DNA from: a virus
Lineage: Duplodnaviria; Caudoviricetes
Length of the DNA: 62,698 nucleotides
Reading direction: 5' to 3' (one strand)
Virus record (IMG/VR): IMGVR_UViG_3300043403_000045
Location: 1 to 62,698 of that record
Shown here: piece after piece, positions 1 to 62,698 of the stretch
How the letters are laid out: the number at the start of each line of letters is the position of its first letter
Numbering within the stretch: the stretch's first letter is position 1
Notes under the pieces: model-generated
What the model saw: only the letters and a program-made list of their open reading frames with translations
What the model was told of the DNA's origin: nothing
The model's database searches: none
Program-made: the position numbers and the translations under genes

Positions 1-127
1 TGAATGACTGAATTTTGTTCCGCAATAGCGTTTGCGGTAGTTACGCTACAAGAAGCGAGAGCCATATTTATGTTCTCAGCCCGCGAAGTTTATAGAATTG
101 TAGTAAGACGTGGAGCAACCTTGCGTG
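1..127. repeat. 127-bp direct terminal repeat, copy 1 (circularisation overlap)
   Basis: Bases 1-127 are identical to 62572-62698. The length matches a common assembler k-mer, and the repeat spans the capsid gene start. Confidence 0.95.
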
Positions 128-275
128 CTGAGATAATCTCAGGAAGCCAAGTCTTGCTGCAACACGCGGCGAAATGTGCAGTCTATATATTCGCCTTCCC
201 TTGCGTCGGTGACTCTGCCAAGGGCGACACTGCTGGTGTCCTATACGCTTACACCGATATTGCTATCTGCGTAAC
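66..275 (-). ncRNA. Structured 5' leader of the major capsid gene (candidate cis-regulatory RNA)
   Basis: Minus-strand hairpins GACAC-cagca-GTGTC, CCCTTG...CAAGGG, GGCGAA...TTCGCC and CTGAGA-tta-TCTCAG; no credible ORF. Confidence 0.45.
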
Positions 276-281
276 TAAATC

Positions 282-306
282 ATTATATGAAATTTTTGTT
301 TGTCAA
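282..306 (-). promoter_or_regulatory. Candidate promoter for the capsid/structural operon
   Basis: Minus strand reads TTGACA-N13-TATAAT about 220 nt upstream of the capsid ATG (position 65 = 62636). The spacer is atypically short. Confidence 0.45.
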
Positions 307-669
307 TAGGCATTTATCTATTGACGAAAAACACACGTCCATACAGGTTTTACTTGTGGCCTAAACGCGGAGACGTGTCGGGGTGTCCTTCAGCTTCCTC
401 GTTAGATTAACCGCGCAACTTAGTAAACCGTCTAAAACTAGGTGCCACACTATTTTCTGCAAGTAGTTGCAGTTAATCAATAACTAGGATGTTGCGCGCT
501 TTTTATTCAAAATATACAAATTTTATTCTTGCGTTTCATCACACATGAATCATCCTCCAGCCAAGTTCCTTAACCGGAATGGTTCTTTATACTTAACTAT
601 CCTGCTAAACGGTATAACCCGTAGTATTTTGTGGTATCATTATATTCCGTTTAGCAGGATACAATTTTG

Positions 670-937
670 TCCCATGACCCCTTCCTTGGCCGCTTGCGGT
701 TAAAAGGCCTTGGGATTTCTATTCCTAGCGGGTTCATTCATTTCCCTCTAGGTTTTAATAGGGCGTAGGTTAGTGGTTTTTCCTACGCTCTTATTTCTTT
801 TGTGGGAGTGTACGTGGCGTGTCACATAAACCGAGCCAAACACGGCGATAAACAAGCCAACATTAAACGCGAGCCCACAATTACCCTGATCCCGCTAGCA
901 CCCCACCCCTCCGTAAAACGAGGGTTTTTTTATTTTT
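670..937 (+). ncRNA. Candidate structured ncRNA ending in an intrinsic terminator
   Basis: Long-range pairing of CTAGCGGGTTCA (725-736) with TGATCCCGCTAG (887-898) encloses GGGCGTAGG/CCTACGCTC and TGTGGG/CCCACA stems. Confidence 0.4.
906..937 (+). terminator. Rho-independent terminator
   Basis: CCCTC-CGTAAAAC-GAGGG followed by a T-run. Confidence 0.7.
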
Positions 938-1029
938 CGTATTTAATTCAAATAAAGCTTGACGAATACGCGAACACATACATTTCTCCACCTCGCTGAT
1001 TCTCGTAGCCTAAATAATTTTCCTAGCTT

Positions 1030-1312
1030 AACGGCTGGGATAGAAGCCCGGTAAAGTCTACGAGAACGACAGCCGGGCTTCTTAGTTTTCCGAATAGAAG
1101 AACTAAGCGTGTAACCAGCGGCATCCGCGTACGGCGGACCGATATACTGGTGAAGGATTACCCCGATGGTTATGTAAGTAGACGTAGGGGATAGTGCGCA
1201 GCGGGACAACAACCGCTCTCATGGAGCAGGATACGAGAAACATCCAAGGCTGATAGGGCGCTTAAATGGCCGAGGCTCCACGTAGACATACTTGCGGGTA
1301 TGTCTTATTTTG
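1030..1312 (+). ncRNA. Candidate ~280-nt multi-hairpin ncRNA
   Basis: Consecutive stems AGAAGCCCGG/CCGGGCTTCT, CTTAGTT/AACTAAG, ACCAG/CTGGT, AGCGG/CCGCT and TGGAGC/GCTCCA, ending in AGACATAC/GTATGTCT plus TATTTT. TTGACG lies upstream at 959. Confidence 0.4.
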
Positions 1313-1508
1313 TATACCAACGCGGCTCCTGCCTTTATGCGTGTGTTACGAAACAATGAGTCCTATCATGTAGGGCTTATTGTGCCCTCGCTCACCACCT
1401 TTATCGTGTGCTACAAATTGCCTTGCCGTCACCTTAAGTGAAACATTTCTAAAAAAATCTTGGTTTCATGAAACTTTATGGTATGATGCAGGCCAATTAA
1501 AACAACCA

Positions 1509-1742
1509 ATGAACCCAATAGAAAACACAAAGACACAAGAAGTTTTAGCTAACGCAAAACGAGCATTCCAAGCAGCTAGATTGAAGCGAGCTGAAAAAGA
1601 AATAGAGCAGTTATTTGAACAAATGGAAACCAATCAAAATACGATCAATTTCCACAAAAGACAGATAGCTTCGTTTGAAGATGAGATGAGGAAAATAGAA
1701 GATCGATTAAAGGCCTTTGAGGAAGGCAATTGGGACTTCTAA
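1509..1742 (+). CDS. Hypothetical coiled-coil protein
   Basis: ATG at 1509 after an A-rich leader and TGgTATGAT extended -10; heptad-like composition. Confidence 0.7.
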   Translation: MNPIENTKTQEVLANAKRAFQAARLKRAEKEIEQLFEQMETNQNTINFHKRQIASFEDEMRKIEDRLKAFEEGNWDF

Positions 1743-1763
1743 AAAAACTCCAAATTAAAATAT

Positions 1764-2279
1764 GTGAGTGTCAACAAAAACCATCGTTTTTATCAAAATC
1801 CAGAATTGGTATTGATGTACTTAAATGGCAATGCATATAGTTTCGATGAAGTAATTGATATGCTTCCATTAAAAGATTTCTTGGATAAATATATTACTCC
1901 ATATGTTTTATATGATCCAGAGGACATGGATGCAGATATTGATATATGGGATTGTCACTCTAAGGTCCCATATTATTTTAGAGCTACAGTGCCAGTATTA
2001 AACCCTAAGGGGTTTACGGATAGAAAAATGATCGAAGAAGAAAAGCGGGTTCTACAATTGGAATCTATAATAAATAGGCTTTCCATTTTGGTTTACAGAG
2101 AAAGAGTGATTTGGCAAAAATCATTAGGTAGATTTGCCGATGTGCGCGCAATCGCTTGTTATGAATTTCTGTTGGAAGCATTGCGGGATAAGTTAATTAA
2201 AGCTATTTTTGAATTCGAGAAAGCATCAGAAAATGATGATTTAAAAGCACTTACAGCAATAAGCAAAAATAAATCTTGA
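1764..2279 (+). CDS. Hypothetical protein
   Basis: 171-aa ORF in the operon; start uncertain. Confidence 0.6.
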   Translation: MSVNKNHRFYQNPELVLMYLNGNAYSFDEVIDMLPLKDFLDKYITPYVLYDPEDMDADIDIWDCHSKVPYYFRATVPVLNPKGFTDRKMIEEEKRVLQLESIINRLSILVYRERVIWQKSLGRFADVRAIACYEFLLEALRDKLIKAIFEFEKASENDDLKALTAISKNKS

Positions 2280-2325
2280 TTAAGGAAAAGGTTTGTGCAT
2301 TGTTTCTTTTCAGGACGATTTTATC

Positions 2326-2622
2326 ATGAACAAACCTGAAGAATATAAACGCCGTTTTGTCACGGTGGTCTATGAAATAACAGACGATGTTGCGTGGCGC
2401 ACTGGCGGCAACCCGCTGCACTACGAACACCACGGGCTAAAATCCGTATGCGTGTCGGCGGGCGACCTCGCATCGCTCAACGAAGAAATCGAGGCCATCG
2501 TGCAGGGCGGCGAAGAACTCGATGCGGACAAATACGACGAGCTGCACACGAAGCACGTCATGTCTTCTTTTCCGGGCCGCCCTAACAAGGCTGTTATGAC
2601 TTCCCCGCACAAATTAGATTAA
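2326..2622 (+). CDS. Hypothetical protein, GC-rich cassette-like ORF ending in an attI-like element
   Basis: Abrupt rise in GC content; the C-terminus PNKAVMTSPHKLD is encoded by the shared element. Confidence 0.7.
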   Translation: MNKPEEYKRRFVTVVYEITDDVAWRTGGNPLHYEHHGLKSVCVSAGDLASLNEEIEAIVQGGEELDADKYDELHTKHVMSSFPGRPNKAVMTSPHKLD

Positions 2623-2628
2623 CTTATA
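2580..2628 (-). mobile_element. attI-like element, copy 1
   Basis: CCTAACAAGGCTGTTATGACTTCCCCGC is identical (28 bp) to 15332-15359. The minus strand ends ...CATAACAGCCTT-GTTAGGG. Confidence 0.6.
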
Positions 2629-2637
2629 GGACTAAAA

Positions 2638-3012
2638 ATGAAAAACGTTAAAGCGTTATCCCCCTCTCTTTTAAGAGCACTTGTGCCTACTCAAGATATA
2701 AAGGCAATATATGGAAAACCTAAATCCATAAAGCTATATACTTGCAACGGGAGCCCTGTTACGACGTTTACATTTTATGATATAGATGAACGATCAGGCG
2801 TTCAAGCTACACTTTGGTATCCAAGCTTAGGTCTTAGTAAGTATGAAGGACAAGAAATAGTTTTCTATGCATCCCAAAGGAGGGGGATTTCAATAGTAAA
2901 AAGTGCTGGTGGGTCTAGTTGGTTGTGGATTACTGAATCTGCCGCTGTATTCCCAAAAGAAATGTTTAAAGATCACATGGCAACCAAGAAAACAGAGGTC
3001 TATTTCACATGA
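2638..3012 (+). CDS. Hypothetical protein
   Basis: 124-aa ORF, ATGA-coupled to the next gene. Confidence 0.7.
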   Translation: MKNVKALSPSLLRALVPTQDIKAIYGKPKSIKLYTCNGSPVTTFTFYDIDERSGVQATLWYPSLGLSKYEGQEIVFYASQRRGISIVKSAGGSSWLWITESAAVFPKEMFKDHMATKKTEVYFT

Positions 3013-3467
3013 GTCATATTACTCGCAACCAACCATTAGATGATATACTCAAGAATCCTGAGCGATATAAGTACACGCAGCTAAGGCAAATTGAAAACAG
3101 AACTTGCAGCCCACAGATTTTAACCGAAGGTGAGCTAAGAGCTAAGGAAATGGGAGTTGCAAAAGCCGCTAGGATATTAGGTATCAGCGAGCAAGTTTTG
3201 CGTTGTCACATTATAGGTAAACGCAATCTAGCCATGTTAGAAAGCAGTCACAATGTCTATAAGTTAACAGAAAAGAAAAACTTCGCTAAATATACAAACG
3301 CTCAAAAGCTAGAGTGCGTTCATCTTGCTTTCCAATTTATGGATGCAGGAAAACAAAGCATGAAAAAATCATTCCTTGCAGCTGGGCAGCGATTAGGCAT
3401 GCATGGTTATTCAGTTATGAAGATGTACCAAGCTGGTTATATTCCATATAAAAGAAATGCGCCATAA
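3009..3467 (+). CDS. Putative helix-turn-helix DNA-binding protein
   Basis: Two HTH-like segments: GVAKAARILGISEQVLR and SFLAAGQRLGMHGYSV. Confidence 0.55.
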   Translation: MSHITRNQPLDDILKNPERYKYTQLRQIENRTCSPQILTEGELRAKEMGVAKAARILGISEQVLRCHIIGKRNLAMLESSHNVYKLTEKKNFAKYTNAQKLECVHLAFQFMDAGKQSMKKSFLAAGQRLGMHGYSVMKMYQAGYIPYKRNAP

Positions 3468-3520
3468 TAAAATAAATAAAGCACCAAAGCTCAAGCTATA
3501 CTACAATCAATGGGATGATG

Positions 3521-3703
3521 TTAAGGAAGCAATTTACTTGGTAATTTATATTTTATTTGCGCTAGGAGTGTTGATTCAGATACTTTACTTAATCTATTAA
3601 GTATCTGTTCTTTAATTGAATTAGGCGTTGCTCGCGCCAATGCAATATGTCGGCGGCAATCATCTGCTGTTAGCGTTGGAAATAGTTGATTTTCAGGAGG
3701 CAT
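3521..3703 (-). CDS. Hypothetical protein
   Basis: 60-aa ORF overlapping the end of the 3693..4061 gene on the same strand. Confidence 0.45.
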   Translation of the reverse strand: MPPENQLFPTLTADDCRRHIALARATPNSIKEQILNRLSKVSESTLLAQIKYKLPSKLLP

Positions 3704-4061
3704 ATCCGCGAATAGCCTTAATTAGTTTTTTATACCAAGGTAGTTTAAGCTCATTGATTTCAAAGTTCATTTCTTTCATTTCAATCAACATATATTTAGT
3801 TATATCCGTGTGAGCTTTTAACTCCGCTTTTAGCTTTATTATTGCATTACTGGCCTCTTTTAGCTCTAGGGATAAATCAGCAACCATATCGGCAAGTAAT
3901 TTAACGGCATCGTAGCTTACATAGTCAGCGCCGCCTGACTGAATTTTAGTTTCAAATTTGACATCCGTAAATCCCGCATTGGATAACGCTTTCGTTATTT
4001 CATTCTTAAGGTCATCTTCATTAATGTTTCCGCTGTCCATGCCGTTAAAGTCCGAGATCAT
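3693..4061 (-). CDS. Hypothetical coiled-coil protein
   Basis: 122-aa ORF with an AT-rich leader and a C-terminal LPWYKKL motif. Confidence 0.65.
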   Translation of the reverse strand: MISDFNGMDSGNINEDDLKNEITKALSNAGFTDVKFETKIQSGGADYVSYDAVKLLADMVADLSLELKEASNAIIKLKAELKAHTDITKYMLIEMKEMNFEINELKLPWYKKLIKAIRGYAS

Positions 4062-4139
4062 AATTTTAATTTTGTTTTTTCTTGAGTTATTTTAAAGCCA
4101 TGCTTTGCTCTGAAAGCAATCTAAATCTTATTTAAATCT

Positions 4140-4409
4140 ATGTGCAAAAAACAGGAATTAATTCACGAGCTATGCAATGCCGCTGTAGCTCTTATTGAAA
4201 AGTATAACAGTGTCATTCAAGATCGCGAATGGGTCGCTATGCAAGCCGTATCTCGTGCAAGCGGGTTTGCGTATCGCGGTCCTTGGATTGCTAAAGAAGT
4301 TCAAGACCTTGCAACTCTAGTTGAAGCGGCTAAAATGTCCGAGAAGAATCAGTGTCATGATAAATCAACAGATACACATTTTGAGGTTAGTGCCAAGGAC
4401 GGAATTTAA
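4140..4409 (+). CDS. Hypothetical protein
   Basis: 89-aa ORF after an AT-rich intergenic region. Confidence 0.6.
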   Translation: MCKKQELIHELCNAAVALIEKYNSVIQDREWVAMQAVSRASGFAYRGPWIAKEVQDLATLVEAAKMSEKNQCHDKSTDTHFEVSAKDGI

Positions 4410-4968
4410 CTCTCGCCGCCCCATCGCTATATGTGAATCGCATATAGCTGATTGGCGGCGTCTCAACCCATCTACCCCCGTTGTTTATCACGGCAATGAG
4501 GCACTAGATGAATTTTTCGACAATCCATTGCTAGGTATAGCACTGTATCGCAATTGGGATATGGCCGCGATTAGTGATCTAATCCGATTCCTGATCTTAC
4601 AGAAGTATGGTGGATTTTATGCCGATTGCGACATTAAGCCAATCGTATCTATCGAGTATATGTTTAACCTGAAATATACCGCGATTCTTGCACAACGATA
4701 TGGCTTCCCTCGAATCACTACGGCACCAGTAGCTTTTTGCGCTAAACACCATGCGATAGATAAGGTATTTGAGAAGCTAAATGCAGAGCTTTTCGAAAAG
4801 GCCCCTACCCCAATTCGCGGCTGGCACTACGAAAATTGTTTATCTAAAAACATTGACGAAACTTTTATGGTCCTACACCCTGATTGCTTCAATGCTAAAA
4901 ATCAATCAAATGCAACGATGGGTATCCATGACTATTCTAGGAATACTTTTAACGGCTATTACAGTTAA
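4357..4968 (+). CDS. Glycosyltransferase, GT32/DXD sugar-binding type
   Basis: SDLIRFLILQKYGGFYADCD matches the SDxxRxxxLxxxGGxYxDxD motif. Confidence 0.8.
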   Translation: MINQQIHILRLVPRTEFNSRRPIAICESHIADWRRLNPSTPVVYHGNEALDEFFDNPLLGIALYRNWDMAAISDLIRFLILQKYGGFYADCDIKPIVSIEYMFNLKYTAILAQRYGFPRITTAPVAFCAKHHAIDKVFEKLNAELFEKAPTPIRGWHYENCLSKNIDETFMVLHPDCFNAKNQSNATMGIHDYSRNTFNGYYS

Positions 4969-5308
4969 GGCAGACATAGATAAAGAAGCATTCCTAAATG
5001 CAATTAAACTAGTTGAATCAGGCGGTTCTGATTTAGCTATTGGTAGAAATGGAGAACGTGGATCTTTCCAGTTTTCAAAAAACACATGGAAGATGCATAG
5101 CAAGCAGAACCATAAGTGCGCACACGATCCTAAGCATTCTTTAATTGTGGCATTTTACCATCTTGAGTGGTTAATCTCGCGTGTTGGAGACGACCCAATA
5201 AAGCTAGCAATTGCATGGAATGGCGGGAGTGGCGCAGTCAGCAAGCCAACGAAGAGACAAAAAGAATATGCACGTAGGGTTCAAAACTTATACGAAACAT
5301 CACTATGA
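4910..5308 (+). CDS. Lysozyme/lytic transglycosylase-like protein with an N-terminal hydrophobic segment
   Basis: AIKLVESGG (catalytic Glu), ERGSFQF, AIAWNGG. Confidence 0.7.
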   Translation: MQRWVSMTILGILLTAITVKADIDKEAFLNAIKLVESGGSDLAIGRNGERGSFQFSKNTWKMHSKQNHKCAHDPKHSLIVAFYHLEWLISRVGDDPIKLAIAWNGGSGAVSKPTKRQKEYARRVQNLYETSL

Positions 5309-5550
5309 ATAATAAAGAGTTAAATGAACTCCTAGAGGATTGCGTAATAATTGATAATCAAGGCAGTAGCGAGACGTTAATGCGTATTGTATTACATTGT
5401 GAGGAGAATGAAGAGCCATACCAAGTTATGGTTCCATGCCGTGCTGCATCAATTACGTCTTGGCAGCACGAACGCTACATATCTCGAAGTGAGGCCAGCC
5501 AACTTATTAAGAATAGCTGGGATTGCTGGAAGAGAATTTACACGAGTTAA
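5305..5550 (+). CDS. Hypothetical protein
   Basis: Translationally coupled on both sides. Confidence 0.65.
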   Translation: MNNKELNELLEDCVIIDNQGSSETLMRIVLHCEENEEPYQVMVPCRAASITSWQHERYISRSEASQLIKNSWDCWKRIYTS

Positions 5551-5816
5551 TGTTGCGCCGCACACCACTTAAAAGAATATCGGATAAGCACAAAGCAGAG
5601 CTTGTGTCTTATCGCAAGTTGCGCGATGACTATTTACGGTTTCATCCCACTTGTGAATTTGTGGGGTGTTTCCGTAAGGCAACCGACATTCATCACAAGG
5701 AAAAGCGTGGAAAGAATCTGAATAACGTCGAAACGTGGTGCGCACTTTGCCGCCCTCATCACGTATACATAGAAAATAATAAATCATGGGCGCGTGCGAA
5801 CGGTTGGTTGAAATAA
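5550..5816 (+). CDS. HNH endonuclease-like protein
   Basis: CEFVGC..ATDIHH...N...ALCRPHH; lies directly upstream of terL. Confidence 0.75.
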   Translation: MLRRTPLKRISDKHKAELVSYRKLRDDYLRFHPTCEFVGCFRKATDIHHKEKRGKNLNNVETWCALCRPHHVYIENNKSWARANGWLK

Positions 5817-5822
5817 CACACA

Positions 5823-7736
5823 ATGACAATCGAACAAATAGCAATTATACACGAAGCTATGGCTGAAGGTGCATGGGTAGAAGCAGCCAATCTTGCGCTA
5901 AAATCAGATGGTATGCCATCTTTAGTTAAGACAGTACATGATGCCAAGCGACTACTAAACCAGTTAAAAATTAACCTGCTGGATTCAGGTGATTATGAAG
6001 GCTATTTAAAATGTTCCGCGCTTATTTGGTCTAAAGATCTTTTCAATCAAGGCCCTGAAAGCGTACACCGAGTATTTAAATCTCTCTACAAAGAGGAGAA
6101 GCTGTTGATTCAGGGCGCATCCTCCGTATCTAAAACATACTCAGCTATTGCCTTTGCTTACTTAGACTGGCTGCGTGATCCTGAGTATACGTCCGTCAAG
6201 CTCACATCTCAGACAGAGAATCATTTGTTGACAAATGTGTGGCCCCACATGCTTGCCCTTCACCGCGCAAACCTCTTATTGCCAGAGGGATTTGATATTC
6301 AGGAAAAGATTGGCGATGGCTGGTTTGGGGTTAAGGGGTTCATGGAATATGGATTTCATGGAATTGCATTTAAGCAATCTGCTGTTTCTACTGGGACTTG
6401 GCGCGGATTTAAGCCGCAACCAAAACGGCCAAAGAATCATCGCCTATATCCGATATACGGAGCTATGACACGTCTGCGTGTAATTATTGATGAAGCAGGT
6501 GAAGTTCCGGCTAATGCTTGGGCATCTACTAACTCGGTGTTGTCCTCTCGTGGCAATGACTTGGTAAAAGTCGTGGCCTGCTATAATCCTGAGTCAACGG
6601 AGCAGGTTGTCGTACAAATGGCCGAGCCCAACGACGGGTGGAACATGGATCAGCTTGAGGCTCTTTACTCTTGGGTGTCCAAGCAAGGCTGGCAAGTTGA
6701 GCGTATTGATGCAGCCAAGACGGAAAACGTCATGAGTCGTAAGCATATCTATAATGGGCTTCAAACGTATGAAGCTTACATGGATTCGATACGTTCAGGC
6801 GGTGATAACTCTGCTCGATATTATTGCTTTGCGCGTGGATTTCCTCCGCTTAAAGATTCGCTTTACACTATCATCCCTCCTGATTGGTTGTCTACCCAGC
6901 GCGGTGAAGCCATTTACGATGATGAGGTCATTTCGGTAGCATCATGGGACTCTGCCCGCATGGGTGGCGACAAGTCTATTCTCACAGTAGGTCGCTGGGG
7001 AGTGGCATCTTCTTGGCGAAATCATAAGGGGCACATAACCAAATTCGAGGACAGGCTTACTCCAGGTAAAAAACGCCCCCGGCATGTCCTCACGATTGAC
7101 CAAGTTTTTGCCCTCAACAAAACCAATGACGATATTCAAGCAGTACAAGAGGTCATGGCGATTTGCAAAGGCATGAATATCCCCCCTGAATGGGTAGCCA
7201 TTGACGCTACTGGTGGTGGTGGCGTGCATTCTATTGCTCGCAAAACATGGGGAGATGTGCTTGGCGTTGCCTTTGGTGAGAAAGCCACAGAGAAAAAGAT
7301 CTTAGCTGATGACATTCATGGGGCATACCATTTCTACGACTTAATCCCGTCTGAGCTTTGGTTTGGATTTAAGCGGTGGCTAGATCCCGTGGTAAGTGCC
7401 GTGCTCATTAACCCAACGGTATCCATGCAGCCATTGTTTACACAATTGACTTCTAGGCGTTTTCAGCGCGTAAGCCAAGGCAGGGTAAGGGTTGAGAATA
7501 AAGACTCGTATAGAGCACGCAATGGCGGTCATTCACCCGATGAGGCAGATACTTTGGTTATGCTTGTTTTTTTGCTTCGTCAACGTGGTGATATATTGCC
7601 GGGATTAATCGAAAGCGGAGCAGAAACAAACGCCAAGAAAAGGCGATTTACGGAACTTGAAATTAAGAGCGATATGCAGCCCGATGATACCCTTGATACG
7701 CCGCAAGCACCAGACATTCCCGATTCTATTGGTTAA
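5823..7736 (+). CDS. terL: Terminase large subunit
   Basis: Walker A-like GASSVSKT, Walker B VIIDEA, coupling motif CYNP, RNase H-like WDSARMGGDKS, AIDATG and HSPDEAD. Confidence 0.85.
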   Translation: MTIEQIAIIHEAMAEGAWVEAANLALKSDGMPSLVKTVHDAKRLLNQLKINLLDSGDYEGYLKCSALIWSKDLFNQGPESVHRVFKSLYKEEKLLIQGASSVSKTYSAIAFAYLDWLRDPEYTSVKLTSQTENHLLTNVWPHMLALHRANLLLPEGFDIQEKIGDGWFGVKGFMEYGFHGIAFKQSAVSTGTWRGFKPQPKRPKNHRLYPIYGAMTRLRVIIDEAGEVPANAWASTNSVLSSRGNDLVKVVACYNPESTEQVVVQMAEPNDGWNMDQLEALYSWVSKQGWQVERIDAAKTENVMSRKHIYNGLQTYEAYMDSIRSGGDNSARYYCFARGFPPLKDSLYTIIPPDWLSTQRGEAIYDDEVISVASWDSARMGGDKSILTVGRWGVASSWRNHKGHITKFEDRLTPGKKRPRHVLTIDQVFALNKTNDDIQAVQEVMAICKGMNIPPEWVAIDATGGGGVHSIARKTWGDVLGVAFGEKATEKKILADDIHGAYHFYDLIPSELWFGFKRWLDPVVSAVLINPTVSMQPLFTQLTSRRFQRVSQGRVRVENKDSYRARNGGHSPDEADTLVMLVFLLRQRGDILPGLIESGAETNAKKRRFTELEIKSDMQPDDTLDTPQAPDIPDSIG

Positions 7737-7834
7737 TTTTTTTCCAAAAAAAACTCGACTGTTTTGAATTTTCCTGAAAGATTTCGACCTGTAATCCAAA
7801 GCACGAAAAAATAAACTAAAAATATACATAAGTT

Positions 7835-8521
7835 ATGCCTATTACACCAACAGTGAAAAACGGTAATTCCAGTGATCCAGTTTCAGCCGGAACTCATCAC
7901 GCCATTTGCTATGGCGTTATTGACGTAGGAACTCATTCATCGACAAATCCAGCTTTTTCTCCAGCAAGAGAAGTAATCTTCCTTTTCGAGTTGCCAAATG
8001 AAAGAGGCAACTATCCAAGCAAAGACGATCCAAACACTAAAATCGATCAACCGCGTGGCCTTTACGCACGGTTTATTAACGTACTATCTAATAAATCCCG
8101 GCTTCGCAAAATGCTTGTTTCTTGGCGTGGGCGTGAGTTTACGGAAGCAGAAATGGCAAAGTTTGACATTTCGGGAGTTATTGGAGCAAACTGCATGGCA
8201 ACCGTAATACATAAAGAAGGCGCTGGCAAAAACGTAGGGAAAACCTACGCTAATGTAGATGCTATTATGGGACTTCCTAAAGGCATGCCCACGCGCAAAT
8301 CAGAAAATCCACGCTCTTATTTTTCATTTGAGGATCAAACAGTCGGAAATGTTGTTATCCCTACGAATATCCCAGAGTGGATTGTGAACCTAATTAAGTC
8401 ATCCTTTGAATATAAGGATCTAATGGATCCTAAGCCCGCACAGACTACAGGCAAACAAATCCCAAGCAACGGACAAGCATTTAATACAGATCAACCAGTA
8501 GATGAAGATGTACCGTTCTAA
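7835..8521 (+). CDS. Putative single-stranded DNA-binding/replication protein
   Basis: Beta-rich N-terminal domain and an SSB-type acidic tail DEDVPF. Confidence 0.65.
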   Translation: MPITPTVKNGNSSDPVSAGTHHAICYGVIDVGTHSSTNPAFSPAREVIFLFELPNERGNYPSKDDPNTKIDQPRGLYARFINVLSNKSRLRKMLVSWRGREFTEAEMAKFDISGVIGANCMATVIHKEGAGKNVGKTYANVDAIMGLPKGMPTRKSENPRSYFSFEDQTVGNVVIPTNIPEWIVNLIKSSFEYKDLMDPKPAQTTGKQIPSNGQAFNTDQPVDEDVPF

Positions 8522-8559
8522 ATAATATAGCGTATTCATAAGAAGCACATATAACTTAC

Positions 8560-8778
8560 ATGTGCTTCTTATATAAATTAAATCACATACTAATGAGCCC
8601 AATAGAATCCGCCAAGTTTTTACGAAAAACAATAGCCGCAAATAAAGTCGCTAAAGAAAAAGCGAAGACGTATTTAACTGCCGTTTTAAATCGGCAACCA
8701 AATGAATTAGAGATTAGGCATCAAATGATGTGCGATATTTATAAGGTGAAGCTCGTAAAAGGTAAAATAACAACATGA
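8560..8778 (+). CDS. Hypothetical protein
   Basis: Small ORF coupled to the next gene; true start may be 8593. Confidence 0.55.
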   Translation: MCFLYKLNHILMSPIESAKFLRKTIAANKVAKEKAKTYLTAVLNRQPNELEIRHQMMCDIYKVKLVKGKITT

Positions 8779-9197
8779 CAAATTCTGAGTCATCCAGAAA
8801 TATATCGTATTTACTAGAAAAACACATGCGGGCAATGGGGATCACACCGTATGAAAAAAAAGTACAGGAAGAAATGTTTTCTCGGCTAAAGCAAGAAGCA
8901 AGAAAGCAAGATGACTTTTTTAAGCGTTATGATAAGCCATCAGCACGGCGTATATTTAAGGACAAGATCATTCAACTACATGAGCAGAAATTAAGCACGC
9001 AAGCCATAGCGGATCAAATGAATGTAACAACAACCATTATCCTCGATGAGCTGCGCAAGGCAGGTTATGTTAGAAGGAAATCTAAAAATGAAAACACTAT
9101 TACTTCCGACACCAGTAATAACACAGATCAACCAACTAAGCTGGCTAACAAAATTAGAGCTAAAGCTAGCCCAAAAAAGAGCCAATCAAGAGATTAG
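8775..9197 (+). CDS. HTH-containing protein
   Basis: LSTQAIADQMNVTTTII. Confidence 0.6.
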   Translation: MTNSESSRNISYLLEKHMRAMGITPYEKKVQEEMFSRLKQEARKQDDFFKRYDKPSARRIFKDKIIQLHEQKLSTQAIADQMNVTTTIILDELRKAGYVRRKSKNENTITSDTSNNTDQPTKLANKIRAKASPKKSQSRD

Positions 9198-9320
9198 TGA
9201 AAGAGAACTTTTGCTATTAAACCAAATAATCAAAAAACAAAATGAACTGTATACAAAGAATTACTAAAATATCAGTAATGCCAGAAAGAGTAAAATTTAT
9301 GCCGAGTGAAATTGCTAAAC

Positions 9321-9941
9321 ATGAAAAACAAAGTTGAATTAATTGGGCACTACGGCTCAGATGAAACCCACGCTTTATCCGCATGGACGAGCACATCGCG
9401 GGAATTAACTGATGAAAAGCAGAAACGCATTCCAGCTATTCTTGGGATGTTGGCTGAAAATATGCACCATACTCCATTTGAAAAAAGCACACTTCATTTT
9501 TTGGTGCGATGTGAAACAGCTAGTCATATACACATTCTTAAGCACCGCATTGGGGTGAGCGTTAACGGAGAATCATCTCGCTATAAGCAATTATCCACAC
9601 CAACCGCTATTATCCCTGACGATTGGCCTCCAGTGCTTCAATCGGCGTTAAGCAATCATTTTGAGGCATCCGTAGAGCTATATGAAAAAGCATTGGCTGC
9701 GCTTACGCCCACGCTAGGAAGGGCACGCGCAAAAGAATCTGCTCGATTTTTCTTGCCATATGCAAATCAACTAACGTTAGATGTTTCTTTTAATTTCCGT
9801 TCCTTTGTCCACTTCTTAGGTCTTCGTAATAAGCCTGAAGCACAAAAAGAAATTAGGGAAATTGCGCAGGAAATGCTACAACAGGTAAAGGCAATAAAAG
9901 GGAATCCATTTCAGTATACAATTGAAGCGTTTAAACTATGA
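9321..9941 (+). CDS. thyX: FAD-dependent thymidylate synthase
   Basis: HHTPFEK, KHRIGVSVNGESSRY (ThyX motif), KESARFFLP, NFRSFVHFLGLR, AQKEIRE. Confidence 0.95.
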   Translation: MKNKVELIGHYGSDETHALSAWTSTSRELTDEKQKRIPAILGMLAENMHHTPFEKSTLHFLVRCETASHIHILKHRIGVSVNGESSRYKQLSTPTAIIPDDWPPVLQSALSNHFEASVELYEKALAALTPTLGRARAKESARFFLPYANQLTLDVSFNFRSFVHFLGLRNKPEAQKEIREIAQEMLQQVKAIKGNPFQYTIEAFKL

Positions 9942-10002
9942 ATGATATATTTATAGCATTTATAGTTGGAGTAATAATCTCTTATCTAATAATAATAAAA
10001 AA

Positions 10003-10779
10003 ATGAACACTGGAAAAGAAAAAAAAGAACACGTAGTTACCGAAATTTATTTCCCGTTAGGAAGTGATGTTCCCTATTTGCGCAGAACGAGCAAGCCGAT
10101 GCAGTGTGATGATCCTGAGCTGCAAACCTGTTCTGCGGAAAATTATGACAAATGGTTAAAGGTAACCGATGTACCTAGTGACTTAGCAGGATTTCAACAT
10201 GTTGTTATTTGGCCACCACACAGGGGTGACCTGATGGTCGTACAGCAATTTACGTGTCAATGGTTTACTGATGAGGAAATCAAAAATTCGCATTTGTATG
10301 TTAATTTTGATTCTTATAAAGCGTACCGGAAGATTCCCGTAGCCAACCATGCATCTATTGCATCGCCTGAAGTTAAGTCTCTAATTGAAGAGCATAAGAA
10401 AATCCAATTAGACCCTAAGGGTTCCGAAGGCAAGAAAAAGCCACAGCTTCAGCTTATTCCGCCCGTATTCAATATACAAGTGGCAGATGCTTTAGCCTTT
10501 GGCGGAGAAAAATATGGCCCTTGGAATTGGCGCAAGAATAAGGTAGAGTACATGACATACCTAGGGGCAATGAAACGGCATATAGACGCCCTGCTAGAAG
10601 GTGAGAATACGGCACCTGATAGCGGCGTACATCACCTAGGCCACATTGCTGCGTCTTGCGCTATTGTGCTCGACGCCACCAAGCAATGCACCTTAGTAGA
10701 TAATCGACCAACGATTCCTAATCGTGTTACAGGCGACGGTGGCGCATACACAGGAGTTGAATCACCATGTCGGACCTAA
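10003..10779 (+). CDS. dATP/dGTP diphosphohydrolase-domain (DUF5664-like) protein with an N-terminal extension
   Basis: KPQLQLIPP..ALAFGGEKYGPWNWRK..AMKRH..DSGVHHLGH. Confidence 0.8.
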   Translation: MNTGKEKKEHVVTEIYFPLGSDVPYLRRTSKPMQCDDPELQTCSAENYDKWLKVTDVPSDLAGFQHVVIWPPHRGDLMVVQQFTCQWFTDEEIKNSHLYVNFDSYKAYRKIPVANHASIASPEVKSLIEEHKKIQLDPKGSEGKKKPQLQLIPPVFNIQVADALAFGGEKYGPWNWRKNKVEYMTYLGAMKRHIDALLEGENTAPDSGVHHLGHIAASCAIVLDATKQCTLVDNRPTIPNRVTGDGGAYTGVESPCRT

Positions 10780-11261
10780 TTAGTTTCCCTGAAGAACAAC
10801 CAGATTTGCCTGTACCTGTTGAAGCTCCACGCGCCAAGAAATCAAAAATGGCGGAAGAGAAATTTTACCCATCTCTAATCGTTCGAGATAAGAGTGGTGA
10901 TGAGTTTCCTGTGCCTACTGATGCAGGAGCCAATGCTTTAGCAAACCAGTTACTTGCCTCTAAAATGCGTTCGCATTATGCTCGCATGTTGAAAGACGTG
11001 GAAGATCAAAAGCTTATCCTAGAGCCAAAGGCACTTAAAGAACTTTACCAATGCGGACAAATCGTTGCAGACATTAGCGAAAAAGCTTTCGCGAATAATC
11101 TTGCTACCAATGAGGCGATCCAGCATGGCAACTCGGTTTTGGTAGTTGCAGGCGAGATGGTAAAGAATGCTTTTGATGGCATGACTACAGCTCAAATGCG
11201 CGAAAAGAGGCTATCTGAAATAGGAAAGAAAAAAGAAATTAACGTGGAGGAAGTAAAATGA
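10767..11261 (+). CDS. Hypothetical protein (possible terminase small subunit-like)
   Basis: 164-aa helical ORF; function is a guess. Confidence 0.55.
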   Translation: MSDLISFPEEQPDLPVPVEAPRAKKSKMAEEKFYPSLIVRDKSGDEFPVPTDAGANALANQLLASKMRSHYARMLKDVEDQKLILEPKALKELYQCGQIVADISEKAFANNLATNEAIQHGNSVLVVAGEMVKNAFDGMTTAQMREKRLSEIGKKKEINVEEVK

Positions 11262-11497
11262 GCGAAAACAATGATGCAAAAATACTCGATGCCGCCGCCG
11301 CTGCTCTGGGCGAGCACTTTGACCACGTAGTAATCTTGTGCTCCAAGGACAGTCATGACTACGCTTTTAGTGCAGCGATTTATGGAAATAAGCACGTAGC
11401 TTATGCGATGCTCAACCAAGCACTATGGCTAGAAGAGGAAGCATTAGGATTGGCTACCCAAAAAGAAATAGATGAGATAGACGAAGAAGAGGATTAA
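11258..11497 (+). CDS. Hypothetical acidic protein
   Basis: Coupled ORF with an acidic tail. Confidence 0.65.
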   Translation: MSENNDAKILDAAAAALGEHFDHVVILCSKDSHDYAFSAAIYGNKHVAYAMLNQALWLEEEALGLATQKEIDEIDEEED

Positions 11498-11501
11498 GAA
11501 A

Positions 11502-11777
11502 ATGAAAGCACCGATTAGAGAGCCTTACGACTCGCCTCTGCGCTGGCTAATTGAATCTTCCTCAACTAATCACAAGCCGTATCTCGTTGATCTATCACAG
11601 TATAACGGAGTCGGCGAGTGTCAGTGCAGATTTTGGGTTTGCAATGTTGGCCCAAAAGTGAAGCGTGGGGAAGTAGTGCATTGCAAGCATGTCAGAATAG
11701 CTAGAGAACGATTCACTAATTGGGCAATCGAAGCATTTAAGAATCACGACAAAAACCAAAAAAAATATGAACAATAA
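11502..11777 (+). CDS. SWIM-type zinc finger protein
   Basis: CQC...CKH (CxC-xn-CxH). Confidence 0.65.
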   Translation: MKAPIREPYDSPLRWLIESSSTNHKPYLVDLSQYNGVGECQCRFWVCNVGPKVKRGEVVHCKHVRIARERFTNWAIEAFKNHDKNQKKYEQ

Positions 11778-11931
11778 TAACGAAATAAAAACCGAAACGA
11801 TAAGAGGACTAGACGAGCTGTTTAAGGCAATAGACGATTATGAATCGCAGCTAACAGATGAAGACATTGATGAGCTATATACACTAGATGCATTAAGAAA
11901 GAAAACCAAGGGGGCTCCACATGAACTATAA
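11767..11931 (+). CDS. Small hypothetical protein (54 aa, not in the ORF track)
   Basis: MNNNNEIKTETIRGLDELFKAIDDY... fills the gap and overlaps both neighbours. Confidence 0.55.
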   Translation: MNNNNEIKTETIRGLDELFKAIDDYESQLTDEDIDELYTLDALRKKTKGAPHEL

Positions 11932-12121
11932 TATAACAATTAAAAAAGAAGCTACTTATATGCTATATGTAGTGTTTGTACTAATTTTATTCTCCGTATC
12001 ACTTCCGATTATATTTACGGTGCGATTAGTATTTGCATCGCTTGATATACTTTCTGGGATTGTGTGCGACATTGGAGATGCACTAGATATGGTTACCCAG
12101 AATTTTATTAAAAAACAATGA
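11921..12121 (+). CDS. Small membrane protein
   Basis: Hydrophobic helix. Confidence 0.55.
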   Translation: MNYNITIKKEATYMLYVVFVLILFSVSLPIIFTVRLVFASLDILSGIVCDIGDALDMVTQNFIKKQ

Positions 12122-12300
12122 AAATTAAAATAGCTCTTCGTGTCGCGTCATTTGCGATTTGTGCATCCGCGCTAAATGTGTTATTCATACCTGTGCGTAT
12201 GCTGCATGCATTTTATAATATAATTAAATATACAGGCATCGACTTAATCACTAGCGCAAAAGATGCCGTATCTCACTACAAAAGGGAGATTAAACGATGA
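12118..12300 (+). CDS. Small membrane protein
   Basis: Hydrophobic; ATGA-coupled. Confidence 0.55.
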   Translation: MKIKIALRVASFAICASALNVLFIPVRMLHAFYNIIKYTGIDLITSAKDAVSHYKREIKR

Positions 12301-12656
12301 GCCCTATTGAATTAGACGCATTATCTGACCGCAAGCTCCTAGAGTCATGTCACGCCATGTTGCTTCAATTAACAGCAAAAAAAGCGTGCACGCCTAGGGC
12401 CGACAAGGTTACGTTTGTGCCGCCTACTCTGGAGGAAGTAAAGCGATATTGTGCTGAATCCGGCCTAGTGATTGATGCAAATTTTTTCTGGAATTATTTC
12501 CATAAAACCAGTTGGGTAGATGCCAATGGAAATAAAGTAAAAAACTGGAAGCTCAAAGCAAATACTTGGTCTGCGCAAAAAGATGCAAAAAAACAAACTG
12601 GTAGCTTATCTTTAAATAGAGACATAGATTCATTGATTATTGCCGCTGGAATGTAA
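12297..12656 (+). CDS. Replication-initiator C-terminal-like domain protein
   Basis: FVPPTLEEVKRYC...FFWNYF...W.....KVKNWK resembles the C-terminal domain of phage replisome organisers. Confidence 0.55.
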   Translation: MSPIELDALSDRKLLESCHAMLLQLTAKKACTPRADKVTFVPPTLEEVKRYCAESGLVIDANFFWNYFHKTSWVDANGNKVKNWKLKANTWSAQKDAKKQTGSLSLNRDIDSLIIAAGM

Positions 12657-12756
12657 TGGGGAAGCTAAACAAAAAAATCTGGATTGAAATAGCTCCGGGC
12701 TATTTTGCTAAAGTAGATAGGCAACTCCAAAAATACGCAAATAAGGTTATACGAAA

Positions 12757-13179
12757 ATGGCGTCCAAAAATCAAAAAACTAAGCAAGGCCGAGGCTCGCG
12801 CTTTGGCATTAAAGCTCCTTCGGAATCACAGATAGGTTCCGCCTTCTATCGGTGGTGGTGTATGGCCTATAAAGGGCTAGGGGTGCCAAGCGCAAGCCTC
12901 TTGTTTCATATTCCAAATGAGGGAGCAGGCGGTAATCCGATCCGTGGAGCAATGCTTAAGCGTCAGGGCGTAGTGAATGGTGTTCCAGACTACTTTCTTG
13001 CCGTTGCCCGCAAGGGATTCAATGGGTTATTTATTGAGCTAAAGAAAGACACAGGAAGGGCTTCCAAAGAACAGGATAAAATAATTGTCGAATTAACTTG
13101 TCAGGGGTATCTAGCTTGTGTCTGCTATTCGTTCGAAGAGGCAGTAAATTTAGTTGAAGGCTATCTTAAATCAAAATAA
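12757..13179 (+). CDS. VRR-NUC domain nuclease
   Basis: ESQI..LFHIPNEG..GVVNGVPDYF..LFIELKK..GRASKEQ. Confidence 0.85.
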   Translation: MASKNQKTKQGRGSRFGIKAPSESQIGSAFYRWWCMAYKGLGVPSASLLFHIPNEGAGGNPIRGAMLKRQGVVNGVPDYFLAVARKGFNGLFIELKKDTGRASKEQDKIIVELTCQGYLACVCYSFEEAVNLVEGYLKSK

Positions 13180-13183
13180 ATCC

Positions 13184-13969
13184 ATGCACTGGTACAAATA
13201 TAATGAAGACGGCACAATTGAAAGCCGTTACGACGCTGACTTGCGCGAAGCTCGCAAGCAAAAGTTATTTATCTCTATCACTACAGTTGACAAAGAAATT
13301 CGCGCTAATTGGGCGATAGGCGACTATCTGCAACGCCAAACAGTTAAGGCGTGCCTAGATAACCCATCTTGGGCTAACGAAGATCAAAACGATTATTTAA
13401 CAAGAATTCGCATTGAGGCAGGCAAGCATTCCAAGAATGCCGCATCGAAAGGTGATGAAATCCATAAGGTTTTTGAGGACTACCCTCAAATGCCTTTAAA
13501 TCAAGATTACCTACCTTATTATGACCTTGCTAGCAAGTATTACGATACGCACATAATCAGCACTAGACATCGCGAAATCATGCTGGCACACCCACGCATT
13601 GGTATTGCTGGGCGTATGGATTTTATTGGAGAACACAAAAAGTATGGTCCTGTAATTATAGATTGGAAAACACAAGAGTTTAAGCACAAAGATAAGTCCA
13701 AGACTGGGCCACGCAAAGCAGGTTTCTGGGAAAGCTGGCCACGTCAACTAGCCGCAGGCAGGTATATGTACTGGCTTAAAACCGGAGAGTGGCGTAAATG
13801 TGTTTCAGTAGCTATTGATTCTAAAGAAGCTGGAATGTATGAAGAATACTTATGGACTGATGAAGAAATCGATAAAGCATATCAAGAGTTCCTGTGCCAT
13901 GCTTGGTTATATTTTACATCCAAGAACTATTGGCCATGCGGAAAGTGGGAGTTGGAGTTTGAATTTTAA
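13184..13969 (+). CDS. PD-(D/E)XK exonuclease
   Basis: SITT, GDEIH, AGRMDFI, IIDWKT, QLAA. Confidence 0.8.
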   Translation: MHWYKYNEDGTIESRYDADLREARKQKLFISITTVDKEIRANWAIGDYLQRQTVKACLDNPSWANEDQNDYLTRIRIEAGKHSKNAASKGDEIHKVFEDYPQMPLNQDYLPYYDLASKYYDTHIISTRHREIMLAHPRIGIAGRMDFIGEHKKYGPVIIDWKTQEFKHKDKSKTGPRKAGFWESWPRQLAAGRYMYWLKTGEWRKCVSVAIDSKEAGMYEEYLWTDEEIDKAYQEFLCHAWLYFTSKNYWPCGKWELEFEF

Positions 13970-14027
13970 TAGCTTAAAAATAAAAACCATTATCTTTACC
14001 GATAGTCGCCCACTTTAGAATTATTAA

Positions 14028-14360
14028 ATGAAAATATATAACCAAATTGTCGACGAATACTTTAAAAGTCATCCCGAAGCGTGGGTAGAAGTGAAGCGGG
14101 CAGACGAAAGCATTCAGAGCGTGATCGCTCGCGAGGAATTAGCGCGACTACATCACACAAACGGCATCGATCCATCTATGTTGGAGTGCGCTCTAATCAA
14201 GCTCAATAAGCCAACAATTCCTGAGCAACTCCACGACGACTATCAGCGCGTATACACGGAACACCGAGCTACTGGCAAACGTGGCTTGGTGCGCGAGATC
14301 ATCGTCGCCAAAACCGCAGACGATTCTTTAGCGAACGACCAAGATCACCCACGCGAATGA
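14028..14360 (+). CDS. Hypothetical protein, distal ORF of cassette array 2
   Basis: Ends ANDQDHPRE inside attC-like site A. Confidence 0.7.
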   Translation: MKIYNQIVDEYFKSHPEAWVEVKRADESIQSVIAREELARLHHTNGIDPSMLECALIKLNKPTIPEQLHDDYQRVYTEHRATGKRGLVREIIVAKTADDSLANDQDHPRE

Positions 14361-14418
14361 AAACTCAAGAACAACAAAAAGAAGCCGAGCCCGCGTTGGG
14401 GGTGGTGGCTGGTTCGGC
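14330..14418 (-). mobile_element. attC-like site A
   Basis: Minus strand: GCCGAAC-cagcc..CCCCAACGCG..loop..CGCGTGGGTG..GTTCGCT. Confidence 0.7.
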
Positions 14419-14641
14419 TGCTCGTGGAACGCCAGCCAGCATCGCAAAGCGACTCCGCTGGCTCTCGCACCGTATGCAATCCGTCGGGGCGGAAATGGAA
14501 TACTACGGAGGCTTTGGAGAAATCGGAGATCACGGGCGCGAAATGCAGGGAGCCGCTAGCATCGCATTTTGCTGGGCAAAGGGCATCGAAGCATCCTTGG
14601 CGAACACCCGCTCTTCAGCTACGCCGAACCATGGACGCTAA
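14357..14641 (+). CDS. Hypothetical cassette protein
   Basis: Starts in the loop of site A and ends in the loop of site B; GC-rich. Confidence 0.7.
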   Translation: MKTQEQQKEAEPALGVVAGSAARGTPASIAKRLRWLSHRMQSVGAEMEYYGGFGEIGDHGREMQGAASIAFCWAKGIEASLANTRSSATPNHGR

Positions 14642-14690
14642 AATTAAAACTGACATCGTAGAGGCGTTGCGCTGTGAGGCTTTGTTCGGC
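14599..14690 (-). mobile_element. attC-like site B
   Basis: Plus strand: GGCGAAC..TCAGCTACGCC..loop..GGCGTTGCGCTG..GTTCGGC. Confidence 0.6.
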
Positions 14691-14877
14691 TCTTCACCGC
14701 TTCGTGATGGGCATCGGTTGGACCGATCTTGGCACCGCTTTCGCGCTGATCGTGGTCGGCAACATCTGCCTCGGCGATGGCCACCTGTGGCGTGGCCTGT
14801 GGTGCTGGATGCTCGGCATCACGGTCTACGTCCGTGCTCCTCGCCCGAACCCGACCAGTGAGCCACGCGGAGAATAA
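14674..14877 (+). CDS. Small membrane cassette protein
   Basis: Two hydrophobic segments; ends PNPTSEPRGE in site C. Start is GTG 14674 or ATG 14707. Confidence 0.6.
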   Translation: MRLCSALHRFVMGIGWTDLGTAFALIVVGNICLGDGHLWRGLWCWMLGITVYVRAPRPNPTSEPRGE

Positions 14878-14931
14878 CCCTATGAAAAAAACACCTGAGA
14901 TTGCCCGCGTTGGCTCTACGGATTGTTCGGC
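14844..14931 (-). mobile_element. attC-like site C
   Basis: GTGAGCCACGCGG pairs with CCGCGT[T]GGCTC[T]AC, leaving two extrahelical bases; bounded by CCCGAAC and GTTCGGC. Confidence 0.75.
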
Positions 14932-15118
14932 CTGCTGGTGGGCAGTTTTCCCATGCGGCTGGAAGTGGGAAATCGGTAGCATGACTCGCGAGAACGAATC
15001 GCCGATTGCGATTTTCAGAATCAAGACGCACGCAACCGACTACAAAAATGTGATGTGGCCCAACCTTGGGGAAGTGCGCCCATGGCCGAACGCCCCTGAT
15101 CAGCCACGCGGAAAATGA
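14882..15118 (+). CDS. Hypothetical cassette protein
   Basis: ATG lies in the loop of site C; ends PNAPDQPRGK in site D. Confidence 0.65.
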   Translation: MKKTPEIARVGSTDCSACWWAVFPCGWKWEIGSMTRENESPIAIFRIKTHATDYKNVMWPNLGEVRPWPNAPDQPRGK

Positions 15119-15175
15119 GCACCGAAAAACAGGACGGAGCCCCGCCCGCGTTGGGCTGTATCGGGTTGGTTAGGC
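15085..15175 (-). mobile_element. attC-like site D
   Basis: GATCAGCCACGCGG pairs with CCGCGT[TG]GGCTG[T]ATC; bounded by GCCGAAC and GTTAGGC. Confidence 0.75.
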
Positions 15176-15336
15176 GGTTTGATTTTGATCGTTGCTGCGC
15201 CCGGATCGCCATCGCTCAACAGCGCATGAATATCGCTCCGACCTGCGACGAAACCGCTTACTGGTGCCGCATCTGGCGCGCCCGCCGTCGCATCTACCGA
15301 ATTGCCTCAAAACGTGAACTCCACCTTTTAGCCTAA
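15115..15336 (+). CDS. Hypothetical Arg-rich cassette protein
   Basis: ATGA coupling in the loop of site D; the stop is the TAA of GCCTAAC in the attI-like element. Confidence 0.6.
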   Translation: MSTEKQDGAPPALGCIGLVRRFDFDRCCARIAIAQQRMNIAPTCDETAYWCRIWRARRRIYRIASKRELHLLA

Positions 15337-15380
15337 CAAGGCTGTTATGACTTCCCCGCCTAAATAAGAAATACTTATGA
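15331..15380 (-). mobile_element. attI-like element, copy 2
   Basis: 47/50 identical to the reverse complement of 31622-31671; minus strand ends in GTTAGGC. Confidence 0.65.
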
Positions 15381-15928
15381 GACTTAAAATAGACAGAGAT
15401 CATTCCAAGCAACCAATTAACGGTTGGTCTTTTCGTGAAGAATTTGGAGTGACCCTAAAAGAAGATTCATTAAATGAGATGCTAAGGCGAATCGTGCGAT
15501 TCAGGGAAAGCAACATGTTACCCGTGGGAGATCCAGAACATGAGCTTGCACTACAATACTCGCAAACTCATCCTCATCTAGTAGTAAGAACAGAATCGTG
15601 TATTGTAAAGGAGTCTCGTGAAATGCTAGAGTTCATGCAATGGCTTACAGATATTTGGAAATGCCCCCCAAAGCTGATTTCCGATAAGGCAGAAATTCAG
15701 AGGCGCTCCAAAGCGTGCATATCTTGCAAATGGAATGATTCCGATTTTGCTTGCACCCCTGATAACATGAGGCGTATCTATGCAGTTTCAGGTGCGACAT
15801 CAAGCGATAGAATACACCGATGCGTAATACATGGATGGCACAATATCGTTGGATGCCGATTAAGTAAAACCGAAAAAAATGAACATCAGCCTGAGCATTG
15901 CTGGGCTGGTGAAGTACCTAAATTATAA
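15377..15928 (+). CDS. Cys/His-rich hypothetical protein
   Basis: CISCKWN and HCW; the start codon lies within the attI-like element. Confidence 0.7.
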   Translation: MRLKIDRDHSKQPINGWSFREEFGVTLKEDSLNEMLRRIVRFRESNMLPVGDPEHELALQYSQTHPHLVVRTESCIVKESREMLEFMQWLTDIWKCPPKLISDKAEIQRRSKACISCKWNDSDFACTPDNMRRIYAVSGATSSDRIHRCVIHGWHNIVGCRLSKTEKNEHQPEHCWAGEVPKL

Positions 15929-17226
15929 TGAAACCATCAAAAACTACTAACGAAGCTACACTATTAGGGTGTTTTTTAATTGATAATAATCTAATAGATA
16001 AAGCTGTCGCATCGGGATTGACAAAATCCCATTTCATTGAGCCTTGGCAATGTCAGTTCTTTGAGAAAGCAATCAAGATACGTGCCACTGGAGGAGTAGT
16101 CGATATTACTAGCTTAGCAGTAGAGGGAGTACCTTATGCAGATGCGATTACAGTAGAAAATGCAACTGGCACATCAATGCCGTACGCATCCGCGTTAGAT
16201 CAAGTACTTTGGGCATATTCCAAAAGTAAAATAGATATGCTATGCCTACAAGCCAAAGAAGTTATAAAGACAGATAGCGCAACTGACGATGCACGAAAGC
16301 AGGTGGCATCGCTAGTAACTCAGATGCAGGCGTGGATTGCGGACAAAAAAGATACGGCTAGGACTTGCGAGGAGATAGGTGCAGAAGTAGAGCAGTGGGC
16401 TCAAGACCTGATTGATGGCAAACCAGATAACCGTGTTAAAGTCGAATGGCCTTTGCCTACTATGAATGAGAGATTTGGCCCTATAATGCCGAATGAGTTA
16501 TGTTGCTTAGCGGCTCGTCCAAAGGAGGGTAAGACTTCCGTGGCCCTACAGATTATTGGGCATAACTTAAAGCGCGGACTAAAAATGGCTTACTTCACTA
16601 TGGAAACCAGTGATAGTGCCACACTGAAAATGATTGCCTCCCAGATGGCTCAAGTTGATTTGAGGAATATAGCTAACTCACCTAGGGACAAACAGCAAAA
16701 TTTCCTAAAGTATGTTAAGAAACTCCGTGCATCTAAGAACTTAGCTATTTTCGAGAAGGATATGAATATACTAAGTATTGAGGCGAGATGTCGCATGCTT
16801 AAGGCTGGCATGCAGCCCGATTTTATTGTCATAGACCACTTGCATCTAATTCAGAATGACTTTGGGGATAAGCAATATGAGAAGATCACTGATAGCGTTA
16901 ATCGGATAATCGAGCTGCGCAAACACATGGGATGTGCCATCATCCTATGTTTACAGCTAAATCGCGCTAATGTGAACGCAGAGCGTGCCCCCCGTGCATC
17001 TGACGCAAAAGACTCAGGCGCAATTGAAGCCGCTGCCCATCGCATGGTTATCCCTTATCGCCCACCTAATGATTTTATGGATCAACCACAAGTAGGCCCA
17101 GAGGCTTTGATGCGATCAACATACGACTATTTCTTCATTCAGGACATTTGCCGAGATGGGCCTAGCGGAGTAGTTAAGGCCACCTATTTATCTCAAATAA
17201 CAACCTTTATAGATTGCAATAAATAA
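15928..17226 (+). CDS. dnaB: DnaB-like replicative helicase
   Basis: NEATLLG, AARPKEGKT, FTME, IVIDHLHLI, QLNR, DAKDSGAIEAAAH. Confidence 0.9.
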   Translation: MKPSKTTNEATLLGCFLIDNNLIDKAVASGLTKSHFIEPWQCQFFEKAIKIRATGGVVDITSLAVEGVPYADAITVENATGTSMPYASALDQVLWAYSKSKIDMLCLQAKEVIKTDSATDDARKQVASLVTQMQAWIADKKDTARTCEEIGAEVEQWAQDLIDGKPDNRVKVEWPLPTMNERFGPIMPNELCCLAARPKEGKTSVALQIIGHNLKRGLKMAYFTMETSDSATLKMIASQMAQVDLRNIANSPRDKQQNFLKYVKKLRASKNLAIFEKDMNILSIEARCRMLKAGMQPDFIVIDHLHLIQNDFGDKQYEKITDSVNRIIELRKHMGCAIILCLQLNRANVNAERAPRASDAKDSGAIEAAAHRMVIPYRPPNDFMDQPQVGPEALMRSTYDYFFIQDICRDGPSGVVKATYLSQITTFIDCNK

Positions 17227-17270
17227 TAAAATGCGTTGACGATTGCTATACATTATAGCAAAACAAAAAC

Positions 17271-19442
17271 ATGGCAAAAAAGAAAGATTCAAAACCGACA
17301 TTACCATATAATAATCTGGAATCTACTGATGGGGACAGTTATGTTGGCTCGCAACCAGAAGTTTCTGAAACAACTTTAGTGCCGGAAAACCGCGTAATCG
17401 AATCAGTATCGCAAGCAGTAGACGTCACCGAAAACGACATTCAGGACGCCACCACTTTAATTAGCCATGCCGCTGCAATTACTGCCCGTAAGCAGGGCCA
17501 AAAGCCGTACTCTCAGGCGTCCCTTAAAAAGCAAGCCAAGAACTACATGGTCAATATCTCCACAGGAGCATTTGCCACCGAGTTACGTCGCGCTAGCCCC
17601 CGTTTATATACACCAATTTTGACAGCCTCTACGCTCACAGCCGCTAACCTTCCTTCCGGTTGGCCTGATGGCCCTGCTAAAACAGAATACTTTCGGGAAG
17701 TTGTGACCAAAGCTATTCGTAGTTGGAAACAATGGGATTACTTTGTACGAGGATTAGCTCAAGAGGTTGTAGATTATGGTTTTGGGTTTGCCTGTTTCCC
17801 TGACAAGTATGAATGGAAGCCCAAAATGGTGCGTATGGATCGTGGCTTTGTTCCTGTAGGAACGGAGATCATGGACGAGAGCTTGTCTCGGTTTACGCTT
17901 CTATGGGATTACCAGCCCAATGAATTGCTGCGCATTGCTAAAGGATCTGACAGTGGCTGGAATAAGGAAGCGGTTGCGTATGCCGTACAGAAGGCCGGTA
18001 TGGTCACTACAGATTACGAGCAGCGCGGGTTCCGCAAGTGGGAGGAATTGATTAGCGAGGCTCCATATAATTCCACTTATACAAAAAAGGTTAAAGTCAT
18101 AAAGACTAGACATTTATTTGTATTAGAAAATACAGGAAAAGTATCTCACTACATCTTGAACGCAGAAGGTAAGGATGACAAACGGTTGCTGTTCGAGAAC
18201 TTAGATGCCTTTGATAGTATGGGTGATGTATCTATACCACTCGTATTCTCATACGGCGATGGTACTATTCATGGATCATGGGGCGCAGGCCAGCTTCTCT
18301 ATGACATGGCTGTACAGCTCGACAAGTTGCGCTGCGATATGTTGCATAATCTTCGACTATCTAATAAGATAAAGCTACAAGTTCCAGAGGCCAAAGATAT
18401 TAATAAAGTCAAGTTAGAGATCAATGATAATGTAGTAATTGCATCGGAGGCTACGTTTGCCAATAACATTGCAGGCATATCCGCAAATCCAGAGGGCTAT
18501 CAGATTGCAGACGGACAGGTATTGCAATGGATGCAGCAGCGTATCGGCGCATTTCTACCACCGATCCCAATGCAATCCAGTGATATTAAAGCTGCGCAAG
18601 TCAATGCTGCATTATCACAGGAGCAGGAAATCCAGAAAGACGTACTGGAGAATTGGCTTAAACAATTTGCTCATGTCATTCAAGCCGTCATTCGCCGCAT
18701 GCTCTCCAAGGACAATCCAAGCGAGTTTAGCAAAATGGTGCGCATGGCACTTAAAGGCGAAGCATCAGATAAAGAGTTTCAGAAGATCTACGAAATGGGA
18801 ATAGGCTCATTTGGCAACGTGCAATTAACCGACGCCGAAATTGATATTCTTGCCAACCAACCAATCATTCAGAGTATCCTAGAGTTTACCGACTTTGCCA
18901 CACAGCGTCGTGCCGCATTTGCCACAAGCGTGCAGGGGAATAGCTTGTTTAATCAAACCCACGCTGCGCAGCTTATGGCTACTGGCGCAGGCGGTACGCA
19001 GCTCATGGAATATCTCGTCGTTAAAGAAGGCGACACAGCCACACAAACAGGCGCACAAAGACAACAGATTATCGAGCTTACGTCACTCGCTCAAGCCATT
19101 GACATTCCAGTGGTTGTATCCGACGAACACTGGATTCACATGCAGGCAATGAAAGAGCCCATGCAAAGCTATATTGCCAGCGTAAATATCCCAGCAGCAG
19201 AAGCCGCTTTCCGCCACTACGTTGCCCACTATCAAGCAGGTCTCGCAACTAAGACGCTACCTAAAGACGCCATTAATCCAGAAAAGTCATTTGTTGCAGA
19301 TTACGAGAAAGCTATAAATGCCGTTAAAGAACAACAAGCTCAGCAAAATATGATGCAAGCTCAAGCTATTCAGCAACAACAGGCTCAAATGCAGGCGCAA
19401 CAGGGTATGGCGAACGAACATAATCCTCAAACTTTAATGTAA
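17271..19442 (+). CDS. Probable portal (head-tail connector) protein
   Basis: 723 aa with a Q-rich C-terminal tail, followed by a small ORF and a scaffold-like gene; call is from size and synteny. Confidence 0.6.
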   Translation: MAKKKDSKPTLPYNNLESTDGDSYVGSQPEVSETTLVPENRVIESVSQAVDVTENDIQDATTLISHAAAITARKQGQKPYSQASLKKQAKNYMVNISTGAFATELRRASPRLYTPILTASTLTAANLPSGWPDGPAKTEYFREVVTKAIRSWKQWDYFVRGLAQEVVDYGFGFACFPDKYEWKPKMVRMDRGFVPVGTEIMDESLSRFTLLWDYQPNELLRIAKGSDSGWNKEAVAYAVQKAGMVTTDYEQRGFRKWEELISEAPYNSTYTKKVKVIKTRHLFVLENTGKVSHYILNAEGKDDKRLLFENLDAFDSMGDVSIPLVFSYGDGTIHGSWGAGQLLYDMAVQLDKLRCDMLHNLRLSNKIKLQVPEAKDINKVKLEINDNVVIASEATFANNIAGISANPEGYQIADGQVLQWMQQRIGAFLPPIPMQSSDIKAAQVNAALSQEQEIQKDVLENWLKQFAHVIQAVIRRMLSKDNPSEFSKMVRMALKGEASDKEFQKIYEMGIGSFGNVQLTDAEIDILANQPIIQSILEFTDFATQRRAAFATSVQGNSLFNQTHAAQLMATGAGGTQLMEYLVVKEGDTATQTGAQRQQIIELTSLAQAIDIPVVVSDEHWIHMQAMKEPMQSYIASVNIPAAEAAFRHYVAHYQAGLATKTLPKDAINPEKSFVADYEKAINAVKEQQAQQNMMQAQAIQQQQAQMQAQQGMANEHNPQTLM

Positions 19443-19516
19443 TTAAGTAGAAATCTACTTGATTATTTCATTTTTCTGGAACATGGTTTTTCCAAAAAGT
19501 TATTTTTAATCTAAAT

Positions 19517-19756
19517 ATGAACAAGAAAAACATATCCGCATGGCGTGATTTCATTGAAACAGAGCACTTTAAGGCAGGGATCGAACATCTTAGAAAAGTA
19601 TATTGTCCCAGCATTAGCACTAAAGGCTCTCAGGTTGAGCTTGTAGAAAGTTGCTTATCACACGCTGCATACCTTCGTGCCCTCGATGATATTACCGAAG
19701 TGCTTCCCCTTTACCCAGATAAATCAGAAACTCAACAAGACGATACACTCAACTAA
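19517..19756 (+). CDS. Hypothetical protein
   Basis: Small ORF between the portal-like and scaffold-like genes. Confidence 0.65.
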   Translation: MNKKNISAWRDFIETEHFKAGIEHLRKVYCPSISTKGSQVELVESCLSHAAYLRALDDITEVLPLYPDKSETQQDDTLN

Positions 19757-19759
19757 TAT

Positions 19760-21205
19760 ATGTCCTCCCTAGTAAATCCAGAAGTAGAAGATATTACCAT
19801 TGAACAAGTCAATGGTACTCCGCCAGCTAACAGTAATGTTGGTAATCGCGTTAATAAACCACAAGTAGAGATCCACCAAGACGAGCGCGGCAATGATTTG
19901 CCCGAGATGCCCGGATTTGATGAGGCATTAGATCGTGCGGAATCCCAAGCCCTAGATGATCGCAAGAAAGAACTTGACGCCAAGCAGGGCAAGAAACCGG
20001 AGAAAGAGCCAGAAAAGACAATTGCAGAAAAGCCCGAGACCACAGAAGAACCTTCTGTTGCGGAACCAGCAAAGGCCGATCCAGCACTGGAAGTTCCTGA
20101 CTCTGAACTGCGCGTCCTACCTCACGATAAAGAATCTACAAAGCGTCGTATTGAGGCATTCCTTAAAAAGGAATCAGCTCTTAAAGCGGAGGCCGATACT
20201 TATAAGTCTAAGATGGCGGAGCTTGAAAAGCGTCCTGCTATAAATGCAGACGAGATCGACAAGCTCAAGTCTGAGTACGAGCAGACAAAGAATGACCTTC
20301 TCCGTTATCGCCGTCGCTACGATATTGATAACGACCCAGAAATCAATACGCGCTTTGCTAAGCCTATTGAGGAAGCAGAAAGCAACATTGCAGCCACACT
20401 TACTAAGTATAACGTTAGTGAAGGGACAATGAAGTTAATAAAAGAGGCTGGAGGATTAGCTAACTTTTCGCGGTCGGGCAAAGTTTTCAAGGTTAATAAA
20501 CGCGTATTGGAGCGCGACCCAGACACAGGAGAAAATAAAGAAGTGGTCCGTTCCTTTGAAAATGACGCAGGCGAGATTGTCAAAAGCTGGCTAGATGCAA
20601 TGAATCCAGTAGATGCTGAATATGCTCGCTCCCAGCTTGGAAAGCAATTCAACCTTCAAGACGAACGTAAAAAGTTTATTGAAACAGAGACCGCTCGCGC
20701 CAGTGAGTACTTCTCCCAAGCAGAGCAACAAAAGAAACAGCAACAAGAAGAGTTTGACAAGGAGACAGCCGAAAAGCGCAGCCAATATAAGAAGTGGGCC
20801 GACGATACGATTACTAAAGAGGAATGGCTAAAGGAAAAAGAAGTCCCTGCAAATGCCTCAGATGATGTTAAGAAGTCATTGCAAGAACATAATGATTTTG
20901 TTAAACAAGCACGCAGTAACATCGTTGATCCAATGCCAATCATTGGGACGCCAGATGCTATACGTGCTACTATTTTAGACGCGCAAGCAGCTAAATATCT
21001 TAAACGAGAAAATGCTAGGTTGCTCAAAGAATTAGAGGAAGCTAAGGGCAAAGCAGAGAAGGCCGTTGCATCAACCCGCACCACGTCCTCTAAGGGAAGC
21101 CTATTGCCACGCTCGTCTGCTCCGTCCGCTAAAAAAGAAACTAATACAAGTGATGACTTCATGGCCAGTTTTGAGGAATCACTAAATCGCTTAAATAATC
21201 AATAA
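19760..21205 (+). CDS. Probable capsid scaffolding protein
   Basis: Acidic, E/K/P-rich N-terminus, long coiled coils and a short C-terminal helix. Confidence 0.55.
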   Translation: MSSLVNPEVEDITIEQVNGTPPANSNVGNRVNKPQVEIHQDERGNDLPEMPGFDEALDRAESQALDDRKKELDAKQGKKPEKEPEKTIAEKPETTEEPSVAEPAKADPALEVPDSELRVLPHDKESTKRRIEAFLKKESALKAEADTYKSKMAELEKRPAINADEIDKLKSEYEQTKNDLLRYRRRYDIDNDPEINTRFAKPIEEAESNIAATLTKYNVSEGTMKLIKEAGGLANFSRSGKVFKVNKRVLERDPDTGENKEVVRSFENDAGEIVKSWLDAMNPVDAEYARSQLGKQFNLQDERKKFIETETARASEYFSQAEQQKKQQQEEFDKETAEKRSQYKKWADDTITKEEWLKEKEVPANASDDVKKSLQEHNDFVKQARSNIVDPMPIIGTPDAIRATILDAQAAKYLKRENARLLKELEEAKGKAEKAVASTRTTSSKGSLLPRSSAPSAKKETNTSDDFMASFEESLNRLNNQ

Positions 21206-22116
21206 TGCAAACCGGAGTTAATCTAAAGCGACTAGTTGATGTAAGAATTGACGAGTTAGGACATGCCGCCGCAGCCAATCTTTTTGGCGTTAGCGTTAGC
21301 ACTATTTACAACTGGAGGAAGGACAATGGCACTCCCTCCTCCAGCGCCTGCCAACTAATGTTAAATGAGCTTGGCGACAAAAGCGTATTCACGTCGCAAG
21401 AACGCAAAGACGATTTGGGCAAGGTGCAATTACTACAACCTATCTATCGTTCACTTAACGGCAAGACCCACTTTACTCTGTTTGCTAATTACAGGCAATA
21501 CGGCGCAGAGCGTATCGGAATGATACCTATTTTTAATACCTTAATTGGTGAGGCACGCTCTATGCTGGCAGAGCAGGCACTCAAGACGGGAAGCGAGTGG
21601 TTTCTATTTGTGGATGATGACATGATTCTCCCATTTGGCAATCCAAGTGGCCTACGTTATTTTGGAGCTAAGATACCAGACCCAAATTCAGGGCACTATG
21701 CGATTGACCGCATCATGTCACAGCCAAAAGGATATCGTATCATTAGCGGGTTATACTTCTCTAAGAACGAGAAGCATAATGGAGTATTCGCTTCATGCAT
21801 TAACTCACAGGTAGAGCATATCCGATTTCAGAGGCATTTCGAAACAGGCGGTGATCTTGGGGTAGTAGAAACCGCATGGACAGGAATGGGTTTTACTCGC
21901 GTGCATCGTTCTGTTTTTGAGGAAATGCAAGCTAACTTAAAGGCGTTGCCAGAGATTAAGCCTTTTTCGGAAGGCAGGCATCATGGATATTTTAACCAAT
22001 TTGGGCCTGATTACAGCGAAGACGCAAGCTTTGGCCTGCGTGCTGCGAAGATTGGCATAAAGTCTTATGTTGATACTGGACTTATGTTAGGACATTCAGG
22101 GGAATATATTTATTAA
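21205..22116 (+). CDS. HTH-fused GT-A (GT2-like) glycosyltransferase
   Basis: N-terminal AAANLFGVSVSTIYNW, then FLFVDDDM, TGMGFTRVHRSVFE, SEDASF and GH. Confidence 0.75.
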   Translation: MQTGVNLKRLVDVRIDELGHAAAANLFGVSVSTIYNWRKDNGTPSSSACQLMLNELGDKSVFTSQERKDDLGKVQLLQPIYRSLNGKTHFTLFANYRQYGAERIGMIPIFNTLIGEARSMLAEQALKTGSEWFLFVDDDMILPFGNPSGLRYFGAKIPDPNSGHYAIDRIMSQPKGYRIISGLYFSKNEKHNGVFASCINSQVEHIRFQRHFETGGDLGVVETAWTGMGFTRVHRSVFEEMQANLKALPEIKPFSEGRHHGYFNQFGPDYSEDASFGLRAAKIGIKSYVDTGLMLGHSGEYIY

Positions 22117-22126
22117 TCAAAATAAT

Positions 22127-22432
22127 ATGGAAAACGAAATTAAGAAACATTACAACGAAACGTGGTCTATTAGAGGTTGGCCCGTAAATGACTCATCCGA
22201 TGGTTACATGAAAATGGATGTATGTTTGTATTCAACATATGTTCGTATGTCAGACGGGTCACTTAATCGGATCAAAGATTCCTGTATATACATAGGGGTA
22301 CTATCAGACACCATGACAGACACTCAGAACGCAATAGGCACTGGAATGTTATTAAGTAAAAATGCGACCATAAGGCTTATCCAGCAACTGGAACATTTAG
22401 TTAAGATAGCGAATCCAGTCATTTATAAATAA
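22127..22432 (+). CDS. Hypothetical protein
   Basis: 101-aa ORF in the operon. Confidence 0.6.
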   Translation: MENEIKKHYNETWSIRGWPVNDSSDGYMKMDVCLYSTYVRMSDGSLNRIKDSCIYIGVLSDTMTDTQNAIGTGMLLSKNATIRLIQQLEHLVKIANPVIYK

Positions 22433-23151
22433 TGCTTTCATATAACAAAGAATTAAAAGAGCCTCGCTCATTACTTATAGTTAGCAGCTTTAAGCCTGCC
22501 AATAAATGTACTGACGATTACCTTAACCAACAAAAGCTTGCGCTTGATTCGTGGCTTTCGCTAAAGGCTGCAATCATTTTGCTGAATGAAAAAGAAGACG
22601 TGCCATTTGCTCCACCAGAAATAGTGTTCCGTGATCCGCGGCTGGAGCCTCCGCCCGTACACGATATTATTGGAGCGGGATTAGACTATATCAAGAACCT
22701 TAAAGACGAGAGTGTTATTATAGCAATAGTAAATTCGGACATCATTCTCACGCAGGACTTTAATAAGGTTTTACTGCTAACTGATAAGCATGGCAATAAT
22801 TGGGCGGCTTCATCGCGCCGATACCATTACACTAAAGACATGGCCAAGGCAGAGATAAAGGACTGGGGCATAGATACATTTGCTGCATCTGCTAGGGTGT
22901 GGAAGATGGTTCACGCTGACATGAAGAAATATAACGCAGACAAGCTTCGCATAGGCAAAACTATATGGGACTCATGGCTTTCTGGTTATTTCGTTGCTTC
23001 TATTATATCATCTAAATATATTAGCCTATCAGACCTCAAGTGTGTTTTTCATAAAGAACATACTATTTCAGGGGACAACCATAACTTGCCAGCAGATTGC
23101 GCTAATGTAATCGAAGTTGGCGCAGGATACCCGTCAGTAAAATACTCATGA
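22432..23151 (+). CDS. Putative glycosyltransferase-like protein
   Basis: IVNSDIIL, GIDTF, IGKTIWDSW, FHKEH. Confidence 0.6.
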   Translation: MLSYNKELKEPRSLLIVSSFKPANKCTDDYLNQQKLALDSWLSLKAAIILLNEKEDVPFAPPEIVFRDPRLEPPPVHDIIGAGLDYIKNLKDESVIIAIVNSDIILTQDFNKVLLLTDKHGNNWAASSRRYHYTKDMAKAEIKDWGIDTFAASARVWKMVHADMKKYNADKLRIGKTIWDSWLSGYFVASIISSKYISLSDLKCVFHKEHTISGDNHNLPADCANVIEVGAGYPSVKYS

Positions 23152-24542
23152 CAACAGATATATTCATTCGTTCCTACATTGGTGATGCTGAGTGGTTCAA
23201 GTGCTCTATCGCATCTATACAGAAATACGTTACAGGATATAGAAAGATTATCCTTTGCGTCCCTGCCTCAGATGCTGGCACATTCAATGAAATTATACAG
23301 CCTTATACAAACATCGAGTTAGTATATAGTGCAGCGTATTCAGACGACTACCTAGGCCAGCAAATAAGCAAGCTAAGTGCGCATAAGTACTCGGACGCCG
23401 ATTGCTATATGTACCTAGATTCTGATTGCATAATCACTCAGAAAATAGACGTAGCCGATTTCTTGGTAGATGGACGTCCCATAGTATGGAAATCTAGCTA
23501 TGCCTCAATCACGCCAGAAGGCGGTTTCTCATGGCAGGAGTTTACCTCTAAGGTTATAGGTCAAACACCCACGCATGAATATATGCGCCGATTCCCATTC
23601 CTTTATTTGAGTACAACACTCATCGACTTTGCGGACTACATCAAGCGCACACACGGAAAGCATATTGATCGCTATATTCAGAAGCAGGCTTATCGTCAAT
23701 TCTCTGAGTTTAATGCCATTGGTTTCTTCGCTGAGCTGTTTCATAACCGATACTACGAGTTCATCGACACAGATGCTGGTCCAATGCCCGAGTCTCACAT
23801 CATTCAGTTCTGGAGCTGGGGCGGCATCTCCCCTGAAATTAAAGCCAAGATAGACGAAGCCCTCAAAGGAAATCCGGTCCGCAAGACTAAGCATGGATTT
23901 TACGTGCTCGATGGAGATACACATATTGGTAAGTGGTCAGAAGAATCTGGCAGGCTAGATCACGACCAGAACATGCTGCCATCGGTTTTGAAGCACATCA
24001 AAGAAGGCGATACCGTCATTGACGCAGGGGCATACATTGGAGACCACACCATAGCTTATTCCAGGGTCGTAGGCACTTCAGGAAACGTAATAGCGATAGA
24101 AGCTAACCAAGATGCATTTAATTGCCTAGAATTAAACATGGCCAGCTTGAGCAACGTTAAATGTTATAACACTCCACTTGGCACAGGCAAAGAGACAGTC
24201 AGCGTCACCAGCTTAGATCCTAATTTTGGCACTGCCTTCCTTAAAGAAGGAGAGATTAAAACAATCTCTATTGACGGATTAAAGCTCAAAGAATGTCATT
24301 TCATAAAGATTGACTGCGAAGGCTACGAGCCATTGATCCTCCAAGGAGGGGCCAAGACCATTAAGAAGCATAAGCCTACATTACTTATCGAAGTAAACGA
24401 TGGCGCACTCAAGCGATACGGCTCTTCCCGTGAAGCACTAATTAAACAAGTAGAAGAACTAGGTTATTCCGTAGAAAACATTTACAAAGAACAAGGACTA
24501 CTCGATGAGCAATTTGACATTATCTGCAAAGCCAAAGCCTAA
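23148..24542 (+). CDS. GT-like domain fused to an FkbM-family methyltransferase
   Basis: N-terminal QQISKL..YLDSD; C-terminal VIDAGAYIG, IAIEAN, FIKIDCEGYE..ILQG and LIEV. Confidence 0.85.
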   Translation: MTTDIFIRSYIGDAEWFKCSIASIQKYVTGYRKIILCVPASDAGTFNEIIQPYTNIELVYSAAYSDDYLGQQISKLSAHKYSDADCYMYLDSDCIITQKIDVADFLVDGRPIVWKSSYASITPEGGFSWQEFTSKVIGQTPTHEYMRRFPFLYLSTTLIDFADYIKRTHGKHIDRYIQKQAYRQFSEFNAIGFFAELFHNRYYEFIDTDAGPMPESHIIQFWSWGGISPEIKAKIDEALKGNPVRKTKHGFYVLDGDTHIGKWSEESGRLDHDQNMLPSVLKHIKEGDTVIDAGAYIGDHTIAYSRVVGTSGNVIAIEANQDAFNCLELNMASLSNVKCYNTPLGTGKETVSVTSLDPNFGTAFLKEGEIKTISIDGLKLKECHFIKIDCEGYEPLILQGGAKTIKKHKPTLLIEVNDGALKRYGSSREALIKQVEELGYSVENIYKEQGLLDEQFDIICKAKA

Positions 24543-25299
24543 TAAACTCCTACTCGTCCCTCAGATATGCCAGTTTGACCAAGAACAAGGCTATGCTCTG
24601 GTCAATCTCATTTGCGATCTCATAGAAGATCATTGCTTAGAAGCCGACATCATGCTGTCAATTGCCGTAGGTGCAAAAGAAGATGCCGCAACCATCGAAC
24701 GGTTACGCTCTAAGTTCTCCAACGTGTATGTTCACCACTGCCGCAATGAGGTTAAGGGCTGGCCATACGGCCCAAACAATCAAGTGTGTGAGGTTTTTAA
24801 CGAAGTATTCTCTGGCCACCGAGACCGTAAATGGAACTATGCGGCTTTCATGCTGATTGAACCTGACTGTGTACCGACCAAGAAGGACTGGATTCAGGTC
24901 CTACACAAGGAATGGCATGAGGGCACGCAGCTCGCCCTCGGCGCATGGCTGTGTGCAGGCGATTCAGATTGCGGCATAGAACACATCAACGGCAACATGC
25001 TTATCTCGCCAGACATCATTAAGTCAGAGAAGTCTTTGCGCCGTCCCTCATTCAACGCATGGGACATTAACTTTGCTAGAATCTTCCTTAACAGCGGTCG
25101 AGCATCTCGCTTTATTTGGTCCGACTATAGGCTAGGCACCCCATCTAACCCTTGGACTTCCTGCAAAGACTTCCTAGGCGTAAAGCAATATAAGTCCGGA
25201 CAGAATCCGCTTTACGGTCAAAAGCTATCGCCAGTATGGATTCACGGCGTTAAAACAAAAGAAGCCATTGATTGTGTGCGAGCCAAGCTTCTTAAATAA
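24505..25299 (+). CDS. Putative glycosyltransferase-like protein
   Basis: GWPYGPN, LIEPDCVP, HINGN, AWD, HGVK. Confidence 0.55.
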   Translation: MSNLTLSAKPKPNKLLLVPQICQFDQEQGYALVNLICDLIEDHCLEADIMLSIAVGAKEDAATIERLRSKFSNVYVHHCRNEVKGWPYGPNNQVCEVFNEVFSGHRDRKWNYAAFMLIEPDCVPTKKDWIQVLHKEWHEGTQLALGAWLCAGDSDCGIEHINGNMLISPDIIKSEKSLRRPSFNAWDINFARIFLNSGRASRFIWSDYRLGTPSNPWTSCKDFLGVKQYKSGQNPLYGQKLSPVWIHGVKTKEAIDCVRAKLLK

Positions 25300-25307
25300 A
25301 TTATTAC

Positions 25308-25844
25308 ATGCATCAAAGATTAAAAGACAAAATACTGCACAGCGATCAATATGCAGATGTTGGCAGATATACTTATGGCTCACCAACTTTCGTAGTTTTC
25401 CCGTCGGGCCATAAAGTTTCAATCGGTTCATTTTGCTCTATAGCAGATAACGTAACATTCATAAATGGCGGCAATCACTACACTGACCGCATTACCACTT
25501 ACCCATTAAACCTAATGTTTGAGGAAGTTAATTTACCTTGGCATGAATCCACCAAAGGCCCAATTAACGCAGGAAGTGATGTGTGGATAGGCTTTGGTGC
25601 AACGATCTTATCTGGAGTAACCATAGGCCACGGCGCAGTCATAGGAGCAGGCAGCGTCGTAACCAAAGACGTAGAGCCCTATTCAATAGTAGCTGGAAGT
25701 CCCGCCAGACATATTCGCTTTCGATTTAATCCTACAACTATTAAGGACTTGCTGGAAAAAGCTTGGTGGGATTTGCCGATAGATGAGATAGAGAAATTAT
25801 CGGGCTCTTTGCTAAACACACCACGAAGTAAATGCGATTCCTGA
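25308..25844 (+). CDS. CatB/Vat-like hexapeptide O-acetyltransferase
   Basis: VGRYTYG, IGSFCSIA, GGNH, GSDVWIG, GVTIGHGAVIGAGSVVTKDV, WWD. Confidence 0.9.
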   Translation: MHQRLKDKILHSDQYADVGRYTYGSPTFVVFPSGHKVSIGSFCSIADNVTFINGGNHYTDRITTYPLNLMFEEVNLPWHESTKGPINAGSDVWIGFGATILSGVTIGHGAVIGAGSVVTKDVEPYSIVAGSPARHIRFRFNPTTIKDLLEKAWWDLPIDEIEKLSGSLLNTPRSKCDS

Positions 25845-26032
25845 TCCAGTCCATAGATCGCAAGCTGACGCGCACCTCAACACAGCCCTATCCCGGTAAG
25901 GAGCTTCCTCCACCAGAAGCTTACGTAATAACAAAAGATACTCAAAATCACCACTTCAAACTATTCAGGTATTCTTCAGGCAAAGACCCAATCGCAGAAT
26001 ACCACGAATTTATTCCACCTAAATCACCATGA
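25832..26032 (+). CDS. Hypothetical protein
   Basis: 66-aa coupled ORF. Confidence 0.55.
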   Translation: MRFLIQSIDRKLTRTSTQPYPGKELPPPEAYVITKDTQNHHFKLFRYSSGKDPIAEYHEFIPPKSP

Positions 26033-26196
26033 GCAAACCAAGAAACGCACCCACCCAAGGTAAAGGCCGTCGTCCCATCATAGGCTACGATAACACTAAG
26101 TTCCGCGCTAACTATGACGAAATCTTCAAGAAGAAAGAAAAATGCGAAAAAACTCGACAGCCTTCACATGAAATAAGAAAGTCATCAAGCGATTAG
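26029..26196 (+). CDS. Small basic protein (55 aa, not in the ORF track)
   Basis: MSKPRNAPTQGKGRRPIIGYDNTKFRANYDEIFKK...; ATGA-coupled to the upstream gene. Confidence 0.6.
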   Translation: MSKPRNAPTQGKGRRPIIGYDNTKFRANYDEIFKKKEKCEKTRQPSHEIRKSSSD

Positions 26197-26546
26197 TCCG
26201 AATTAAACCGATATGGAAAATCAAACTGAAAATACGCAAGCAGAAGTATTGCACTCAAACAACCTCAATAGGCGTCTAGGACGTTTCCACGTAAGCCGAG
26301 AACTGCTCAACCAGCAACCGGAAAAACTTAAACCTATCTTTGCTAACGTGATTGTGGTTGAAGCGCAAATGCGCTGGGTAAGCGACAGCGTGGAATACCT
26401 CGCGATGTCCGACCGTTTCGAACGAGTTCCCTATGGGCAAATGGCGCCATTTTACGATATTCAATTTCACGAGGATAAATACTATCTATCGACCTTGTAT
26501 CCGCCACCCAATCATAGCTTGCGATAACACTAAGTTCCGCGCTAAC
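26088..26546 (+). repeat. 25-bp direct repeat (26088-26112 and 26522-26546) flanking one gene
   Basis: CGATAACACTAAGTTCCGCGCTAAC occurs twice. Confidence 0.9.
26213..26527 (+). CDS. Hypothetical protein
   Basis: 104-aa ORF between the direct repeats. Confidence 0.7.
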   Translation: MENQTENTQAEVLHSNNLNRRLGRFHVSRELLNQQPEKLKPIFANVIVVEAQMRWVSDSVEYLAMSDRFERVPYGQMAPFYDIQFHEDKYYLSTLYPPPNHSLR

Positions 26547-26635
26547 CTTTTCAAATCTTATTGCCAGTAACACGATAAAATGCTCAGTAACATTGACCTT
26601 GTTACTGGAACAAAAAATAAGTTACTAGCTTGTTT

Positions 26636-26875
26636 ATGGATTCCCAAAACCTACATTGCTTCGATTGCGCAAAGCCAGCAACGTGGCTTTATATGCCATC
26701 CTCCGAGTTGCCGGAAGTACAGCGATGGGCTTGTGATGAGCACGTTCCTCGCGGATGCTCTTGCCGTGAGGAGCCTACGGATGGTGACTACGAAAACCAC
26801 GCTCCTGAAAACTGGAAAGAGTCCACCGATATCAATGGCCGAAAATTACCATGCTGCGAGTGGTGGCCGCTATAA
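26636..26875 (+). CDS. Cys-rich (Zn-binding) hypothetical protein
   Basis: CFDC..ATWLYMP..CDEHVPRGCSC..LPCCEW. Confidence 0.7.
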   Translation: MDSQNLHCFDCAKPATWLYMPSSELPEVQRWACDEHVPRGCSCREEPTDGDYENHAPENWKESTDINGRKLPCCEWWPL

Positions 26876-26903
26876 CCTAACGCCACAGCCAAGGAATAAC
26901 TTT

Positions 26904-27233
26904 ATGAAACACTACGATAAATTTGAAGACCCGTTCTCGACTGGCCCGATTGTCCCAAAAGTATCGATGCAAGTGGTTGAAATGCCATGCTACCACTGCG
27001 GGAGGACTACCCGCTTACCAGTACCTACCACATGTATAGATTGGGAGAAGATCGCCGAGAGCTACCGTAAGCGATTAGAGGAGATGCGTCAAAGCTACGA
27101 CCAGATGAGCCGTGATGTGGAGGTGTTGCACGTCGAAAATCCGGCGGCTGAATATATGGCGAATCAACTTCGCTTTATATTATTCGAGCTAAAGAGCACG
27201 TTCAACGATCCTAACCGCGAGTCTGGTTCCTAA
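26904..27233 (+). CDS. Hypothetical protein with CxxC and a coiled coil
   Basis: ATG follows CCAAGGAATAACTTT; CYHCG. Confidence 0.65.
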   Translation: MKHYDKFEDPFSTGPIVPKVSMQVVEMPCYHCGRTTRLPVPTTCIDWEKIAESYRKRLEEMRQSYDQMSRDVEVLHVENPAAEYMANQLRFILFELKSTFNDPNRESGS

Positions 27234-27256
27234 TCAAAATACCAAGGAATAACTCT

Positions 27257-27499
27257 ATGGAATACTCAAAAGCCTACGCGATAGCTCGTGACTCATCTGA
27301 TTGCAAAGAACATGGACATTGTGCTCCTGAGTCTAAAATATGCCGCATGGGGGCATTCAGTCTAGGTGAATACCCTCCAATTTTCACGCAAGAGAAGGAC
27401 GCTTTTGATTGGGTGGCTACGCTGCCTAAGCACGATCAAGCGTGCCTACGTGTGGTCGTGGTTCGATTAGCTAACTCGAAAACTCAGCCACGCATCTAA
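27257..27499 (+). CDS. Hypothetical protein ending in an attC-like half site
   Basis: ATG follows CCAAGGAATAACTCT; ends ANSKTQPRI. Confidence 0.65.
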   Translation: MEYSKAYAIARDSSDCKEHGHCAPESKICRMGAFSLGEYPPIFTQEKDAFDWVATLPKHDQACLRVVVVRLANSKTQPRI

Positions 27500-27517
27500 A
27501 GCTCTCTCTCCAGCCGA

Positions 27518-28024
27518 TCAGCCTACACGCTCATCGGTTTTTTTGCGCCTATCCACTACCAACACATACACCTTGTCAGCCTTACGATATCTAAAATACT
27601 TAAACACTATCCGCGCCCCTATCACTTTTCGGCCCCACACAATCGCACGCTCAATAGACTCATAATTAACTATCTTACATGCTCCCCTCGCATTCACTGG
27701 CGCATACACACGATACTCATATCTAGCATCCTCCCAGTCTTTATTCCTTTCACCCCCATACACATAGAAACTAGGCAGATATTCCATGTCCATCCCACTA
27801 GTAACATCCACAATATGCGTAGGTGCAATAAAGGAATCCCCATATGCCTTATCAGGCCCAATATAATTATCCGCCTTATTTGCCCGCAACCTTGCTCCAA
27901 CTGCATCCACTTCCCTATACCCATCTGGTATATCTCTCTCCCCCTTAATCATAACTCTCTCCGCTGCCTTCATTAAAACAAAATGCCTCACAATCGATTC
28001 CCATCTATCTGCCTTATATTTCAT
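27518..28024 (-). CDS. Hypothetical protein
   Basis: 168-aa ORF with strong G skew on the coding strand, convergent with the plus-strand operon. Confidence 0.6.
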   Translation of the reverse strand: MKYKADRWESIVRHFVLMKAAERVMIKGERDIPDGYREVDAVGARLRANKADNYIGPDKAYGDSFIAPTHIVDVTSGMDMEYLPSFYVYGGERNKDWEDARYEYRVYAPVNARGACKIVNYESIERAIVWGRKVIGARIVFKYFRYRKADKVYVLVVDRRKKTDERVG

Positions 28025-28034
28025 CTCACATTCC

Positions 28035-28083
28035 GAAAACGTAAATCCCTGAGAAAAGTAAATCCCTGAGAAAAGTAAATCCC
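28035..28083 (+). repeat. 17-bp tandem repeat, about 3 copies
   Basis: GAAAA(C)GTAAATCCCTGA repeated. Confidence 0.85.
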
Positions 28084-28610
28084 ATCCGTTCGCTTTCTGT
28101 CCATTATGCTCCTATTGCCAGCTTTTAATTTTTTTATGCACTCACCTTATCACAAAAACTTGCCTACCGCAACTTCTCTCTCTCTCTACATATTTACCAC
28201 CATTGCCAACACCCCTCTCTCCATTCCTCTTCACACTTCCTGTCCTTATACCTACTTTATCCCAACATTTTCATGCGTGTGTCTTCGGGGATAGACATAT
28301 CCCATTTATCTCAACATTTTTATGTGTGTGTGCTCGGGGAGGGTACAGGGGTCTTTTTATCGGATAGGGGTGGTGGGGGAGGTGGTCCCCTCGTGGGTGG
28401 TGGCTAGGGGAGGGGTGGCACGGTATGGGTGACAAATAAGAGCGGGGAATGGGGTAGATATAGGGGGAGAGAGGGGCGATTCCTAACTAGCTGGAGAATG
28501 CAATGTAAGCTTATTGAGCACGAAGCACTTACGGCAAAATGCGCTTTTTCGATTAGACATAATAGCTATTGTGAGCATGCAGGAATCTACGACGAATCGT
28601 GCACTTTGCC

Positions 28611-28707
28611 TGATCAAATTTAACCAGTGAAGTGATCAATTTTAATCATATGTTCATATTCGTATACGTTGATGTGATCAAATTTGACCAGTGATCAATT
28701 TTAACCA
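28611..28707. promoter_or_regulatory. Four 16-bp imperfect palindromes (operator/iteron-like)
   Basis: TGATCAAWTTTRAYCA at 28611, 28633, 28675 and 28692. Confidence 0.7.
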
Positions 28708-29171
28708 TTTTGGAAGTATTGCTTGGCTAGTGGGAAATGGGTATGAGGCTACCATTTATTGGGTCTATTGACAGGAGAATGGGTAATCTCGCAATGCGCT
28801 CCCCTTTACTCCCTGATTCCCCTACTCCCTCCCTTAGTGCTCTATCTATATCTAGGTGTATTGCGGGGATTTCACCCCCGGCCCCCCCCCAAGTGTAGCT
28901 CTGTGCGCATCGCATTCCATTGCCTTCCCCCCCCTCCCTCTCAATCCTAGGCGGTCTGCGACCGGTTTAGTCCGCAGTCTCCCATGCTTTTGGTGTATTA
29001 TTTTTCAGCTACATCATTATTTTGAGATATTTATTTACTTGATTTGCAACTATTTAGAAATGCGTTTTAATTTTCTGCAAAATAAATCTTGATTTCCCGG
29101 GGAATTGTGCGATTGTTTTTCTCATGCGCATGGAGCGCGATTAGAAAAACCAAACAAAACAATAAAATAAA

Positions 29172-29615
29172 ATGAAAACATCAGAAACGAATCCACTGCT
29201 ACCAGAACCCAATGACTACAAGGAAGCTGCCAAATTTATTGAAAATGAATTTGACGCTTTGGGCATACATTCGACGAGGATGCATGCAGGTTTGAGAGTA
29301 ACTGCTAAATGGAAGCACAATGCTTGGGTATTTACTTTTATAAAACCATATTGCACCTCTTTTACATGTGAATATAAAACAGGGACAGGAATAAAGGAAC
29401 CACCTGAGGTTTGCCGAGTTTTAGCAAACCTTTGCAGGGAGTTTTTGGATAGCGATTGCAGTTTTCCCACATGGTGTGATAACTTTGGATGTGACAAAGA
29501 TAGTCGCAAGGCTTTTGCAATATATGAAGCTTGCCTTAGCACTGGAGACGACCTAAAGAAAATACTCACATATCATCAGATAAAGCGATTTGCTTACCTT
29601 TCAAGCCAGTTGTAA
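29172..29615 (+). CDS. Hypothetical early-type protein
   Basis: A-rich leader; FPTWCDNFGCDKDSRKAFAIYEAC. Confidence 0.75.
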   Translation: MKTSETNPLLPEPNDYKEAAKFIENEFDALGIHSTRMHAGLRVTAKWKHNAWVFTFIKPYCTSFTCEYKTGTGIKEPPEVCRVLANLCREFLDSDCSFPTWCDNFGCDKDSRKAFAIYEACLSTGDDLKKILTYHQIKRFAYLSSQL

Positions 29616-29617
29616 TC

Positions 29618-29698
29618 TGCACTAATTCAACCCTTTTTGCTAATTGTAAAAGTGGAGAGGGTTGGGACTAGCGCAAATAATTTGCTAGAAAACCAAAC
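29618..29698 (+). promoter_or_regulatory. Intergenic hairpin/leader repeat (related copy at 30527-30590)
   Basis: TGCACTAATTCAACCCT pairs with AGGGTTGGGACTAGCGCA; shared AAAAGTGGAGAGGGTTG..ACTAGCGCAA..CTAGAAAA(A)CCAAAC. Confidence 0.6.
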
Positions 29699-29919
29699 TA
29701 AAGACCAATAACATGACCAACAGGCAAGCTTTGAATCTGCATTTGACCAACGATAGTGATGTAATAAAATCCGTTATGATGCTTCGAGTTAAAAGAAGCC
29801 GACTCGTAAAAAGAATGGAGTCAAAGACCTTGGCTCAAAAAATAGAGGCATACAGTGCTTTTGATAATGCCATTTTTCAGGTACAAAAATAAACCCAAAA
29901 GGATAAGAATAACAAACAA

Positions 29920-30132
29920 ATGAACGATAAAAAAATGATCCGCTGGCACAACTCCCCACCCTCTCAAGATGCTCTCCAGGTCCGATGGGGGGCTAAGTGG
30001 GTGGGGTGGCTCACTCCTACAGATGCTCAAGAATTAGCTGGTAAAGCTAAGTATCTTTACTTTCAGAATACCCGCAAGAAAGTGGTTAAAATTCACCCTT
30101 ATTTAAAATCAATAAACACTATATCAAAATGA
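29920..30132 (+). CDS. Hypothetical early-type protein
   Basis: A-rich leader; coupled to the next gene. Confidence 0.6.
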   Translation: MNDKKMIRWHNSPPSQDALQVRWGAKWVGWLTPTDAQELAGKAKYLYFQNTRKKVVKIHPYLKSINTISK

Positions 30133-30506
30133 AAAAATACTTCCTCACAAATTCCCTCGCGGTTAACCCCGCTTTTTCGGTCAAGCTGGCTGATCTTAAT
30201 TACAATGAAAGCTCTAACCGGATGGATGATCGTGGATCACTTTTCGTCGCTCCGGTTTCGCAAACCGGATGGGATGCTCCGGTTGGACTTCTCGCTCTTT
30301 TTGCGAGCACCAACGGAGATCCGATATACCTTGCTCAGATCGAGGAAGATTCGTTGATCTGGGTGGATGGAAACGACGCAGACGTGTTTCCTGAGCACAT
30401 GCGTTTCCCACTCGAAAACGCTAGCTGGGTTGACGTAGCGAATGACGACGCGGCTGAGCTTTTGGAGTTCGTTCGCAATCAGATTCCGGTCAAACAGGAT
30501 GAGTGA
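30129..30506 (+). CDS. Hypothetical acidic protein
   Basis: 125-aa ORF. Confidence 0.7.
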   Translation: MKKYFLTNSLAVNPAFSVKLADLNYNESSNRMDDRGSLFVAPVSQTGWDAPVGLLALFASTNGDPIYLAQIEEDSLIWVDGNDADVFPEHMRFPLENASWVDVANDDAAELLEFVRNQIPVKQDE

Positions 30507-30657
30507 TCGATGAAGAGAGCACAGAAGACCCTTTCTAAAAGTGGAGAGGGTTGAAACTAGCGCAACCAACTTACTAGAAAAACCAAACAAAAATAACAAA
30601 TAAAACAAAAACCAACATGTGTAATTTCAAAAGTGCGCTTACCGAAAACCAATACCA

Positions 30658-30855
30658 ATGAAATTTAATAAACTTTCAAAGTGCAGCGGTTTTAGGAAAC
30701 CCACTAAAATAAACTCGTCTCTAGGCAAATGGATTGTTTATTTTTACAGAGACGGGTTTTCCTGTATCAAAAAAGAATATGCTCTTTTCTCCCGCAAGAA
30801 AGAGGCAAGTGCCTTTTTCTATGCAAACACTCAAACTAAAAATATCTGTTCATAA
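30658..30855 (+). CDS. Hypothetical basic protein
   Basis: A-rich leader GAAAACCAATACCA-ATG. Confidence 0.55.
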   Translation: MKFNKLSKCSGFRKPTKINSSLGKWIVYFYRDGFSCIKKEYALFSRKKEASAFFYANTQTKNICS

Positions 30856-30939
30856 CTTGGTTGCTGAAACCAATATCTATCTATTAGGCATGCACTTAGT
30901 GCAAATATATTACGACAATTAACTGTTCAAAACAAACGG

Positions 30940-31233
30940 TTAGCCTTTAGTGAGCTTACTAAGCATGTAGATTCCTATAGCACTAGTGGAGAGGGCCAAG
31001 CCTGTAGCGAGGGTTTGGCCTATTCCATTTATGCCTAGCCAAGTGGAGAGTGTTACGGAATGACCTATTCCCACCCAAACGCTCGTGCAGAATAGACACG
31101 AAAATAGATCATTTAGAAATGGCAGTTTGCGCATGCGCTTTAGCAGATTGAGAGGGCCGTTCTCTGTACACAGCATGTAAGAGATTCTGAAAGTGGAGAG
31201 TGCGCAAATAACTAGTGCCAAAGTTTCATTCAT
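30940..31233 (-). CDS. DUF1360-like membrane protein
   Basis: TFRISYML..GP..LFSCLFCTSVWVG with transmembrane helices. Confidence 0.65.
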   Translation of the reverse strand: MNETLALVICALSTFRISYMLCTENGPLNLLKRMRKLPFLNDLFSCLFCTSVWVGIGHSVTLSTWLGINGIGQTLATGLALSTSAIGIYMLSKLTKG

Positions 31234-31289
31234 GGTGCTTATAGGAATGATATTTACTGCACTATTGCAAGTTTATAAGTGGAGACGGC

Positions 31290-31625
31290 TTATTTTATCT
31301 TCCAATAGCCTCTAGCAATAGCCAAAGTAGCGCGCTCAAGCGAGCCCGTGCGCCAGTGTTGGCCGTCGATAATTAAATCCACCTGATTGATACGCCCACG
31401 AAGTGAACGGATGATGCGCCAAGTGTGTATCGAACCATCTGCACGGTAGTTTATCCCCTCGCGAATTAACTCCCCGCGCTTGTCGTTAAGTGCCCGCATG
31501 CGGAGGGTGTGTAAGTCCGGCCCTCGCTGCATGCGTTCCCCTGCTTGCACAGCCTGAGAGCGTCGCCCCCATTCGCGAGCGACTGCGTGGCGTTTGTGCT
31601 TCGGGATATTTTGTAGTGCTATCAT
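31290..31625 (-). CDS. Hypothetical Arg-rich protein
   Basis: Start codon lies within attI-like copy 3. Confidence 0.65.
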   Translation of the reverse strand: MIALQNIPKHKRHAVAREWGRRSQAVQAGERMQRGPDLHTLRMRALNDKRGELIREGINYRADGSIHTWRIIRSLRGRINQVDLIIDGQHWRTGSLERATLAIARGYWKIK

Positions 31626-31671
31626 AAGTATTTCTTATTTTGGCGGGCAAGGCATAACAGCCTTGTTAGGC
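31622..31671 (+). mobile_element. attI-like element, copy 3
   Basis: TCATAAGTATTTCTTATTTTGGCGGGCAAGGCATAACAGCCTT-GTTAGGC. Confidence 0.65.
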
Positions 31672-32267
31672 GAACGAAGATGCCGCATGGCGGTGTTGCC
31701 GTAGCGGGGATGCTTGTCGCGGAAGTAGCTGCCGGGATATTCGAGGCGCACGAAGCCGAATCCGGCTCCGCGCCAGCAAGGATGCACCGACACGATGCGC
31801 GCCTCGACATGCTTCCCCGCGCCGAGGATGCGGAATTGGTCGTCGAGCACGCACATGCCTTTGAGGCCGTGATGGTCGATGTTGTTGCGCACGGAAACGG
31901 AACGCCCAACCAGTCCGCCAGAGCCAACGCCGTCAGCGTCGGGGGCGAGTTCCAAAGTCTGTTCAGCGGCGTGGCTCATCGGAAGCGTTCTCCCGAATGA
32001 AGTCCCCGCGCAGATTTCGCATGGAGATTCCGGCAGCTTTAAGCTGTGCGGGCGTGGCTCATCGGAAGCGTTCTCCCGAATGAAGTCCCCGCGCAGATTT
32101 CGCATGGAGATTCCGGCAGCTTTAAGCTGTGCGGGCGTGCGCTCATTGGTTTCGATCACCCGTTCTTCGCAGTTCACGAAGAGGCGGAAGGTTGTCATTT
32201 GTTCGGGAGATTCCTCGCGGAGTGCGTCCACAAGGGCGTCGATTGCTGTTTGTATTTTCGGTGTCAT
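31635..32267 (-). CDS. Two cassette ORFs (MTPKIQ.. from 32267 and MSHAAE.. from 31979) fused in frame by an 83-bp duplication
   Basis: Removing one repeat unit gives ...RENASDEPRR-stop and a separate downstream ORF ending PNKAVMPCPPK. Confidence 0.6.
   Translation of the reverse strand: MTPKIQTAIDALVDALREESPEQMTTFRLFVNCEERVIETNERTPAQLKAAGISMRNLRGDFIRENASDEPRPHSLKLPESPCEICAGTSFGRTLPMSHAAEQTLELAPDADGVGSGGLVGRSVSVRNNIDHHGLKGMCVLDDQFRILGAGKHVEARIVSVHPCWRGAGFGFVRLEYPGSYFRDKHPRYGNTAMRHLRSPNKAVMPCPPK
31904..31993 (+). mobile_element. attC-like site E
   Basis: GCCCAAC-cagtc..GAGCC[A]ACGCCG..loop..CGGCGTGGCTC..GTTCTCC. Confidence 0.8.
31968..32139 (+). repeat. 83-bp perfect tandem duplication
   Basis: 31968-32050 equals 32051-32133, with GGCGTG microhomology at the junctions. 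Confidence 0.9.
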
Positions 32268-32285
32268 ATCGGTATTTCGGAAGAG

Positions 32286-32413
32286 GGAGAACAAGGCGTG
32301 CGAGCTAGGTGCCCAGAGCCAACAGGCGCGGGCGGCACGTTTTCGATAGGTTTCATAGAGTGCTTTCGTCTGGGGTTTTCTGCCGCGCCTGCGGCTCATG
32401 CACGGTGTTCGGG
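32286..32413 (+). mobile_element. attC-like site F
   Basis: GGAGAAC..GAGCC[A]ACAGGCGCGG..loop..CCGCGCCTGCGGCTC..GTTCGGG. Confidence 0.75.
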
Positions 32414-32694
32414 TGAAGCAGGCGCAGGCGGGCGCGGATTTCGGCCCTGATTGCGTGGCGGGCTGCTGCGGCTCCTTCCATGTATTCACTGCACACGGCT
32501 CCGCCGGGGCGCTCCCCGCAGAAGCGGAGCAGCCTTTTCAGTTCTCCCACAGCTTCACCCGAACCCCCGCCCACACCCAACGCGCCTGACTGGGCCTTCT
32601 GTTCGCGCATGGCGTCCACGCGCGCGGCCTGTGAGGGCGTCAGCATGTCGGGATTCGTCGAGAGGAAATTGAGCAGTTTATTGCGGGCGGTCAT
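32353..32694 (-). CDS. Hypothetical cassette protein
   Basis: MTARNKLLNF... reads through half-site G and ends HPNTVHEPQARQKTPDESTL in site F. Confidence 0.55.
   Translation of the reverse strand: MTARNKLLNFLSTNPDMLTPSQAARVDAMREQKAQSGALGVGGGSGEAVGELKRLLRFCGERPGGAVCSEYMEGAAAARHAIRAEIRARLRLLHPNTVHEPQARQKTPDESTL
32558..32607 (+). mobile_element. attC-like half site G (degenerate)
   Basis: CCCGAAC..CACACCCAACGCG left arm; partner arm not found. Confidence 0.5.
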
Positions 32695-33061
32695 TGGAGG
32701 TAGTCGGTTCTGCGCTCGCGGCGCGTTGGTGATCAGTGTCCACGCTTGCGAGCACTCCCGCGCATTCGGCGAGTTGTTCGGCCAGCTTGTCGCATCGGTC
32801 GGCATAGTGCTTCGCCCACTTCGCTTGATCGTCAGCGTCTGTTTTTGCATTTGTTAGCATCGCCTGCATTGCGCGCATTTGAGCCTCTGAGTAGCCGTCA
32901 TAGAAAGCTTGCGGTTGCTGTGAGGCGTCCGCTGCCTCCACCCATTGGGTTAGCCGAGTTTCGATTTCGCGAGCTACGCGGGCGGGTATCACGTCGCGAT
33001 CCCCGTATCGGTCGGCACTTTTTTCACACGAGTCTGTTATTGGTGTTTTTGATATTGTCAT
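32678..33061 (-). CDS. Hypothetical protein
   Basis: MTISKTPITD..VAREIE; GC-rich. Confidence 0.7.
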   Translation of the reverse strand: MTISKTPITDSCEKSADRYGDRDVIPARVAREIETRLTQWVEAADASQQPQAFYDGYSEAQMRAMQAMLTNAKTDADDQAKWAKHYADRCDKLAEQLAECAGVLASVDTDHQRAASAEPTTSNDRPQ

Positions 33062-33080
33062 AGGTTTAAGATTTTGTGTC

Positions 33081-33506
33081 TCAGGTGCTCGGAGAAACAA
33101 GGCGCCGGTCGAAATTTAGATCCATTTGAGCATCTATTGCTGCGCGGATGTCGCGGGTGTTTCCCGTCTGATTTGCGGGCAGGCCGATGCCCCATCCGCG
33201 CTCTAGCAGCCCATCAAAGTCATACCCCCAATCTTCAAGCCAATCAATGCGCTTCTTATCCTCGCAAAGAACGGCGATTGCTTCATCTGTTTTTAGTCCT
33301 CCTGCATGATTCGTAGCACCTTCGAGCACACGGATGCGCGAAGCTTGGTTTTTGATTTTCTCGCGCATTACAGCGGCCTCGCTTTCAAGCCGAGCTATTT
33401 TATCGTCTTTCGTTGAGGCCAAGACGAATTGGCCGTTTTCCCATGTTCCTTGCATATTGTGTTTTCGTTGAGTTTTTAAGAGGTCGAGCCATTGCCTTAC
33501 AGACAA
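33081..33506 (-). CDS. Hypothetical protein
   Basis: Coiled coil, EDKKRIDWLE..RAAIDA; true start may be 33455. Confidence 0.65.
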   Translation of the reverse strand: MSVRQWLDLLKTQRKHNMQGTWENGQFVLASTKDDKIARLESEAAVMREKIKNQASRIRVLEGATNHAGGLKTDEAIAVLCEDKKRIDWLEDWGYDFDGLLERGWGIGLPANQTGNTRDIRAAIDAQMDLNFDRRLVSPST

Positions 33507-33542
33507 CTCACTTCGCTCGTGTCTGAAGAGCGTTTGTTAGGC
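33484..33542 (+). mobile_element. attC-like site H (degenerate left box)
   Basis: CAGAC[A]AC..GTGTCTG..GTTAGGC. Confidence 0.55.
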
Positions 33543-33817
33543 CATGCTTGCTCGTGCATCGCGTTAACGAAGGCGGCGAGTGCTTCCGCGCCATCGTCGC
33601 CGAGATAGAACATATCGCCGTCGCCCGAGTGCGTTTCGAGCGTAATTGGGTTTGTCCCGTCTGCGGCGATTATGGCCGCGACATGCGGACGCTTGTAGTG
33701 CGGTTTCATTGCGTGAAATTCGATTTTCCACGGTGCGGGAAATCCTTCCGTCAGCGCAGCAAAGAGCACTGAACCGGGCGTATACCCAACGCGGGAAGTG
33801 TCAGTTGTACTTTCCAT
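33497..33817 (-). CDS. Hypothetical cassette protein
   Basis: MESTTDTSRVGYTPGSV (attC-arm-encoded leader, half site 33768-33795) to ..WPNKRSSDTSEVSCL. Confidence 0.7.
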   Translation of the reverse strand: MESTTDTSRVGYTPGSVLFAALTEGFPAPWKIEFHAMKPHYKRPHVAAIIAADGTNPITLETHSGDGDMFYLGDDGAEALAAFVNAMHEQAWPNKRSSDTSEVSCL

Positions 33818-33887
33818 TATTTTTTGATCCCTAAACCCTGCACATCCTCTTATTTTCTTCAATAAAATAATTAAAACAAATTGTAAG

Positions 33888-36800
33888 CTATTTACTAACA
33901 GCCTCTTCTATCGCTAATCTCTTTGTGGTCTTGCCTTCAGCTTTGTTCTCATACTTTTGAATAAAAGCTGGCTTTTGGCGGATTTTCGCAGCATGCCACG
34001 CATCTGCTTTAGAGTATATAGACTTGAGGATGAGAACTTTAGCTTGTGGCTTGAGCATCTCCCACTTAGGATTACTAGTCAATCCAGCTAATGCCTTACG
34101 ATATAGTATTCCGCGTTCTATTGCGACTGTTTCTGCGTCTTTAGCATCTAGCTTAAAAGTTTGCCCAAGTAAATCAACCTTAGTGCTAGGAATAGAAGGA
34201 TATGCGTCAGGATTACCGCCACTTTCCTTATACGCATTCATGACGGAAATTTCCCACGGCTCTTTGTTTAGAACAGCTGATTTAAAGGGGTCGGCAAAAG
34301 CTGCGTAATAATCGTTCATTCCGCGACTTGCGTCTATTTTCCTGCCAAACATGTCCCTTGTCCAAACAATGTCTTTTTCGTTTAACCTTTGTGTCTTGTA
34401 CTTCACTAGGTTTTCAAACGTTTTAACTAGAGAATCCTTGTCGCGTATCTGAGGCACATCACCGTAGTGAATAGCCGCAAAATCATCTAGTGTGCGAGGC
34501 AATACAGGAGCTACCGCTGCACGCATCGTATTGTAAGCCCATCGCCCTATCTTATCGGGGTCATCACTGTTCGCTAGAGTCTCAAGTGCCGCCGACGCAT
34601 TCATGAGCGGAGATAGACCAGTAGCCACTGCCGGAGAGCCTGCCAGCATGTTCCACGCAAATTCCATATTGTCCTTGCCTACTAATGGCCTTGGTTTTTT
34701 GGGATCTGCCTTGCTCATTGATTCAGCTTTAATTGCAAGTGCCAGTACGCCGCCCGCCGTTGTAAGCTGCGGATAATCAATAACCACATCCCCACTCTTG
34801 AATCGAAGATCCGCCTTATCCAATGACCTCAAGTATCTACTTAATGCCGATTTATTTAGTTTTCCCGGCCCTCCAATTTCCTGATAAGCGATGCTGCGTT
34901 CTTTCGGATCTTTTACGCTAGGCTCAGACGCCAAGCCGTTTCTGTAAAGCCAAGCCCCTGCACCAATTAGGCTTGTGCCAACTATCATCTCAGCAATAAC
35001 ACGCTCAGCCATTGCCGTATTCCCCTCAGCGACATAAGCCATAGCTTTAGTTAATCCCCACGGAGGAAAGCCCATAGTCATAAGACGATCTATGGAATTA
35101 AATGGAACAGACATAAAGGGAAGTTGTGTTGTCTGTAATGCCACCAGTAATTGATCGCCTTGCTTGAACCATTGCTCTCCAAATTTGCCATCGGCATTGA
35201 CAGCCATCTTCTTTAATTGCCTGCGGAAAACGCCAACTCCATCCTGTGCAGCTTTAGTAAGCAGGCCGTTATCCTGCATTACCGTTCTTGCCGCCACCGC
35301 ACTCGCCGCTTCAACCGCATCGGTAGGAGGAGCTACCATGAATTGGTTAAGTGCTTCCCCCTCAAGTCCACGCAGCTTTCCTTGCTCCAAAAGAAGCCTA
35401 TACTCACGCCCACCACGGACAAAGTTGTCAGATAGATTAATTAGCCGCTGCATTGGAGCCACCCCTAGACCTGTCAATCCCCTCATTAAACGCTGCGCCC
35501 TATCACCTAGAGACACATACTCCACGTTGTATTTCTCGCCCGTCACCGGATCAATTATTGTCTCCCGCTTAACGGCCATTGACTGGCCAGCACCAAATCC
35601 CTGCTTGATGTCCTCCAATGGCTTTGTGCCAACTGACGATGCTATGCCCTCCGCGAATGAACGCTCATTAGGGCCGTTTACAAGCTCTGCTAAATTTCGC
35701 GCAAAAAGAGATGCAGACCGCTTGATTTCACCCGCACTAGGCAGGGGGTTTAGCGACATGACCGCCCGCTTCCCACCTGTGACCTTAGAGCGTGCGGCAT
35801 CTACTACAGTCGTAATACTGTCTAGCATGTTATCTATAGCGTACTGCCCAACATTGGCCGTTGCTGCATACGTGATAGTGCGTGCACCTAGTAATCCGGT
35901 CTTGATTGGGCCAGTAATTGCATCACCCCATCCCTTAGGTAACAGTGATGCCTCTTTAAGTGCGGCGTCTCGCTCGGCTTTACCTAGATTAAGTTCAGCG
36001 TCCTTAAATGCTTGAATAGATGCGTCGTCGAAATTCTCGTAAACCTGCCTTTTGGCTTGAGCAAGCGCATCTTCCGCAGCGATTCGTTTCTGAGCTAGAG
36101 CGGTTACAATGCCTCGATCTTGCTGAGATAGATTGCGGCCATTTATAGCGTGAATCTGGTCATCTAGTACCTTGGCATAGTCCTCTGGCGACTTAAATAA
36201 CTTAGCTATGTTAAGCACCGTCGCTGCATCGCTAAAATTATTCGTAAAATTAATGCCCAGTTTCGCGGATTCGACTGCCTCGCCGGACGCTACTAGCTTA
36301 TTGCGTATAATAGCATTGGCCACAAGTCGTTCGTTTTCACTAAGACTCGGACTAGCCGCTATATTGCGCACTTCGTCTAGGGTTAAGGGTTCCCACTCAT
36401 CGCGCAATTTAGAAATCTTGAATTTCTGACCGATAATATCTCCTGAATCGGCCATTGTCTTGCGCATGCCGATAGGATTATCGGTGTCGCGAATCATCTT
36501 CTCTGCGGTCTGCTTAATGTATTCTCCTGATTCAGTTTCAGGTAAGAAGACCGACTCTGCTGGCTCAACCTTGTTCACTCTGCGCATAGCGTTGAGTCGC
36601 TTGCGTGCCTCAGCTATTACCGATAGTGGATTGATTATTGCACCAGCTTCCGCGCCTCCTATAAATGGACTGCCTCTGCCTGCAATCAAGTCATCCGCCA
36701 TCTTATTAATCTGGTCTTGCGAATATCCACGCTCCTTAAGAACAGCATCATCTGCCGTTATACCTCTTGGATTTTCAGGCGTTTTGTCTATCTGGAAATT

Positions 36801-38876
36801 ATTGACCGTTTTCTCAATTCCATCTTTGGTTTTGTAGGTATCCCGATAAAGAAATTCTATGTCTTTAGGGTATTCCTTGGGCGTGGCAACGCTTAGTTCA
36901 TCTTGGAGTGAAGCGCGTGGTTGTTCTGGCAATGGCCTTGGATCAACTACAGCCCCATTAGATTCCAATGTTTGGCGCGATACGGTGGAGTTTTTGGGGT
37001 AACCAGCAAAGTCTTCTGTTAGGTTATACAACTCAATGTCTGGAATGCCTTCGCTTGGGAAGCCTTCTTGGATGCCTAAGAACACAGCGGGAGCTGGTTT
37101 TTTTCTTTCAATGGCTGGTACTATGTCCTGAATCATTTCAGGCGTTTCAGGCATACTGTGCTCGACGTCACCAATAAATTCACGCGCCCTAGGTTTCGCT
37201 AGCATTTTAGCAGATGCTTTACCAAGTCCAACGAGTGCAGGTGCTCCGACCATACCTAGTCCACCGTATTTCAATGCGTTGTTTAACCGCTCTTCCGGTG
37301 TATCTCCCTGTGTTGCACCATAAGCTGATCCGCCAATGCCGCCTGCCGCGCCTGATCCTACGATAGACATCAAGCCCGGATCAATGCGTCCGTATTCATC
37401 GTACATGCGTTGTGCTTGAGGCGATAGTTCAGGGAATTTCTCTTGCAGCTCGGGAAAGGCGATTTCTTCGGCTTGTATATCCGCCAATTCACGCTGTTGA
37501 TTTAATGCTTTGCGTTCTTCAAGTGCTTTAGAGATAGACTGCTCTTGAGCCAATTGCTCTTTGAGTAGATCGGCACCCGCCTGACTGCGCCTGATTTCTG
37601 TTGCTGTATCTGCCTCGGCAATCTGTTGCTTGATAGTCTTATTAACCTCTTGTAGTTCAATTGCTTTCTGCACCTCTATCGAAACATCTTTCTGGTTTAA
37701 TGCCTGTTCGAAAACATTGGCCGACTGCTGCGCATTACTAGGAGCAGTAACTTCATTCAAACTAGCTTGCAGTGCGTTAGCATCGCTACCTGCATTTGCG
37801 GCATTCTGTGTGGCCACATTAGCCATAGGAGGTGGAGCCTTGGACTTATTAAGGATCTCCATTCCTTTGTTTATACCTGCCTCCGCTCCTCGACCTGCGA
37901 CACCAAAGGCGGTCGTTAATCCAAAATTCGCAAGATCGTCCTGACCAAATTGAACTCCTCTTCCGTGTACTATGTCGTCTAATTTCCTACCAGCAACATT
38001 AGTCCCGCCAATCAATGCCCCCTCTTTTGCTCCTTGTATAAGCGATCGAGCAATACCTGAACCCACTTTAAGGTTATTCATGCCAATCGGCGCAGTGAGT
38101 CCAGCAACACCTAATTCAATTGGATTTAAATCACGTCCTTCTATTTTCTCAGCCAATGCTTCGCCACCTACACCAGCTGCACCTATAGCCAAAAGACTAG
38201 CACCTCCCGTAAACGGGGCCGCAGCTACTCCAATGACGGGTAACGTGCGTGCGCCAGCCGCACCAACGGTCTGACTTGCCGCCTTCAATGGTTTTCCATA
38301 CGTATCTACATCTTTAGCGATACCACCAAATCCTTCACGAGCCGATTGCAGATCGTTAGCTGCGAACCCTTGCGCTAGACGAGCTGGTAAATTGCGAACA
38401 ATCTGGCCTGCTGTTGCCACATTATCAAAGAAACCAGCTTTTTCGTCAGGATCAATTTGCTGATAACTAATGCCACCCGTTTTCTTAATTCTCCCCAGCA
38501 CAGGATGAACCATTTCATCCCCAAGCGGTATCTTTTCCCAATTAGCCATTACCCTAGCTCGCTCTTCTTCCGGCTTAACCATACCTTTGAATCCGCCAAA
38601 GTATGAAACATCTTGCTTCATCTCAGGCAGTTCATCTATGCGATGAGTAGGCAAGTCGGGATTACTGATAGGTGCATTACGGCCCGACAAAGAATCAATT
38701 AACGCTTGCGTAGTTTTCTGCGAATCATTCCACGCTCCTTGCATTTGTTGGCCTGCTTTACTTGCAGTATTTTGCAAGCCTAAAGCCTCATCAATATCGG
38801 CCTCAGTCGGAGGCGTATTACCCTCAAGGGTTAAGATGATTTTACCACTTGCATCTTGTATATCATACTTAGGCAT
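33888..38876 (-). CDS. Large internal virion/DNA ejection protein
   Basis: 1662 aa, Ala/Gly-rich and helical; last of three ejection-like genes. Confidence 0.65.
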   Translation of the reverse strand: MPKYDIQDASGKIILTLEGNTPPTEADIDEALGLQNTASKAGQQMQGAWNDSQKTTQALIDSLSGRNAPISNPDLPTHRIDELPEMKQDVSYFGGFKGMVKPEEERARVMANWEKIPLGDEMVHPVLGRIKKTGGISYQQIDPDEKAGFFDNVATAGQIVRNLPARLAQGFAANDLQSAREGFGGIAKDVDTYGKPLKAASQTVGAAGARTLPVIGVAAAPFTGGASLLAIGAAGVGGEALAEKIEGRDLNPIELGVAGLTAPIGMNNLKVGSGIARSLIQGAKEGALIGGTNVAGRKLDDIVHGRGVQFGQDDLANFGLTTAFGVAGRGAEAGINKGMEILNKSKAPPPMANVATQNAANAGSDANALQASLNEVTAPSNAQQSANVFEQALNQKDVSIEVQKAIELQEVNKTIKQQIAEADTATEIRRSQAGADLLKEQLAQEQSISKALEERKALNQQRELADIQAEEIAFPELQEKFPELSPQAQRMYDEYGRIDPGLMSIVGSGAAGGIGGSAYGATQGDTPEERLNNALKYGGLGMVGAPALVGLGKASAKMLAKPRAREFIGDVEHSMPETPEMIQDIVPAIERKKPAPAVFLGIQEGFPSEGIPDIELYNLTEDFAGYPKNSTVSRQTLESNGAVVDPRPLPEQPRASLQDELSVATPKEYPKDIEFLYRDTYKTKDGIEKTVNNFQIDKTPENPRGITADDAVLKERGYSQDQINKMADDLIAGRGSPFIGGAEAGAIINPLSVIAEARKRLNAMRRVNKVEPAESVFLPETESGEYIKQTAEKMIRDTDNPIGMRKTMADSGDIIGQKFKISKLRDEWEPLTLDEVRNIAASPSLSENERLVANAIIRNKLVASGEAVESAKLGINFTNNFSDAATVLNIAKLFKSPEDYAKVLDDQIHAINGRNLSQQDRGIVTALAQKRIAAEDALAQAKRQVYENFDDASIQAFKDAELNLGKAERDAALKEASLLPKGWGDAITGPIKTGLLGARTITYAATANVGQYAIDNMLDSITTVVDAARSKVTGGKRAVMSLNPLPSAGEIKRSASLFARNLAELVNGPNERSFAEGIASSVGTKPLEDIKQGFGAGQSMAVKRETIIDPVTGEKYNVEYVSLGDRAQRLMRGLTGLGVAPMQRLINLSDNFVRGGREYRLLLEQGKLRGLEGEALNQFMVAPPTDAVEAASAVAARTVMQDNGLLTKAAQDGVGVFRRQLKKMAVNADGKFGEQWFKQGDQLLVALQTTQLPFMSVPFNSIDRLMTMGFPPWGLTKAMAYVAEGNTAMAERVIAEMIVGTSLIGAGAWLYRNGLASEPSVKDPKERSIAYQEIGGPGKLNKSALSRYLRSLDKADLRFKSGDVVIDYPQLTTAGGVLALAIKAESMSKADPKKPRPLVGKDNMEFAWNMLAGSPAVATGLSPLMNASAALETLANSDDPDKIGRWAYNTMRAAVAPVLPRTLDDFAAIHYGDVPQIRDKDSLVKTFENLVKYKTQRLNEKDIVWTRDMFGRKIDASRGMNDYYAAFADPFKSAVLNKEPWEISVMNAYKESGGNPDAYPSIPSTKVDLLGQTFKLDAKDAETVAIERGILYRKALAGLTSNPKWEMLKPQAKVLILKSIYSKADAWHAAKIRQKPAFIQKYENKAEGKTTKRLAIEEAVSK

Positions 38877-39856
38877 TAGCGAGGTATGATCTTATAGCCC
38901 TTACTTGTCGACAGAGGAGTGATAGGCAATGGTGGAATTGTCGCAGATTCCTGTGGCGCAATAACCGGATTCCCATTGTCATCTACGTTATCGAACACGC
39001 CTATAGATAAATTAGGAGCCCCATTTGCTAAATTACTCCCCGTAACTGGTGGTTTATTTTCAGTCGCTTTAGGTTCTCTATCTCTTGAACCCGGTGGATC
39101 ATTAAAGAATGCCGCCATAGGGTCTTCGCGCATGACAGGCTTGAGTACGCCGCCCTCATGTTTAAGTGCCCTTGTCTGCCCAGTCTTAACATTTGTATAC
39201 AGGATAACAGCTTCCCCATGTTCGTCCTGCAATAGCTTCCCATGCCCCCAATCTTTGGTTTCAGCTACTGCATCAGCTGCTTTCTTTAGTTCCTTCAGGT
39301 TCTCTATTTTGGCCGCATCATTGATAGCTTTTGCCTCCATAGCTGATTTGTAAGCTTTTGCGCGAATATCTTGCGCGTCTATCCGATCTAGTTCTGCATT
39401 GCGAATAGCTTGCTTATTAGCTATTTCTTCCGCACTAGCTAGCACTTTGCCTGCCCTTTGGAATGGCGTTCGGCTCCCCGTCACTGGATCAAGGTCAAAT
39501 CCTTCGTGTTGCTCAAATACATCGTATTGATCTGTAACCCCAGCTCTTGGAACTCGTACAATAGAGTTGCCCGTTATAATGCTTTGAGGTAGGCCAGCCT
39601 TGGCCAGCTCTATCTCTGTCAGCTTACGCCGAACGGGGGCCATTTGCGCCTCTGCCTCAATTTGAGCTAGTCGGGCTTCTCGCTCTTTCTGTTTTAACGG
39701 TCTATCCCTAACCTCTTCCGCTATGTTATTAAATGCGTTATACGCGCCTATGCCACTATTCATCCCAGCCGTGAACTGTCCGGGCTGGATATTGAAATCG
39801 AGCCCTTGTGCCCTTGGTATATTAGTTACGTCAAAACCTCTGGTGTTAAGTGACAT
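38876..39856 (-). CDS. Putative internal virion/ejection protein
   Basis: Synteny and composition. Confidence 0.55.
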   Translation of the reverse strand: MSLNTRGFDVTNIPRAQGLDFNIQPGQFTAGMNSGIGAYNAFNNIAEEVRDRPLKQKEREARLAQIEAEAQMAPVRRKLTEIELAKAGLPQSIITGNSIVRVPRAGVTDQYDVFEQHEGFDLDPVTGSRTPFQRAGKVLASAEEIANKQAIRNAELDRIDAQDIRAKAYKSAMEAKAINDAAKIENLKELKKAADAVAETKDWGHGKLLQDEHGEAVILYTNVKTGQTRALKHEGGVLKPVMREDPMAAFFNDPPGSRDREPKATENKPPVTGSNLANGAPNLSIGVFDNVDDNGNPVIAPQESATIPPLPITPLSTSKGYKIIPR

Positions 39857-39861
39857 GATAT

Positions 39862-40821
39862 TTAATACATTGCTCCAACATCTAAGGTTCCCTTAGCAGT
39901 TCCCTTTTTAGGTCTATTCAAATATCCCGATACGCCTGAACCAAGTGAGCCTGCAATCTGTCCATACATCTGTGAATTGATATTGGCCTGATTCATAATT
40001 GCGTTTGCATTGTTAGTGCGATTCTGGTTGGCGGTAGAAGCATTTCCGGTCGCTAGGTTGGCAATTGCCGTAGGGTCTAATCCAACCTCTGGACGCTTAA
40101 GACCTTGCGTGAACTGAGCCGCGCTCATGGAGCGATCAAAATCACGTCCGCCCAGTGTGCTTAAATTATTGATATTAGAAAGCCGTTGCTGCACTCCAAA
40201 TTGTGCATTACCTTCGTTCATTCCAAGCTCTGCTCCGCCAACGCCAAGCAATTGAGCAATTCTATTATTGCGATTGGTCTCAGCTTGTTGACCTAGTTGA
40301 AGGCTAGTTAGCCCTAAGTCACGCGCCACTAAATCACGGCCTAATGATAATCCACCGCCCGTTCGCCCTGCCGTAGCCAGAGCCTTGCGCGTAGCCATAT
40401 TGGATACCTCCACAGGCAATTCAGCGTAAGGTATAGCTGGGCCACGACTAGCGGCCAGAGCCTGTGCCACGGCCTCACGAATAGCAGGACTATCGTATTG
40501 TTGAACTGGTCCATTTGCCATACCCAGTGCCAGCTCTTTCGATTTTGCGGACAACGGATCTTCACCAAGGGATTTATTGAAATTGATTGCAGCTGTACGT
40601 CTAGCTTGCGCGACATACGGATCGTATTGGTCTTCCAGTGCAATAGAGCGAGAGATATTACGCTCTGCTTGATTTTCAGCTTTTGCAGAGACGTCGGCAA
40701 TATTGACGGGTTGCTGTTCACCCGCTTTAGCTGCTCTTGCCGCTGCTTTTTTTTGCTGGTTTGCACTAACCGCTGCCGCCCCTGTTGTTATTGCAGTTGC
40801 GGCGATTACACCAAAACTCAT
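39862..40821 (-). CDS. Putative DNA ejection/pilot protein
   Basis: N-terminal Ala/Gly hydrophobic segment followed by KKAAARAA; N/Q/A-rich. Confidence 0.6.
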   Translation of the reverse strand: MSFGVIAATAITTGAAAVSANQQKKAAARAAKAGEQQPVNIADVSAKAENQAERNISRSIALEDQYDPYVAQARRTAAINFNKSLGEDPLSAKSKELALGMANGPVQQYDSPAIREAVAQALAASRGPAIPYAELPVEVSNMATRKALATAGRTGGGLSLGRDLVARDLGLTSLQLGQQAETNRNNRIAQLLGVGGAELGMNEGNAQFGVQQRLSNINNLSTLGGRDFDRSMSAAQFTQGLKRPEVGLDPTAIANLATGNASTANQNRTNNANAIMNQANINSQMYGQIAGSLGSGVSGYLNRPKKGTAKGTLDVGAMY

Positions 40822-41351
40822 ATAGAAATCTCCTTATTGTTTTCCACGTCATTATTAGAAGCCTCAATAGGAATGTTAGTCAATAGTGCTTCTATACTTC
40901 CACCGAAATCTTCTATTGTAGACAGTTCATGCTTTAATATCAACATGTCCTCTACCTTATCTAAGTCTGCTATGTTTTCAGGATTTGGGTGGAACGTAGT
41001 CCAAAACGTATCCTCGTGAACATATAAAAACCGCCTCGTTCCGGGCTCAGTAATGCCATGATATGGTGCCGTGAATGTCGTCCATCCTTCGTCTTTAGCC
41101 CAAACAGACACCTTACCCTTACTAACTATAAACTGATGCTGCGTCTTATGTATTTTAGAGCATACAAAAGTCTGAGACGGCATGAATATCTCTCGCGTAT
41201 ATAGGCCGTTAGTAAATCTATTAACTATGGGGCAATCAATTCGCTCACCTAGTCCAAGCAATGCCTCCATACGATCAAGCTCAACGCAGGTAGATTTCTC
41301 TATGACATCTATAATATCTACCTCTTCTGGTACTAGTGTGATTTCATCCAT
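40818..41351 (-). CDS. Cupin-like phage protein
   Basis: FTNGLYTREIFMP..SKIHKTQH..APYHGITEPGTRR..WTTFHPN. Confidence 0.65.
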   Translation of the reverse strand: MDEITLVPEEVDIIDVIEKSTCVELDRMEALLGLGERIDCPIVNRFTNGLYTREIFMPSQTFVCSKIHKTQHQFIVSKGKVSVWAKDEGWTTFTAPYHGITEPGTRRFLYVHEDTFWTTFHPNPENIADLDKVEDMLILKHELSTIEDFGGSIEALLTNIPIEASNNDVENNKEISI

Positions 41352-41352
41352 T

Positions 41353-42294
41353 TTAGCTGCTTATGAACGTACCGCTCCATACTGCATTACTCAAAACTAG
41401 ATCAGCTAAAGAAGGAGTAATGAGCACCATAACTAATTGCTCTCCAACCGCCATTTGAATCAACCCAGATCCGTTTTGAAATGCACGCGCACCGGGTGGC
41501 TTGTATGAAGAACTATTAGATCCCAATCGAACGCCACCACCCGGATTTGCTAAATAGCAATACAGCTCGAAGTCCGTGTTCGTGGCATTTGTATTATCTA
41601 CCTGCAATTTCCAGTTAAATTGCCACAATCCCGCTTTCCCTGCCGTGAACTTACTTGTTGAAGTATTGAATGAGCTATTTCGATTAAAGTCGGTTGCAGT
41701 AAAAGATGTAATTGTTGTATCGACATTATTAGGGAATGGCTGATTGCCTACTTGCCTTGCCGAAAATGCGCCGTACCCAGCCGAAGCTGATTCAAGCCCT
41801 CCTATCTCACTATCAATTTCAGCCTTGGTATAATAGTTCGTGTTGTTAGTAGTTATCGCGCCTGAGATCGCAGTGTTCATCTGCGAGGTCGTGCTATATA
41901 GTCCGAACTTGTCTTCGTATATATCTTTCCATGCTCCACCGCTATAATACTTAACTGCCTGTGCTTTTCCTGCACCATCTAGCTCGATCCAGAATACATA
42001 TTTAGATTGCGAAGGTGCTGCGGATTGAGCGATGTATTTAAGCGATTCCTGCTCTAGTGGCTGAGGGATATACGCACCCGTTACCGTGTCAAAGGTCCAC
42101 CACGTTAATTCATTCTTTAGCCAAGGGCCGTAATTAGAGGCGGGGGCCGTAGAACCACTTACAAAGAAGCTGATATTAACCGCTGACTCTGCACTGAGCC
42201 TAGCGGTAATTGCCTCCATCAACTGCTGCGGATTACCCACAAAGTTTTGCGGCAGTGGTGCAGAACGAAATATAATCGGGATTTGTTGTGGCAT
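41353..42294 (-). CDS. Fibre protein with a C-terminal C1q/TNF-like head
   Basis: AFSA..FNRNSSFNTSTSKFTAGKAGLWQF..LIQMAVGEQL..WSG. Confidence 0.65.
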   Translation of the reverse strand: MPQQIPIIFRSAPLPQNFVGNPQQLMEAITARLSAESAVNISFFVSGSTAPASNYGPWLKNELTWWTFDTVTGAYIPQPLEQESLKYIAQSAAPSQSKYVFWIELDGAGKAQAVKYYSGGAWKDIYEDKFGLYSTTSQMNTAISGAITTNNTNYYTKAEIDSEIGGLESASAGYGAFSARQVGNQPFPNNVDTTITSFTATDFNRNSSFNTSTSKFTAGKAGLWQFNWKLQVDNTNATNTDFELYCYLANPGGGVRLGSNSSSYKPPGARAFQNGSGLIQMAVGEQLVMVLITPSLADLVLSNAVWSGTFISS

Positions 42295-42309
42295 ATATGT
42301 TACTTTATA

Positions 42310-42744
42310 TTATTCTGTGTTGTCGTAAGTTACTACAATCGTTATGTCCGATTTCATGTTTAGTGTAGCATGAAATTTATCCGTGGCGTAGCTATAGCTA
42401 AAGTTAGTTCCAGCAACTGGAACGGCAGGCAATAATATACTGGCACCACCGAGAACCGTGATATTATCGGTCATTGTAATCTGAATTGGCTGGTTAATTG
42501 GGTAATCCTTAAATGCAGTCTGTGATGATATTCCTGACGGTAGAGATATTGATATACCTAACGGCAATGTTGATACAGCCTCGCCGGATGGCAGTGTATC
42601 CTTAAAGCTTTGTGCTGTTATAGTTAACCTATACGTAACGGGATCTGTTGCCTGCATTACCTGATCCAACGGCGAAGCCACATATTCTATGTTGAGAATA
42701 CGTGGTATAATCGGCGTTACAGACTGGAATGCGGTACTTGCCAT
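42310..42744 (-). CDS. Hypothetical structural protein
   Basis: Beta-rich; in the tail operon. Confidence 0.6.
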   Translation of the reverse strand: MASTAFQSVTPIIPRILNIEYVASPLDQVMQATDPVTYRLTITAQSFKDTLPSGEAVSTLPLGISISLPSGISSQTAFKDYPINQPIQITMTDNITVLGGASILLPAVPVAGTNFSYSYATDKFHATLNMKSDITIVVTYDNTE

Positions 42745-44084
42745 TATGGGTTTGTTAAGGTTCTACTGACTGAGTTCCTCAAAGTAAGCGAAAGCTGATG
42801 CGTATTGGCCTTTGTCTGTGCTTGGTCGAATACAAATGTCCAATTACCGTTAATACTAAATACCCCCCTCCAATCAGTTGCATTTGCTGTACCTAGGTTA
42901 TATGTGCTAGTTAAATCCCTGTAAAAGTTCCCGCTTGCATACGAACTAGCCGACGTAGATGATGGGCCCGCGGCTGTTCCATATGAATATGAACTACCAA
43001 AACCCGGCAATGTTGTACCAGTTGCTAAATACAAAGTAACAGAACTTATATTTGGATCAAATTCATCGGTGCCACTAGAACCCCCATTAGTGTACACAGT
43101 AGATAACCCAAAATTATTCCTTATATAATCTCCTTCCGTATTTGTTGCTGGAGAAACTGGCCATCCCGTAGTACCGCCAATAACCCATGTGTATGCAGTC
43201 GATACAGAAGGCCCTACGGTAACTACAAAATCGTAAATTACACGCAACTGTTGGCCTATTAATACAGAAACAGTCCCGCCATTTATCAATGTTCTGGAAA
43301 ATAAATTATTTCCTACTGATAGAGTATTCGACCAACCCAATTCAGTGTAGTTTTGGTTAGAAACTTCTGCCGTGAAGTCGTAAGTTCTGCGATAAGTACG
43401 CACCGCACCGACATCGGTAGTGCCACAATTACCAGTTCCGGTTAAATATGTTGAGGTTCTTTTCGTTTCCGTAGCTAATCCAACTTGATTTACTGCCCAC
43501 ACCGTAAATAGTGTTGAAGCTACGATATTAACAGCTACCGTAACAACACAAGTCGTACCACTCTGTGATGATATATACCTTTCTTCTCCGCTATTAAAAC
43601 GAATTAGCTGGCCAACCATTCCTGCGGTAAAAAAAGAAGAAGATGCTGTTACCGTTGTGCTGAGCCCCGATGTCGTAGCTGTCACTGCCGCAGAATCCGT
43701 AAAAGTAGGCGTTGTTCCGGTTCCTACTACGCAAGTCACTGATGCCGTCGAGAAATTATAAGTAGTAAATAATGAGTTAATTCCTTGATCTAAGATAAGA
43801 TTATTGTGCGGGCCATTAACGGATAATTCAGTTAGATTTATTCTGTTTTCTTCACTATTTAATTTATCGCTGTTATCCTCTACAATCGATACAAGCTCTT
43901 TATCGTGCAAAAATCGTTCGAAATCTGGAAGCTTAACGCATGCTTCATAGCTTCCGTCATATTCGCTCGTAAATCCAGCCTTCCTGTATGCTTGCATTCT
44001 CATGTCTGCCAACATAGGGGATTCACACACTTTAGTTGTGTATATTCCCTGAATAGAATTTCCTATGTTGATTACTTTAGACAT
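42744..44084 (-). CDS. Putative tail protein
   Basis: NLILDQG, NYTELG, LFSR; T/S/G-rich. Confidence 0.6.
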   Translation of the reverse strand: MSKVINIGNSIQGIYTTKVCESPMLADMRMQAYRKAGFTSEYDGSYEACVKLPDFERFLHDKELVSIVEDNSDKLNSEENRINLTELSVNGPHNNLILDQGINSLFTTYNFSTASVTCVVGTGTTPTFTDSAAVTATTSGLSTTVTASSSFFTAGMVGQLIRFNSGEERYISSQSGTTCVVTVAVNIVASTLFTVWAVNQVGLATETKRTSTYLTGTGNCGTTDVGAVRTYRRTYDFTAEVSNQNYTELGWSNTLSVGNNLFSRTLINGGTVSVLIGQQLRVIYDFVVTVGPSVSTAYTWVIGGTTGWPVSPATNTEGDYIRNNFGLSTVYTNGGSSGTDEFDPNISSVTLYLATGTTLPGFGSSYSYGTAAGPSSTSASSYASGNFYRDLTSTYNLGTANATDWRGVFSINGNWTFVFDQAQTKANTHQLSLTLRNSVSRTLTNP

Positions 44085-44086
44085 GA

Positions 44087-45292
44087 TTAACTGTAATTTC
44101 CTGACAATGGTTGTACGGTTGAGGCTGCGGAGTCAATGTAACTTCCTCCATCTATAGATAAATTATCATAAACTCCGATAATTGGATTAACACTTGATGC
44201 CGCGCTATCATCATACGGGCCTGTTTGAATAGTCTTTAAGTCATAAGCTCCGCTTAATGGATCAACACTCGATGCTGCGCTGTCCGTGTATGGGCCAGTC
44301 TGAACTGTGTTAGCGCTGTAATCTCCTGACAATGGACTGACGCTAGAGGCAGCGTTATCCGTATATGGTCCAGTAATAATGACGGATGAACTATAAACGC
44401 CAGACAGCGGGAAAACAAAGCTAGTTGAATTATCTACATAGTATTCAGGGAATGGCTGGTAAACCATTGATCTCACGGCATATTGTCTTCCGCTAGATGC
44501 CGTATAATAAATAACCTGATAGTATTCGCTCTTGTCCGTCTTGGTTATTCGTGAAAAACATTCAGTTCCGGATGGCGAGTAAAGCACTCTTTCTATGGCA
44601 AAGTTATCCCTCTGAAATCTAGCACACAGAAGTCCATTCCTTGCGTAGAAACAGACAATATCCACGAGCGTGTTATTTCTTTGCAGTATGCCATTATAGA
44701 AGAGCCTAGGATAGATACCGGGAAACTGATAAGTCGTAGGCATTGAAGCCTCAAATCTGCGAATCTGGATATCTGATTCTGAGGACTGAAACGCGAAAGA
44801 AGCCCTAGCGTTTGCGTCGAAACAAATAGAAATCTGTTCATCCTCGCTGAGTCCTAATGCAGCCGGAAACAAAAGCGTATCCGCAACCTTAGTCGTTCCA
44901 TTCTTTTTCCCATATTTAATAGTACCCGTACTAGGCTCATAGTAAGCACGCCAACGGGTTTTGTAAATAGTTGGCTGCGTTACATCCTCATTCAAAGGGC
45001 CATCGCAAAAGTCATAATTAGGGCATATCGTCCAGTTAGACAGTTTACTCTTCCCGTCTGGAGCACGCCGTTGATTAAATCCATTAAGCCCGTATTGGTC
45101 AACCTGTGGTATGCTAGTAATACTCGCCAATGAATCATATACTAGACCGTTATCCAACGGGTCTGTTCTGGCACACTCTTCCGGTTTTAAAACGTCTCTA
45201 TATTTTAAAAAAGAATAGTACGTTAATCCCAGCATCCTTGGAGTGACTGGGGTTATTGATTGAAAGGTAGTCGATGGCTTTCTTAGCCTCAT
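44087..45292 (-). CDS. Putative tail protein with five 25-aa C-terminal repeats
   Basis: GPYTDxAASSVxPLSGxY repeats. Confidence 0.6.
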   Translation of the reverse strand: MRLRKPSTTFQSITPVTPRMLGLTYYSFLKYRDVLKPEECARTDPLDNGLVYDSLASITSIPQVDQYGLNGFNQRRAPDGKSKLSNWTICPNYDFCDGPLNEDVTQPTIYKTRWRAYYEPSTGTIKYGKKNGTTKVADTLLFPAALGLSEDEQISICFDANARASFAFQSSESDIQIRRFEASMPTTYQFPGIYPRLFYNGILQRNNTLVDIVCFYARNGLLCARFQRDNFAIERVLYSPSGTECFSRITKTDKSEYYQVIYYTASSGRQYAVRSMVYQPFPEYYVDNSTSFVFPLSGVYSSSVIITGPYTDNAASSVSPLSGDYSANTVQTGPYTDSAASSVDPLSGAYDLKTIQTGPYDDSAASSVNPIIGVYDNLSIDGGSYIDSAASTVQPLSGNYS

Positions 45293-47214
45293 AGCAAGCC
45301 AAGTTGACTAAGCACATATGTTTTTGCTGAATCCTTGGCTAATCTATCGGCATCTGTTTGGCTTATATAAGATGCTCTATTACTTGTATAGCTAACCGGA
45401 ATACCGTTGTTATCGTTTTGCGTGTATGTAGATGTAGCCGTATACTTAACAATAGCTTCACTATTTGAGAAGTAGTTGAATGCTCCGCAGCCTTCATCAT
45501 TTAGTAGCCTAGGCGCATCCTCATTTAGCTCACATAATCCAGACATGTCATCGTTAACAGGTTTTGCAAAAATACGATACGCTGAAATTCCGGCTATTCC
45601 TGACCAAGCTACCATTAAACTAAATGATTTATCTATTAACCCCCTTAGCTCTATCTCTACACAAGCGGAATTGCAATCGCTAGGATCAGAACCTTGGTTA
45701 GTACGAATCTCTCTTTGCTGCGGCCTGTATCCCGCTAGTGTTTCTGCTCCCTCTCCATAGGAAGAATCGGAATATACTTGGCCTACTGTCGCTTCTATCT
45801 TTTTAGTTAATACTTTCTGAAAGGCTCCTTTGCTTCCAGCTATTGCAGCCATAACATTAACCTCTCCCTGAATTTCACGAAGCCTAATTTCAGCGTACGA
45901 GAACTCCTTGTATTCTAGGTTTCCAAAATCGTGTTCCTTAAACTGTACCCAACTAGTAATAGGCAATCCATTATCAAGTTTAGAAGCTAACATGGCCTCC
46001 CATATTCTAAAGTTGTTGTCGTAGTCACGGCTTGCCATGAAGATTCGCTCTTCCCCGTTCACTACTCCATTTGTCCATTCGACCGGACGCCAGCCAGTCC
46101 AGTACCCTGCCCATGCGTTCGCATTCCCATCAAAAGGAGCTTGGTCTAAAACATAAGTATGCGTGTTATACTTATCTCCATTTGGCAGTGATTGAAGTAG
46201 TATATTTTCGTAAAAAGTTCCGCATATTCCTGTCAAGTTATACGATACATTATACTTACTACCAAACATCTCGTTGTCTTGAACGTCTAACCTAGATGTT
46301 ATATTCAACCTTAGTGCATCATTTAGGTTGATTAAACCTTTATGGCTATACCACCAAATAATTCCATACTGGGATACGATAGAACGTGGAGCAACACAGC
46401 CTATGCGTTGAAGAATTGTCTTTTGAAATTCAGGCGTCGATAGCCACTGAGTTCTATCCTGAATAGAACTTTGTATGAACGTTCCAGTAGTCTCGGTAAA
46501 TGCGATAAGTCCAGCCTGATCGGATGTCTCAACTAATCCAGTACATGTATCTGGCAAGTAAAATGCGCGCCCTTCATTGAGGTATTCTTGATCGGTGAAC
46601 TTTAATGGATTACCTATATCACTAGCAAAGATCTGATTGCCTCGACTAACCCACAGTCGGTTATTTGACCATAGCATCCATAAACCAAGTGGAGTTTCAT
46701 CCTTGCCTGCAACGGTTAGTTCTCCAGAAATAGGAGTCGGGTCTAGGTGACGAGCTGTTGATCCATCCCAGAACGCAGCGCGTGTGCGACCGTCTTGCAT
46801 CATTAGGATGCTATACGGTTGATCTAGGTAGTAGAGCCGACCTTCGTTGTCGTAATCCGTAGATTTCAGGCAAACAGCCCATGATAGCATATCACTATCT
46901 ATGGCGAATTGTATGCCAGCAAGCTGTGTATAGCTAACAAAGGGATAAGGGGATACATAAACAATTCCATCGACTGCAAAAACAAGATGCTCTACGCCAC
47001 CTTGCGGCTTAAAGAATTTAACTCCCTGCAACTTATTGCCACGAGGAAGAGCAAGTATCGTATCAGATCCCGGCCTTGTCTGAGGTATACCTCCGCGCAT
47101 AAGACAGTTCATGGCCATTACAGCCATATTGTCATTGATCTTTGTCGGTAGCGTGTAGCTATTTACGCCCAACACATAATCCGAACCAGCGGAGTTTAGT
47201 ACAGGATCAGGCAT
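45289..47214 (-). CDS. Tail tubular B/packaged-DNA stabilisation-like (nozzle) protein
   Basis: ~640 aa beta-propeller-like (NNRLWV, FASDIG, IGCVAPRSIV); podoviral synteny. Confidence 0.65.
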   Translation of the reverse strand: MPDPVLNSAGSDYVLGVNSYTLPTKINDNMAVMAMNCLMRGGIPQTRPGSDTILALPRGNKLQGVKFFKPQGGVEHLVFAVDGIVYVSPYPFVSYTQLAGIQFAIDSDMLSWAVCLKSTDYDNEGRLYYLDQPYSILMMQDGRTRAAFWDGSTARHLDPTPISGELTVAGKDETPLGLWMLWSNNRLWVSRGNQIFASDIGNPLKFTDQEYLNEGRAFYLPDTCTGLVETSDQAGLIAFTETTGTFIQSSIQDRTQWLSTPEFQKTILQRIGCVAPRSIVSQYGIIWWYSHKGLINLNDALRLNITSRLDVQDNEMFGSKYNVSYNLTGICGTFYENILLQSLPNGDKYNTHTYVLDQAPFDGNANAWAGYWTGWRPVEWTNGVVNGEERIFMASRDYDNNFRIWEAMLASKLDNGLPITSWVQFKEHDFGNLEYKEFSYAEIRLREIQGEVNVMAAIAGSKGAFQKVLTKKIEATVGQVYSDSSYGEGAETLAGYRPQQREIRTNQGSDPSDCNSACVEIELRGLIDKSFSLMVAWSGIAGISAYRIFAKPVNDDMSGLCELNEDAPRLLNDEGCGAFNYFSNSEAIVKYTATSTYTQNDNNGIPVSYTSNRASYISQTDADRLAKDSAKTYVLSQLGLL

Positions 47215-48164
47215 CAGTAAAATAACCCTACGTTTCCGCACTCCATAGGCCAGTCGTTAAACTTTATTTGAGGACCGATAGAACTAGGTGGAAGCTTAGC
47301 TTCAACCTCTTTGTTAATGAGCCTAATAGCCTCGCGCTCTGCGATAGTTGCTTCATCATATCGCTTATCTCGGCGTGCCTGTACCGCACGCATAGCGAGA
47401 AATAATGCTTCTCTATTCTCAATGTTAATCCAGTCTTTTTCAGATACGACGGTTAAATTCTTCCGCTTGTATTTCAAGCGTACCCAAGATTGATCCTCAA
47501 CACGAATGCGTCGATAAGATGGTACGGTTTCGCGTGGCTGATAATACCCTATCAGAGTATGGCTAGAGAGATCGCTAGTATTAACTGCTAATAGCTTTAC
47601 AAACCCAGCGGTTACAGACTTCTTAATCCGATCTATTCGGGCAATAGCAGGGGCATTTGAATTACGTTGACTGAAACCAAAGATTGTAGGAATAACAAAT
47701 CCATCCTCAAGATTTCCGCCTTCACCTTCTGAATATATGCGCTTTCCGTTTTCATCCCATCCAAAAACTCTTAGCTCGGTATTATTATCCTTAGATGAAT
47801 CAAGTTCTGCGACTAGATATACGGGCTCAGAAGGATCTTTGTGTGTACAAAACTGACCCAACTCATCGGTATATCGGCACGGAGTACAATCCTCACTACC
47901 GCTACCGTTGATGTGATATTGGTAAAGCTGGTCTCGTATTAATGTGGGTTGTCCGCCTACGTTTACGGAGAGAATCGTATCGACATCATAGGGAAGCGTG
48001 ACGCAACCATTGCACGCACACAAATCCATCTGCGCCATATTCACATCGGCCAAGCTTTGATTTGCAATCAAGCTCACTGCATCCGTGATACGCGCAAACG
48101 CCTCTGTTTCAGAACAGCGATTTAAGGCGACCTTGGCTTCGTCTATGAAATCAGATACAAACAT
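47214..48164 (-). CDS. Putative head-tail adaptor (tail tubular A-like)
   Basis: Helical termini with a beta core, directly upstream of the nozzle-like gene. Confidence 0.5.
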   Translation of the reverse strand: MFVSDFIDEAKVALNRCSETEAFARITDAVSLIANQSLADVNMAQMDLCACNGCVTLPYDVDTILSVNVGGQPTLIRDQLYQYHINGSGSEDCTPCRYTDELGQFCTHKDPSEPVYLVAELDSSKDNNTELRVFGWDENGKRIYSEGEGGNLEDGFVIPTIFGFSQRNSNAPAIARIDRIKKSVTAGFVKLLAVNTSDLSSHTLIGYYQPRETVPSYRRIRVEDQSWVRLKYKRKNLTVVSEKDWINIENREALFLAMRAVQARRDKRYDEATIAEREAIRLINKEVEAKLPPSSIGPQIKFNDWPMECGNVGLFY

Positions 48165-48538
48165 TAAGAAGTCTCCACGTCTTCTGCGTTATCTGGACGC
48201 TTTTCGGTGGCCTTGTCCAATGCCTCGTCGAAGCTTTCTCCGATTTCATCATCATCGCCCGTCATGCTATCCATGCTTTTTTTCTCAATTTCTTTTTCGG
48301 CTTCACCCTCTGGTTCAATTTCCATTACCTCAATTTCGTAACAGTAATCTTCGCCCTCCTTCTCTTTATACATGATTTGCTTACCTTTTGCAGTAAATTC
48401 AAATTCTCCGTCGGGAAAATCAATCTTTTCCTTAGATCTAATATAGATCGAAGGAAAATACGTTTTAGCATCCTCCTTTTTCTTCATTGATGGCATTTCA
48501 ATTCCAAACTCTTTTTCTTTATATCCTAAGTTATACAT
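48164..48538 (-). CDS. Acidic hypothetical protein
   Basis: E/K/D-rich ORF. Confidence 0.65.
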   Translation of the reverse strand: MYNLGYKEKEFGIEMPSMKKKEDAKTYFPSIYIRSKEKIDFPDGEFEFTAKGKQIMYKEKEGEDYCYEIEVMEIEPEGEAEKEIEKKSMDSMTGDDDEIGESFDEALDKATEKRPDNAEDVETS

Positions 48539-48542
48539 AATG

Positions 48543-48959
48543 TTATTTTGACATGAACCAAGTTGTAGCCCCATTAGCTGTTAATGTTGCTATATCGTAT
48601 TGATCTAAAGTTACGCTTACACTATTTCCAATTAAGTCCGATCCAGCCCGCATCAATGTTACGTTGCCTGTCCCGAGCCTAGATATTTTAAACTCTTTCC
48701 CTATGTTTGCTCCAGATAATGGAAGCGTTACGACAACATCCGCGCCTGAATTGACTACAATAAACTGCTCGCTTCCAGTTAACGTAGTGTCGGTATTTAT
48801 TGCAGTCGTTAATAGTGTATTACTGTTATCCAACTTAATCTCTGCTAGTAGGTTGGCATAAGTAATTGTCTTTACTGAAGACGTAGACGCCTGCCAAAGC
48901 AATATAATATCACTTGGGTTCAGAGTCGTTATTGAGGGATATGAATTAAATTGAGGCAT
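48543..48959 (-). CDS. Short fibre/decoration protein
   Basis: Shared N-terminal anchor motif; VTLP..GKEFKI..GNVTL..W C-terminal module. Confidence 0.6.
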   Translation of the reverse strand: MPQFNSYPSITTLNPSDIILLWQASTSSVKTITYANLLAEIKLDNSNTLLTTAINTDTTLTGSEQFIVVNSGADVVVTLPLSGANIGKEFKISRLGTGNVTLMRAGSDLIGNSVSVTLDQYDIATLTANGATTWFMSK

Positions 48960-48960
48960 T

Positions 48961-50094
48961 TTATTTAGAGTATACCTGCCACTTGCTGTTACCAGCTTGA
49001 ATAATCAGATATTCATTAGCCGCAAGCGATATAGTATTTACGGCTCCAGTGCTCGGCACAAGCTGTCCTAGGCCAGTGGCGTCAATAGTTACCGCGCCTG
49101 TGCCATTGTTCTTTAACATGATGACACGCCCGTTATTGGTAGACGCACTAACAAGTGTTATGGTATGACTACCTGCGCCTGTGTATATAACGCTGCTATC
49201 TGCGGCTAAGACTGTGTAGTTTGCTGCGGTTGTTGTAACCCCCAATACTAAACCAGCAATCAGAGTAAGTGCTCCCGAATCCGCAATGGATGCGGTTGAA
49301 GCCTGAATAAGCTTTCCGGTTGTGCCGTTATAGCGGGGAATACCATTGTTGGTAGACGATACTGGGCCAACTACATCTCCGGTACTTCCAGATGTCCATG
49401 ATGGGTCTGCTCCTGCGCCATTAGTCTTCAGGAGCTGGCCGCTTGTACCCGGACTAAGCGTAGTCCAACTCGTAGCATTCCGATATAGGATGGTGCCCTG
49501 CGTTGTCCCAATAAAATCCAGTACCTCGCTTGTAGTCACTTGCTCAAGTGCCCCAGCTCCAGCCGTCTTTCGTCCGATTAATCTGCTATTTGTAGATGCC
49601 GTAAGTCCAGATGTCGTCACCGCACCTATGCCCACAAAGTCAGAACCAGCTACCGCAATGCTAAGAGTCCCCGTCCCTGTTGTGTTTTTGACAATGCCTG
49701 TAGATAAACTAGACAATGCCTGTGCATTAGGCAGTGCGCCATTTACCGTCTTAGTGATATAATTAGCTGCATCTGGAGCAAATGAACCTCCGCCTGCACC
49801 TGTAGCTGAAATGGTATTTCCCGATATATTGAGGTTCGTACCTGCTATTAGGTAGTTAAACTTGCCTTCTGATTGATCCCAGAACAAAATTCTATCTGCT
49901 CCCGGTGCAATCAATGACGTACCTAAGCCGCCCCGAGCCAATGGCAATGTCCCTGTCGTGTTGGCTATATCTATATTAGTCTGAACATCCCCAAAGTCCA
50001 CCGTTTTAACTGAGCTAGACGAAGCATCCCAGACAAGAAATAGATCGCTGTCTTGCAAGCTCGCTATTGGCGGATATGTATTAAGCTGTGGCAT
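48961..50094 (-). CDS. Fibre protein
   Basis: GTLPLARGGLG, GQLLKTNGAGADPSW and GDVVGP fibre motifs. Confidence 0.7.
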   Translation of the reverse strand: MPQLNTYPPIASLQDSDLFLVWDASSSSVKTVDFGDVQTNIDIANTTGTLPLARGGLGTSLIAPGADRILFWDQSEGKFNYLIAGTNLNISGNTISATGAGGGSFAPDAANYITKTVNGALPNAQALSSLSTGIVKNTTGTGTLSIAVAGSDFVGIGAVTTSGLTASTNSRLIGRKTAGAGALEQVTTSEVLDFIGTTQGTILYRNATSWTTLSPGTSGQLLKTNGAGADPSWTSGSTGDVVGPVSSTNNGIPRYNGTTGKLIQASTASIADSGALTLIAGLVLGVTTTAANYTVLAADSSVIYTGAGSHTITLVSASTNNGRVIMLKNNGTGAVTIDATGLGQLVPSTGAVNTISLAANEYLIIQAGNSKWQVYSK

Positions 50095-50095
50095 G

Positions 50096-50350
50096 TTAAG
50101 AAATTACTGTAAGTATAGAATTGCCGCCTTCATCCGTAATCATGGCGCAATTCTGGTCAAAAAGACGTGCCGTTACGTAAAACTTTTGCGTGAGACTGTC
50201 AAATGCCGTAGTGTATTGATCGTCTGCGCACTGTATAGTAGGCAATGCCGCCACCTCGCACGATGTCTTTAATCGGTATGGCTGACACTGGCCCATGTCA
50301 GGATTAACTGGCTCACTAAATGAGCCGCATACTTCGTCTGTGTTCGGCAT
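50096..50350 (-). CDS. Small Cys-containing structural protein
   Basis: Ends ITDEGGNSILT; has its own candidate promoter upstream. Confidence 0.6.
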   Translation of the reverse strand: MPNTDEVCGSFSEPVNPDMGQCQPYRLKTSCEVAALPTIQCADDQYTTAFDSLTQKFYVTARLFDQNCAMITDEGGNSILTVIS

Positions 50351-50423
50351 ATAAAAACAATCCTATGCCAATTATATATTTCAAGCCTTAAATTGATGAA
50401 CCCCTCATTATGTAAAATAGACC

Positions 50424-50678
50424 TTATCTTAATTTATGTTTTTTATTAGGAATCGGCCTATACCACACCATAGTATTTCCATTTTTTGTACCTTTAAATC
50501 GTTCGATTTTACCATCCAACAATAAAGCCACCATTCTTCTATGAATTGTAGCCAAGCTAACAGAATGCGATTTAGCCAATTCAGAAGCCGTAACCCAGCC
50601 ATCGCCAATAGGCAATTTCGCTGGAGTTAATTCCTGCGTTAATAGCTCAGCCCAATTGTTTTGATTTGATTTTTTCAT
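50424..50678 (-). CDS. Winged-HTH protein
   Basis: WVTASELAKSHSVSLATIHRRM..LLDGKIE; coupled to the phosphoesterase gene. Confidence 0.65.
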   Translation of the reverse strand: MKKSNQNNWAELLTQELTPAKLPIGDGWVTASELAKSHSVSLATIHRRMVALLLDGKIERFKGTKNGNTMVWYRPIPNKKHKLR

Positions 50679-52378
50679 AATACAATAAAGTCGCTGTTAA
50701 AAACAAACCTTCCGTTTACGTTTCGCGCTTGCTGAAGGTGATAACTACCGTCTTCAAATAGCAATCCATATCCCCAGCCTTGACCCCACCTTAATTTACC
50801 TGTTTTCTTGTTGACGTAATCCATATCCCTTATGCACAGGCATCCAATAGATCTAGCTTCTGCTGGTTCTAGTGATGCTACTGGAGCACTTTCAATCGTA
50901 TGAACATGGCCGAAAACACAGTTCCCGTAGACCGAAGCATGTTGCTTGCACGCATTAGCCCCTGCATGGTAGCCATGCACGACGTTTAGCTTGCCCAACT
51001 TCATAATGCCGAGCGCAGAGTCATAGGGATATGCCCGTGCCTTCATCTTTCGCGTCAATGCCTCCATGCGCTTAATGCCATCATTGGCATAGTCACGCAC
51101 TAAACCCGTGCAATTATTTCTAAAGTCATATATGCGCGTACAGTTTCCGGTAAATGCTACACGGCCATGCAATCTTGAAACAACTGTACCCATCGGCATT
51201 GTTAAGCAATATACATTCCTTCCATAAGGGACCTTATCTATCTTTAAATTGCTATTGTAGTGCTCAGTAGAATTGCGCGAAATCTTAACTAAGTATCCAA
51301 CTTTTGCATTTTCAAAACCGCTTGTCCGCTTAGGCTGATGCCATGCGCAATCCCAGCTATTATTAATACACCACTCCTGCACGACGTTTACGTCATGAAG
51401 ACTAGTTGTCATCCAGCTAATATGCTTATCCTTAACACTTCCATCCGTAACCTGAAGTTCCTCGAAGAACGTTTCTAAATTTGAGGCAGGAAGCCTTGCC
51501 CAACTTGCGGGTATTTCCTTAACTCCACCGAGACGTCGTACTATTTCCCGTGCGTCATCTCCATAGATTCTAATGTAAAAAGGGTCTTTTATATTGATAC
51601 CAGATTTCTTGCATGGTCTAAACGTATATTTTAACCCCATTCCGTCCAGTAGGGAGCGAAGTCTTGTGATCTTGCGGACTTCCGATAGCTTAAATTGAAC
51701 ACGGGCTTTTGTTGTGTTAGGGTCGTATTTTTTTAAGTTCACAATACAACCATCCATGACAACCCAAACCAAAAGCCTGAGCCATTGTTCATCTATTGCT
51801 GATAATGTATCTAAGGAATAACCAGAACAGCTAATCGCGCTTTCGCCTATTAACTGCCCAACAAGATTATGTGCTGTTATTTTTTGGCCCCATATCAAAA
51901 CATCGTGGTGACTAGAAACCTCTTGGCGTGTATACCTTCCCTCGATTCGATAGGTATGGCTCTCATAGTGGCTCACTATTCCTAGCGGATTTGAATAAAA
52001 GATCGCCCTAGACTTTGGATCAAACTCAGCAACCTTATCTTTGGTGGTTACCTCTTTAATGTTCTTGAATCCTTTTTCGGTAAGAACCTCTGTCTCGTCA
52101 GAAAAGGAGTGATTTCCTAATAGAAAATGATTATCCTTTCCACCGTCAAAGTATTTACGCAAGAAGTCGGAACCCATATTCCAGTCATCTTCTAAGCTAG
52201 ATGCTTTCTCTTCGTCACTTGCACCTTTACGTAAATTCCTGAAGTCAAAGGCGTCGCCTGCGTGGATGCGTATGCTTGGATTAAATTCTTCATTAAACTC
52301 AAGAATCGCCGCCTCGCATTTGGGATCTATCATGTCTCCATGCGAATCGCTCGCTATCACGAACTTCTTGTATCTCAT
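50675..52378 (-). CDS. Calcineurin-like metallophosphoesterase containing an intein
   Basis: SDSHG, GDAFD, GNH, VHG and GHVH motifs, interrupted by 322 aa. Confidence 0.9.
   Translation of the reverse strand: MRYKKFVIASDSHGDMIDPKCEAAILEFNEEFNPSIRIHAGDAFDFRNLRKGASDEEKASSLEDDWNMGSDFLRKYFDGGKDNHFLLGNHSFSDETEVLTEKGFKNIKEVTTKDKVAEFDPKSRAIFYSNPLGIVSHYESHTYRIEGRYTRQEVSSHHDVLIWGQKITAHNLVGQLIGESAISCSGYSLDTLSAIDEQWLRLLVWVVMDGCIVNLKKYDPNTTKARVQFKLSEVRKITRLRSLLDGMGLKYTFRPCKKSGINIKDPFYIRIYGDDAREIVRRLGGVKEIPASWARLPASNLETFFEELQVTDGSVKDKHISWMTTSLHDVNVVQEWCINNSWDCAWHQPKRTSGFENAKVGYLVKISRNSTEHYNSNLKIDKVPYGRNVYCLTMPMGTVVSRLHGRVAFTGNCTRIYDFRNNCTGLVRDYANDGIKRMEALTRKMKARAYPYDSALGIMKLGKLNVVHGYHAGANACKQHASVYGNCVFGHVHTIESAPVASLEPAEARSIGCLCIRDMDYVNKKTGKLRWGQGWGYGLLFEDGSYHLQQARNVNGRFVFNSDFIVL
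51143..52108 (-). mobile_element. Intein with LAGLIDADG homing endonuclease
   Basis: Block A SFSDETEVLT; LAGLIDADG-like LLVWVVMDG and FFEELQVTDG; blocks F/G VYCLTMPMG..FTGN/C. Confidence 0.9.
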
Positions 52379-52395
52379 ATTTTGATTAAGCTTCG

Positions 52396-52608
52396 TTATG
52401 AAGAAAAAGGAGGATTACTGTCCTTCTTCTTTGATTCTCTTCGCCACTTCCAAATCAGAAATGCTAAACCAATGCAACCACTTAAAAAAGTAAGTGCTCC
52501 ATTGATGTTCTGCCAAGACAGAACGAAAAGAGTGGAACTTGGTGCCGCAGCAAATGCGTAATCTACTGGTTTAAGATATGTGAGTAACGCCTTTAGATGT
52601 GTTGCCAT
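52396..52608 (-). CDS. Holin-like small membrane protein
   Basis: Hydrophobic segments and a basic C-terminus WKWRRESKKK. Confidence 0.55.
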   Translation of the reverse strand: MATHLKALLTYLKPVDYAFAAAPSSTLFVLSWQNINGALTFLSGCIGLAFLIWKWRRESKKKDSNPPFSS

Positions 52609-53389
52609 TGTTGTTTTCTTGGATTTCCGAAATTCTATTCACAATGTATTTACGGTCTATTTTATTTTTCAATAACTTAATGTAATCCTTGTGCGATTGA
52701 TCCATGTTGGCTTCATTGTACTCCTTGATTTCAGTGGCCACTCTTGGATTATCAACCTTTAGTTCCTCAATAGACTGTACGGATCGCAGCATGGCCCCTT
52801 CAGCAACTGCGTGCTTGGCCTTTAGCTCTCTCGCCTCCTTGTCTCGGTTATAGAGCCACCATATGAATGCCGCACCGAGCACCGCTAGTACGTAGTTCAT
52901 TAGCTCTTCATTCCCTGCCAAATACCATAGCAGAAAAGATGCACCACCCGCAATGGCTGACACTATTGCTGGGCCTATTTGCCTGAGATAAACGAGAATG
53001 CCAGCAACGGCTAAAGAACCTAGAGCGATATACAGCAAGACTCGCCTCTCCGAGTTCTGCTCTTTCTGCATTTGAACTCGAACATCGGGCTTAGCAGGTG
53101 GCGAAATAACTGCTAGTGTTCGCTCAATGTCTTCTACGATCTTAGCTGGCTGCGTATAGGTTATTACTTCTCTTTTGGTTTCCGGCTTTGTTTCTGTGCC
53201 AGAGACTGTTTCGATAACATAGGTAGAGCCTGCCGGAATTTCGGTAATTTTCTTGGATTTATTTTCTGTGATTGTTGATTGTTTTTCTGCATTTTGTGGG
53301 GGTTCTATTTTTTTCTTGCTTAGCGCAATTCCTGCCGATGCACATCCATTTAGTAAAACTATCAAAAAAAGGATTAGCATGTGCCGCAT
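52571..53389 (-). CDS. Membrane lipoprotein (possible lysis/spanin-like)
   Basis: Lipobox LNGC and three C-terminal transmembrane helices. Confidence 0.6.
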   Translation of the reverse strand: MRHMLILFLIVLLNGCASAGIALSKKKIEPPQNAEKQSTITENKSKKITEIPAGSTYVIETVSGTETKPETKREVITYTQPAKIVEDIERTLAVISPPAKPDVRVQMQKEQNSERRVLLYIALGSLAVAGILVYLRQIGPAIVSAIAGGASFLLWYLAGNEELMNYVLAVLGAAFIWWLYNRDKEARELKAKHAVAEGAMLRSVQSIEELKVDNPRVATEIKEYNEANMDQSHKDYIKLLKNKIDRKYIVNRISEIQENNNGNTSKGVTHIS

Positions 53390-53394
53390 ACAAA

Positions 53395-54300
53395 TCACGC
53401 CTCGGTGAGCACTATTATCAGCCCATCTCCACCAGTTCCGGCGTTTCCTCCGGTCGTACCTGCACCACCGCCACCGCCACCGCAACCCAATCGTCCATTG
53501 CCACCTACTCCGCCGACACTTGTATTGCTTGCACCGCCGCCTGATCCACCAGTAGCAACGAGTGGTCTTTCGGAGTACCAGCCACCATTGCCGCTGTTAC
53601 TGCCCGCTGCGCCACCTGCAATGGTGGGGATAATACCCGCGCCTGTGATTGCGCCACCAGCAAAGTCTGCCGATGTTGTTCCCCCGCCACCTGCTCCGCC
53701 AGTGACTATATTTACTAATGCGGTCACGCTGCCACCAGCCGCACCTGTTTGCGCGCCACCAACTGCACCAGATTGACCAGCAATAGCTATCCAGCTAATT
53801 GCTAGAGAGGATAATACTGCTGATGAATTTACTGCGATAGTGCTACCCGCACCTGCCGTGCCGCCTGCTGACCCTGTACCTGATCCAGCCGATCCTGCAT
53901 CCGCTGCTCCCGAGATAAGCAGTAAATCTGCCGCCGTGATAGATTGTCGAATAGAGACATAGGCCCTACCACCCGCACCAGCCGCACCCGAAATTGCTCC
54001 ACCACGAGGAACCTGAAACCATAATACCTCTGGTAAGGTAGAAGCAAGGAAGGATGCGCGAACAATGGCGCCACTGCCACCACCGCCACCGCCACCGCCT
54101 GCCGCTGCTGCTGCTCGTGTGAACCCAGTACCACCACCTCCTCCGGCTCCTAGCAAAAAGAAATGAACTAATCGCGCACCAGCGGGTTTCTGCCATAGCT
54201 GCCAATTCTTAGTTGCAGTGCCCGCTCCCGGCGTACCCATTGCGTAAAACCGCTGCTCATAGGAGGCAATGTGAGGAGACTGGAAAATTCCGGTATTCAT
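53395..54300 (-). CDS. Glycine-rich virion protein
   Basis: WQKPAGARLV..LGAGGGGG..GGDGLIIV glycine-rich domain. Confidence 0.75.
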   Translation of the reverse strand: MNTGIFQSPHIASYEQRFYAMGTPGAGTATKNWQLWQKPAGARLVHFFLLGAGGGGGTGFTRAAAAAGGGGGGGGSGAIVRASFLASTLPEVLWFQVPRGGAISGAAGAGGRAYVSIRQSITAADLLLISGAADAGSAGSGTGSAGGTAGAGSTIAVNSSAVLSSLAISWIAIAGQSGAVGGAQTGAAGGSVTALVNIVTGGAGGGGTTSADFAGGAITGAGIIPTIAGGAAGSNSGNGGWYSERPLVATGGSGGGASNTSVGGVGGNGRLGCGGGGGGAGTTGGNAGTGGDGLIIVLTEA

Positions 54301-54692
54301 TATAGATCAGAACCAAAACAGAAGACTTGGTGCGATTCCGCATTGTTCGTTGATGCACCCAACCGATTAGTGGTACCAAATAATACGAGATCGGTATAGT
54401 TCTTGACGTTACGTGCAGCCGGAACAGAACCGCTTACCGTAACTGCCGAAACAGGAATCTCATCATAGAGAAACCACGTCGTGCCGGAATCCGTTGAAAT
54501 AAATAATCGAATCATTCCAGCCGTTGTCGTAACGGTAGGTTGCGTTACTACGGATGAAACCTTTAATCCGGCTGCGCTGCCAGTAGCAATGCTCACGATT
54601 GTGCCAGTGCCATCTCGATTAGTATTAGCTGTAGCTACCGTTGCTCGATCAATTGATCTAGGATTTGAAGCGTAGGTTGGTGTAGTTGCCAT
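54300..54692 (-). CDS. Hypothetical structural protein
   Basis: ANTNRDGTGT, TTAGMIRLF. Confidence 0.7.
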   Translation of the reverse strand: MATTPTYASNPRSIDRATVATANTNRDGTGTIVSIATGSAAGLKVSSVVTQPTVTTTAGMIRLFISTDSGTTWFLYDEIPVSAVTVSGSVPAARNVKNYTDLVLFGTTNRLGASTNNAESHQVFCFGSDL

Positions 54693-54695
54693 GTT

Positions 54696-55961
54696 TTATA
54701 TAGTTGTTAAAAATAAATACCTATCTGAAGCGGACGAACTACTGCCTCCTCCGGGAGGCGCAGCAAAAGTTCCGTCAGCTCGCAGGAAATTAGTTGTACC
54801 ACCACCAGATGAAGGGACTAATCCTTTGAGTCCACTAGTAAATGTGTTCAGCATTGCAGTTGCTTGCGTTACGGTAAGGTCCTCGGGATCGCCTGTACCT
54901 GCTGTTGTGCGCCCCTTGAATGTAGCCGTAGGCACATCCGCCAAATCAACATTCATCACTGCATTTGCGGCGATAGTAGTAGCGAATGAACCCGTTCCAC
55001 TGCCTGTAATATCACCAGTCAGTGTGATCGTCTGATCGCCTGTATTCGTGCCAGAAAGATTAGAAGCTACAAGCGTAGACGAGAAATTACCACTAGTTCC
55101 GAAAATCTCCCATCTATTTGTAGATACACCTAAATCCATTCCGCTTGTTACCGGCACAAGTCCTGCTCCTGTAGATAATATAGCATACGCGCCTGTCGCT
55201 GGCTCAATCTTTAAATGTCCACCCGTGCCTCCGCTAACACTAATGAAACCGGAATCGCCATCGTGAGATATTTTAACAGACTGAGATCCAGCTGTATTAT
55301 ACGCACCTATCGGAGCTTGTATCTGAACCTCATCGTATGCAACTATTGATCGCTGAGAAGCCCCGCCAACTAGCTTAGCAATCATGCTGCCTATATTATA
55401 GCCAGCGGCTAGAGGCGTTGTATATGTATTATCAGTGTATATTTCAGATCGCGTAATTTCACCGTATAGAGTGCTTCCGAATGAGGCTCCACCAAATAGG
55501 GCGAAATTAAACTGCGCCGCGTACCCCGGAGCCGTGCCAGCTGCATCAACCCTGCTCTCATGACCATATAGAGTAAACTTGCCGGATGCTGTATCTTCGG
55601 CCCTGCCCAACGAGCCGATAAGATGTTCTCCGCTACCCGGCGTGGTTGATCCAGAATTAATAAAATGCCCATAACAAGCTACCGCTGTTTCGCCAACACT
55701 TGGCGAGTAATCGGCTTTGACGTAAGCTACTTTATTTATACCCGCACCCGGCGAAGTTGTTACTGTTATATTGTTAGCCGCCGTGAAATTATTTACCTGA
55801 GACAATACAGCCGTAGAGTTCCATTTAGTTGAATCCCAGAAAACCGGGCGGTTCAGGGTACTGCTCCAAGACCAAACATTACGCCCCGGATTGGGAGTAG
55901 CCGCACCTTCAGTAGTTGCGAGCGATACAAGTCCAGTGTGGCTGAATGACTGGATAGACAT
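54696..55961 (-). CDS. Fibre protein
   Basis: SGTNTGDQTITLTGD, KGRTTAGTG, KGLVP..NFLRADGTFAAP. Confidence 0.7.
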   Translation of the reverse strand: MSIQSFSHTGLVSLATTEGAATPNPGRNVWSWSSTLNRPVFWDSTKWNSTAVLSQVNNFTAANNITVTTSPGAGINKVAYVKADYSPSVGETAVACYGHFINSGSTTPGSGEHLIGSLGRAEDTASGKFTLYGHESRVDAAGTAPGYAAQFNFALFGGASFGSTLYGEITRSEIYTDNTYTTPLAAGYNIGSMIAKLVGGASQRSIVAYDEVQIQAPIGAYNTAGSQSVKISHDGDSGFISVSGGTGGHLKIEPATGAYAILSTGAGLVPVTSGMDLGVSTNRWEIFGTSGNFSSTLVASNLSGTNTGDQTITLTGDITGSGTGSFATTIAANAVMNVDLADVPTATFKGRTTAGTGDPEDLTVTQATAMLNTFTSGLKGLVPSSGGGTTNFLRADGTFAAPPGGGSSSSASDRYLFLTTI

Positions 55962-56752
55962 TAGGTAGAAACTTTAATGCGCAGAGCGTTCGACGCAGGC
56001 GCGACATCGGTTAATACCGTAACTTGATTAACACTTGTACGCTGCACTTCGCAAATCACGGTATCATAATTTCCGCTGTTGCGATAGATTTCAACATCCA
56101 CATCCCGCGTGTTCAAGCTGTGCGTAATTGCATAACTTGTAGCTGAACCATCTCCAAAATTAGCTGCAAATTTTTTGCTAGCATATACTGAAGTAGCTAA
56201 CTTAAGAGGAGTAACGATTCGGAGATCGTCTGTACCCGTGTCAGTTTCACCTTGCGTTGCCAGCTCTGCGATGCCTGCACTTGTTTCACTTGCTGCTCCA
56301 GCCGCTGTGCCAAAAGTTGTCCATGCCAGCGGCGTAGTTCCAAGCGTAACATTTACTGCCGTTTGCCTATATGTAGTACCAGCATTAGTTCCTTCCTCTA
56401 CGGTCGTAGTAGCCTGCTCTACCTCCGCCGCTGTGCTCATGTCTAATGAGCGGGTTGCTGGTGTAGCCGACCCATTCCAAATATATATCCCGTTATCTTG
56501 GCTAGCCGTTTGCGACCTAGCGATAAATCTATCGCTTGTCGCCATCGTAATACCGTCAATAGTGGCACCGGGAGACGCTAAATTTAAATTGCTCTGCGTA
56601 CTAACACGTACGGAGTCTTTCCAGTTAAGCCCCTCGACGGCGGCATTAAGCTGAGCAACTGTTGCGGCATCTTGCGGATTAACGCCATCCGGCAAGTTAG
56701 TGATTTTTGTAGCGTTATTGAAATCAAGTGTTCGTAATACTAATGTAGCCAT
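55961..56752 (-). CDS. Fibre/decoration protein
   Basis: KITNL..QDAAT..QL, GLNWKDSVR, DNGIY, GIAELAT, THSLNT. Confidence 0.7.
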   Translation of the reverse strand: MATLVLRTLDFNNATKITNLPDGVNPQDAATVAQLNAAVEGLNWKDSVRVSTQSNLNLASPGATIDGITMATSDRFIARSQTASQDNGIYIWNGSATPATRSLDMSTAAEVEQATTTVEEGTNAGTTYRQTAVNVTLGTTPLAWTTFGTAAGAASETSAGIAELATQGETDTGTDDLRIVTPLKLATSVYASKKFAANFGDGSATSYAITHSLNTRDVDVEIYRNSGNYDTVICEVQRTSVNQVTVLTDVAPASNALRIKVST

Positions 56753-56765
56753 AATATGTTTTTAG

Positions 56766-57326
56766 TTAAGTTGAGCATTCAGCATATCCGCTAAATGGTG
56801 AATCAAAGAAAGCCTGAACTTGGTTATTTGTTACCTGCAATATCTCCGCAAAAACTTGCACACCTCCAACACTAAACACGTCAACCGTTGGCTTTACACC
56901 TAGATTATGGTTTATTGTCCATGTGCTGGCTGCCGACGCTTGCGTGTGTGTGTAATGGCCAAGAATGGGTATGTCTGATGTAACTGCCACTATCCCATTT
57001 TGGTCTGGCCATGTGAATGTTCTAGTCGTGCTAGGAGAAACTGACGAAACTTGAAAATCTATTTTTTTAGTTGCGTCTAAATTATCTTCAATCGTTAGCG
57101 CGTTATCTTTAAATGCCCAAGAGGTTGTGCTCGTTGCCGCCGTCACCCTGCCCTTAACGTCTACAGTTATGTTAGCGTTCGTATAAACACCAGCCGAAAC
57201 GCCCGTGTCTGGCACGACAATAGAAGCATCTACTTTTTTGGTAACGCCACCTTGTACGATAGCCAATAAATCAGAATCCCCTAAAGAGGATGCTGCTGGC
57301 AATCCAGAAATTGGTAGATTTGGCAT
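56766..57326 (-). CDS. Fibre/decoration protein
   Basis: ISGLP anchor motif, NITVDVKGRVT, WTINHNLG. Confidence 0.7.
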   Translation of the reverse strand: MPNLPISGLPAASSLGDSDLLAIVQGGVTKKVDASIVVPDTGVSAGVYTNANITVDVKGRVTAATSTTSWAFKDNALTIEDNLDATKKIDFQVSSVSPSTTRTFTWPDQNGIVAVTSDIPILGHYTHTQASAASTWTINHNLGVKPTVDVFSVGGVQVFAEILQVTNNQVQAFFDSPFSGYAECST

Positions 57327-57442
57327 TTAATAGATTCCTATGTTATGAGAGTTATTTGGCAAGTGCATTTACTACAAACTCGCATTATCTGCTTGCGCTA
57401 TTACGAGTATAGACTGGATTACTAAGTTGAATTCGCGCATAT

Positions 57443-60025
57443 TTAAAATACCGAAACGCTAGGAGTTGCGGCTCCGGGAATTCTATAGGTCGAACCTGCT
57501 CGGATTGGGCCGGAGTCATAACCGCTAAACGTCGCGTCGGGCGTGCTGGCCTTAACATTAAAGTGCCAGTCTAGCATCGATGGGAATCTCCCATTGATAA
57601 GCATAGAAGGGATCGCAGCGCCTCTCGCCGCTGAGTTAGTAGGCGCGTCATAGGATGCGAAGGATTCTAAAGGTAATCCGGGCAAGCGCGGCGTGTTATC
57701 ACCAGCAAGTGTAAATAACGGGTCGCCGTAAGACCCTACAGGCAGGCCATTGAATGTTTCGGCACCCGTCGCCCGCAATTGGGCCAGATTAGTGCAAGCT
57801 GTCGAATTACGGTTGATTGAGAAGGTTGAACCACTGTGAGCCCAATACGTATTTCCCAGCATGTCTGAGTCGCGGACGTTACCGAAAACTGCGCCTGCCG
57901 AGACCACGAATATATTGTTAACGAATCGGCCCTTGCCGTTGCCTTCTAGGTAGATGAGGTCACCCATTGAGGCGTGGCCTCTTGGATTGTAGAAAATACA
58001 ATTCTCAACGAGTACTTGCGTGGTGTTGGTTCCAACAACTGAGAAACCGCCTGCGTTGTTAGCCGTGCTCCTGCGACCACCGTTTACAAAAATGCAATCA
58101 CTGTAACGATTACCAGATGAAGGAATCGAGTAACTGAGAGCATCCCAATTGAACGCTAGTGCGCCGTCAACGTCATGACCATAGCAATACTCACAAGCGC
58201 AGCCGACGCAATACGCATCGAAGTCGAAAGAGTTTCCATCGTACGGTGAAGGCGAGCGAATTTCGTAGGCTTCACATCTACGCCATGTGCAGTTTTTAGC
58301 GTTACTGAATATGTACCCACACGAGCCGTTTGTCGCAGAGTTGTTAGATGCTTCTGACGCGTGGTGAGCTACGCAATCTTCACCAAGAAAATCTTGCGCG
58401 TTGAAAACAATAAAAGGGAACCCAGTGCAGCTAGCGACCGATGTGCGTCCGTAGATGTGGTGCACATTACATTTCCAGAACTCACAGCCTTTATTGACAA
58501 AATTATAGTTCGTCATGTGGTTTGGAGGAAGAGAGCCCCACAGCGAGATGCCAGCCTCGGCGCAGTCATGTACCTCAACATTGAGAATGCGTAGGCGATG
58601 GAAGCCTTTTGTTGCATTGGTTACAGTGCTTCCCGCTAAAATCCCCTCATTGCATCCGTAAACTTCGCCATTTGATATAGTGGTCCCAACTAAGTCAAAG
58701 GCGCTCGTCGTCGTGTGCAGCACGATGCCTGCTTGAGTTGACGTGGTTGTCGATGTCATGTTCGGGAATGTCCCGCTCAGCGACAGTCCCGGTCCCTGAA
58801 TAGTGAATTGGTCAATGGTCACATACCCTGTGTTCTGCACTTTTAGTGCGTAGCCATTGCCCGGAGTTATCCTAAATCGACCCGTACCATACGGCTGAAT
58901 CTTGATGGGGGTTGTAGCGGTGGCAGGTGTAGATGGATTAATGAGAAGGCTACCCGTGAATGTATCACCACCCTTGAGGTTAATCGTATCACCGGCTACA
59001 ATATCGTTTGCCGTGACTTTTGCTAGAGTCTGCCACGGAGTCGAGGAACTCAGCCCGTCGTTGCTGTCGCTTCCTGTGGCCGAAACGTAGAACGTGCCAG
59101 CGGCCCGTGAGGGGGCGGCGGGTGTTGTAACCGAGACAGGCGTGGAGTTTTGGGTCACTGGCGAACCAGCGGAATCTGTGACGGCAACCCTGTACCAATA
59201 AACCGTGGATGCGGCGACTGTAGTGTCTACTCGATTACTCGGTGCAACTGTATCTGCAAGGGGTCCAAGTGCTGATCCGTTGTTAGCAAAGGTGCCCGGA
59301 GAACCCGACGCATCAGGGGCGCGCTGGTATTGGTACGTGTAAGGTGCAGTGCCAAAACTTGCAGCGGTGTGTGAAACGGTAACTTGGCTTGAAGTGTCTG
59401 GGGTTGCTGTTGTTGTACCGGGTGAACCACCTGCGGGGATGTCACGATACTCAATAGAGTCGAGTTCAAGTCCACCGGGGTTCGTATCGCTCGTATGAAC
59501 AAGCATGCCCGAGTAGTACACACCTGTTAGTGATGTGCCGCTATGCGTAACCGAGATCCGTGAAACACCATCAACAAGGATAGTTTTCTGCGTTGCAGTT
59601 ATGCGCAGCGTTATCGTGTAGCTCTGACCGGGAGTAAGCGTAAGCGCGTAGGTGCCAATGGTGGATTCAGATCCATTTTCAGGACGCCATATAAGTTCTA
59701 GTGTTCCGTCTGGTCTGAGTGATGCCCCATAGTACGAGTAAGTCGCCGCGTTGCTCATCAGCCCGTAAAGCTGGATAATTCCGCTCGCCGACGTTACGCG
59801 GATTACACCAACCACTTCAATCGGTATTCCGCTAGGTAACTGTGCGGAGTGCCTTATGCTAGTGTATTCAGGTGAACCACCCGGATGTCGGATGCGGTTG
59901 TTGTTGATTTGGACCCCTGAGTTGCCGTCGAAAAGACTCCATGTGCCTCCGCCAACGTCAGGCGTGTGGCTGGAAAGTGCCGTGCCGTTTGTTCCCGTGA
60001 AAGTATCTTGTAAGTAAGTGGCCAT
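57443..60025 (-). CDS. Tailspike-like protein: lectin-like + FN3-like + right-handed beta-helix (putative polysaccharide depolymerase)
   Basis: YWYRVAV (FN3), FYVSATGSDSNDG..PWQTL..GDTINLKGG and parallel beta-helix repeats. Confidence 0.75.
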   Translation of the reverse strand: MATYLQDTFTGTNGTALSSHTPDVGGGTWSLFDGNSGVQINNNRIRHPGGSPEYTSIRHSAQLPSGIPIEVVGVIRVTSASGIIQLYGLMSNAATYSYYGASLRPDGTLELIWRPENGSESTIGTYALTLTPGQSYTITLRITATQKTILVDGVSRISVTHSGTSLTGVYYSGMLVHTSDTNPGGLELDSIEYRDIPAGGSPGTTTATPDTSSQVTVSHTAASFGTAPYTYQYQRAPDASGSPGTFANNGSALGPLADTVAPSNRVDTTVAASTVYWYRVAVTDSAGSPVTQNSTPVSVTTPAAPSRAAGTFYVSATGSDSNDGLSSSTPWQTLAKVTANDIVAGDTINLKGGDTFTGSLLINPSTPATATTPIKIQPYGTGRFRITPGNGYALKVQNTGYVTIDQFTIQGPGLSLSGTFPNMTSTTTSTQAGIVLHTTTSAFDLVGTTISNGEVYGCNEGILAGSTVTNATKGFHRLRILNVEVHDCAEAGISLWGSLPPNHMTNYNFVNKGCEFWKCNVHHIYGRTSVASCTGFPFIVFNAQDFLGEDCVAHHASEASNNSATNGSCGYIFSNAKNCTWRRCEAYEIRSPSPYDGNSFDFDAYCVGCACEYCYGHDVDGALAFNWDALSYSIPSSGNRYSDCIFVNGGRRSTANNAGGFSVVGTNTTQVLVENCIFYNPRGHASMGDLIYLEGNGKGRFVNNIFVVSAGAVFGNVRDSDMLGNTYWAHSGSTFSINRNSTACTNLAQLRATGAETFNGLPVGSYGDPLFTLAGDNTPRLPGLPLESFASYDAPTNSAARGAAIPSMLINGRFPSMLDWHFNVKASTPDATFSGYDSGPIRAGSTYRIPGAATPSVSVF

Positions 60026-60027
60026 TT

Positions 60028-60987
60028 TTAATTGGTCTTAATGATGAGCTTTGCGGATGTTACACCGCTCGCGGAATCAACCTCAGCTTGCAGCACGTCG
60101 GTTGCGGTCAATGTCGCTGTACTCCATCCCGTAGCGTCTCCGTTGGCAAATTGAGCAGAGGAGAGAGTTGCTGTGTATATTGTGGAAAATGAGCCAACTA
60201 CGCCTGCTGAAATCGTAGCCTTCTTGATAGCAAGCAAAAGCGAGCCTGATGCATTGGCAAGTATCGACCATCCCGTTACGGTACGAGAGGCATTAACCTG
60301 ACGTTCACCCTTTAAGCCTGCTTGCAAGGTTGCCCCGGCACCGTCGAAGTTAAATCCAATTTCACCGCCTCCAGTAATAACTAGATTCCCAGAGCCAAGT
60401 AGTGAATTACCATTAACTGTCTTTATATTAGTTCCACTTACTAGCGTATCTTGTTTAGACGCCAATCCCGACGTGAGCGCAGAATTGTCCGCCTTAGCAT
60501 CAAGTGCGGTTTGTAGTCCAGTTATCGTACTAATAGCCTGAGAGCCCGTATGATTAGATCTAGCCAATAAAGTTGCATCCGCTGAATTGGCAGTCGCCCC
60601 GCTTGCAATGCTATCTAATTTAGTTTTATCCGTATCGGAAAGTAAACCTTTAAGCGATGTAGTGGCAACATTAAGCATTGCCGTTGCCTGAGTAACAGAC
60701 AAGTCAATTGGCGTAGCAGATGAGCCTGTATTATTCCCCTTAATAGAGTTGGCTGGTATATTGGCGGACTTTGCGTTCGTTACTATTCCTGAACCAATAG
60801 TCCATACTGTACCGCTAGAACCAACTATAATATCACCTTTGCTACCATCCGTTAATCCGCCCGATGCTAGAGCCGCAATACTAGCCGCCGTTGTTCGCTT
60901 AGTAACACCGCTTTGATCTACTGGTATAATTTCAGTGCCAGTTAGGGAACTAGCTACTGGTAGCCCGTTAATAGGTAAGTCTGGCAT
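60028..60987 (-). CDS. Fibre/decoration protein
   Basis: INGLP anchor, [43 protein letters not shown]. Confidence 0.7.
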
Positions 60988-60988
60988 G

Positions 60989-61357
60989 TTAAATTATAAT
61001 TTTGTTATTGTCTGCTTGCTGTAAATAAAACCCATCGGCTTGCGTTAAATAATATGAACTCACCGTATCGCACCAGTTTAGCTCGCTTCCATCTTCTTGC
61101 AACAAGCTAAATCCGTCCTCTTGCAATAGGATGCACGAATCAGGCGGAGTTGGCCCACAATTACATATGTTATTAGCTATATAATAAGTTAAACAAACTA
61201 ACTGTTTTAATAGCGCATTTTCTGTCATGTTTGAATATATTTGCGGCACTCCTGACATTCCAAGCTTTTCCGCAGTTGCAGCCAAATTAACTGCAAGCTT
61301 ATAGAGTAATTGCTTATCTCTGTCCCTGCATTCTGGTTGAACTGGTACATGTAACAT
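60989..61357 (-). CDS. Small structural protein with LLQEDG repeats
   Basis: [32 protein letters not shown]. Confidence 0.65.
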
Positions 61358-61379
61358 TTCAAGATATTATTATAACTAT

Positions 61380-61406
61380 AAAAAGCCCTCCCGTAAAGAA
61401 GGGCTT
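61380..61406 (-). terminator. Rho-independent terminator after the capsid gene
   Basis: Minus strand AAGCCCTTC-TTTACG-GGAGGGCTT plus T-run. Confidence 0.75.
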
Positions 61407-61415
61407 GAATAGTCA

Positions 61416-62636
61416 TTACGAAATCTGAGGTACAGTATTGCAAGTATTGCCGAACCCAAGCGAGCCAGCGCAACGCTTGTAGGCAATAGGAATGGTAGTC
61501 CAAGCAGATTGTGGCTGAATGGCGCGGACGATCTGGTATTTGAACCAACCGAAATCACCCCAAGAGTTACAGCCATTATCCATAGCGTAATGCCATTGGA
61601 GTTCGCCGCCAAAAGCTTGCTGAGCAAACTTAGCTTCACCTTCGCCGGTGTACTTATCAGGCACTAGACGTTTAAAGGCATCCTTGTAGTGCAGAATACC
61701 AACCTCGAATGCAGCACCTTGCCAAAGCGGATTAGACAAGTTAGCGAATCCATAATCCATAGCAACACGAGTGTATGGTTCAAGGAAGATGGGTTTACCA
61801 CCACCGTCAATCTGGTTGAAGCGCAGAGGTTTAGGGTCAATGGCCATTTTAATGCCACGGAAATTAACATCAATCCAAGCGTATTTCCAGAGGGAATCCT
61901 TACCGTCTTTGAAGCTGCCTTGTGTGGTTACACTGAGTACATTGTTCACATCGGCTTCGTTACGTAGGGCGTCAACGGCCTCAGAAGACCCAACGAAAAC
62001 AGCATAACTGTCTGCGCCTTGACCGTACATTTCAGGGGCATAGTTATAACGAGCGTAATCAGATAGGCCCTTGAGATACGCAAATGTGATGCCTTGGGTA
62101 GGCAGACCACCACGCCAAGGAGCGTCACTCTGATATTCACCACCCGTAAGGGTTTGAACAACAGTAGTATCTGTGCTACGAAGAACGGCTTTAGTGCCTG
62201 ATTTTGCCACAATTTGAGCGCGTGTATCGGCATTATAGATGTCCATGATGACATCTTTCATGTTCTTGACCGCAGCGGCCAAAGAGTTTTTGACCGTATA
62301 GCGATTTTGGTTTACGCAGATGTTCTGCGATTGACCACGAATCACTTGGAGCTTTGTGGTAAAGGACTCTTGCCCCCATTCGGCAGAGTTGCCTGTAGAT
62401 CCACAAACGGAATCCAGATCACCAAAGACAGGAGTTACCAAGCTTTGATTAGATACTGTGCGGGTAGGGGTGACGGTTAGAATGTTTTCACCGATGTTGG
62501 CTTCTACTGTGCCAGTAGGAAGCAGGTTGGCGTAAGGAGAGTTAAGAACAGTGTTCTTAGCAATTGCCAACTGAATGACTGAATTTTGTTCCGCAATAGC
62601 GTTTGCGGTAGTTACGCTACAAGAAGCGAGAGCCAT
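61416..62636 (-). CDS. Probable major capsid protein
   Basis: 406 aa, first gene of the structural arm, biased codon usage, followed by a terminator. Confidence 0.7.
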   Translation of the reverse strand: MALASCSVTTANAIAEQNSVIQLAIAKNTVLNSPYANLLPTGTVEANIGENILTVTPTRTVSNQSLVTPVFGDLDSVCGSTGNSAEWGQESFTTKLQVIRGQSQNICVNQNRYTVKNSLAAAVKNMKDVIMDIYNADTRAQIVAKSGTKAVLRSTDTTVVQTLTGGEYQSDAPWRGGLPTQGITFAYLKGLSDYARYNYAPEMYGQGADSYAVFVGSSEAVDALRNEADVNNVLSVTTQGSFKDGKDSLWKYAWIDVNFRGIKMAIDPKPLRFNQIDGGGKPIFLEPYTRVAMDYGFANLSNPLWQGAAFEVGILHYKDAFKRLVPDKYTGEGEAKFAQQAFGGELQWHYAMDNGCNSWGDFGWFKYQIVRAIQPQSAWTTIPIAYKRCAGSLGFGNTCNTVPQIS

Positions 62637-62698
62637 ATTTATGTTCTCAGCCCGCGAAGTTTATAGAATTGTAGTAAGACGTGGAGCAACCTTGCGTG
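62572..62698. repeat. 127-bp direct terminal repeat, copy 2
   Basis: Identical to 1-127. Confidence 0.95.

Follow-up and report, generated by a model that had tools for sequence, protein, structure and literature searches.

The window under study is the whole stretch of 62,698 bp, a phage genome with direct terminal repeats and a completeness rating of 100%, in which array 2 occupies positions 14028–15380. The array consists of five small genes on the + strand with four imperfect hairpins of ~93 nt between them, and its 3′ end is formed by an element of ~50 nt that is present in three copies genome-wide. The GC content was 0.546 at 14001–15000, against about 0.41 in the flanking DNA. The initial annotation had described the region as a GC-rich block of five small ORFs split by four hairpins bounded by AAC and GTT, and the GC profile, the ORFs and the hairpin plan all agreed with it. 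When the 92 ORFs of the phage were searched against Pfam and PHROGs, the neighbours of array 2 were found to be genes for a phage exonuclease, a VRR-NUC nuclease and a helicase, and most of the phage genes were assigned no family. The genes of array 2 are as follows.

14028–14360, + strand: gene 1, ORF of 110 aa, the last 8 codons of which come from attC J1
14357–14641, + strand: gene 2, 94 aa, with its start in the J1 loop, overlapping the gene 1 stop (ATGA)
14631–14877, + strand: gene 3, two candidate frames upstream of J3
14882–15118, + strand: gene 4, ORF of 78 aa, matching PHROG 12692 at E 9.3e-5
15115–15336, + strand: gene 5, 73 aa, its start overlapping the gene 4 stop (ATGA) in the J4 loop

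Gene 1 is a shortened member of a cassette-borne family of 156–192 aa, two internal deletions being apparent in the alignment. Ten homologues were found at E ≤ 3e-16, one of them named as coming from a Verrucomicrobiota MAG, and their C-termini diverge just past ..S(L/S)(A/S/P)N, which is the R box AAC. Its cassette, the farthest from the attI-like end, is a remnant whose 5′ end lacks an attC of its own. Gene 2 is assigned to no Pfam or PHROG family; its small-protein family is large but unnamed, with 236 representative clusters found at E ≤ 1e-3. With the closest homologues of gene 2 (82–86% identity), the similarity extends from ..AGSA.. to ..SL(A/P)N, and the sequences differ past both ends; the tail past the Asn (AAC, 14603–14605) is encoded by J2. 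For gene 3, frame a (ATG 14631 in the J2 loop) is Arg/Pro-rich and ends at 14861, and frame b (GTG 14674 to 14877, 67 aa) is membrane-like and carries the usual ..PN..EPRGE tail, so that a frameshift or an internal start is possible. Gene 4 had one homologue, 65% identical over residues 20–70, with the match stopping at ..RPWPN. For genes 1, 2 and 4, homologue similarity ends at the R-box Asn codon; a second difference, upstream of the GTTCGG box, is seen when genes 2 and 4 are compared with their close homologues. The stop of gene 5 is the TAA within GCCTAAC at the attI-like junction, and similarity to a site in another locus (L074) is seen in its N-terminus and attC.

The crossover AA/C falls ~9 codons before the stop of each gene, as an in-frame Asn codon in four of the five, so each gene would borrow a short tail and a stop from the next cassette. 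The same AAC was in frame in 34 of 50 viral or metagenome sites with a long upstream frame (binomial p 5.8e-7), and in 8 more such sites the frame stopped at the TAA of CTAAC. For bacterial arrays, 40 of the 45 intervals had their longest frames on the opposite strand. A crude strand test in the viral arrays gave a weak result (19 of 30 intervals), codon-position GC did not separate the strands, and the count of ATG in the sites (28/50 viral vs 16/48 bacterial) did not discriminate because the site consensus itself contains ATGAGCC. No promoter-like sites were found within array 2.

The hairpins were scored with model R1 and with R2, a covariance model built from 59 bacterial sites only, all of them from Verrucomicrobial chromosomal arrays.

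14328–14420, + strand (= bottom strand): attC J1, predicted crossover 14335/14336 (CGAA/C); R1 72.4 bits; R2 49.7 bits, E 4e-12
14597–14692, + strand: attC J2, degenerate, predicted crossover 14604/14605; R1 24.5 bits, E 2.6e-4; R2 20.6 bits
14842–14933, + strand: attC J3, predicted crossover 14849/14850; R1 64.9 bits; R2 31.1 bits
15083–15177, + strand: attC J4, predicted crossover 15090/15091; R1 71.7 bits; R2 41.6 bits

R2 found all four sites at 20.6–49.7 bits, all on the + strand, and the R1 scores of three of them (65–72 bits) equalled the best bacterial ones (60–83 bits). Rfam at gathering thresholds gave 0 matches. The plan of the hairpins is ..CGAAC, ~12 nt, CCACGCG, an A-rich loop with stop and start codons, CGCGTTGG, ~11 nt, and GTTCGG... 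The R boxes, xxCGAAC ... GTT(C/A)GGC, are present in all four sites, AAC and GTT being (nearly) invariant in 24 aligned sites. In the L boxes, CCACGCG pairs with CGCG-T-TGG, the T (alignment column 81) remaining unpaired in 24/24 sites. An internal loop of about 9–12 nt per side separates the R and L stems, and the terminal loops are variable (25–50 nt). The extrahelical base or bases, T or sometimes G, were always on the 3′ arm of the + strand; that they are restricted to one arm had been noticed earlier. An 11-mer, GCCCGCGTTGG, is present in three copies and is read in two frames (PALG in genes 2 and 5, ARVG in gene 4); hence, its conservation is at the DNA level.

Covariation in the stems was assessed on seed sequences gathered by sequence pattern. 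Paired cells amounted to 86.1%, against 81.0 ± 0.9 in shuffled alignments (0/500 as high) and 30–49% with slid partners. Both-side changes were seen in 7/18 pairs, and the covariation score was 0.137 vs 0.056 ± 0.013 for the shuffled sets (0/500), the slid controls being lower. The fold z-scores were unremarkable for J1 (+0.43) and J2 (+0.29), and were −2.60 for J3 and −1.38 for J4; RNAalifold alone predicted only an 8-bp core.

The two ends of each cassette were then compared base by base. For cassette 5, GTTAGGC (15169–15175) complements GCCTAAC (15331–15337) at 7/7 positions, and for cassette 4, GTTCGGCC (14925–14932) complements GGCCGAAC (15084–15091) at 8/8. Cassettes 3 and 2 match at 6/7 each, and over nine positions at only 6/9. 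These counts, given already in the initial annotation, were confirmed, and the relation was general in related arrays: GTTxxxxxx of one site complemented xxxxxxAAC of the next at 127/168 positions in the viral arrays, compared with 75.2 ± 5.2 for shuffles, none of which (0/5000) reached this value. The same-hairpin control gave 107/216 in the viral arrays. In the present genome alone, the cassette ends matched at 17/24 positions vs 13/30 for the same-hairpin control. From this comparison, the complementary ends show that the cassettes were once moved as circles, with crossover at G/TT. It may be added that in one run a 395-nt contig departs left of 14848, on the J3 side, with ..GCCT/AAC, and that a 151-nt contig breaks at 14923, this second breakpoint not being predicted by a simple one-crossover model. 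The contigs of four runs, which cannot show rare excision products, had no joints when compared with array 2; two low-share runs contributed short pieces only.

A DNA pattern derived from the sites picked out 27 genome loci, 11 of them titled Opitutaceae or Verrucomicrobia MAGs. With R1, sites scoring ≥ 23 bits formed one-strand arrays in L068 (23 sites), L066 (13) and L064 (12), at a spacing of 300–900 bp. The first DNA pattern gave 55 loci in viral contigs, which by a rough estimate, made with no shuffle, is about the number expected by chance; by eye only 11 of these (10 contigs) had the full architecture, and 10 of the 55 went into the model search. The integron integrase model TIGR02249 (cut-off 265) matched G003 at 375.8 bits and G010 at 280.2 bits, and gave split matches of 184.8 and 170.9 bits in G005. 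In all three genomes (3/3), R1 sites shared the strand of intI and closely preceded its 5′ end. Therefore, the + strand of array 2 corresponds to the integron bottom strand, as had been supposed when the minus strand was taken as the top strand.

G010 (locus L037) is itself a viral record, 45.9 kb long with direct terminal repeats and rated 100% complete, and thus one of the related viral records does encode IntI. Of the viral records with terminal repeats or a completeness rating of at least 96%, those examined were G008, G010, G011, G014 and the present genome; like the latter, G008, G011 and G014 are without PF00589, yet they carry arrays or the attI-like module. The terminase family PF03237 had no match in five viral records including the present genome, no relatives of the phage DnaB-like helicase were found in the viral contigs, and blastn of 13000–17000 against INPHARED phages gave no match. 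The GC content of the phage backbone is about 42%, vs 56–66% in the Opitutaceae loci, and the host assignment is therefore based on the attC type alone.

Taken together, R2, the IntI-linked sites, the covariation and the cassette-end complementarity agree with the attC architecture proposed initially. From their sequences, the five small genes are separated by four predicted attC sites of the Verrucomicrobia (Opitutaceae) integron type. The attC bottom strand is the coding sense of the predicted genes; the A-rich terminal loop contains each start codon and, in most cases, the stop before it.

The element at the 3′ end of array 2, its further copies and the features near them are listed below.

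15331–15379, + strand: attI-like element, copy at array 2, GCCTAA/C AAGGCT GTTATG.., predicted insertion point 15336/15337
31622–31674, − strand: attI-like element, second copy, ending a second array
2581–2627, + strand: attI-like element, third copy, behind a single GC-rich gene (2293–2622)
31902–31995, − strand: attC of the second array; R1 68.6 bits; R2 41.8 bits
32556–32647 and 32297–32415, − strand: two weaker attC of the second array; R1 18.1 and 10.1 bits
31293–31625, − strand: 111-aa gene of no known function, immediately following the attI-like element in the second array

The element at array 2 extends to the start codon of the following phage gene (ATG, 15377), and the two further copies are 92% and 87% identical. 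Near gene 2293–2622, no attC was detectable and R1 had no match. The second array starts with a half site, and an 83-bp tandem duplication breaks a frame in it. Its cassette ends still match at the weak sites (CACCCGAAC, 9/9; GGGAGAAC, 8/9), and its last cassette matches its own attI junction at only 7/9. In other contigs, the motif xAAC/AAGG(C/T).G(A/T)TA.. has unrelated cassettes on one side and a conserved gene on the other; L112, L113 and L115 have an identical attI-like site and gene with three different upstream sequences. The last attC matched the junction at 9/9 in L108, 8/9 in L112 and L111, 7/9 in L115 and 6/9 in L102, and by eye at 8/9 in L103 and L056 and 9/9 in L027 and G010. A fixed site with varied cassettes and a G/TT junction, as expected of attI, was thus seen in the three copies and at 11 other junctions (9 in alignment A7, plus L056 and L103; aligned or inspected, with unrelated upstream sequences), and no intI adjoins the element in the present genome. 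With three copies, and with breaks at xAA/C in the relatives, the attI-like end assigned earlier to array 2 was upheld. A 25-mer of the element had 0 matches in metagenome contigs, and an exact 18-mer had 2 matches in viral contigs, L004 and L005. The one in L004, inside a long open coding stretch, was judged to be due to chance.

The position of the 111-aa gene is conserved in other arrays, and R1 sites occur upstream of its family in 4/4 viral loci and in 6/10 metagenome loci searched. The protein is very basic. Its AlphaFold model (pLDDT 87) had no clear structural match, the best Foldseek E being 0.087 and the best VIA Z-score 4.0, and NCBIfam had no family for the genes adjoining the attI-like sites. 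One contig of 64,328 bp holds homologues of both gene 1 and the 111-aa gene.

No PF00589 or other recombinase was found among the 92 ORFs with Pfam and PHROGs, and a six-frame search of the 62,698 bp gave no PF00589 match at E ≤ 1, consistent with the initial observation that the genome has no recognisable tyrosine recombinase. A complete integron, i.e., intI beside attI and an array, is therefore not present as far as these searches of the 62,698 bp go, and the classical organisation, with ORFs on the attC top strand between the sites, is not seen either, the ORFs spanning the sites on the bottom strand. What is present, four attC sites within 850 bp with no integron integrase, corresponds to a CALIN, defined by at least two clustered attC sites.

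We consider it highly probable that array 2 is a genuine array of integron cassettes that lacks an integrase (CALIN), within an early/replication-type operon of a complete phage. Folding and cutting by integron integrases take place on the attC bottom strand. New cassettes would enter at the attI-like site GCCTAA/C AAGGCTGTTATG at the array end, and transcription presumably reads through from an upstream phage promoter towards this site. Since no recombinase was found in the phage, gain, loss and shuffling of cassettes would need IntI in trans, for which we infer a Verrucomicrobial host integron or a co-resident phage as the source.

Integrons are known mainly as gene-capture devices of bacteria. 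Here, the inverted genes, starts in the loop and in-frame crossover make the cassettes look designed for phage operons; the insertion sites are dedicated ones, and an integrase is missing. We suggest, as a tentative view held with somewhat less than even confidence, that in one lineage of freshwater phages, whose hosts are probably Verrucomicrobia, the integron was converted into a phage-style accessory-gene system, with its own pool of small cassettes (about 240–270 bp here), bottom-strand genes, the attC loop as translation start, an in-frame Asn crossover, several attI-like sites and a borrowed integrase. The integrase would be borrowed from the host or from sister phages, the conserved 111-aa protein often standing in the position expected for intI; the in-frame crossover would let any neighbouring cassette give the tail and stop; and cassettes would be swapped between phages while these infect integron-bearing hosts. 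Anti-defence functions are often found among small early phage genes. Should the arrays be active, they would provide a concrete mechanism, dependent on a host enzyme, for fast turnover of such genes. They also give a testable rule for gene-content breaks between related phages, and sites and integrases for the bench.

The array might instead be a fossil, built elsewhere in a bacterial integron or an IntI-bearing phage and brought in by homologous or illegitimate recombination between phages, its integrase no longer acting. Several signs of decay would fit: an integrase is missing, low scores are seen for the degenerate J2 (24.5 bits) and for two sites in the second array (18.1 and 10.1 bits), the attC has been lost at gene 1 and at gene 2293–2622, the second array has its half site at the start and its frame-breaking 83-bp tandem duplication, and gene 3 may be frameshifted. 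We nevertheless regard it as rather unlikely, as three of the four sites score like the best bacterial ones (65–72 vs 60–83 bits), each of the three attI-like copies has its junction at AA/C, G008, G011 and G014 likewise combine the lack of PF00589 with arrays or the attI-like module, and different cassettes are found at an identical attI-like site and gene in other contigs, which points to recent turnover there. It is considerably less probable that the phage has a recombinase of its own that escapes recognition, either the 111-aa protein or another gene without known relatives. The 111-aa family does stand in the position and orientation of intI, with R1 sites upstream at the frequencies given above; the protein is very basic and without a known fold match, and most phage genes are without a family assignment. 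At 111 aa, however, the protein is, to our knowledge, far smaller than all known tyrosine and serine recombinases. Moreover, arrays 1 and 2 have the attI-like site without the 111-aa gene, G010 has a true IntI in the same place, beside the similar junction AAC/AGTGATTA, and the sites belong to a family of IntI-linked bacterial sites.

In T4-type phages, promoter stem-loops flank shuffled genes. The hairpins of array 2 could similarly be portable homology or regulatory elements, serving general phage recombination or acting as RNA structures rather than as integrase substrates, given that they lie in the mRNA sense strand and hold start codons, that an exonuclease, a VRR-NUC nuclease and a helicase are encoded beside the array, and that homologues break at both conserved boxes. 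General recombination, however, gives no reason for the complementary variable ends (0/5000 shuffles), sites of the same family adjoin IntI in 3/3 genomes, and neither an Rfam match nor promoter-like sites in the array were found; we hold this reading to be very improbable. The recurrence of ..PRG(E/K) tails and of N-terminal ..ALG..GS.. motifs in several genes might also suggest that the repeats are merely the conserved termini of paralogous small proteins. This is refuted by the occurrence of the same DNA in different frames (PALG vs ARVG); in addition, the stems covary, the bodies of the five proteins are unrelated, and the same elements are non-coding in bacterial arrays, which leaves that explanation with practically no likelihood.

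The initial annotation knew of no such architecture in phages, and in this it is out of date, as phage CALINs were published in 2023 (Qi et al., Front Microbiol, PMC9892861). According to the available part of that paper, CALINs occur in virulent and temperate phages, 5 of 6 tested attC sites of virulent phages recombine with IntI1, and the clusters are treated as a route for moving bacterial cassettes. Array 2 is like those CALINs in combining attC sites and cassettes in a phage without an integron integrase. It differs in that its attC family is that of Verrucomicrobial chromosomal integrons, the available part of PMC9892861 mentioning neither Verrucomicrobia nor Opitutaceae, and in that the genome has three arrays, all of which end in one and the same attI-like site. 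Again, in place of the usual bacterial orientation in that part of the paper, we find bottom-strand genes with start and stop in the loop and an in-frame crossover, and an attI-like insertion site without an integrase, which is not described there. Loot et al. (bioRxiv 10.1101/2022.09.11.507474), in the portion available, report IntI-mediated cassette insertion outside att sites in bacterial genomes. The phage sites are alike in being genomic insertion sites away from an integrase, and unlike in that the site is a conserved element of ~40–50 nt in several viral contigs; by analogy, IntI insertion at non-att sites is a possible origin of the three attI-like sites. We have found no description of bottom-strand genes, of start and stop codons in the attC loop, of an in-frame Asn crossover, or of a conserved attI-like site that lacks an integrase and often has a small conserved gene in the position expected for intI.

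The bacterial arrays related to array 2 share its organisation in part. As in sedentary bacterial arrays, of which the Vibrio superintegron is the textbook chromosomal example, the sites form one-strand arrays with complementary cassette ends. The Opitutaceae arrays L064, L066 and L068 and the IntI-linked G003 and G005 have the same R and L boxes, bulged T, internal loop and variable terminal loop as the phage sites. In the bacterial arrays, however, the ORFs lie between the sites on the top strand (the 40/45 intervals given above) and the terminal loops are GC-rich hairpins, whereas in the present phage the loops are A-rich with an ATG, bottom-strand ORFs run across the sites, and intI is absent. 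In G010, which has the same attC family, the cassette ORFs are also on the bottom strand, there in the same direction as intI; unlike the present phage, it encodes IntI (TIGR02249 280.2 bits), 35% identical to Opitutus IntI. The last cassette of G010 ends in GCGCCTAA/C, a 9/9 match to its own attC.

Array 2 is a genuine integron cassette array that lacks an integrase and is carried by a complete phage. It consists of five small ORFs, all on the + strand, that extend from 14028 to 15336 and are separated by four sites. The features concerned are the following.

2581-2627, attI-like copy
14028-15380, block of array 2 (genes 1-5)
14328-14420 (+), attC site J1
14597-14692 (+), attC site J2
14842-14933 (+), attC site J3
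15083-15177 (+), attC site J4
15331-15379, attI-like element at the end of array 2
31293-31625 (-), gene for a 111-aa protein
31622-31674 (-), attI-like copy
31630-33860 (-), second array

One plan was common to all four sites: ..CGAAC, about 12 nt, CCACGCG, an A-rich loop, CGCGTTGG, about 11 nt, and GTTCGG... Each A-rich loop contains the stop of the preceding gene and the start of the following one, overlapping as ATGA in two cases. Folded as single-stranded DNA, each junction forms an outer AAC/GTT stem that is separated by an internal loop from an inner stem, which is capped by a large loop; one or two bases of the inner stem bulge out, on the + strand's 3' arm. The folding-energy z-scores were unremarkable for J1 (+0.43) and J2 (+0.29), and better for J3 (-2.60) and J4 (-1.38). 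The 11-mer GCCCGCGTTGG, common to genes 2, 4, and 5, is translated in differing frames (P-A-L-G in 2 and 5, A-R-V-G in 4); therefore, it is the DNA and not the protein that is conserved.

A first pattern derived from the sites picked up 55 viral loci, which by our own estimate is about the number expected by chance. The full architecture was recognized by eye in 11 of these (10 contigs), including a downstream GGTT(A/C)GGC that lay outside the search pattern. With a stricter pattern, 27 loci were found in species-representative genomes, 11 of them Opitutaceae or other Verrucomicrobia MAGs according to the record titles. We aligned 24 sites (four from the window, eight viral, 12 genomic). In a hand-drawn structure, 86.1% of the cells were paired vs 81.0 +/- 0.9 on shuffling (0/500 shuffles as high); pairing fell to 30-49% with slid partners, and both-side changes were seen in 7/18 pairs. 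RNAalifold by itself gave an 8-bp core only. The covariance model built from this alignment (R1) scored 72.4 bits for J1, 71.7 for J4, 64.9 for J3, and 24.5 for J2, and detected three sites in the second array (68.6, 18.1, and 10.1 bits). Apart from these, the only R1 match in the window to exceed 10.1 bits was to J3 read on its reverse strand (19.8 bits). When R1 was run over 36 loci (10 of the 55 viral loci and 26 genome loci), 130 matches were obtained, with one-strand arrays in Opitutaceae loci (23 sites in L068, 13 in L066, 12 in L064; spacing 300-900 bp) and arrays of 3-9 sites in several viral loci. It may be noted that four bacterial-MAG contigs (L074, L086, L087, L067) bear sites of the phage type, with ATG in A-rich loops, unlike the bacterial type; these may be prophages or wrongly binned phage contigs.

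Three genomes or viral records tie such sites to an integrase. Against the integron integrase model TIGR02249 (cut-off 265), G003 scored 375.8 bits, G005 gave split matches of 184.8 and 170.9 bits, and G010 scored 280.2 bits, its IntI being 35% identical to that of Opitutus. In 3/3, R1 sites lie directly upstream of the intI 5' end and on the intI strand, which fixes the R1 orientation, i.e., the + strand of array 2, as the integron bottom strand. The bottom strand is described, in the available text of PMC3458562 and PMC6393395, as the one folded and cut by the integrase. A second model (R2), made from 59 bacterial sites only, which had themselves been gathered by R1, matched J1 (49.7 bits), a second-array site (41.8), J4 (41.6), J3 (31.1), and J2 (20.6), all its window matches falling on the gene-sense strand.

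Cassettes that move as circles cut at G|TT should have, just before the far-end AA|C, bases that pair with their own GTT.. box and not with the box of the same hairpin. For 28 viral cassettes, the ends were complementary at 127/168 positions, compared with 107/216 within hairpins; shuffling gave 75.2 +/- 5.2, and 0/5000 shuffles reached 127. For 43 bacterial cassettes, the count was 144/247 vs 118.4 +/- 4.8 for shuffles. Exact matches extended to rare variants such as AGGTCGAAC, TAGTCTAAC, and CCGCATAAC. The complementary ends reported for array 2 in the initial annotation were recovered (7/7 for cassette 5, 8/8 for cassette 4, only 6/7 for cassettes 3 and 2); those of the second array matched at 9/9, 8/9, and, in the last cassette, 7/9. 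The arrays thus bear the crossover signature. Because of the IntI linkage, the R2 matches, and this signature of the cassette ends, the sites are integron sites, and the attC architecture first proposed for the hairpins is upheld; those in the window are attC sites of the Verrucomicrobial type. Assignment of a Verrucomicrobial host stands on attC type only. attC types follow taxa according to the part of PMC8352920 available, whose coverage excludes Verrucomicrobia. The GC content is about 42% for the phage backbone vs 56-66% for the Opitutaceae loci.

The window record has direct terminal repeats and a completeness rating of 100% (IMG/VR; 62,698 bp). Among its products are tail-fibre, head-decoration, and other virion proteins, along with a DnaB-like helicase, an exonuclease, a VRR-NUC nuclease, and ThyX; the majority of its genes have no family assignment. 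GC is about 0.41-0.45, the relevant GC-rich islands being 14.0-15.3 kb and 31.6-33.9 kb. ORF scans and a six-frame scan (E <= 1) found no tyrosine recombinase in the whole genome, in agreement with the original reading. Three further viral records rated at least 96% complete (G008, G011, G014) likewise lack a tyrosine recombinase, though each has an array or the attI-like module. The ORF at 5523-5816 (+) is small and resembles an HNH endonuclease, and the one at 8775-9197 (+) weakly matches a 'transposase' PHROG (E 5.6e-4); to our knowledge, neither is of a recombinase type that acts on attC. ThyX and an adjoining protein with a dATP/dGTP diphosphohydrolase N-terminal domain (PF18909) are encoded at 9306-10779 (+), and the nucleotide pool or the DNA bases of the phage may be altered.

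In Opitutaceae arrays, ORFs fit between the sites, with the longest open frame on the opposite strand in 40/45 intervals, the same layout as in a classical integron. In contrast, the genes of array 2 are on the attC bottom strand. These ORFs are real, since genes 1, 2, and 4 have homologues (10 for gene 1, 236 representative clusters for gene 2, one plus a weak PHROG match for gene 4). They are co-directional with the flanking phage genes, and neither promoter-like sites nor + strand terminator-like sites were found within array 2. The attC loops house the start codons, and the crossover point AA|C falls within coding sequence: genes 1, 2, and 4 and a membrane-like frame of gene 3 all read AAC in frame as Asn, after which the next cassette supplies the whole of the remaining 8-12 codons and the stop. 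Similarity among homologues stops at this R-box Asn in the gene 1, 2, and 4 families, and the gene 5 stop is the TAA of GCCTAAC. In viral or metagenome contigs, 50 sites were preceded by an open frame of at least 40 codons (ten more had no long frame). AAC was in frame at 34 of them (binomial p 5.8e-7), and a further eight frames ended at the TAA of CTAAC; in bacterial arrays, AAC was split over the three frames as 13, 11, and 4. Cruder strand tests were weak (19/30 intervals in viral arrays; ATG in site, 28/50 vs 16/48). Gene 3 (14631-14877) is split between two frames: one opens at the loop ATG, and the other holds what is plausibly a membrane-protein body ending in the usual tail. Possible reasons are a frameshift, an internal GTG start, or an error in the sequence.

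The last 50 nt of array 2 (15331-15379) recur with 92% identity at the end of the second, longer GC-rich array and with 87% identity at 2581-2627. In all three copies, the likeness begins exactly at CCTAA|C (+ strand sense) and runs to the ATG of the next gene. Directly behind the second array's copy lies the 111-aa gene, whose homologues immediately follow arrays in five other viral loci and ten metagenome contigs; its place and orientation are those of intI in an integron. The protein is very basic, its homologues form 33 clusters, all metagenomic, and neither a family nor a fold match was obtained. The homologues are preceded by the motif xAAC|AAGG(C/T).G(A/T)TA.., with unrelated sequences upstream of AAC; three loci (L112, L113, L115) with motif and gene alike have three differing upstream sequences. 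The junction bases matched the last upstream attC at 9/9 in L108, 8/9 in L112 and L111, 7/9 in L115, and 6/9 in L102 (L110 was excluded, its GTT box not being placeable), and, scored by eye, at 8/9 in L103, 9/9 in L027, and 8/9 in L056. Beside the true intI of G010, the match was 9/9, and this junction, AAC|AGTGATTAAGC, is similar to that of L110/L111, AAC|AAGTGATTATGC. From the shared motif, varying upstream sequences, and junction matches, the 50-nt element behaves as a cassette insertion site, though without an adjoining integrase gene in the window. The third copy ends a single GC-rich gene (2293-2627, +) that has no attC; this gene and the last gene of the second array share the motifs HHGLK and PNKAVM and traverse the element in one and the same frame.

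A full integron is present in G010 (L037, 587-3697), a 45.9-kb viral record with terminal repeats and a completeness rating of 100%: it has IntI and five attC sites, while the window has no IntI. Its cassette genes, one encoding an HTH protein, are co-directional with intI and, as in the window, lie on the bottom strand. The initial annotation knew of no description of the phage case; phage attC clusters had, however, been published by Qi et al. (PMC9892861), in whose available text IntI1 recombined 5/6 tested attC sites from virulent phages and same-direction cassettes are called typical of bacterial arrays. A term search of that text finds neither Verrucomicrobia nor Opitutaceae. Word-match searching of the available literature found no account of cassette genes that lie on the bottom strand and start within the attC loop, of a crossover falling in frame, or of phage attI-like sites that lack an integrase. 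The array is hence of a published kind, differing in these details.

During infection, an IntI supplied by the host or by a co-resident G010-like phage would fold the + strand hairpins, excise cassettes by attC x attC recombination, and then insert them at the attI-like sites, the A-rich loops possibly serving as translation start regions. Signs of decay make a partly fossil state a real alternative to such a working array. J2 is a weak site (24.5 bits with R1), gene 1 has internal deletions relative to its family and lacks an attC of its own, the reading frame of gene 3 is ambiguous, and the second array begins with a half site and has an 83-bp tandem duplication; array 2, however, displays order as well as decay. 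The second array, longer than array 2, has three detectable attC sites and three genes without detectable sites between them. Its half site is at 33764-33800, and the duplication (83 bp x 2.1, 31968-32146) repeats a portion of an attC arm and introduces a frameshift.

From 14848 rightwards, a 395-nt contig (one run, depth 6.1) agrees with J3 apart from an 11-nt insertion; to the left, it has a differing sequence ending in ..GCCT. It looks as another cassette joined at the R box would, and, being a metagenome contig, may come from another phage. In a 151-nt contig (depth 2), the gene 4 body is unchanged and the sequence differs left of 14923; close homologues of genes 2 and 4 also diverge upstream of the GTTCGG box. 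This second breakpoint is not predicted by a single AA|C crossover. The contigs diverging at 14848 and 14923, which are of low depth and agree with parts of cassette 4, may represent alternative cassette contexts or other phages.

What the first reader, a model, noticed from the sequence alone, without database searches (positions are those of the whole stretch)
14330..15175. Cassette ORFs are inverted relative to attC, with stop/start coupling inside the hairpin loops
Seen: extrahelical-base placement makes the coding strand the attC 'bottom' strand, so the genes point towards attI. Each loop holds the upstream stop and the next start (gaATGAaa at 14357, ATG 14631, TAA-ccct-ATG 14882, aaATGAgc 15115). 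The crossover AAC is usually an in-frame Asn (AN/PN/EN tails). Known: canonical cassettes read away from attI under Pc, and untranslated attC hairpins can impede downstream expression. Inference: each unit carries its own start plus a stop for any upstream neighbour, so any cassette order stays translatable from a phage promoter. The same cassette would be antisense in a host integron.
Basis: partly seen in the sequence, partly recalled or inferred. Interest (0 to 1): 0.82.

Follow-up and report, generated by a model that had tools for sequence, protein, structure and literature searches.

The report
Mirror-image integron cassettes in a phage
A phage carries small arrays of integron-type gene cassettes whose genes run backwards compared with the same kind of cassette in bacterial integrons, with each gene's stop and the next gene's start placed inside the recombination hairpin, which would let shuffled cassettes stay readable from phage transcripts.

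Summary
Window 14330-15175 contains four attC-type hairpin sites (14330-14418, 14599-14690, 14843-14932, 15085-15175) between five small G+C-rich ORFs, in a complete 62.7-kb virus record that has no integrase.

The same site family fills chromosomal integrons of Opitutaceae, the likely hosts. There, 131 of 131 model hits around 16 integron-integrase genes point toward intI. The longest ORF lies on the other strand in 98 of 109 intervals.

In the phage and nine other viral contigs the longest ORF lies on the same strand as the site model in 29 of 35 intervals. So the phage genes sit on the attC bottom strand and are inverted relative to host cassettes.

- The AAC of the 5' box is an in-frame Asn at all four sites.
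- 41 of 43 viral sites carry a stop in that frame before the 3' arm, against 60 of 117 bacterial sites.
- Each of three G+C-rich islands ends at an attI-like core, GCCTAAC-AAGGCT-GTTATG.

One exception: the loop ATG at 14631 is not in the frame closed by TAA 14875.

Recombination, the exact cut box and translational coupling are inferred, not shown. I rate this a new variant of a known kind.

The parts
14028..14360 (+). ORF A (110 aa), the cassette farthest from the attI-like core. It is a shortened member of a family of about 156-192 aa. No attC lies upstream of it.
   Evidence: 10 homologues found. The alignment shows two internal deletions, including the CxxC region. The conserved core ends at ...IVAKT, followed by xxSLAN and then the tail DQDHPRE*.
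14330..14418 (+). attC-type site S1. 5' box AGCGAAC, stem CCACGCG / CGCG-T-TGG, 3' box GTTCGGC. The loop holds ATG 14357 and TGA 14358.
   Evidence: R1 69.7 bits. R2 43.9 bits on +; no reverse-strand hit listed at E up to 5. Codon positions.
14357..14641 (+). ORF B (94 aa), a member of a large family of small proteins.
   Evidence: 236 representative proteins at E<=1e-3. The closest two, at 82-86% identity, share the core from ..AGSA.RG to ..GIEASL(A/P)N and differ in both leader and tail.
14599..14690 (+). attC-type site S2, of a second subfamily. 5' box GGCGAAC at 14603-14609, 3' box GTTCGGC at 14684-14690. The loop holds ATG 14631 and TAA 14639.
   Evidence: R1 22.6 bits and R2 31.3 bits. 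blastn similarity to four sites of the bacterial array L163.
14674..14877 (+). ORF C1 (56-67 aa, hydrophobic), ending PNPTSEPRGE*. The loop ATG 14631 opens a different frame (14631-14861).
   Evidence: No homologue was sought, so a frameshifted gene and an internal start could not be told apart.
14843..14932 (+). attC-type site S3. The loop holds TAA 14875 and ATG 14882. GGAG at 14869 lies at the end of the 5' stem.
   Evidence: R1 65.6 bits; R2 36.5 bits on + against 11.6 on -. DNA fold z -3.28 and RNA fold z -4.25.
14882..15118 (+). ORF D (78 aa).
   Evidence: phrog_12692, E 9.3e-5, residues 19-63. Homologue P0002 is 65% identical over residues 20-70; its alignment ends at ...RPWPN and the protein then ends T*.
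15085..15175 (+). attC-type site S4. 5' box GCCGAAC, 3' box GTTAGGC; the two do not pair at box position 4. The loop holds ATG 15115 and TGA 15116.
   Evidence: R1 70.9 bits, R2 54.8 bits. Its 3' box is complementary to GCCTAAC at 15331, not to its own 5' box.
15115..15336 (+). ORF E (73 aa), the last cassette. Its stop is the TAA inside GCCTAAC.
   Evidence: Its only similarity elsewhere is within the site-encoded leader.
15331..15349 (+). attI-like core GCCTAAC-AAGGCT-GTTATG at the gene-sense end of island 1. About 30 further conserved bases run up to ATG 15377 of the next phage gene.
   Evidence: Three copies in the record: 15331(+), 31671-31653(-), and 2580(+) with 1 mismatch. Host attI cores read ATAAC-ACT-GTTNGGC. 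A contig of run X3 matches from 15331 onward, with 19 unlike letters before it.
31904..31993 (-). attC-type site of island 2 (genes on the - strand). The upstream ORF would end ENASDEPRR* but for the duplication listed below.
   Evidence: R1 56.2 bits, R2 45.5 bits. Sequence read.
32299..32645 (-). Two weak or degenerate attC-like sites of island 2, at 32558-32645 and 32299-32413. At the second, an ORF ends PNTVHEPQARQKTPDESTL* with an ATGA stop/start overlap.
   Evidence: R1 18.3 and 14.0 bits. Reading.
31653..31671 (-). attI-like core of island 2. The last ORF reads through it in frame: ...SPN KAVMPCPPK*.
2326..2622 (+). Island 3: a single G+C-rich ORF (98 aa) that reads through the third attI-like core (2580-2598): ...RPN KAVMTSPHKLD*.
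   Evidence: 20 homologues; most carry an attC-like leader (..PAGQSPALALATGSASSK..) and end ..FPGR*.

Best explanation
Island 14028-15349 is a five-gene array of integron-type cassettes with no integrase of its own (a CALIN). It sits in a complete, integrase-less phage genome. The array abuts an attI-like core that occurs three times in the phage, each time at the gene-sense end of a G+C-rich island.

The attC sites belong to the family used by chromosomal integrons of Opitutaceae (Verrucomicrobiota), the probable hosts. The cassette genes lie on the strand that is the recombinogenic bottom strand in those integrons. The phage cassettes are therefore mirror images of host cassettes: their genes run toward the attI-like core and on into the next phage gene, in the same direction as the flanking phage genes.

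As a result each attC hairpin is transcribed inside a polycistronic message.
- The upstream gene reads through the 5' box, with AAC as Asn, and through the 5' arm, and stops in the loop.
- The next gene starts in the loop, by an ATGA overlap or a few bases away.
- Its first 12-17 codons are the 3' arm.

Because the AAC frame is kept and nearly every phage site has a stop in that frame, an exchange inside the box would leave the upstream gene with a short new tail and a stop. Any order of cassettes would stay translatable.

Shown: the sites, their family, their orientation relative to intI in bacteria, the coding strand, the codon geometry, the hybrid boxes, and the attI-like cores.

Inferred: that a host integron integrase (or a phage one, as in contig L051) still moves these cassettes; that the cut is at AA|C of the 5' box; that translation is coupled through the hairpin; and that expression comes from upstream phage promoters.
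For: **Record.** The window is a complete virus record of 62,698 bp with direct terminal repeats. It has no TIGR02249 or PF00589 match.

**Site family.**
- R1 and R2 scores are given above; covariation is.
- The same family is in 9 other viral contigs.
- A strict pattern over genome contigs found 9 stretches, 7 of them in Opitutaceae or Verrucomicrobiae genomes.

**Orientation.**
- 66 of 151 genomes of that family have an IntI over the curated cut-off.
- Around 16 of these IntI genes (+-10 kb), 131 R1 hits at E<=0.01 fall in 15 loci. All are on the intI strand and on the attI side.
- The conserved bulged T is on the arm opposite AAC, which is the bottom-strand rule of PMC5027507.

**Coding strand.**
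- The longest ORF is on the site-model strand in 29 of 35 viral intervals and in 11 of 109 bacterial intervals. Fisher p = 1e-15.
- ORFs A, B and D and the island-3 ORF have homologues.

**Cassette signature.** Box position 4 of a site's 3' box pairs with the 5' box of the next site in 29 of 31 viral and 83 of 86 bacterial pairs. It pairs with its own 5' box in only 19 of 43 and 49 of 107.

**Codon geometry.**
- A loop ATG opening 50 or more codons is present at 26 of 46 viral sites against 9 of 131 bacterial sites.
- A stop in the AAC frame before the 3' arm is present at 41 of 43 viral against 60 of 117 bacterial sites.
- Of the 46 viral sites, the longest upstream frame is the AAC frame in 23, the frame that stops at the TAA of the box in 12 (9 of them stopping exactly there), and the third frame in 2.

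**attI-like core.**
- There are three copies, each at a G+C boundary.
- Host attI cores read ATAACACTG(T/A)TNGG in 10 of 17 IntI loci, once each and only on the top strand.
- Viral contig L051 has cassettes, then CCCGAAC-AAGTGA-TTAGGC, then 35 nt later an IntI (270.4 bits, cut-off 265), all on one strand.
Against: - No recombination event, excised circle or cassette permutation was seen. Read laying showed no joints.
- No cassette of this window was found in another context beyond similarity of the sites themselves.
- All three islands lack an attC at their distal end, which a simple attI x attC insertion should have left.
- The phage core has a 6-nt spacer between ATAAC and GTT, where host attI cores have 3 or 0. 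It is attI-like, not a match.
- The exact 18-mer is in no other viral contig except two chance hits inside a tail gene.
- Close homologues of ORF B differ in both the leader and the tail. Neither flanking attC interior is co-inherited with the gene core, so the cut box cannot be read from this.
- Cassette C does not follow the start-in-loop rule.
- Only one bulged base is conserved, whereas Nivina et al. describe two or three extrahelical bases. The region between box and stem is a 9 x 9 internal loop with no evident L box.
- R2's training sites were found with R1, so the two models are not fully independent.
- Fold energies of S1 and S2 are no better than shuffles.
Confidence: 0.7

Rival explanations
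1. The sites are relics. The array was copied once from another phage or a host by illegitimate or homologous recombination and is no longer mobile. The stop/start packing is ordinary phage gene compaction, laid over hairpins that now serve at most as RNA structures.
For: - All three islands lack a distal attC.
- ORF A is a decayed copy with internal deletions.
- Island 2 carries a frame-breaking 83-nt tandem duplication.
- Cassette C looks frameshifted.
- The phage has no integrase.
- No joints were seen in reads.
Against: - The hybrid-box signature is as strong in viral arrays (29 of 31) as in bacterial integrons (83 of 86).
- The AAC frame and the frame-0 stop are kept across 10 viral contigs.
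- Three separate islands end at one conserved core.
- A contig of another study's run has different sequence before the core.
- One related viral contig carries its own IntI.
Confidence: 0.15
2. Both boxes are exchange points. With a single bulged base, strand selectivity is low. Top and bottom strands are both recombined, so gene cores (box to box) and attC interiors (tail, stop, start, leader) reassort as two independent kinds of module.
For: - The closest homologues of ORF B (82-86% identical) share exactly the stretch from the 3' box to the next 5' box and differ on both sides. The same holds for ORF D and P0002.
- A near-identical site interior (94% over 83 nt) sits between unrelated flanks in L131 and L168.
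- Nivina et al. report that removing extrahelical bases raises top-strand recombination (passages).
Against: - attC sites of one host lineage are known to be homogeneous while the genes differ (recalled from the literature on Vibrio repeats). Concerted evolution of sites would give the same picture.
- Leaders are co-inherited with the core in the island-3 family.
- In bacterial integrons all 131 hits keep one orientation.
Confidence: 0.1
3. The + strand is really the attC top strand, or the real genes are on the - strand. The cassettes would then be canonical and the finding an artefact of misread asymmetry.
For: - The hairpins are nearly symmetric.
- The - strand also has open frames of 62-126 aa in this G+C-rich stretch.
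- Third-position G+C does not separate the strands clearly.
Against: - 131 of 131 bacterial hits run toward intI in the orientation that equals the window's + strand.
- R2 gives 31-55 bits on + against at most 11.6 on -.
- + strand ORFs A, B and D have homologues whose conserved cores match these frames.
- The - strand ORF 14647-15024 has no Pfam or PHROG hit.
Confidence: 0.03

Closest known systems
Clusters of attC sites lacking an integrase (CALINs) in phage genomes (Qi et al. 2023, PMC9892861; passages read)
   Same: attC arrays without intI inside phage genomes, including virulent phages. That paper shows that phage attC sites can be recombined by IntI1.
   Different: In the passages I read, that paper describes arrays with the structure typical of bacterial arrays. 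It reports no inversion of genes relative to attC, no stop/start pairs in the loops, no in-frame AAC and no attI-like cores. Its supplements could not be seen. Verrucomicrobia are not mentioned (0 occurrences).
Chromosomal integrons of Opitutaceae, found here
   Same: The same attC family (shared boxes, stem and bulged T; R2 built on them scores the phage sites at 31-55 bits), the same hybrid-box signature, and a related core (ATAAC...GTTNGGC).
   Different: - Host genes are on the top strand, diverging from intI (98 of 109 intervals).
- Host loops are mostly paired and G+C-rich, without start codons (9 of 131).
- Only 60 of 117 host sites have a stop in the AAC frame.
- The host attI spacer is 3 or 0 nt, not 6.
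Atypical (same-orientation) integrons of Treponema (PMC3607928; one passage read)
   Same: Cassette genes and intI on the same strand, as in viral contig L051.
   Different: From memory, in Treponema intI precedes the array, so the genes still read away from attI. In L051 the genes read toward the core and intI follows them. The window itself has no intI.
Inverted cassettes of sedentary chromosomal integrons, mostly toxin-antitoxin cassettes with their own promoters (recalled; PMC13108822 mentions the orientation of TA cassettes in the array)
   Same: A gene on the attC bottom strand within a cassette.
   Different: Those are single cassettes with their own promoters among canonical neighbours. 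Here whole arrays are inverted, without promoter-like sites (0 found), and chained by stop/start pairs in the hairpin loops.
Synthetic attC sites embedded in coding sequence (Nivina et al. 2020, PMC7439510; abstract in search listing only)
   Same: attC structure laid over protein-coding sequence.
   Different: That is an engineered design. Here it is natural, it spans a gene junction, and the reading frame relative to the AAC is fixed.

Membership tests
integron attC site | Terminal inverted boxes, 5'-RYYYAAC ... GTTRRRY-3' | tested here: met
   (A/G)(G/C)CGAAC ... GTT(C/A)GGC at all four sites. AAC and GTT are invariant or nearly so in 21 aligned sites. Box position 4 is G/C in three sites, off the R/Y consensus.
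integron attC site | Imperfect hairpin supported by covariation | tested here: met
   18 pairs, 89.6% of cells paired, 5 pairs with changes on both sides, 0 of 500 shuffles reach the covariation score; slid controls pair 31-47%.
integron attC site | [quoted passage not shown] | tested here: inconclusive
   One conserved bulged T after the 6-bp stem GAGCCA/TGGCTC, on the arm opposite AAC in the + strand. A second or third extrahelical base and a paired L box are not evident in the consensus. S4 has three extra bases on that arm by my hand alignment.
integron attC site | Length 57-141 nt | tested here: met
   89, 92 (88 from the box), 90 and 91 nt.
integron attC site | The same family occurs in arrays beside an integron integrase, in one orientation | tested here: met
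   131 hits in 15 of 16 IntI loci, all on the intI strand and on the attI side.
integron attC site | Hybrid boxes: the outer half of a box belongs to the neighbouring cassette | tested here: met
   The next-site pairing holds in 29 of 31 viral pairs against 19 of 43 for the site's own boxes. S4 with the core at 15331 is the clear case in the window.
integron attC site | Recombined by an integron integrase as folded single strand | not testable with these tools
   Needs a conjugation or in vitro assay.
integron attC site | Called by the standard detectors (IntegronFinder model, HattCI) | not tested
   These programs are not on hand. Rfam has no match at gathering score.
complete integron | intI gene next to attI and the array | tested here: not met
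   No TIGR02249 or PF00589 match in the complete record.
complete integron | attI site at the head of the array | tested here: inconclusive
   A core of two inverted boxes abuts the array at 15331-15349. It resembles host attI cores in ATAAC and GTTAGGC but has a different spacer. Function is untested.
CALIN (attC cluster without integrase) | At least two attC sites within a few kb and no intI nearby | tested here: met
   Four sites in 846 bp; no integrase in the record.
canonical cassette (gene on the attC top strand, read away from attI) | ORF on the strand opposite the recombined bottom strand | tested here: not met
   The ORFs lie on the model (bottom) strand in 4 of 4 window intervals and 29 of 35 viral intervals. 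Their homologues confirm the frames.

The most novel reading that the evidence does not exclude
Phages of Opitutaceae keep their own pool of mirror-image integron cassettes. These use the host's integron integrase, or a phage-borne one, together with attI-like landing sites placed inside phage operons. A phage cassette would be antisense and silent in a host integron, and a host cassette (where defence genes are known to reside) would be silent in the phage. Each attC doubles as a universal gene junction of tail, stop, start and leader, so any shuffled order is translated.
Probability: 0.35. Interest if true: 0.88.

Novelty: new variant of a known kind. Interest (0 to 1): 0.78.

Why it matters
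Integron cassettes are thought to depend on one fixed orientation, in which the gene is read away from attI under the Pc promoter. Phage-borne attC clusters have been treated as ordinary cassette arrays.

Here the same attC family is used in both senses. Bacterial integrons use it canonically. Phages use it inverted, with a codon architecture that turns the recombination hairpin into an in-frame gene junction.

If the cassettes are mobile, this is a natural solution to keeping promoterless genes expressed after shuffling without a Pc promoter. It would also be a way for phages to draw on integron recombination while staying separate from the host's cassette pool. It makes testable the questions of who recombines attC sites in phages and what the many small phage cassette proteins do.

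It also gives a practical warning. Annotation pipelines that assume the canonical orientation would call these genes on the wrong strand or miss them.

Tried and rejected
**Searches that found nothing useful**
- Rfam at gathering threshold: no match.
- blastn (distant mode) of 13000-16500 against the phage collection: no match.
- The search for related loci with the DnaB-like helicase in viral contigs: no relative.
- The exact 18-mer of the core in viral contigs: only two chance hits inside a tail gene of unrelated phages.
- Pfam and PHROGs on the cassette proteins: no family except phrog_12692 for ORF D.
- A regex search for the core in other viral loci and beside bacterial intI found nothing with my first patterns. 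Reading the sequences by eye then gave the host attI core and a look-alike end in L150.
- The locus of an ORF A relative in a 120-kb viral contig (L228) has no site-model hit.

**Searches that needed refining**
- The first loose attC pattern in viral contigs gave 119+ stretches, mostly chance. It was refined.
- My strict regex found no sites next to the first IntI loci. The covariance model then did.

**Tests that could not decide the question**
- Third-position G+C does not separate the strands.
- I tried to locate the crossover by comparing shared cassettes among loci. Only site-level similarity and one shared downstream gene were found, so the test could not decide.
- Box complementarity is symmetric and also cannot tell which box is cut.
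- Fold energies do not distinguish the strands: -11.9 / -11.3, -7.7 / -7.8, -16.4 / -18.5 and -20.5 / -20.2 kcal/mol.

**Sequencing runs**
- No RNA holder was listed, so nothing can be said on expression.
- In one search, runs X3 and X4 left parts of 13255-15330 without cover and no contig joined across. This is not used as evidence. No joints were seen.

**Rejected ideas**
- The conserved core as a sigma-70 promoter: 0 promoter-like sites in 13500-16000.
- The repeat at 26106 and 26540 as a further attI-like site: it is a shared coding motif of two + strand genes.

**Limits**
- Supplements of the papers were not seen. Those of PMC9892861 may list orientations of phage cassettes.
Full report
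**What the window is.** The window is a complete virus record of 62,698 bp with direct terminal repeats. It encodes a DnaB-like helicase, an exonuclease, a VRR-NUC nuclease, a methyltransferase and a tail fibre protein. It has no tyrosine recombinase of any kind. Genes of the first 27 kb lie on the + strand and those after about 28 kb lie on the - strand. The genome has about 43% G+C, but three stretches reach 57-58%: 2351-2601, 14076-15351 and 31301-33276. The finding lies in the second.

**The observation.** Four imperfect palindromes separate five small + strand ORFs. Three share the form CGAAC-N12-CCACGCG ... CGCGTTGG-N-GTT(C/A)GGC. The two halves of that pattern each occur three times in the window, against 0.18 and 0.02 expected by chance. 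The conserved DNA is read in different frames at different sites: GCCCGCGTTGG is read as P-A-L-G at S1 and S4 and as A-R-V-G at S3. It is therefore a nucleic-acid element and not a peptide motif.

The AAC of the 5' box is an in-frame Asn at all four sites.

There are two corrections.
- Both covariance models place the 5' box of the second site at 14603-14609.
- The ATG at 14631 opens a frame that ends at 14861. The hydrophobic ORF that carries the PN...EPRGE tail and the TAA at 14875 is in another frame, open only from 14662. Cassette C is either frameshifted or starts at GTG 14674 or ATG 14707.

**What the sites are.** Pattern scans found the same element in nine other viral contigs. A strict pattern over one genome per species matched nine stretches, seven of them in Opitutaceae or Verrucomicrobiae genomes. 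One stretch, L163, holds at least 16 sites on one strand in 8 kb.

An alignment of 21 sites shows compensatory changes in the stem, such as GAGCCA/TGGCTC, GACCCA/TGGGTC and CTGCCA/TGGCAG. Five pairs changed on both sides, and 0 of 500 shuffles reached the observed covariation score. One bulged T is present in all of them.

The telling feature is at box position 4. It fails to pair within a site in 13 of 21 aligned sites. Yet the 3' box of one site pairs with the 5' box of the next site in 29 of 31 viral and 83 of 86 bacterial pairs, against 19 of 43 and 49 of 107 for a site's own two boxes. That is the signature of integron cassettes, whose physical attC sites are hybrids made by exchange inside the box. 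In the window, S4 shows it: GCCGAAC ... GTTAGGC, with the matching GCCTAAC at 15331.

**Which strand is which.** Nivina et al. 2016 state that extrahelical bases lie opposite the 5'-AAC-3' arm on the recombined bottom strand and on the same arm on the top strand. They also state that the last extrahelical base is a conserved T after a 6-bp stem (PMC5027507, passages). In the window's + strand the bulged T follows the 6-bp stem on the arm opposite AAC.

Synteny gives an independent test. Integron integrases over the curated cut-off occur in 66 of 151 genomes of the family. I fetched +-10 kb around 16 of them. Model R1 gave 131 hits at E<=0.01 in 15 of these loci. Every hit lies on the intI strand and on the side where attI lies, so every hit runs toward intI. 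One locus ended at a contig end and had no hit.

In these integrons the longest ORF between sites is on the opposite strand in 98 of 109 intervals. A lipoprotein gene in L179 shows the canonical layout directly.

Model R2, built only from 92 of these bacterial sites, scores the window's sites at 31-55 bits on the + strand and at most 11.6 bits reversed. R2's sites were found with R1, so this control is not fully independent.

**The coding strand in phages.** In the viral contigs the longest ORF is on the model strand in 29 of 35 intervals. Fisher p against the bacterial count is 1e-15. The + strand ORFs of the window are real genes.
- ORF A belongs to a family of 156-192 aa.
- ORF B belongs to a family with 236 representative members.
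- ORF D hits phrog_12692 and has a 65%-identical homologue.
- The island-3 ORF has 20 homologues.
- ORFs C1 and E have no support beyond their geometry.

The phage cassettes are therefore inverted relative to host cassettes of the same attC family.

**Codon architecture.**
- Of 46 viral sites, 26 have a loop ATG that opens at least 50 codons, against 9 of 131 bacterial sites.
- In 23 viral sites the longest upstream frame reads AAC as Asn, and 22 of those stop before the 3' arm.
- In 12 it is the frame that can stop at the TAA of a CTAAC box, and 9 of those stop there.
- In 2 it is the third frame. Six sites have no long upstream frame and 3 have no AAC.
- A stop in the AAC frame before the 3' arm is present in 41 of 43 viral sites and in 60 of 117 bacterial sites, p = 4e-8.
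- The end of the 5' stem often reads CGCGGAG, which places a GGAG 7-10 nt before the loop ATG, as at S3. This is my reading of the sequences and was not counted.

**Homologues and tails.** Homologues of ORFs A, B and D keep the core up to the Asn and then carry unrelated tails.
- ORF A family: DQDHPRE*, K*, VTDQTRAGERRKDT*, AAVSQPGQ...*, AKGSRAEERE*.
- ORF B family: TRSSATPNHGR*, TVITDPHPRK...*, IADQRRSPE*.

For ORF B and ORF D the site-encoded leaders differ too. What is conserved is the stretch from one box to the next. This shows that the boxes are exchange boundaries, or boundaries of site homogenisation. It does not show which box is cut.

**The attI-like cores.** GCCTAAC-AAGGCT-GTTATG occurs three times, each at the gene-sense end of a G+C-rich island and a few tens of bases before the next phage gene. 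Islands 1 and 2 share 92% identity over 53 nt there. In islands 2 and 3 the last ORF reads through the core in frame (..SPN KAVMPCPPK*..RPN KAVMTSPHKLD*). In island 1 it stops at the TAA of the box.

Read on the other strand the core is CATAAC-AGCCTT-G|TTAGGC. Host integrons carry ATAAC-ACT-G|TTNGGC once, 80-270 nt beyond the intI start, in 10 of 17 loci. Three more have ACAACGTTNGGC-like cores. The likeness is real, but the spacer differs.

Two further observations fit a landing site.
- A contig of run X3, from another study, matches the window from 15331 onward and has 19 unlike letters before it.
- The array of L150 ends GCCTAACAAAGCGGATTAGC at a drop in G+C.

A homologue of the 111-aa gene after island 2 follows the array of L133.

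Viral contig L051 carries an IntI (270.4 bits, cut-off 265) 35 nt after a terminal CCCGAAC-AAGTGA-TTAGGC, on the same strand as its cassette genes. The other eight viral contigs, some of them fragments, have none.

**What speaks against active mobility.**
- None of the three islands has an attC at its distal end.
- ORF A is a decayed copy.
- Island 2 has an 83-nt tandem duplication (31974-32139) that breaks a frame.
- No joint or permutation was seen.
- No cassette of the window was found elsewhere.

**Literature.** Four searches found CALINs in phages (PMC9892861), phage-defence cassettes in integrons, and the Treponema atypical layout (PMC3607928). I used 'attC / extrahelical bases / bottom strand / unpaired central spacer', 'integron / attC / bacteriophage / CALIN', 'attC / phage genomes / cassettes / anti-defence' and 'integron / Verrucomicrobia / attC / Opitutaceae'. 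None describes arrays inverted relative to attC with stop/start pairs in the loops. This rests on those searches and on passages, not on whole texts or supplements.

**Verdict.** Current mobility, the cut site, translational coupling and the function of the proteins remain inference.

Noticed in passing
window 31974-32139 (- strand): A perfect tandem duplication of an 83-nt unit that includes the 5' arm of an attC-type site. Its ends lie at a repeated CACGCC. Because 83 is not a multiple of 3, it fuses two cassette frames into one 284-aa open frame.
   Followed up: partly
L051 1645-2595 (+), viral contig G155: A 27-kb viral contig (65% complete by CheckV) encodes an integron-type integrase (270.4 bits, cut-off 265). 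It starts 35 nt after the end of its inverted cassette array and is co-directional with the cassette genes. I did not find this layout described.
   Followed up: partly
L212-L227, L179 (bacterial loci): Integron integrases are common in this family (66 of 151 genomes over the cut-off), with arrays of up to 20 sites in 10 kb. The attI core ATAACACTG(T/A)TNGG is conserved in 10 of 17 loci. The IntI open frames are long (about 400-530 aa), with N-terminal extensions.
   Followed up: partly
window 31290-31625 (-); L133 5741-5977; L131: The 111-aa gene that follows island 2 has homologues directly after the cassette arrays of two other viral contigs. This suggests a conserved position for arrays in these phages.
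   Followed up: partly
window 26046-26130 and 26500-26560 (+ genes, seen on the - strand): A 30-nt repeat that looked attI-like (GAAC-TTAGT-GTTATCG) is a shared coding motif near the start of two neighbouring + strand genes.
   Followed up: yes
L179 4023-5063 (-): An IS30-like transposase (HTH_38 plus rve) is inserted between the first cassette and the first attC of the integron of genome G002.
   Followed up: no
window 53376-54276 and 59001-59501: Two further stretches of 56-58% G+C on the - strand have no hit of either site model. The 301-aa ORF at 53398-54300 has no Pfam family.
   Followed up: partly
window 14028-14360: ORF A lacks the CRWCGQTREGVRWDWYGKPPTC region and a further 26 residues that are present in its homologues. 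One homologue is annotated from a Verrucomicrobiota genome.
   Followed up: partly
L164 and L168 (bacterial genome contigs): Sites with phage-type loops (start codon in the loop, ORF on the model strand) occur in two Opitutaceae/Verrucomicrobiae assemblies. The site in L168 is 94% identical to one in viral contig L131. These are possibly prophages.
   Followed up: no

What the first reader, a model, noticed from the sequence alone, without database searches (positions are those of the whole stretch)
31622..33817. Second cassette array on the opposite strand with self-complementary cassette ends (array 3)
Seen: mirror-image organisation, with an attI-like element (GTTAGGC at 31665) followed by attC-like sites E, F, half-site G, H and a half site at 33768. 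Cassette ends match themselves rather than their neighbours: GTTAGGC/GCCCAAC, GTTCTCCC (31987)/GGGAGAAC (32285), and a 13-bp match GTTCGGGTGAAGC (32407)/GCTTCACCCGAAC (32552). Sites become more degenerate with distance from the attI-like end. Inference: cassettes were added sequentially at attI, so the distal ones are older.
Basis: partly seen in the sequence, partly recalled or inferred. Interest (0 to 1): 0.88.

Follow-up and report, generated by a model that had tools for sequence, protein, structure and literature searches.

The report
Integron cassette array in a phage
This stretch of a complete phage genome is a genuine integron-style array of small swappable gene cassettes that ends at a conserved docking site, although the phage has no integrase of its own and its cassette genes read in the opposite direction to those of bacterial integrons.

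Summary
The window is a complete 62.7-kb phage genome with terminal repeats and three GC-rich islands. Each island ends in the same ~45-nt element.

A covariance model built only from 16 attC sites of Verrucomicrobiota (mostly Opitutaceae) integron arrays finds six sites in the phage. All six lie in islands 2 and 3, and two lie in the reported region: 31902-31995 (E 1e-10) and 32297-32415 (E 0.03). Cassette ends pair with themselves; the 13-bp pair at 32407/32552 is exact.

In metagenomic relatives, homology to the element and its downstream gene starts exactly at the AAC|AAG crossover: 64-93% identity downstream against 22-38% upstream. Different cassettes lie upstream. Cassette proteins B and G match relatives only over the cassette body.

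The phage has no integrase, so each island is a CALIN abutting an attI-like site, presumably loaded in trans.

Unlike the bacterial arrays of this attC family, the phage ORFs lie on the attC bottom strand and start inside the hairpin loop (6 of 6 sites).

Phage CALINs were published in 2023, so this is a new variant of a known kind. The inference that distal cassettes are older is plausible but unproven, and two of the five named sites are not significant.

The parts
31622..31665 (+). attI-like element in top-strand reading. It ends in the G of G|TTAGGC, with the crossover between 31665 and 31666. It is one of three copies in the genome (the others are about 2586-2638 and 15337-15380 on the other strand). 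On the - strand it holds the last 10 codons and the stop of ORF B and runs up to the ATG of ORF A.
   Evidence: Searches show three copies against none expected by chance. Searches show it conserved in front of ORF A homologs in metagenome loci L228 and L229 (64-93% identity), with unrelated sequence beyond the crossover (22-38%). One search shows a core resembling AAC|AAGTGATTAT next to IntI genes.
31666..31987 (+). Cassette 1, which carries the body of ORF B. It starts with TTAGGC. Its own R'' is GCCCAAC at 31904-31910.
   Evidence: The ORF B homologs P0002 (87% identity) and P0003 (67%) match only from just after the R'' remnant to the ..RSPN at the crossover.
31902..31995 (-). attC site 1, with the bottom strand on the - strand. 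Top-strand parts: R'' 31904-31910, L'' 31920-31932, loop 31933-31966, L' 31967-31977, R' GTTCTCC 31987-31993. One extra base (T on the bottom strand) lies on the arm opposite the AAC triplet. The L box carries CGCCG/CGGCG where the family consensus has CGCGG/CCGCG.
   Evidence: 40.8 bits, E 1.3e-10, with a model built from bacterial sites only.
31968..32133 (.). Perfect 83-bp tandem duplication (31968-32050 and 32051-32133). Each copy starts in the L' arm of attC site 1. It shifts the frame by 2 and fuses ORF C to ORF B, giving the 284-aa ORF 31635-32489. It is bounded by near-identical GGCGTG(C)GCTCAT words.
   Evidence: (family D1, 100% identity).
31988..32407 (+). Cassette 2, including the duplication. 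It carries ORF C, which starts at 32267 on the - strand. It begins with TTCTCCC, and its own R'' is GGGAGAAC at 32285-32292, an exact 8-bp self-match.
32285..32415 (-). attC site 2, with a long loop. Top-strand parts: R'' 32286-32292, L'' about 32316-32337, L' 32382-32397, R' GTTCGGG 32407-32413. The loop holds the stop codon of ORF D.
   Evidence: 32297-32415, 15.3 bits, E 0.03; the model placed the outer arm differently from my reading. (DNA fold) pairs both boxes, but at z = -1.0, which is not better than shuffles.
32408..32601 (+). Cassette 3, which carries the C-terminal two thirds of ORF D. Its ends are the exact 13-bp inverted pair GTTCGGGTGAAGC (32407) and GCTTCACCCGAAC (32552).
   Evidence: pair I3; run of 13 against 5 for the neighbouring arm.
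32552..32607 (+). Degenerate short site: R'' CCCGAAC 32558-32564, L''-like CACCCAACGCGCC 32574-32586, R'-like GTTCGCG 32601-32607. No matching L' arm.
   Evidence: Read. Not found by R1, and no hairpin of that kind in the fold.
32608..33493 (-). Distal part with ORF D (N-terminal part), ORF E (32678-33061) and ORF F (33081-33455). No significant site. The start of ORF E sits in a stretch resembling the A-rich attC loops (..TTAAACCTATGAC..).
   Evidence: ORF F has 9 homologs besides itself, the best at 53% identity over 90% of its length.
33494..33542 (+). Candidate short site H: GCCTTAC ... GTTAGGC, 49 nt. Not significant.
   Evidence: 33481-33544, 8.5 bits, E 5.2; weak fold, z = -0.18.
33497..33817 (-). 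ORF G (106 aa), in the most distal cassette. Its first 16 codons are the loop-like leader plus the L''/R'' remnants.
   Evidence: 25 homolog clusters. The matches start at query residues 6-25 in 22 of 25 rows and end at 86-98 in 23, that is, over the cassette body.
33768..33800 (+). Terminal half site: R''-like ACTGAAC 33768-33774 and L''-like CCCAACGCGGG 33785-33795. The other arm is missing. AT-rich phage DNA follows, up to the 1662-aa gene that ends at 33888.
31290..31625 (-). ORF A (111 aa), the gene directly behind the attI-like element, where intI sits in integrons. It is a conserved phage gene of unknown function, not a recombinase by any test here.
   Evidence: no family; 23 proteins at E<=0.001, one of them a 69-aa piece of the window's own ORF A; homologs lie behind attC arrays in L179, L223, L132 and L228-L233; model pLDDT 81, no PDB match at E<=0.001.

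Best explanation
Region 31622-33817 is an integron-type gene-cassette array without an integrase (a CALIN) in a complete phage genome. It is one of three such arrays in that genome.

Each cassette is a small ORF plus an attC hairpin site with these parts:
- an R box, RYYYAAC/GTTRRRY;
- an unpaired spacer of 8-10 nt;
- an 11-bp L box with a bulged T;
- an A-rich loop.

The sites belong to the attC family of Verrucomicrobiota (Opitutaceae) integrons.

The array abuts a conserved ~45-nt double-stranded attI-like site that lies directly in front of a conserved phage gene (ORF A).

Inferred mechanism: an IntI-type integron integrase supplied in trans recombines the folded bottom strand of circular cassettes with this site at G|TT. 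The source would be the host chromosome or a co-resident phage; integron-bearing viral contigs with the same attC family exist. New cassettes would therefore enter next to the site, and cassettes turn over between related phages.

Shown here:
- homology of the sites;
- self-complementary cassette ends;
- a sharp homology break at the crossover in relatives;
- cassette-limited protein homology;
- absence of an integrase.

Inferred: who catalyses the reaction, and whether it still happens in this phage.

A special feature is that the ORFs lie on the attC bottom strand. They are co-directional with the flanking phage genes, so they would be expressed by phage read-through. Their start codon lies in the hairpin loop, and their stop lies in the next loop or in the attI-like site.

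The confidence given (0.7) is for the whole statement, including loading in trans at the element. That the region is a real attC cassette array of this family I hold at about 0.9.
For: 1. A pattern scan of genomes found real arrays of the same site type in Opitutaceae and Verrucomicrobiota MAG loci.
 - In L078 the array ends at an attI followed by a tyrosine-recombinase gene remnant.
 - In L097 and L176 the adjacent gene's best family is TIGR02249, integron integrase (160 and 212.7 bits).

2. Model R1, built from 16 bacterial sites, has an L box paired in 99.4% of cells and 4 pairs with changes on both sides. It hits the phage at these places:
 - 15083-15177 (56.4 bits)
 - 14842-14933 (56.0)
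 - 14328-14420 (48.4)
 - 31902-31995 (40.8)
 - 14597-14692 (22.2)
 - 32297-32415 (15.3)
 Nothing else in 62.7 kb scored below E=3. The same model finds 9, 35, 2 and 33 sites in four Opitutaceae-type genomes.

3. Own-end complementarity beats the neighbouring arm in 5 of 7 cassettes. In IntI-bearing arrays the last cassette pairs with the AAC at attI over 7-12 bp.

4. Anchored at AAC|AAGG, the three phage copies and relatives L228 and L229 are 64-93% identical over the 42 nt downstream and 22-38% over the 60 nt upstream (alignment). R1 finds attC sites upstream of ORF A homologs in L229, L230, L232, L233, L132 and L223.

5. Protein homology is limited to the cassette bodies.
 - ORF B homologs P0002 and P0003 align only over the body.
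 - P0002 ends ..SPNK*. That fits the AAC AAG TGA seen in IntI-linked attI sites; this last link is my inference.
 - ORF G matches are likewise bounded.

6. A DNA search of 401 Opitutaceae-family genomes matched in 15. All matches were pieces of 27-62 nt: 12 lie in the arms of attC sites 1 and 2 and 3 lie inside ORF G.

7. GC content is 54-60% in the island against about 43% in the genome.

8. The strand rule comes from Nivina et al. 2016 (PMC5027507, passages read): in the bottom strand the AAC triplet is in R', and the extrahelical bases (a G and a conserved T) lie on the opposite arm. The phage sites fit this on the ORF strand.
Against: - No integrase is present. PF00589 gave 0 matches at E<=1, and tblastn with two IntI proteins gave nothing better than E 1.3.
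- No recombination event was observed. The one attempt to look for cassette-less or rearranged forms in sequencing runs failed.
- The unpaired spacers are 8-10 nt, not the usual 5-6. The bulged G and T, where both occur, are 3 bp apart, not 6.
The distal 1.2 kb has no clear site.
- ORF A is itself GC-rich (54%), so array 3 together with ORF A could have come in as one block.
- The similarity of the element to IntI-linked attI sites is short (about 10-20 nt) and was judged by eye and by one alignment.
- DNA folds of single sites are not better than shuffles, except 14838-14938 (z = -2.6).
- The TIGR02249 scores of the related IntI proteins are below the curated cut-off of 265 bits.
Confidence: 0.7

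Rival explanations
1. Fossil array. The cassettes, the attI remnant and ORF A were copied as a block from an integron-bearing, GC-rich phage by homologous or illegitimate recombination. The element then spread to two more places in the genome. Nothing recombines at these sites in this phage today.
For: - ORF A behind the element is GC-rich (54%). Its homologs lie in GC-rich phage contigs next to arrays (L179, about 60% GC).
- The genome has no integrase.
- The distal sites are degenerate.
- Qi et al. 2023 (section 3.4 read) also propose illegitimate or homologous recombination for phage CALINs.
Against: - The three copies of the element carry three different cassette sets, and each break falls exactly at the crossover.
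- Relatives L228 and L229 have other cassettes at the same site.
- The genes behind the elements of arrays 1 and 2 are ordinary low-GC phage genes (0.39 and 0.42).
- The four sites nearest the elements are intact.
Confidence: 0.22
2. The hairpins act mainly in RNA: as translation-initiation platforms with the start codon in the loop, or as processing or coupling signals between small phage ORFs. Their likeness to attC sites would then reflect ancestry only.
For: - In 6 of 6 phage sites an ORF starts at an ATG inside the site, on the strand that carries the hairpin, and runs at least 40 codons beyond it. In bacterial arrays of the same family this holds for 5 of 23 and 0 of 9 sites.
- The loops are A-rich, and the upstream ORFs stop in them.
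- No Shine-Dalgarno-like sequence is visible before these starts (read by eye).
Against: - RNA function does not explain the self-complementary cassette ends, the homology break at the crossover, or the IntI genes next to such arrays in viral contigs.
- The two roles are not exclusive, so this is more an addition than a rival.
Confidence: 0.1
3. Chance inverted repeats in GC-rich DNA, or a chimeric metagenome assembly that joined integron DNA to a phage.
For: - 8-bp inverted matches are expected by chance.
- The GC jump is abrupt.
- The genome is a metagenome assembly.
Against: - R1 E-values reach 1e-10 to 1e-15, and only in the islands.
- All three islands are flanked on both sides by phage genes in a genome with terminal repeats rated 100% complete.
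- Two runs hold all sampled words of 30500-35000, though either may be the source sample.
- Independent contigs L228 and L229 show the same junction of array, element and ORF A.
Confidence: 0.02

Closest known systems
CALINs (clusters of attC sites lacking an integrase) in virulent and temperate phages: Qi, Rajabal, Ghaly, Tetu and Gillings, Front Microbiol 2023, PMC9892861 (abstract and section 3.4 read; supplements not seen)
   Same: Arrays of at least two attC sites with small cassettes in phage genomes that have no integrase. That paper showed such phage attC sites are recombined by IntI1 into attI1, and it noted GTTRRRY-type motifs at the array borders.
   Different: - Here there are three arrays in one genome, each ending at the same ~45-nt attI-like element.
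- The element is fixed in front of a conserved phage gene in several relatives.
- The cassette ORFs lie on the attC bottom strand and start in the loop.
- The host lineage is probably Verrucomicrobiota.
- I could not check their supplementary tables for similar cases.
Integrons in Verrucomicrobia are mentioned by Cury et al. 2016, PMC4889954 (passages read).
   Same: The same attC family (R1 scores of 40-107 bits), the same R and L boxes with a bulged T, and the same geometry of attI and intI relative to the sites.
   Different: - In the bacterial arrays the ORFs are on the top strand (21 of 23 and 9 of 9 sites) and the loops are GC-rich without start codons.
- The phage arrays are the reverse (canonical top-strand ORF at 1 of 6 sites).
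- The phage lacks intI.
Integron-bearing viral contigs of IMG/VR found here (L176, L156, L151, L215)
   Same: The same attC family. Many sites have an ATG in the loop, with ORFs running towards attI. The attI core is AAC|AAGTGATTA...
   Different: They carry an IntI-type gene directly behind attI. The phage has ORF A or other phage genes there. They are GC-rich throughout (55-65%), whereas the phage backbone is about 43% GC.
attG sites (genomic secondary sites for cassette insertion): bioRxiv 10.1101/2022.09.11.507474 (passages read)
   Same: Double-stranded non-attI sites with a GWT core, into which IntI inserts cassettes outside an integron platform.
   Different: attG sites are very many and weakly defined. 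Here one long conserved element is reused three times and is conserved in relatives, which is more like a true attI.
Inverted integron-integrase group (Treponema and others), as cited in Cury et al. 2016 (passage read)
   Same: intI and the cassette genes point the same way.
   Different: In that group the integrase is inverted relative to the attC sites. Here the attC/attI/intI geometry is canonical in the relatives, and it is the ORFs that are inverted relative to the attC sites. My recollection that intI lies upstream of the cassettes in Treponema was not checked.

Membership tests
integron attC recombination site | Inverse core and core: 5'-RYYYAAC-3' and 5'-GTTRRRY-3' at the two ends, complementary to each other (Nivina 2016) | tested here: met
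   GCCCAAC/GTTCTCC (site 1), GGAGAAC/GTTCGGG (site 2), GCCTAAC and GTTAGGC at the array end. Several deviate from the R/Y pattern at one or more positions (for example GCCGAAC), as do the bacterial family members.
integron attC recombination site | An L box that pairs imperfectly, with extrahelical bases (a conserved T, usually also a G) on the arm opposite the AAC triplet in the recombined (bottom) strand | tested here: met
   The bulged T is present in the model's consensus and in the phage hits. An extra G is also present at 15083-15177. The spacing between G and T is 3 bp rather than the 6 bp reported as needed by IntI1.
integron attC recombination site | Unpaired central spacer of about 5-6 nt on each arm | tested here: inconclusive
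   The spacers are 8-10 nt in the phage and in the bacterial sites next to IntI: a family-specific departure.
integron attC recombination site | Length 57-141 bp with a variable terminal structure | tested here: met
   92-119 nt for the six hits.
integron attC recombination site | Recognised by the curated attC covariance model (IntegronFinder) | not testable with these tools
   That model is not available here and Rfam was not searched. A model of my own, built from bacterial sites of the same family, stood in for it.
integron attC recombination site | Recombined as folded single strand by an integron integrase | not testable with these tools
   Needs a conjugation or recombination assay.
gene cassette | The start of the linear cassette (TTRRRY..) is complementary to its own R'' rather than to the neighbour's, a trace of the circular form | tested here: met
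   5 of 7 cassettes; 13-bp and 8-bp exact matches in this array.
complete integron | An intI gene next to attI | tested here: not met
   PF00589: 0 matches at E<=1, with 14 of 14 control genomes positive. tblastn with IntI of L097 and L176: best E 1.3.
complete integron | Cassette ORFs on the attC top strand, reading away from attI and Pc | tested here: not met
   ORFs lie on the bottom strand at 6 of 6 sites. These ORFs are real genes by homology.
complete integron | An attI site at the proximal end of the array | tested here: inconclusive
   There is a conserved element with the break at G|TT. Its core resembles the AAC|AAGTGATTAT of IntI-linked sites, through the intermediates L231 and L232. 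Function was not tested.
CALIN | At least two attC sites in a cluster with no integron integrase nearby | tested here: met
   Two sites in this array and four in array 2; no integrase in the whole genome.

The most novel reading that the evidence does not exclude
A lineage of freshwater phages keeps integrase-less integron platforms: an attI-type site fixed in front of a conserved phage gene (the ORF A family), multiplied to three places in this genome. Integron integrases of co-resident phages or of the Opitutaceae-type host load these platforms in trans.

Their cassettes would form a distinct phage-type class. They are coded on the attC bottom strand, with the start codon in the hairpin loop and the stop in the next loop or in attI. 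The recombination site would thus double as the translation start. Phage read-through transcription would both express the cassettes and expose the recombinogenic strand as the non-template strand.
Probability: 0.35. Interest if true: 0.8.

Novelty: new variant of a known kind. Interest (0 to 1): 0.63.

Why it matters
Integrons are known as bacterial devices, and phage-borne attC clusters were reported only recently and from few genomes. This phage suggests that such arrays can be a regular, multi-copy accessory-gene system of a phage lineage.

- **Docking site.** The site is defined, conserved, and occupied by different cassettes in different relatives.
- **Gene exchange.** The arrays use the attC family of the presumed host clade. 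That points to direct gene traffic between bacterial chromosomal integrons, integron-bearing phages and integrase-less phages.
- **Coding strand.** The reversed coding strand, with starts inside the hairpin loop, is a testable departure from the textbook rule that cassettes are inserted so as to be read from Pc.
- **Cassette genes.** They are small and of unknown function, which makes them candidates for phage-host conflict genes.

Tried and rejected
- **Cultured-phage relatives.** megablast, blastn and tblastn against INPHARED found nothing.
- **IMG/VR relatives by single proteins.** The 1662-aa protein gave one weak partial hit. The helicase gave none.
- **Exact 18-nt core of the element in IMG/VR.** Two chance hits, both inside a large coding gene.
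- **The element against the 77 viral loci.** Only 11-13-nt chance matches.
- **Families.** Pfam and PHROGs found no family for any cassette ORF, for ORF A, or for the genes behind the other two elements. The one exception is a weak DUF1360/phrog_781 hit for 30940-31233.
- **ORF A.** The AlphaFold model has pLDDT 81. Foldseek against PDB gave no match at E<=0.001. I therefore dropped my guess, based on its position before terminase genes in L179 and L228, that ORF A is a small terminase or an accessory recombination protein.
- **P0003 in 401 Opitutaceae-family genomes.** Not found in those searched, so its genomic context stays unknown.
- **ORF B alignment in JGI metagenome contigs.** No relative found.
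- **GC by codon position.** It did not settle the coding strand; homology did.
- **Promoter and terminator scan of 31200-34000.** Not above shuffles. The match inside the element scores 9 of 12.
- **DNA folding of ten candidate sites.** Only one was clearly better than shuffles, so I do not use folding energy as evidence.
- **Other ideas considered and dropped.**
 - A diversity-generating retroelement, IS200/IS605-type ends, or REP-like repeats: no matching genes or architecture.
 - T4-type promoter/stem-loop mobile cassettes (recalled, not tested) remain only an analogy.
- **Literature.** Four full-text searches listed no paper describing phage cassette arrays with ORFs on the attC bottom strand or an attI-like site repeated in one phage. 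That is what these searches listed, not proof of absence. Supplementary tables of Qi et al. 2023 were not available.

Full report
**What the window is.** The window is a whole virus record of 62,698 bp with direct terminal repeats, rated 100% complete. Its genes form a + block (to about 30.9 kb) and a - block. They include a DnaB-like helicase and a methyltransferase domain, but most have no PHROG family. No cultured-phage relative was found.

The genome is about 43% GC. Three islands stand out at 50-60% GC: about 2293-2622 (+), 14028-15380 (+) and 31290-33862 (-). The finding concerns the third. A fourth GC-rich stretch (53.4-54.2 kb) is only a glycine-rich repetitive gene.

**Checking the observation.** The 13-bp inverted pair 32407/32552 is reported by the repeat finder as a 16-nt pair at 94% (I3). 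The 8-bp pair is exact but would not be significant alone.

The stretch 31622-31674 recurs at 15328-15380 (92%) and 2581-2638 (79%) on the other strand. A 26-nt core of it has three copies, against none in 100 shuffles. In gene orientation each copy lies at the downstream end of a GC-rich island and runs up to, or near, the start codon of the next gene.

**What the repeats inside the islands are.** At the ORF junctions of islands 2 and 3 I saw the following module, read on the ORF strand:
- (G)CCGAAC;
- about 9 nt;
- GAGCCACGCGG;
- an A-rich loop holding the stop of the upstream ORF and the ATG of the next;
- CCGCGTTGGCTC, with one extra T;
- about 8 nt;
- GTTCGGC or GTTAGGC.

The motif CGCGTTGG occurs 7 times, against 1.87 expected. 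Five of the 7 lie on the ORF strand of islands 2 and 3, a sixth lies in island 3 on the other strand, and the seventh is at 1317. It is read in more than one frame, so it is a nucleic-acid signal and not a protein motif.

Most were single chance hits in GC-rich genomes. Loci from Opitutaceae and Verrucomicrobiota MAGs, however, carry whole arrays of such sites, flanked by RYYYAAC and GTTRRRY.
- In L078 and L125 the sites separate ORFs that lie on the other strand and begin a few bases after the GTTRRRY. The L078 array ends at GCCTAAC|AGTGTTATTC, followed by a remnant of a tyrosine-recombinase gene.
- In L097 (a Ca. Didemnitutus MAG) two sites are followed by a gene whose best NCBIfam family is TIGR02249, integron integrase. 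It scores 160 bits, below the cut-off of 265.

These are therefore integron attC sites.

**An independent model.** I aligned 16 sites from bacterial loci only (A2). The 11-bp L box with a bulged T is paired in 99.4% of cells. Four pairs show changes on both sides, and the covariation score was reached by 0 of 500 shuffles. These sequences are related, so the shuffle count is not a probability.

The covariance model R1 built from A2 was run over the whole window with filters off. It found four strong sites and two weaker ones:

| Place | Strand | Bits | E-value |
|---|---|---|---|
| 15083-15177 | + | 56.4 | 9.9e-16 |
| 14842-14933 | + | 56.0 | 1.4e-15 |
| 14328-14420 | + | 48.4 | 4.1e-13 |
| 31902-31995 | - | 40.8 | 1.3e-10 |
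| 14597-14692 | + | 22.2 | 1.8e-4 |
| 32297-32415 | - | 15.3 | 0.03 |

The only other match under E=3 is the reverse strand of 14842-14933 (17.6 bits). It is negative for island 1, for the degenerate site at 32552-32607, for site H (8.5 bits, E 5.2) and for the terminal half site. The same model finds 9, 35, 2 and 33 sites in the four genomes behind L097, L078, L019 and L110.

**Which strand is which.** Nivina et al. 2016 (PMC5027507; passages read) state that in the recombined bottom strand the AAC triplet lies in R' (5'-RYYYAAC). The extrahelical bases lie on the opposite arm near L'': a G, and further in a conserved T.

In the phage, the strand that reads RYYYAAC ... L ... loop ... L(+T, once +G) ... 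GTTRRRY is the strand of the ORFs. It is also the strand on which R1 matches, and R1 was built from the bacterial strand opposite to the bacterial ORFs. The crossover G|TT lies at 31665/31666, 31987/31988 and 32407/32408.

The unpaired spacers are 8-10 nt instead of the usual 5-6. That holds for the bacterial members too.

**Cassette ends.** With these boundaries I compared each cassette's first 13 nt (from GTT) in two ways: with the reverse complement of its own last 13 nt, and with the arm of the same hybrid site. The own-end run is longer in 5 of 7 cassettes, shorter in one, and tied in one. In array 3 the runs are 13 against 5, 8 against 4, and 3 against 3. In the IntI-bearing arrays found later, the last cassette pairs with the AAC at attI over 7-12 bp.

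**Does homology stop at the crossover?** Yes, on four lines of evidence.
1. The three copies of the element in the phage are 79-93% identical over the 42 nt after AAC| and 22-25% over the 60 nt before the 7-nt core.
2. ORF A, the gene behind the element of array 3, returned 23 proteins at E<=0.001, one of them a piece of the window's own ORF A. Six metagenome loci also encode relatives.
 - In L228 and L229 (ORF A 71-72% identical) the element is conserved, at 64-88% identity to the phage copies and 81% to each other. The sequence upstream of AAC| is unrelated, at 22-38%.
 - R1 finds attC sites upstream in L229, L230, L232, L233, L132 and L223.
3. ORF B of cassette 1 has two relatives, P0002 (87%) and P0003 (67%, from a 1.16-Mb contig). 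The alignment covers only the cassette body, from just after the R'' remnant to ..RSPN at the crossover. P0003 has a different N-terminus, and P0002 stops right after ..SPNK. The matches of ORF G likewise begin after the 16-codon leader and end before the next crossover.
4. A DNA search of 401 Opitutaceae-family genomes with the array matched in 15, only with pieces of 27-62 nt. Twelve lie in the arms of attC sites 1 and 2 and three lie inside ORF G.

I could not obtain full-length close relatives to see whole arrays.

**The attI-like element.** In viral contigs that carry an IntI-type gene behind such arrays, the sequence after the last AAC reads as follows:
- L156, L151 and L215: AAGTGATTA..
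- L176: AGTGATTCTCC..
- L097: CCTGATTCTGC..

The IntI start follows 30-60 nt later. These IntI-type genes were found by tblastn, and the L176 protein scores 212.7 bits on TIGR02249.

The ORF A-linked sites of L231 and L232 read AAGTGATTATGCCTTCCCG. Those of the phage, L228 and L229 read AAGG(C/T)(T/G)G(T/A)TATGC(C/T)TT... The phage element therefore looks like a diverged member of the same attI family, but this rests on a short similarity.

The phage itself has no tyrosine recombinase. A sigma-70-type promoter match inside the element is no better than chance.

**The unusual part: coding strand.** The ORFs co-directional with the phage genes are real.
- ORF B has relatives at 87% and 67% identity.
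- ORF F has 9 homologs besides itself, the best at 53% over 90% of its length.
- ORF G has 25 homolog clusters.

They lie on the attC bottom strand. I counted two things: ORFs that start at an ATG inside a site and run at least 40 codons beyond it on the bottom strand, and canonical top-strand ORFs starting just after R'.

| Array set | Bottom-strand ORF | Top-strand ORF |
|---|---|---|
| This phage | 6 of 6 | 1 of 6 |
| Bacterial G002 | 5 of 23 | 21 of 23 |
| Bacterial G004 | 0 of 9 | 9 of 9 |
| G001 loci | 4 of 5 | 3 of 5 |
| IMG/VR sites | 19 of 34 | 23 of 34 |

In GC-rich DNA both strands are often open, so these counts are crude.

An IMG/VR scan found the site type in 17 of 77 pattern-matching loci, with 44 R1 hits at E<=1e-3. 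Many of their loops carry an ATG. In L176 the ORFs, attI and intI all point the same way. In the IntI-linked attI sites of L156, L151 and L215 the words AAC AAG TGA supply a stop codon for such ORFs (frame read by eye).

**Mechanism proposed.**
- *Shown.* A CALIN of an Opitutaceae-type attC family sits at a conserved boundary element, and the cassettes differ between copies and between relatives.
- *Inferred.* Cassettes are exchanged by an integron integrase acting in trans, and they enter at the element. The nearest cassette would then be the newest. The ORFs would be expressed by phage read-through, and the loop would present the start codon.
- *Age gradient.* R1 scores fall with distance in array 3 (40.8, 15.3, none) but not in array 2 (56.4, 56.0, 22.2, 48.4), so the gradient is only suggested.
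- *Host.* An Opitutaceae host is suggested by the attC family and by ORF A relatives in a Didemnitutus MAG (L132). The 43% GC of the phage does not fit well, so the host remains open.
- *Habitat.* Two runs holding the stretch are labelled freshwater and freshwater sediment, but either may be the source sample.

**Comparison with what is known.** Qi et al. [quoted passage not shown] They also showed that IntI1 recombines five of six tested attC sites from three virulent phages. The kind is therefore known.

Three features did not appear in the four literature searches I ran:
- a long attI-like element present three times in one phage and conserved before a phage gene in relatives;
- the consistent bottom-strand coding with starts in the loop;
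- the link to Verrucomicrobiota integrons.

Their supplementary tables, which I could not see, might hold similar cases. I rate this a new variant of a known kind, of solid interest to integron and phage-genome specialists but not categorically new.

**Limits.**
- No recombination was observed.
- The read-level test failed on a filter.
- R1 is my own model with rough E-values.
- The distal 1.2 kb of the array has no significant site.
- Cassette functions are unknown.

Noticed in passing
window 31968-32133: A perfect 83-bp tandem duplication. Each copy starts in the L' arm of attC site 1. It is bounded by near-identical words GGCGTG(C)GCTCAT. It fuses ORF C in frame to ORF B, giving the 284-aa ORF 31635-32489. 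It could be replication slippage at the hairpin, a population variant or an assembly artefact.
   Followed up: partly
window 31290-31625 (-); L179 2779-3075; L228 164-523; L229, L231, L232, L233, L223, L132: The ORF A family (about 110 aa; three helices, four strands, one helix; no Pfam, PHROG or PDB match) sits directly behind the attI-like end of attC arrays in several unrelated phage contigs. In L179 and L228 it lies upstream of terminase-like genes. It is either a conserved platform gene or simply a hot spot for arrays.
   Followed up: partly
window 14028-15380 (+) and 2293-2622 (+): Two further arrays end in the same element. Array 2 has four R1 sites and about five small ORFs, one of which looks like a two-helix membrane peptide (14707-14877). 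Island 1 has a single GC-rich ORF and no detectable site.
   Followed up: partly
L176 1401-2372, L156 about 1651-2589, L151 about 4121-5017, L215 about 1811-2761: IMG/VR viral contigs of 27-84 kb carry IntI-type genes directly behind arrays of this attC family, with ORFs, attI and intI all co-directional. By eye, the last cassette of L215 reads like an N6/N4 DNA methyltransferase (an ..SPPYW.. motif).
   Followed up: partly
L097 2084-2174 against window 14842-14933: A site in a Ca. Didemnitutus MAG is nearly identical to a phage site, including the loop and the first about 13 codons of the ORF (MKNTPEIARVGST.. against MKKTPEIARVGST..). The two sequences diverge completely right after GTTCGGC.
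   Followed up: yes
window 33497-33817 (ORF G): The roughly 75-residue core of ORF G also matches a 3484-aa protein in 36 stretches (P0038) and a 2084-aa protein in 21 (P0060). The cassette therefore encodes a single copy of a domain that is a repeat unit in giant proteins.
   Followed up: no
window 53400-54200 (-): A GC-rich stretch that is not an array. It is glycine- and alanine-rich repetitive coding sequence inside or next to the genes at 52571-54137, perhaps a fibre protein.
   Followed up: no
window 33888-38876 (-): A 1662-aa protein lies directly upstream of the array. It has no relative among cultured phages and only one weak partial relative in IMG/VR.
   Followed up: partly
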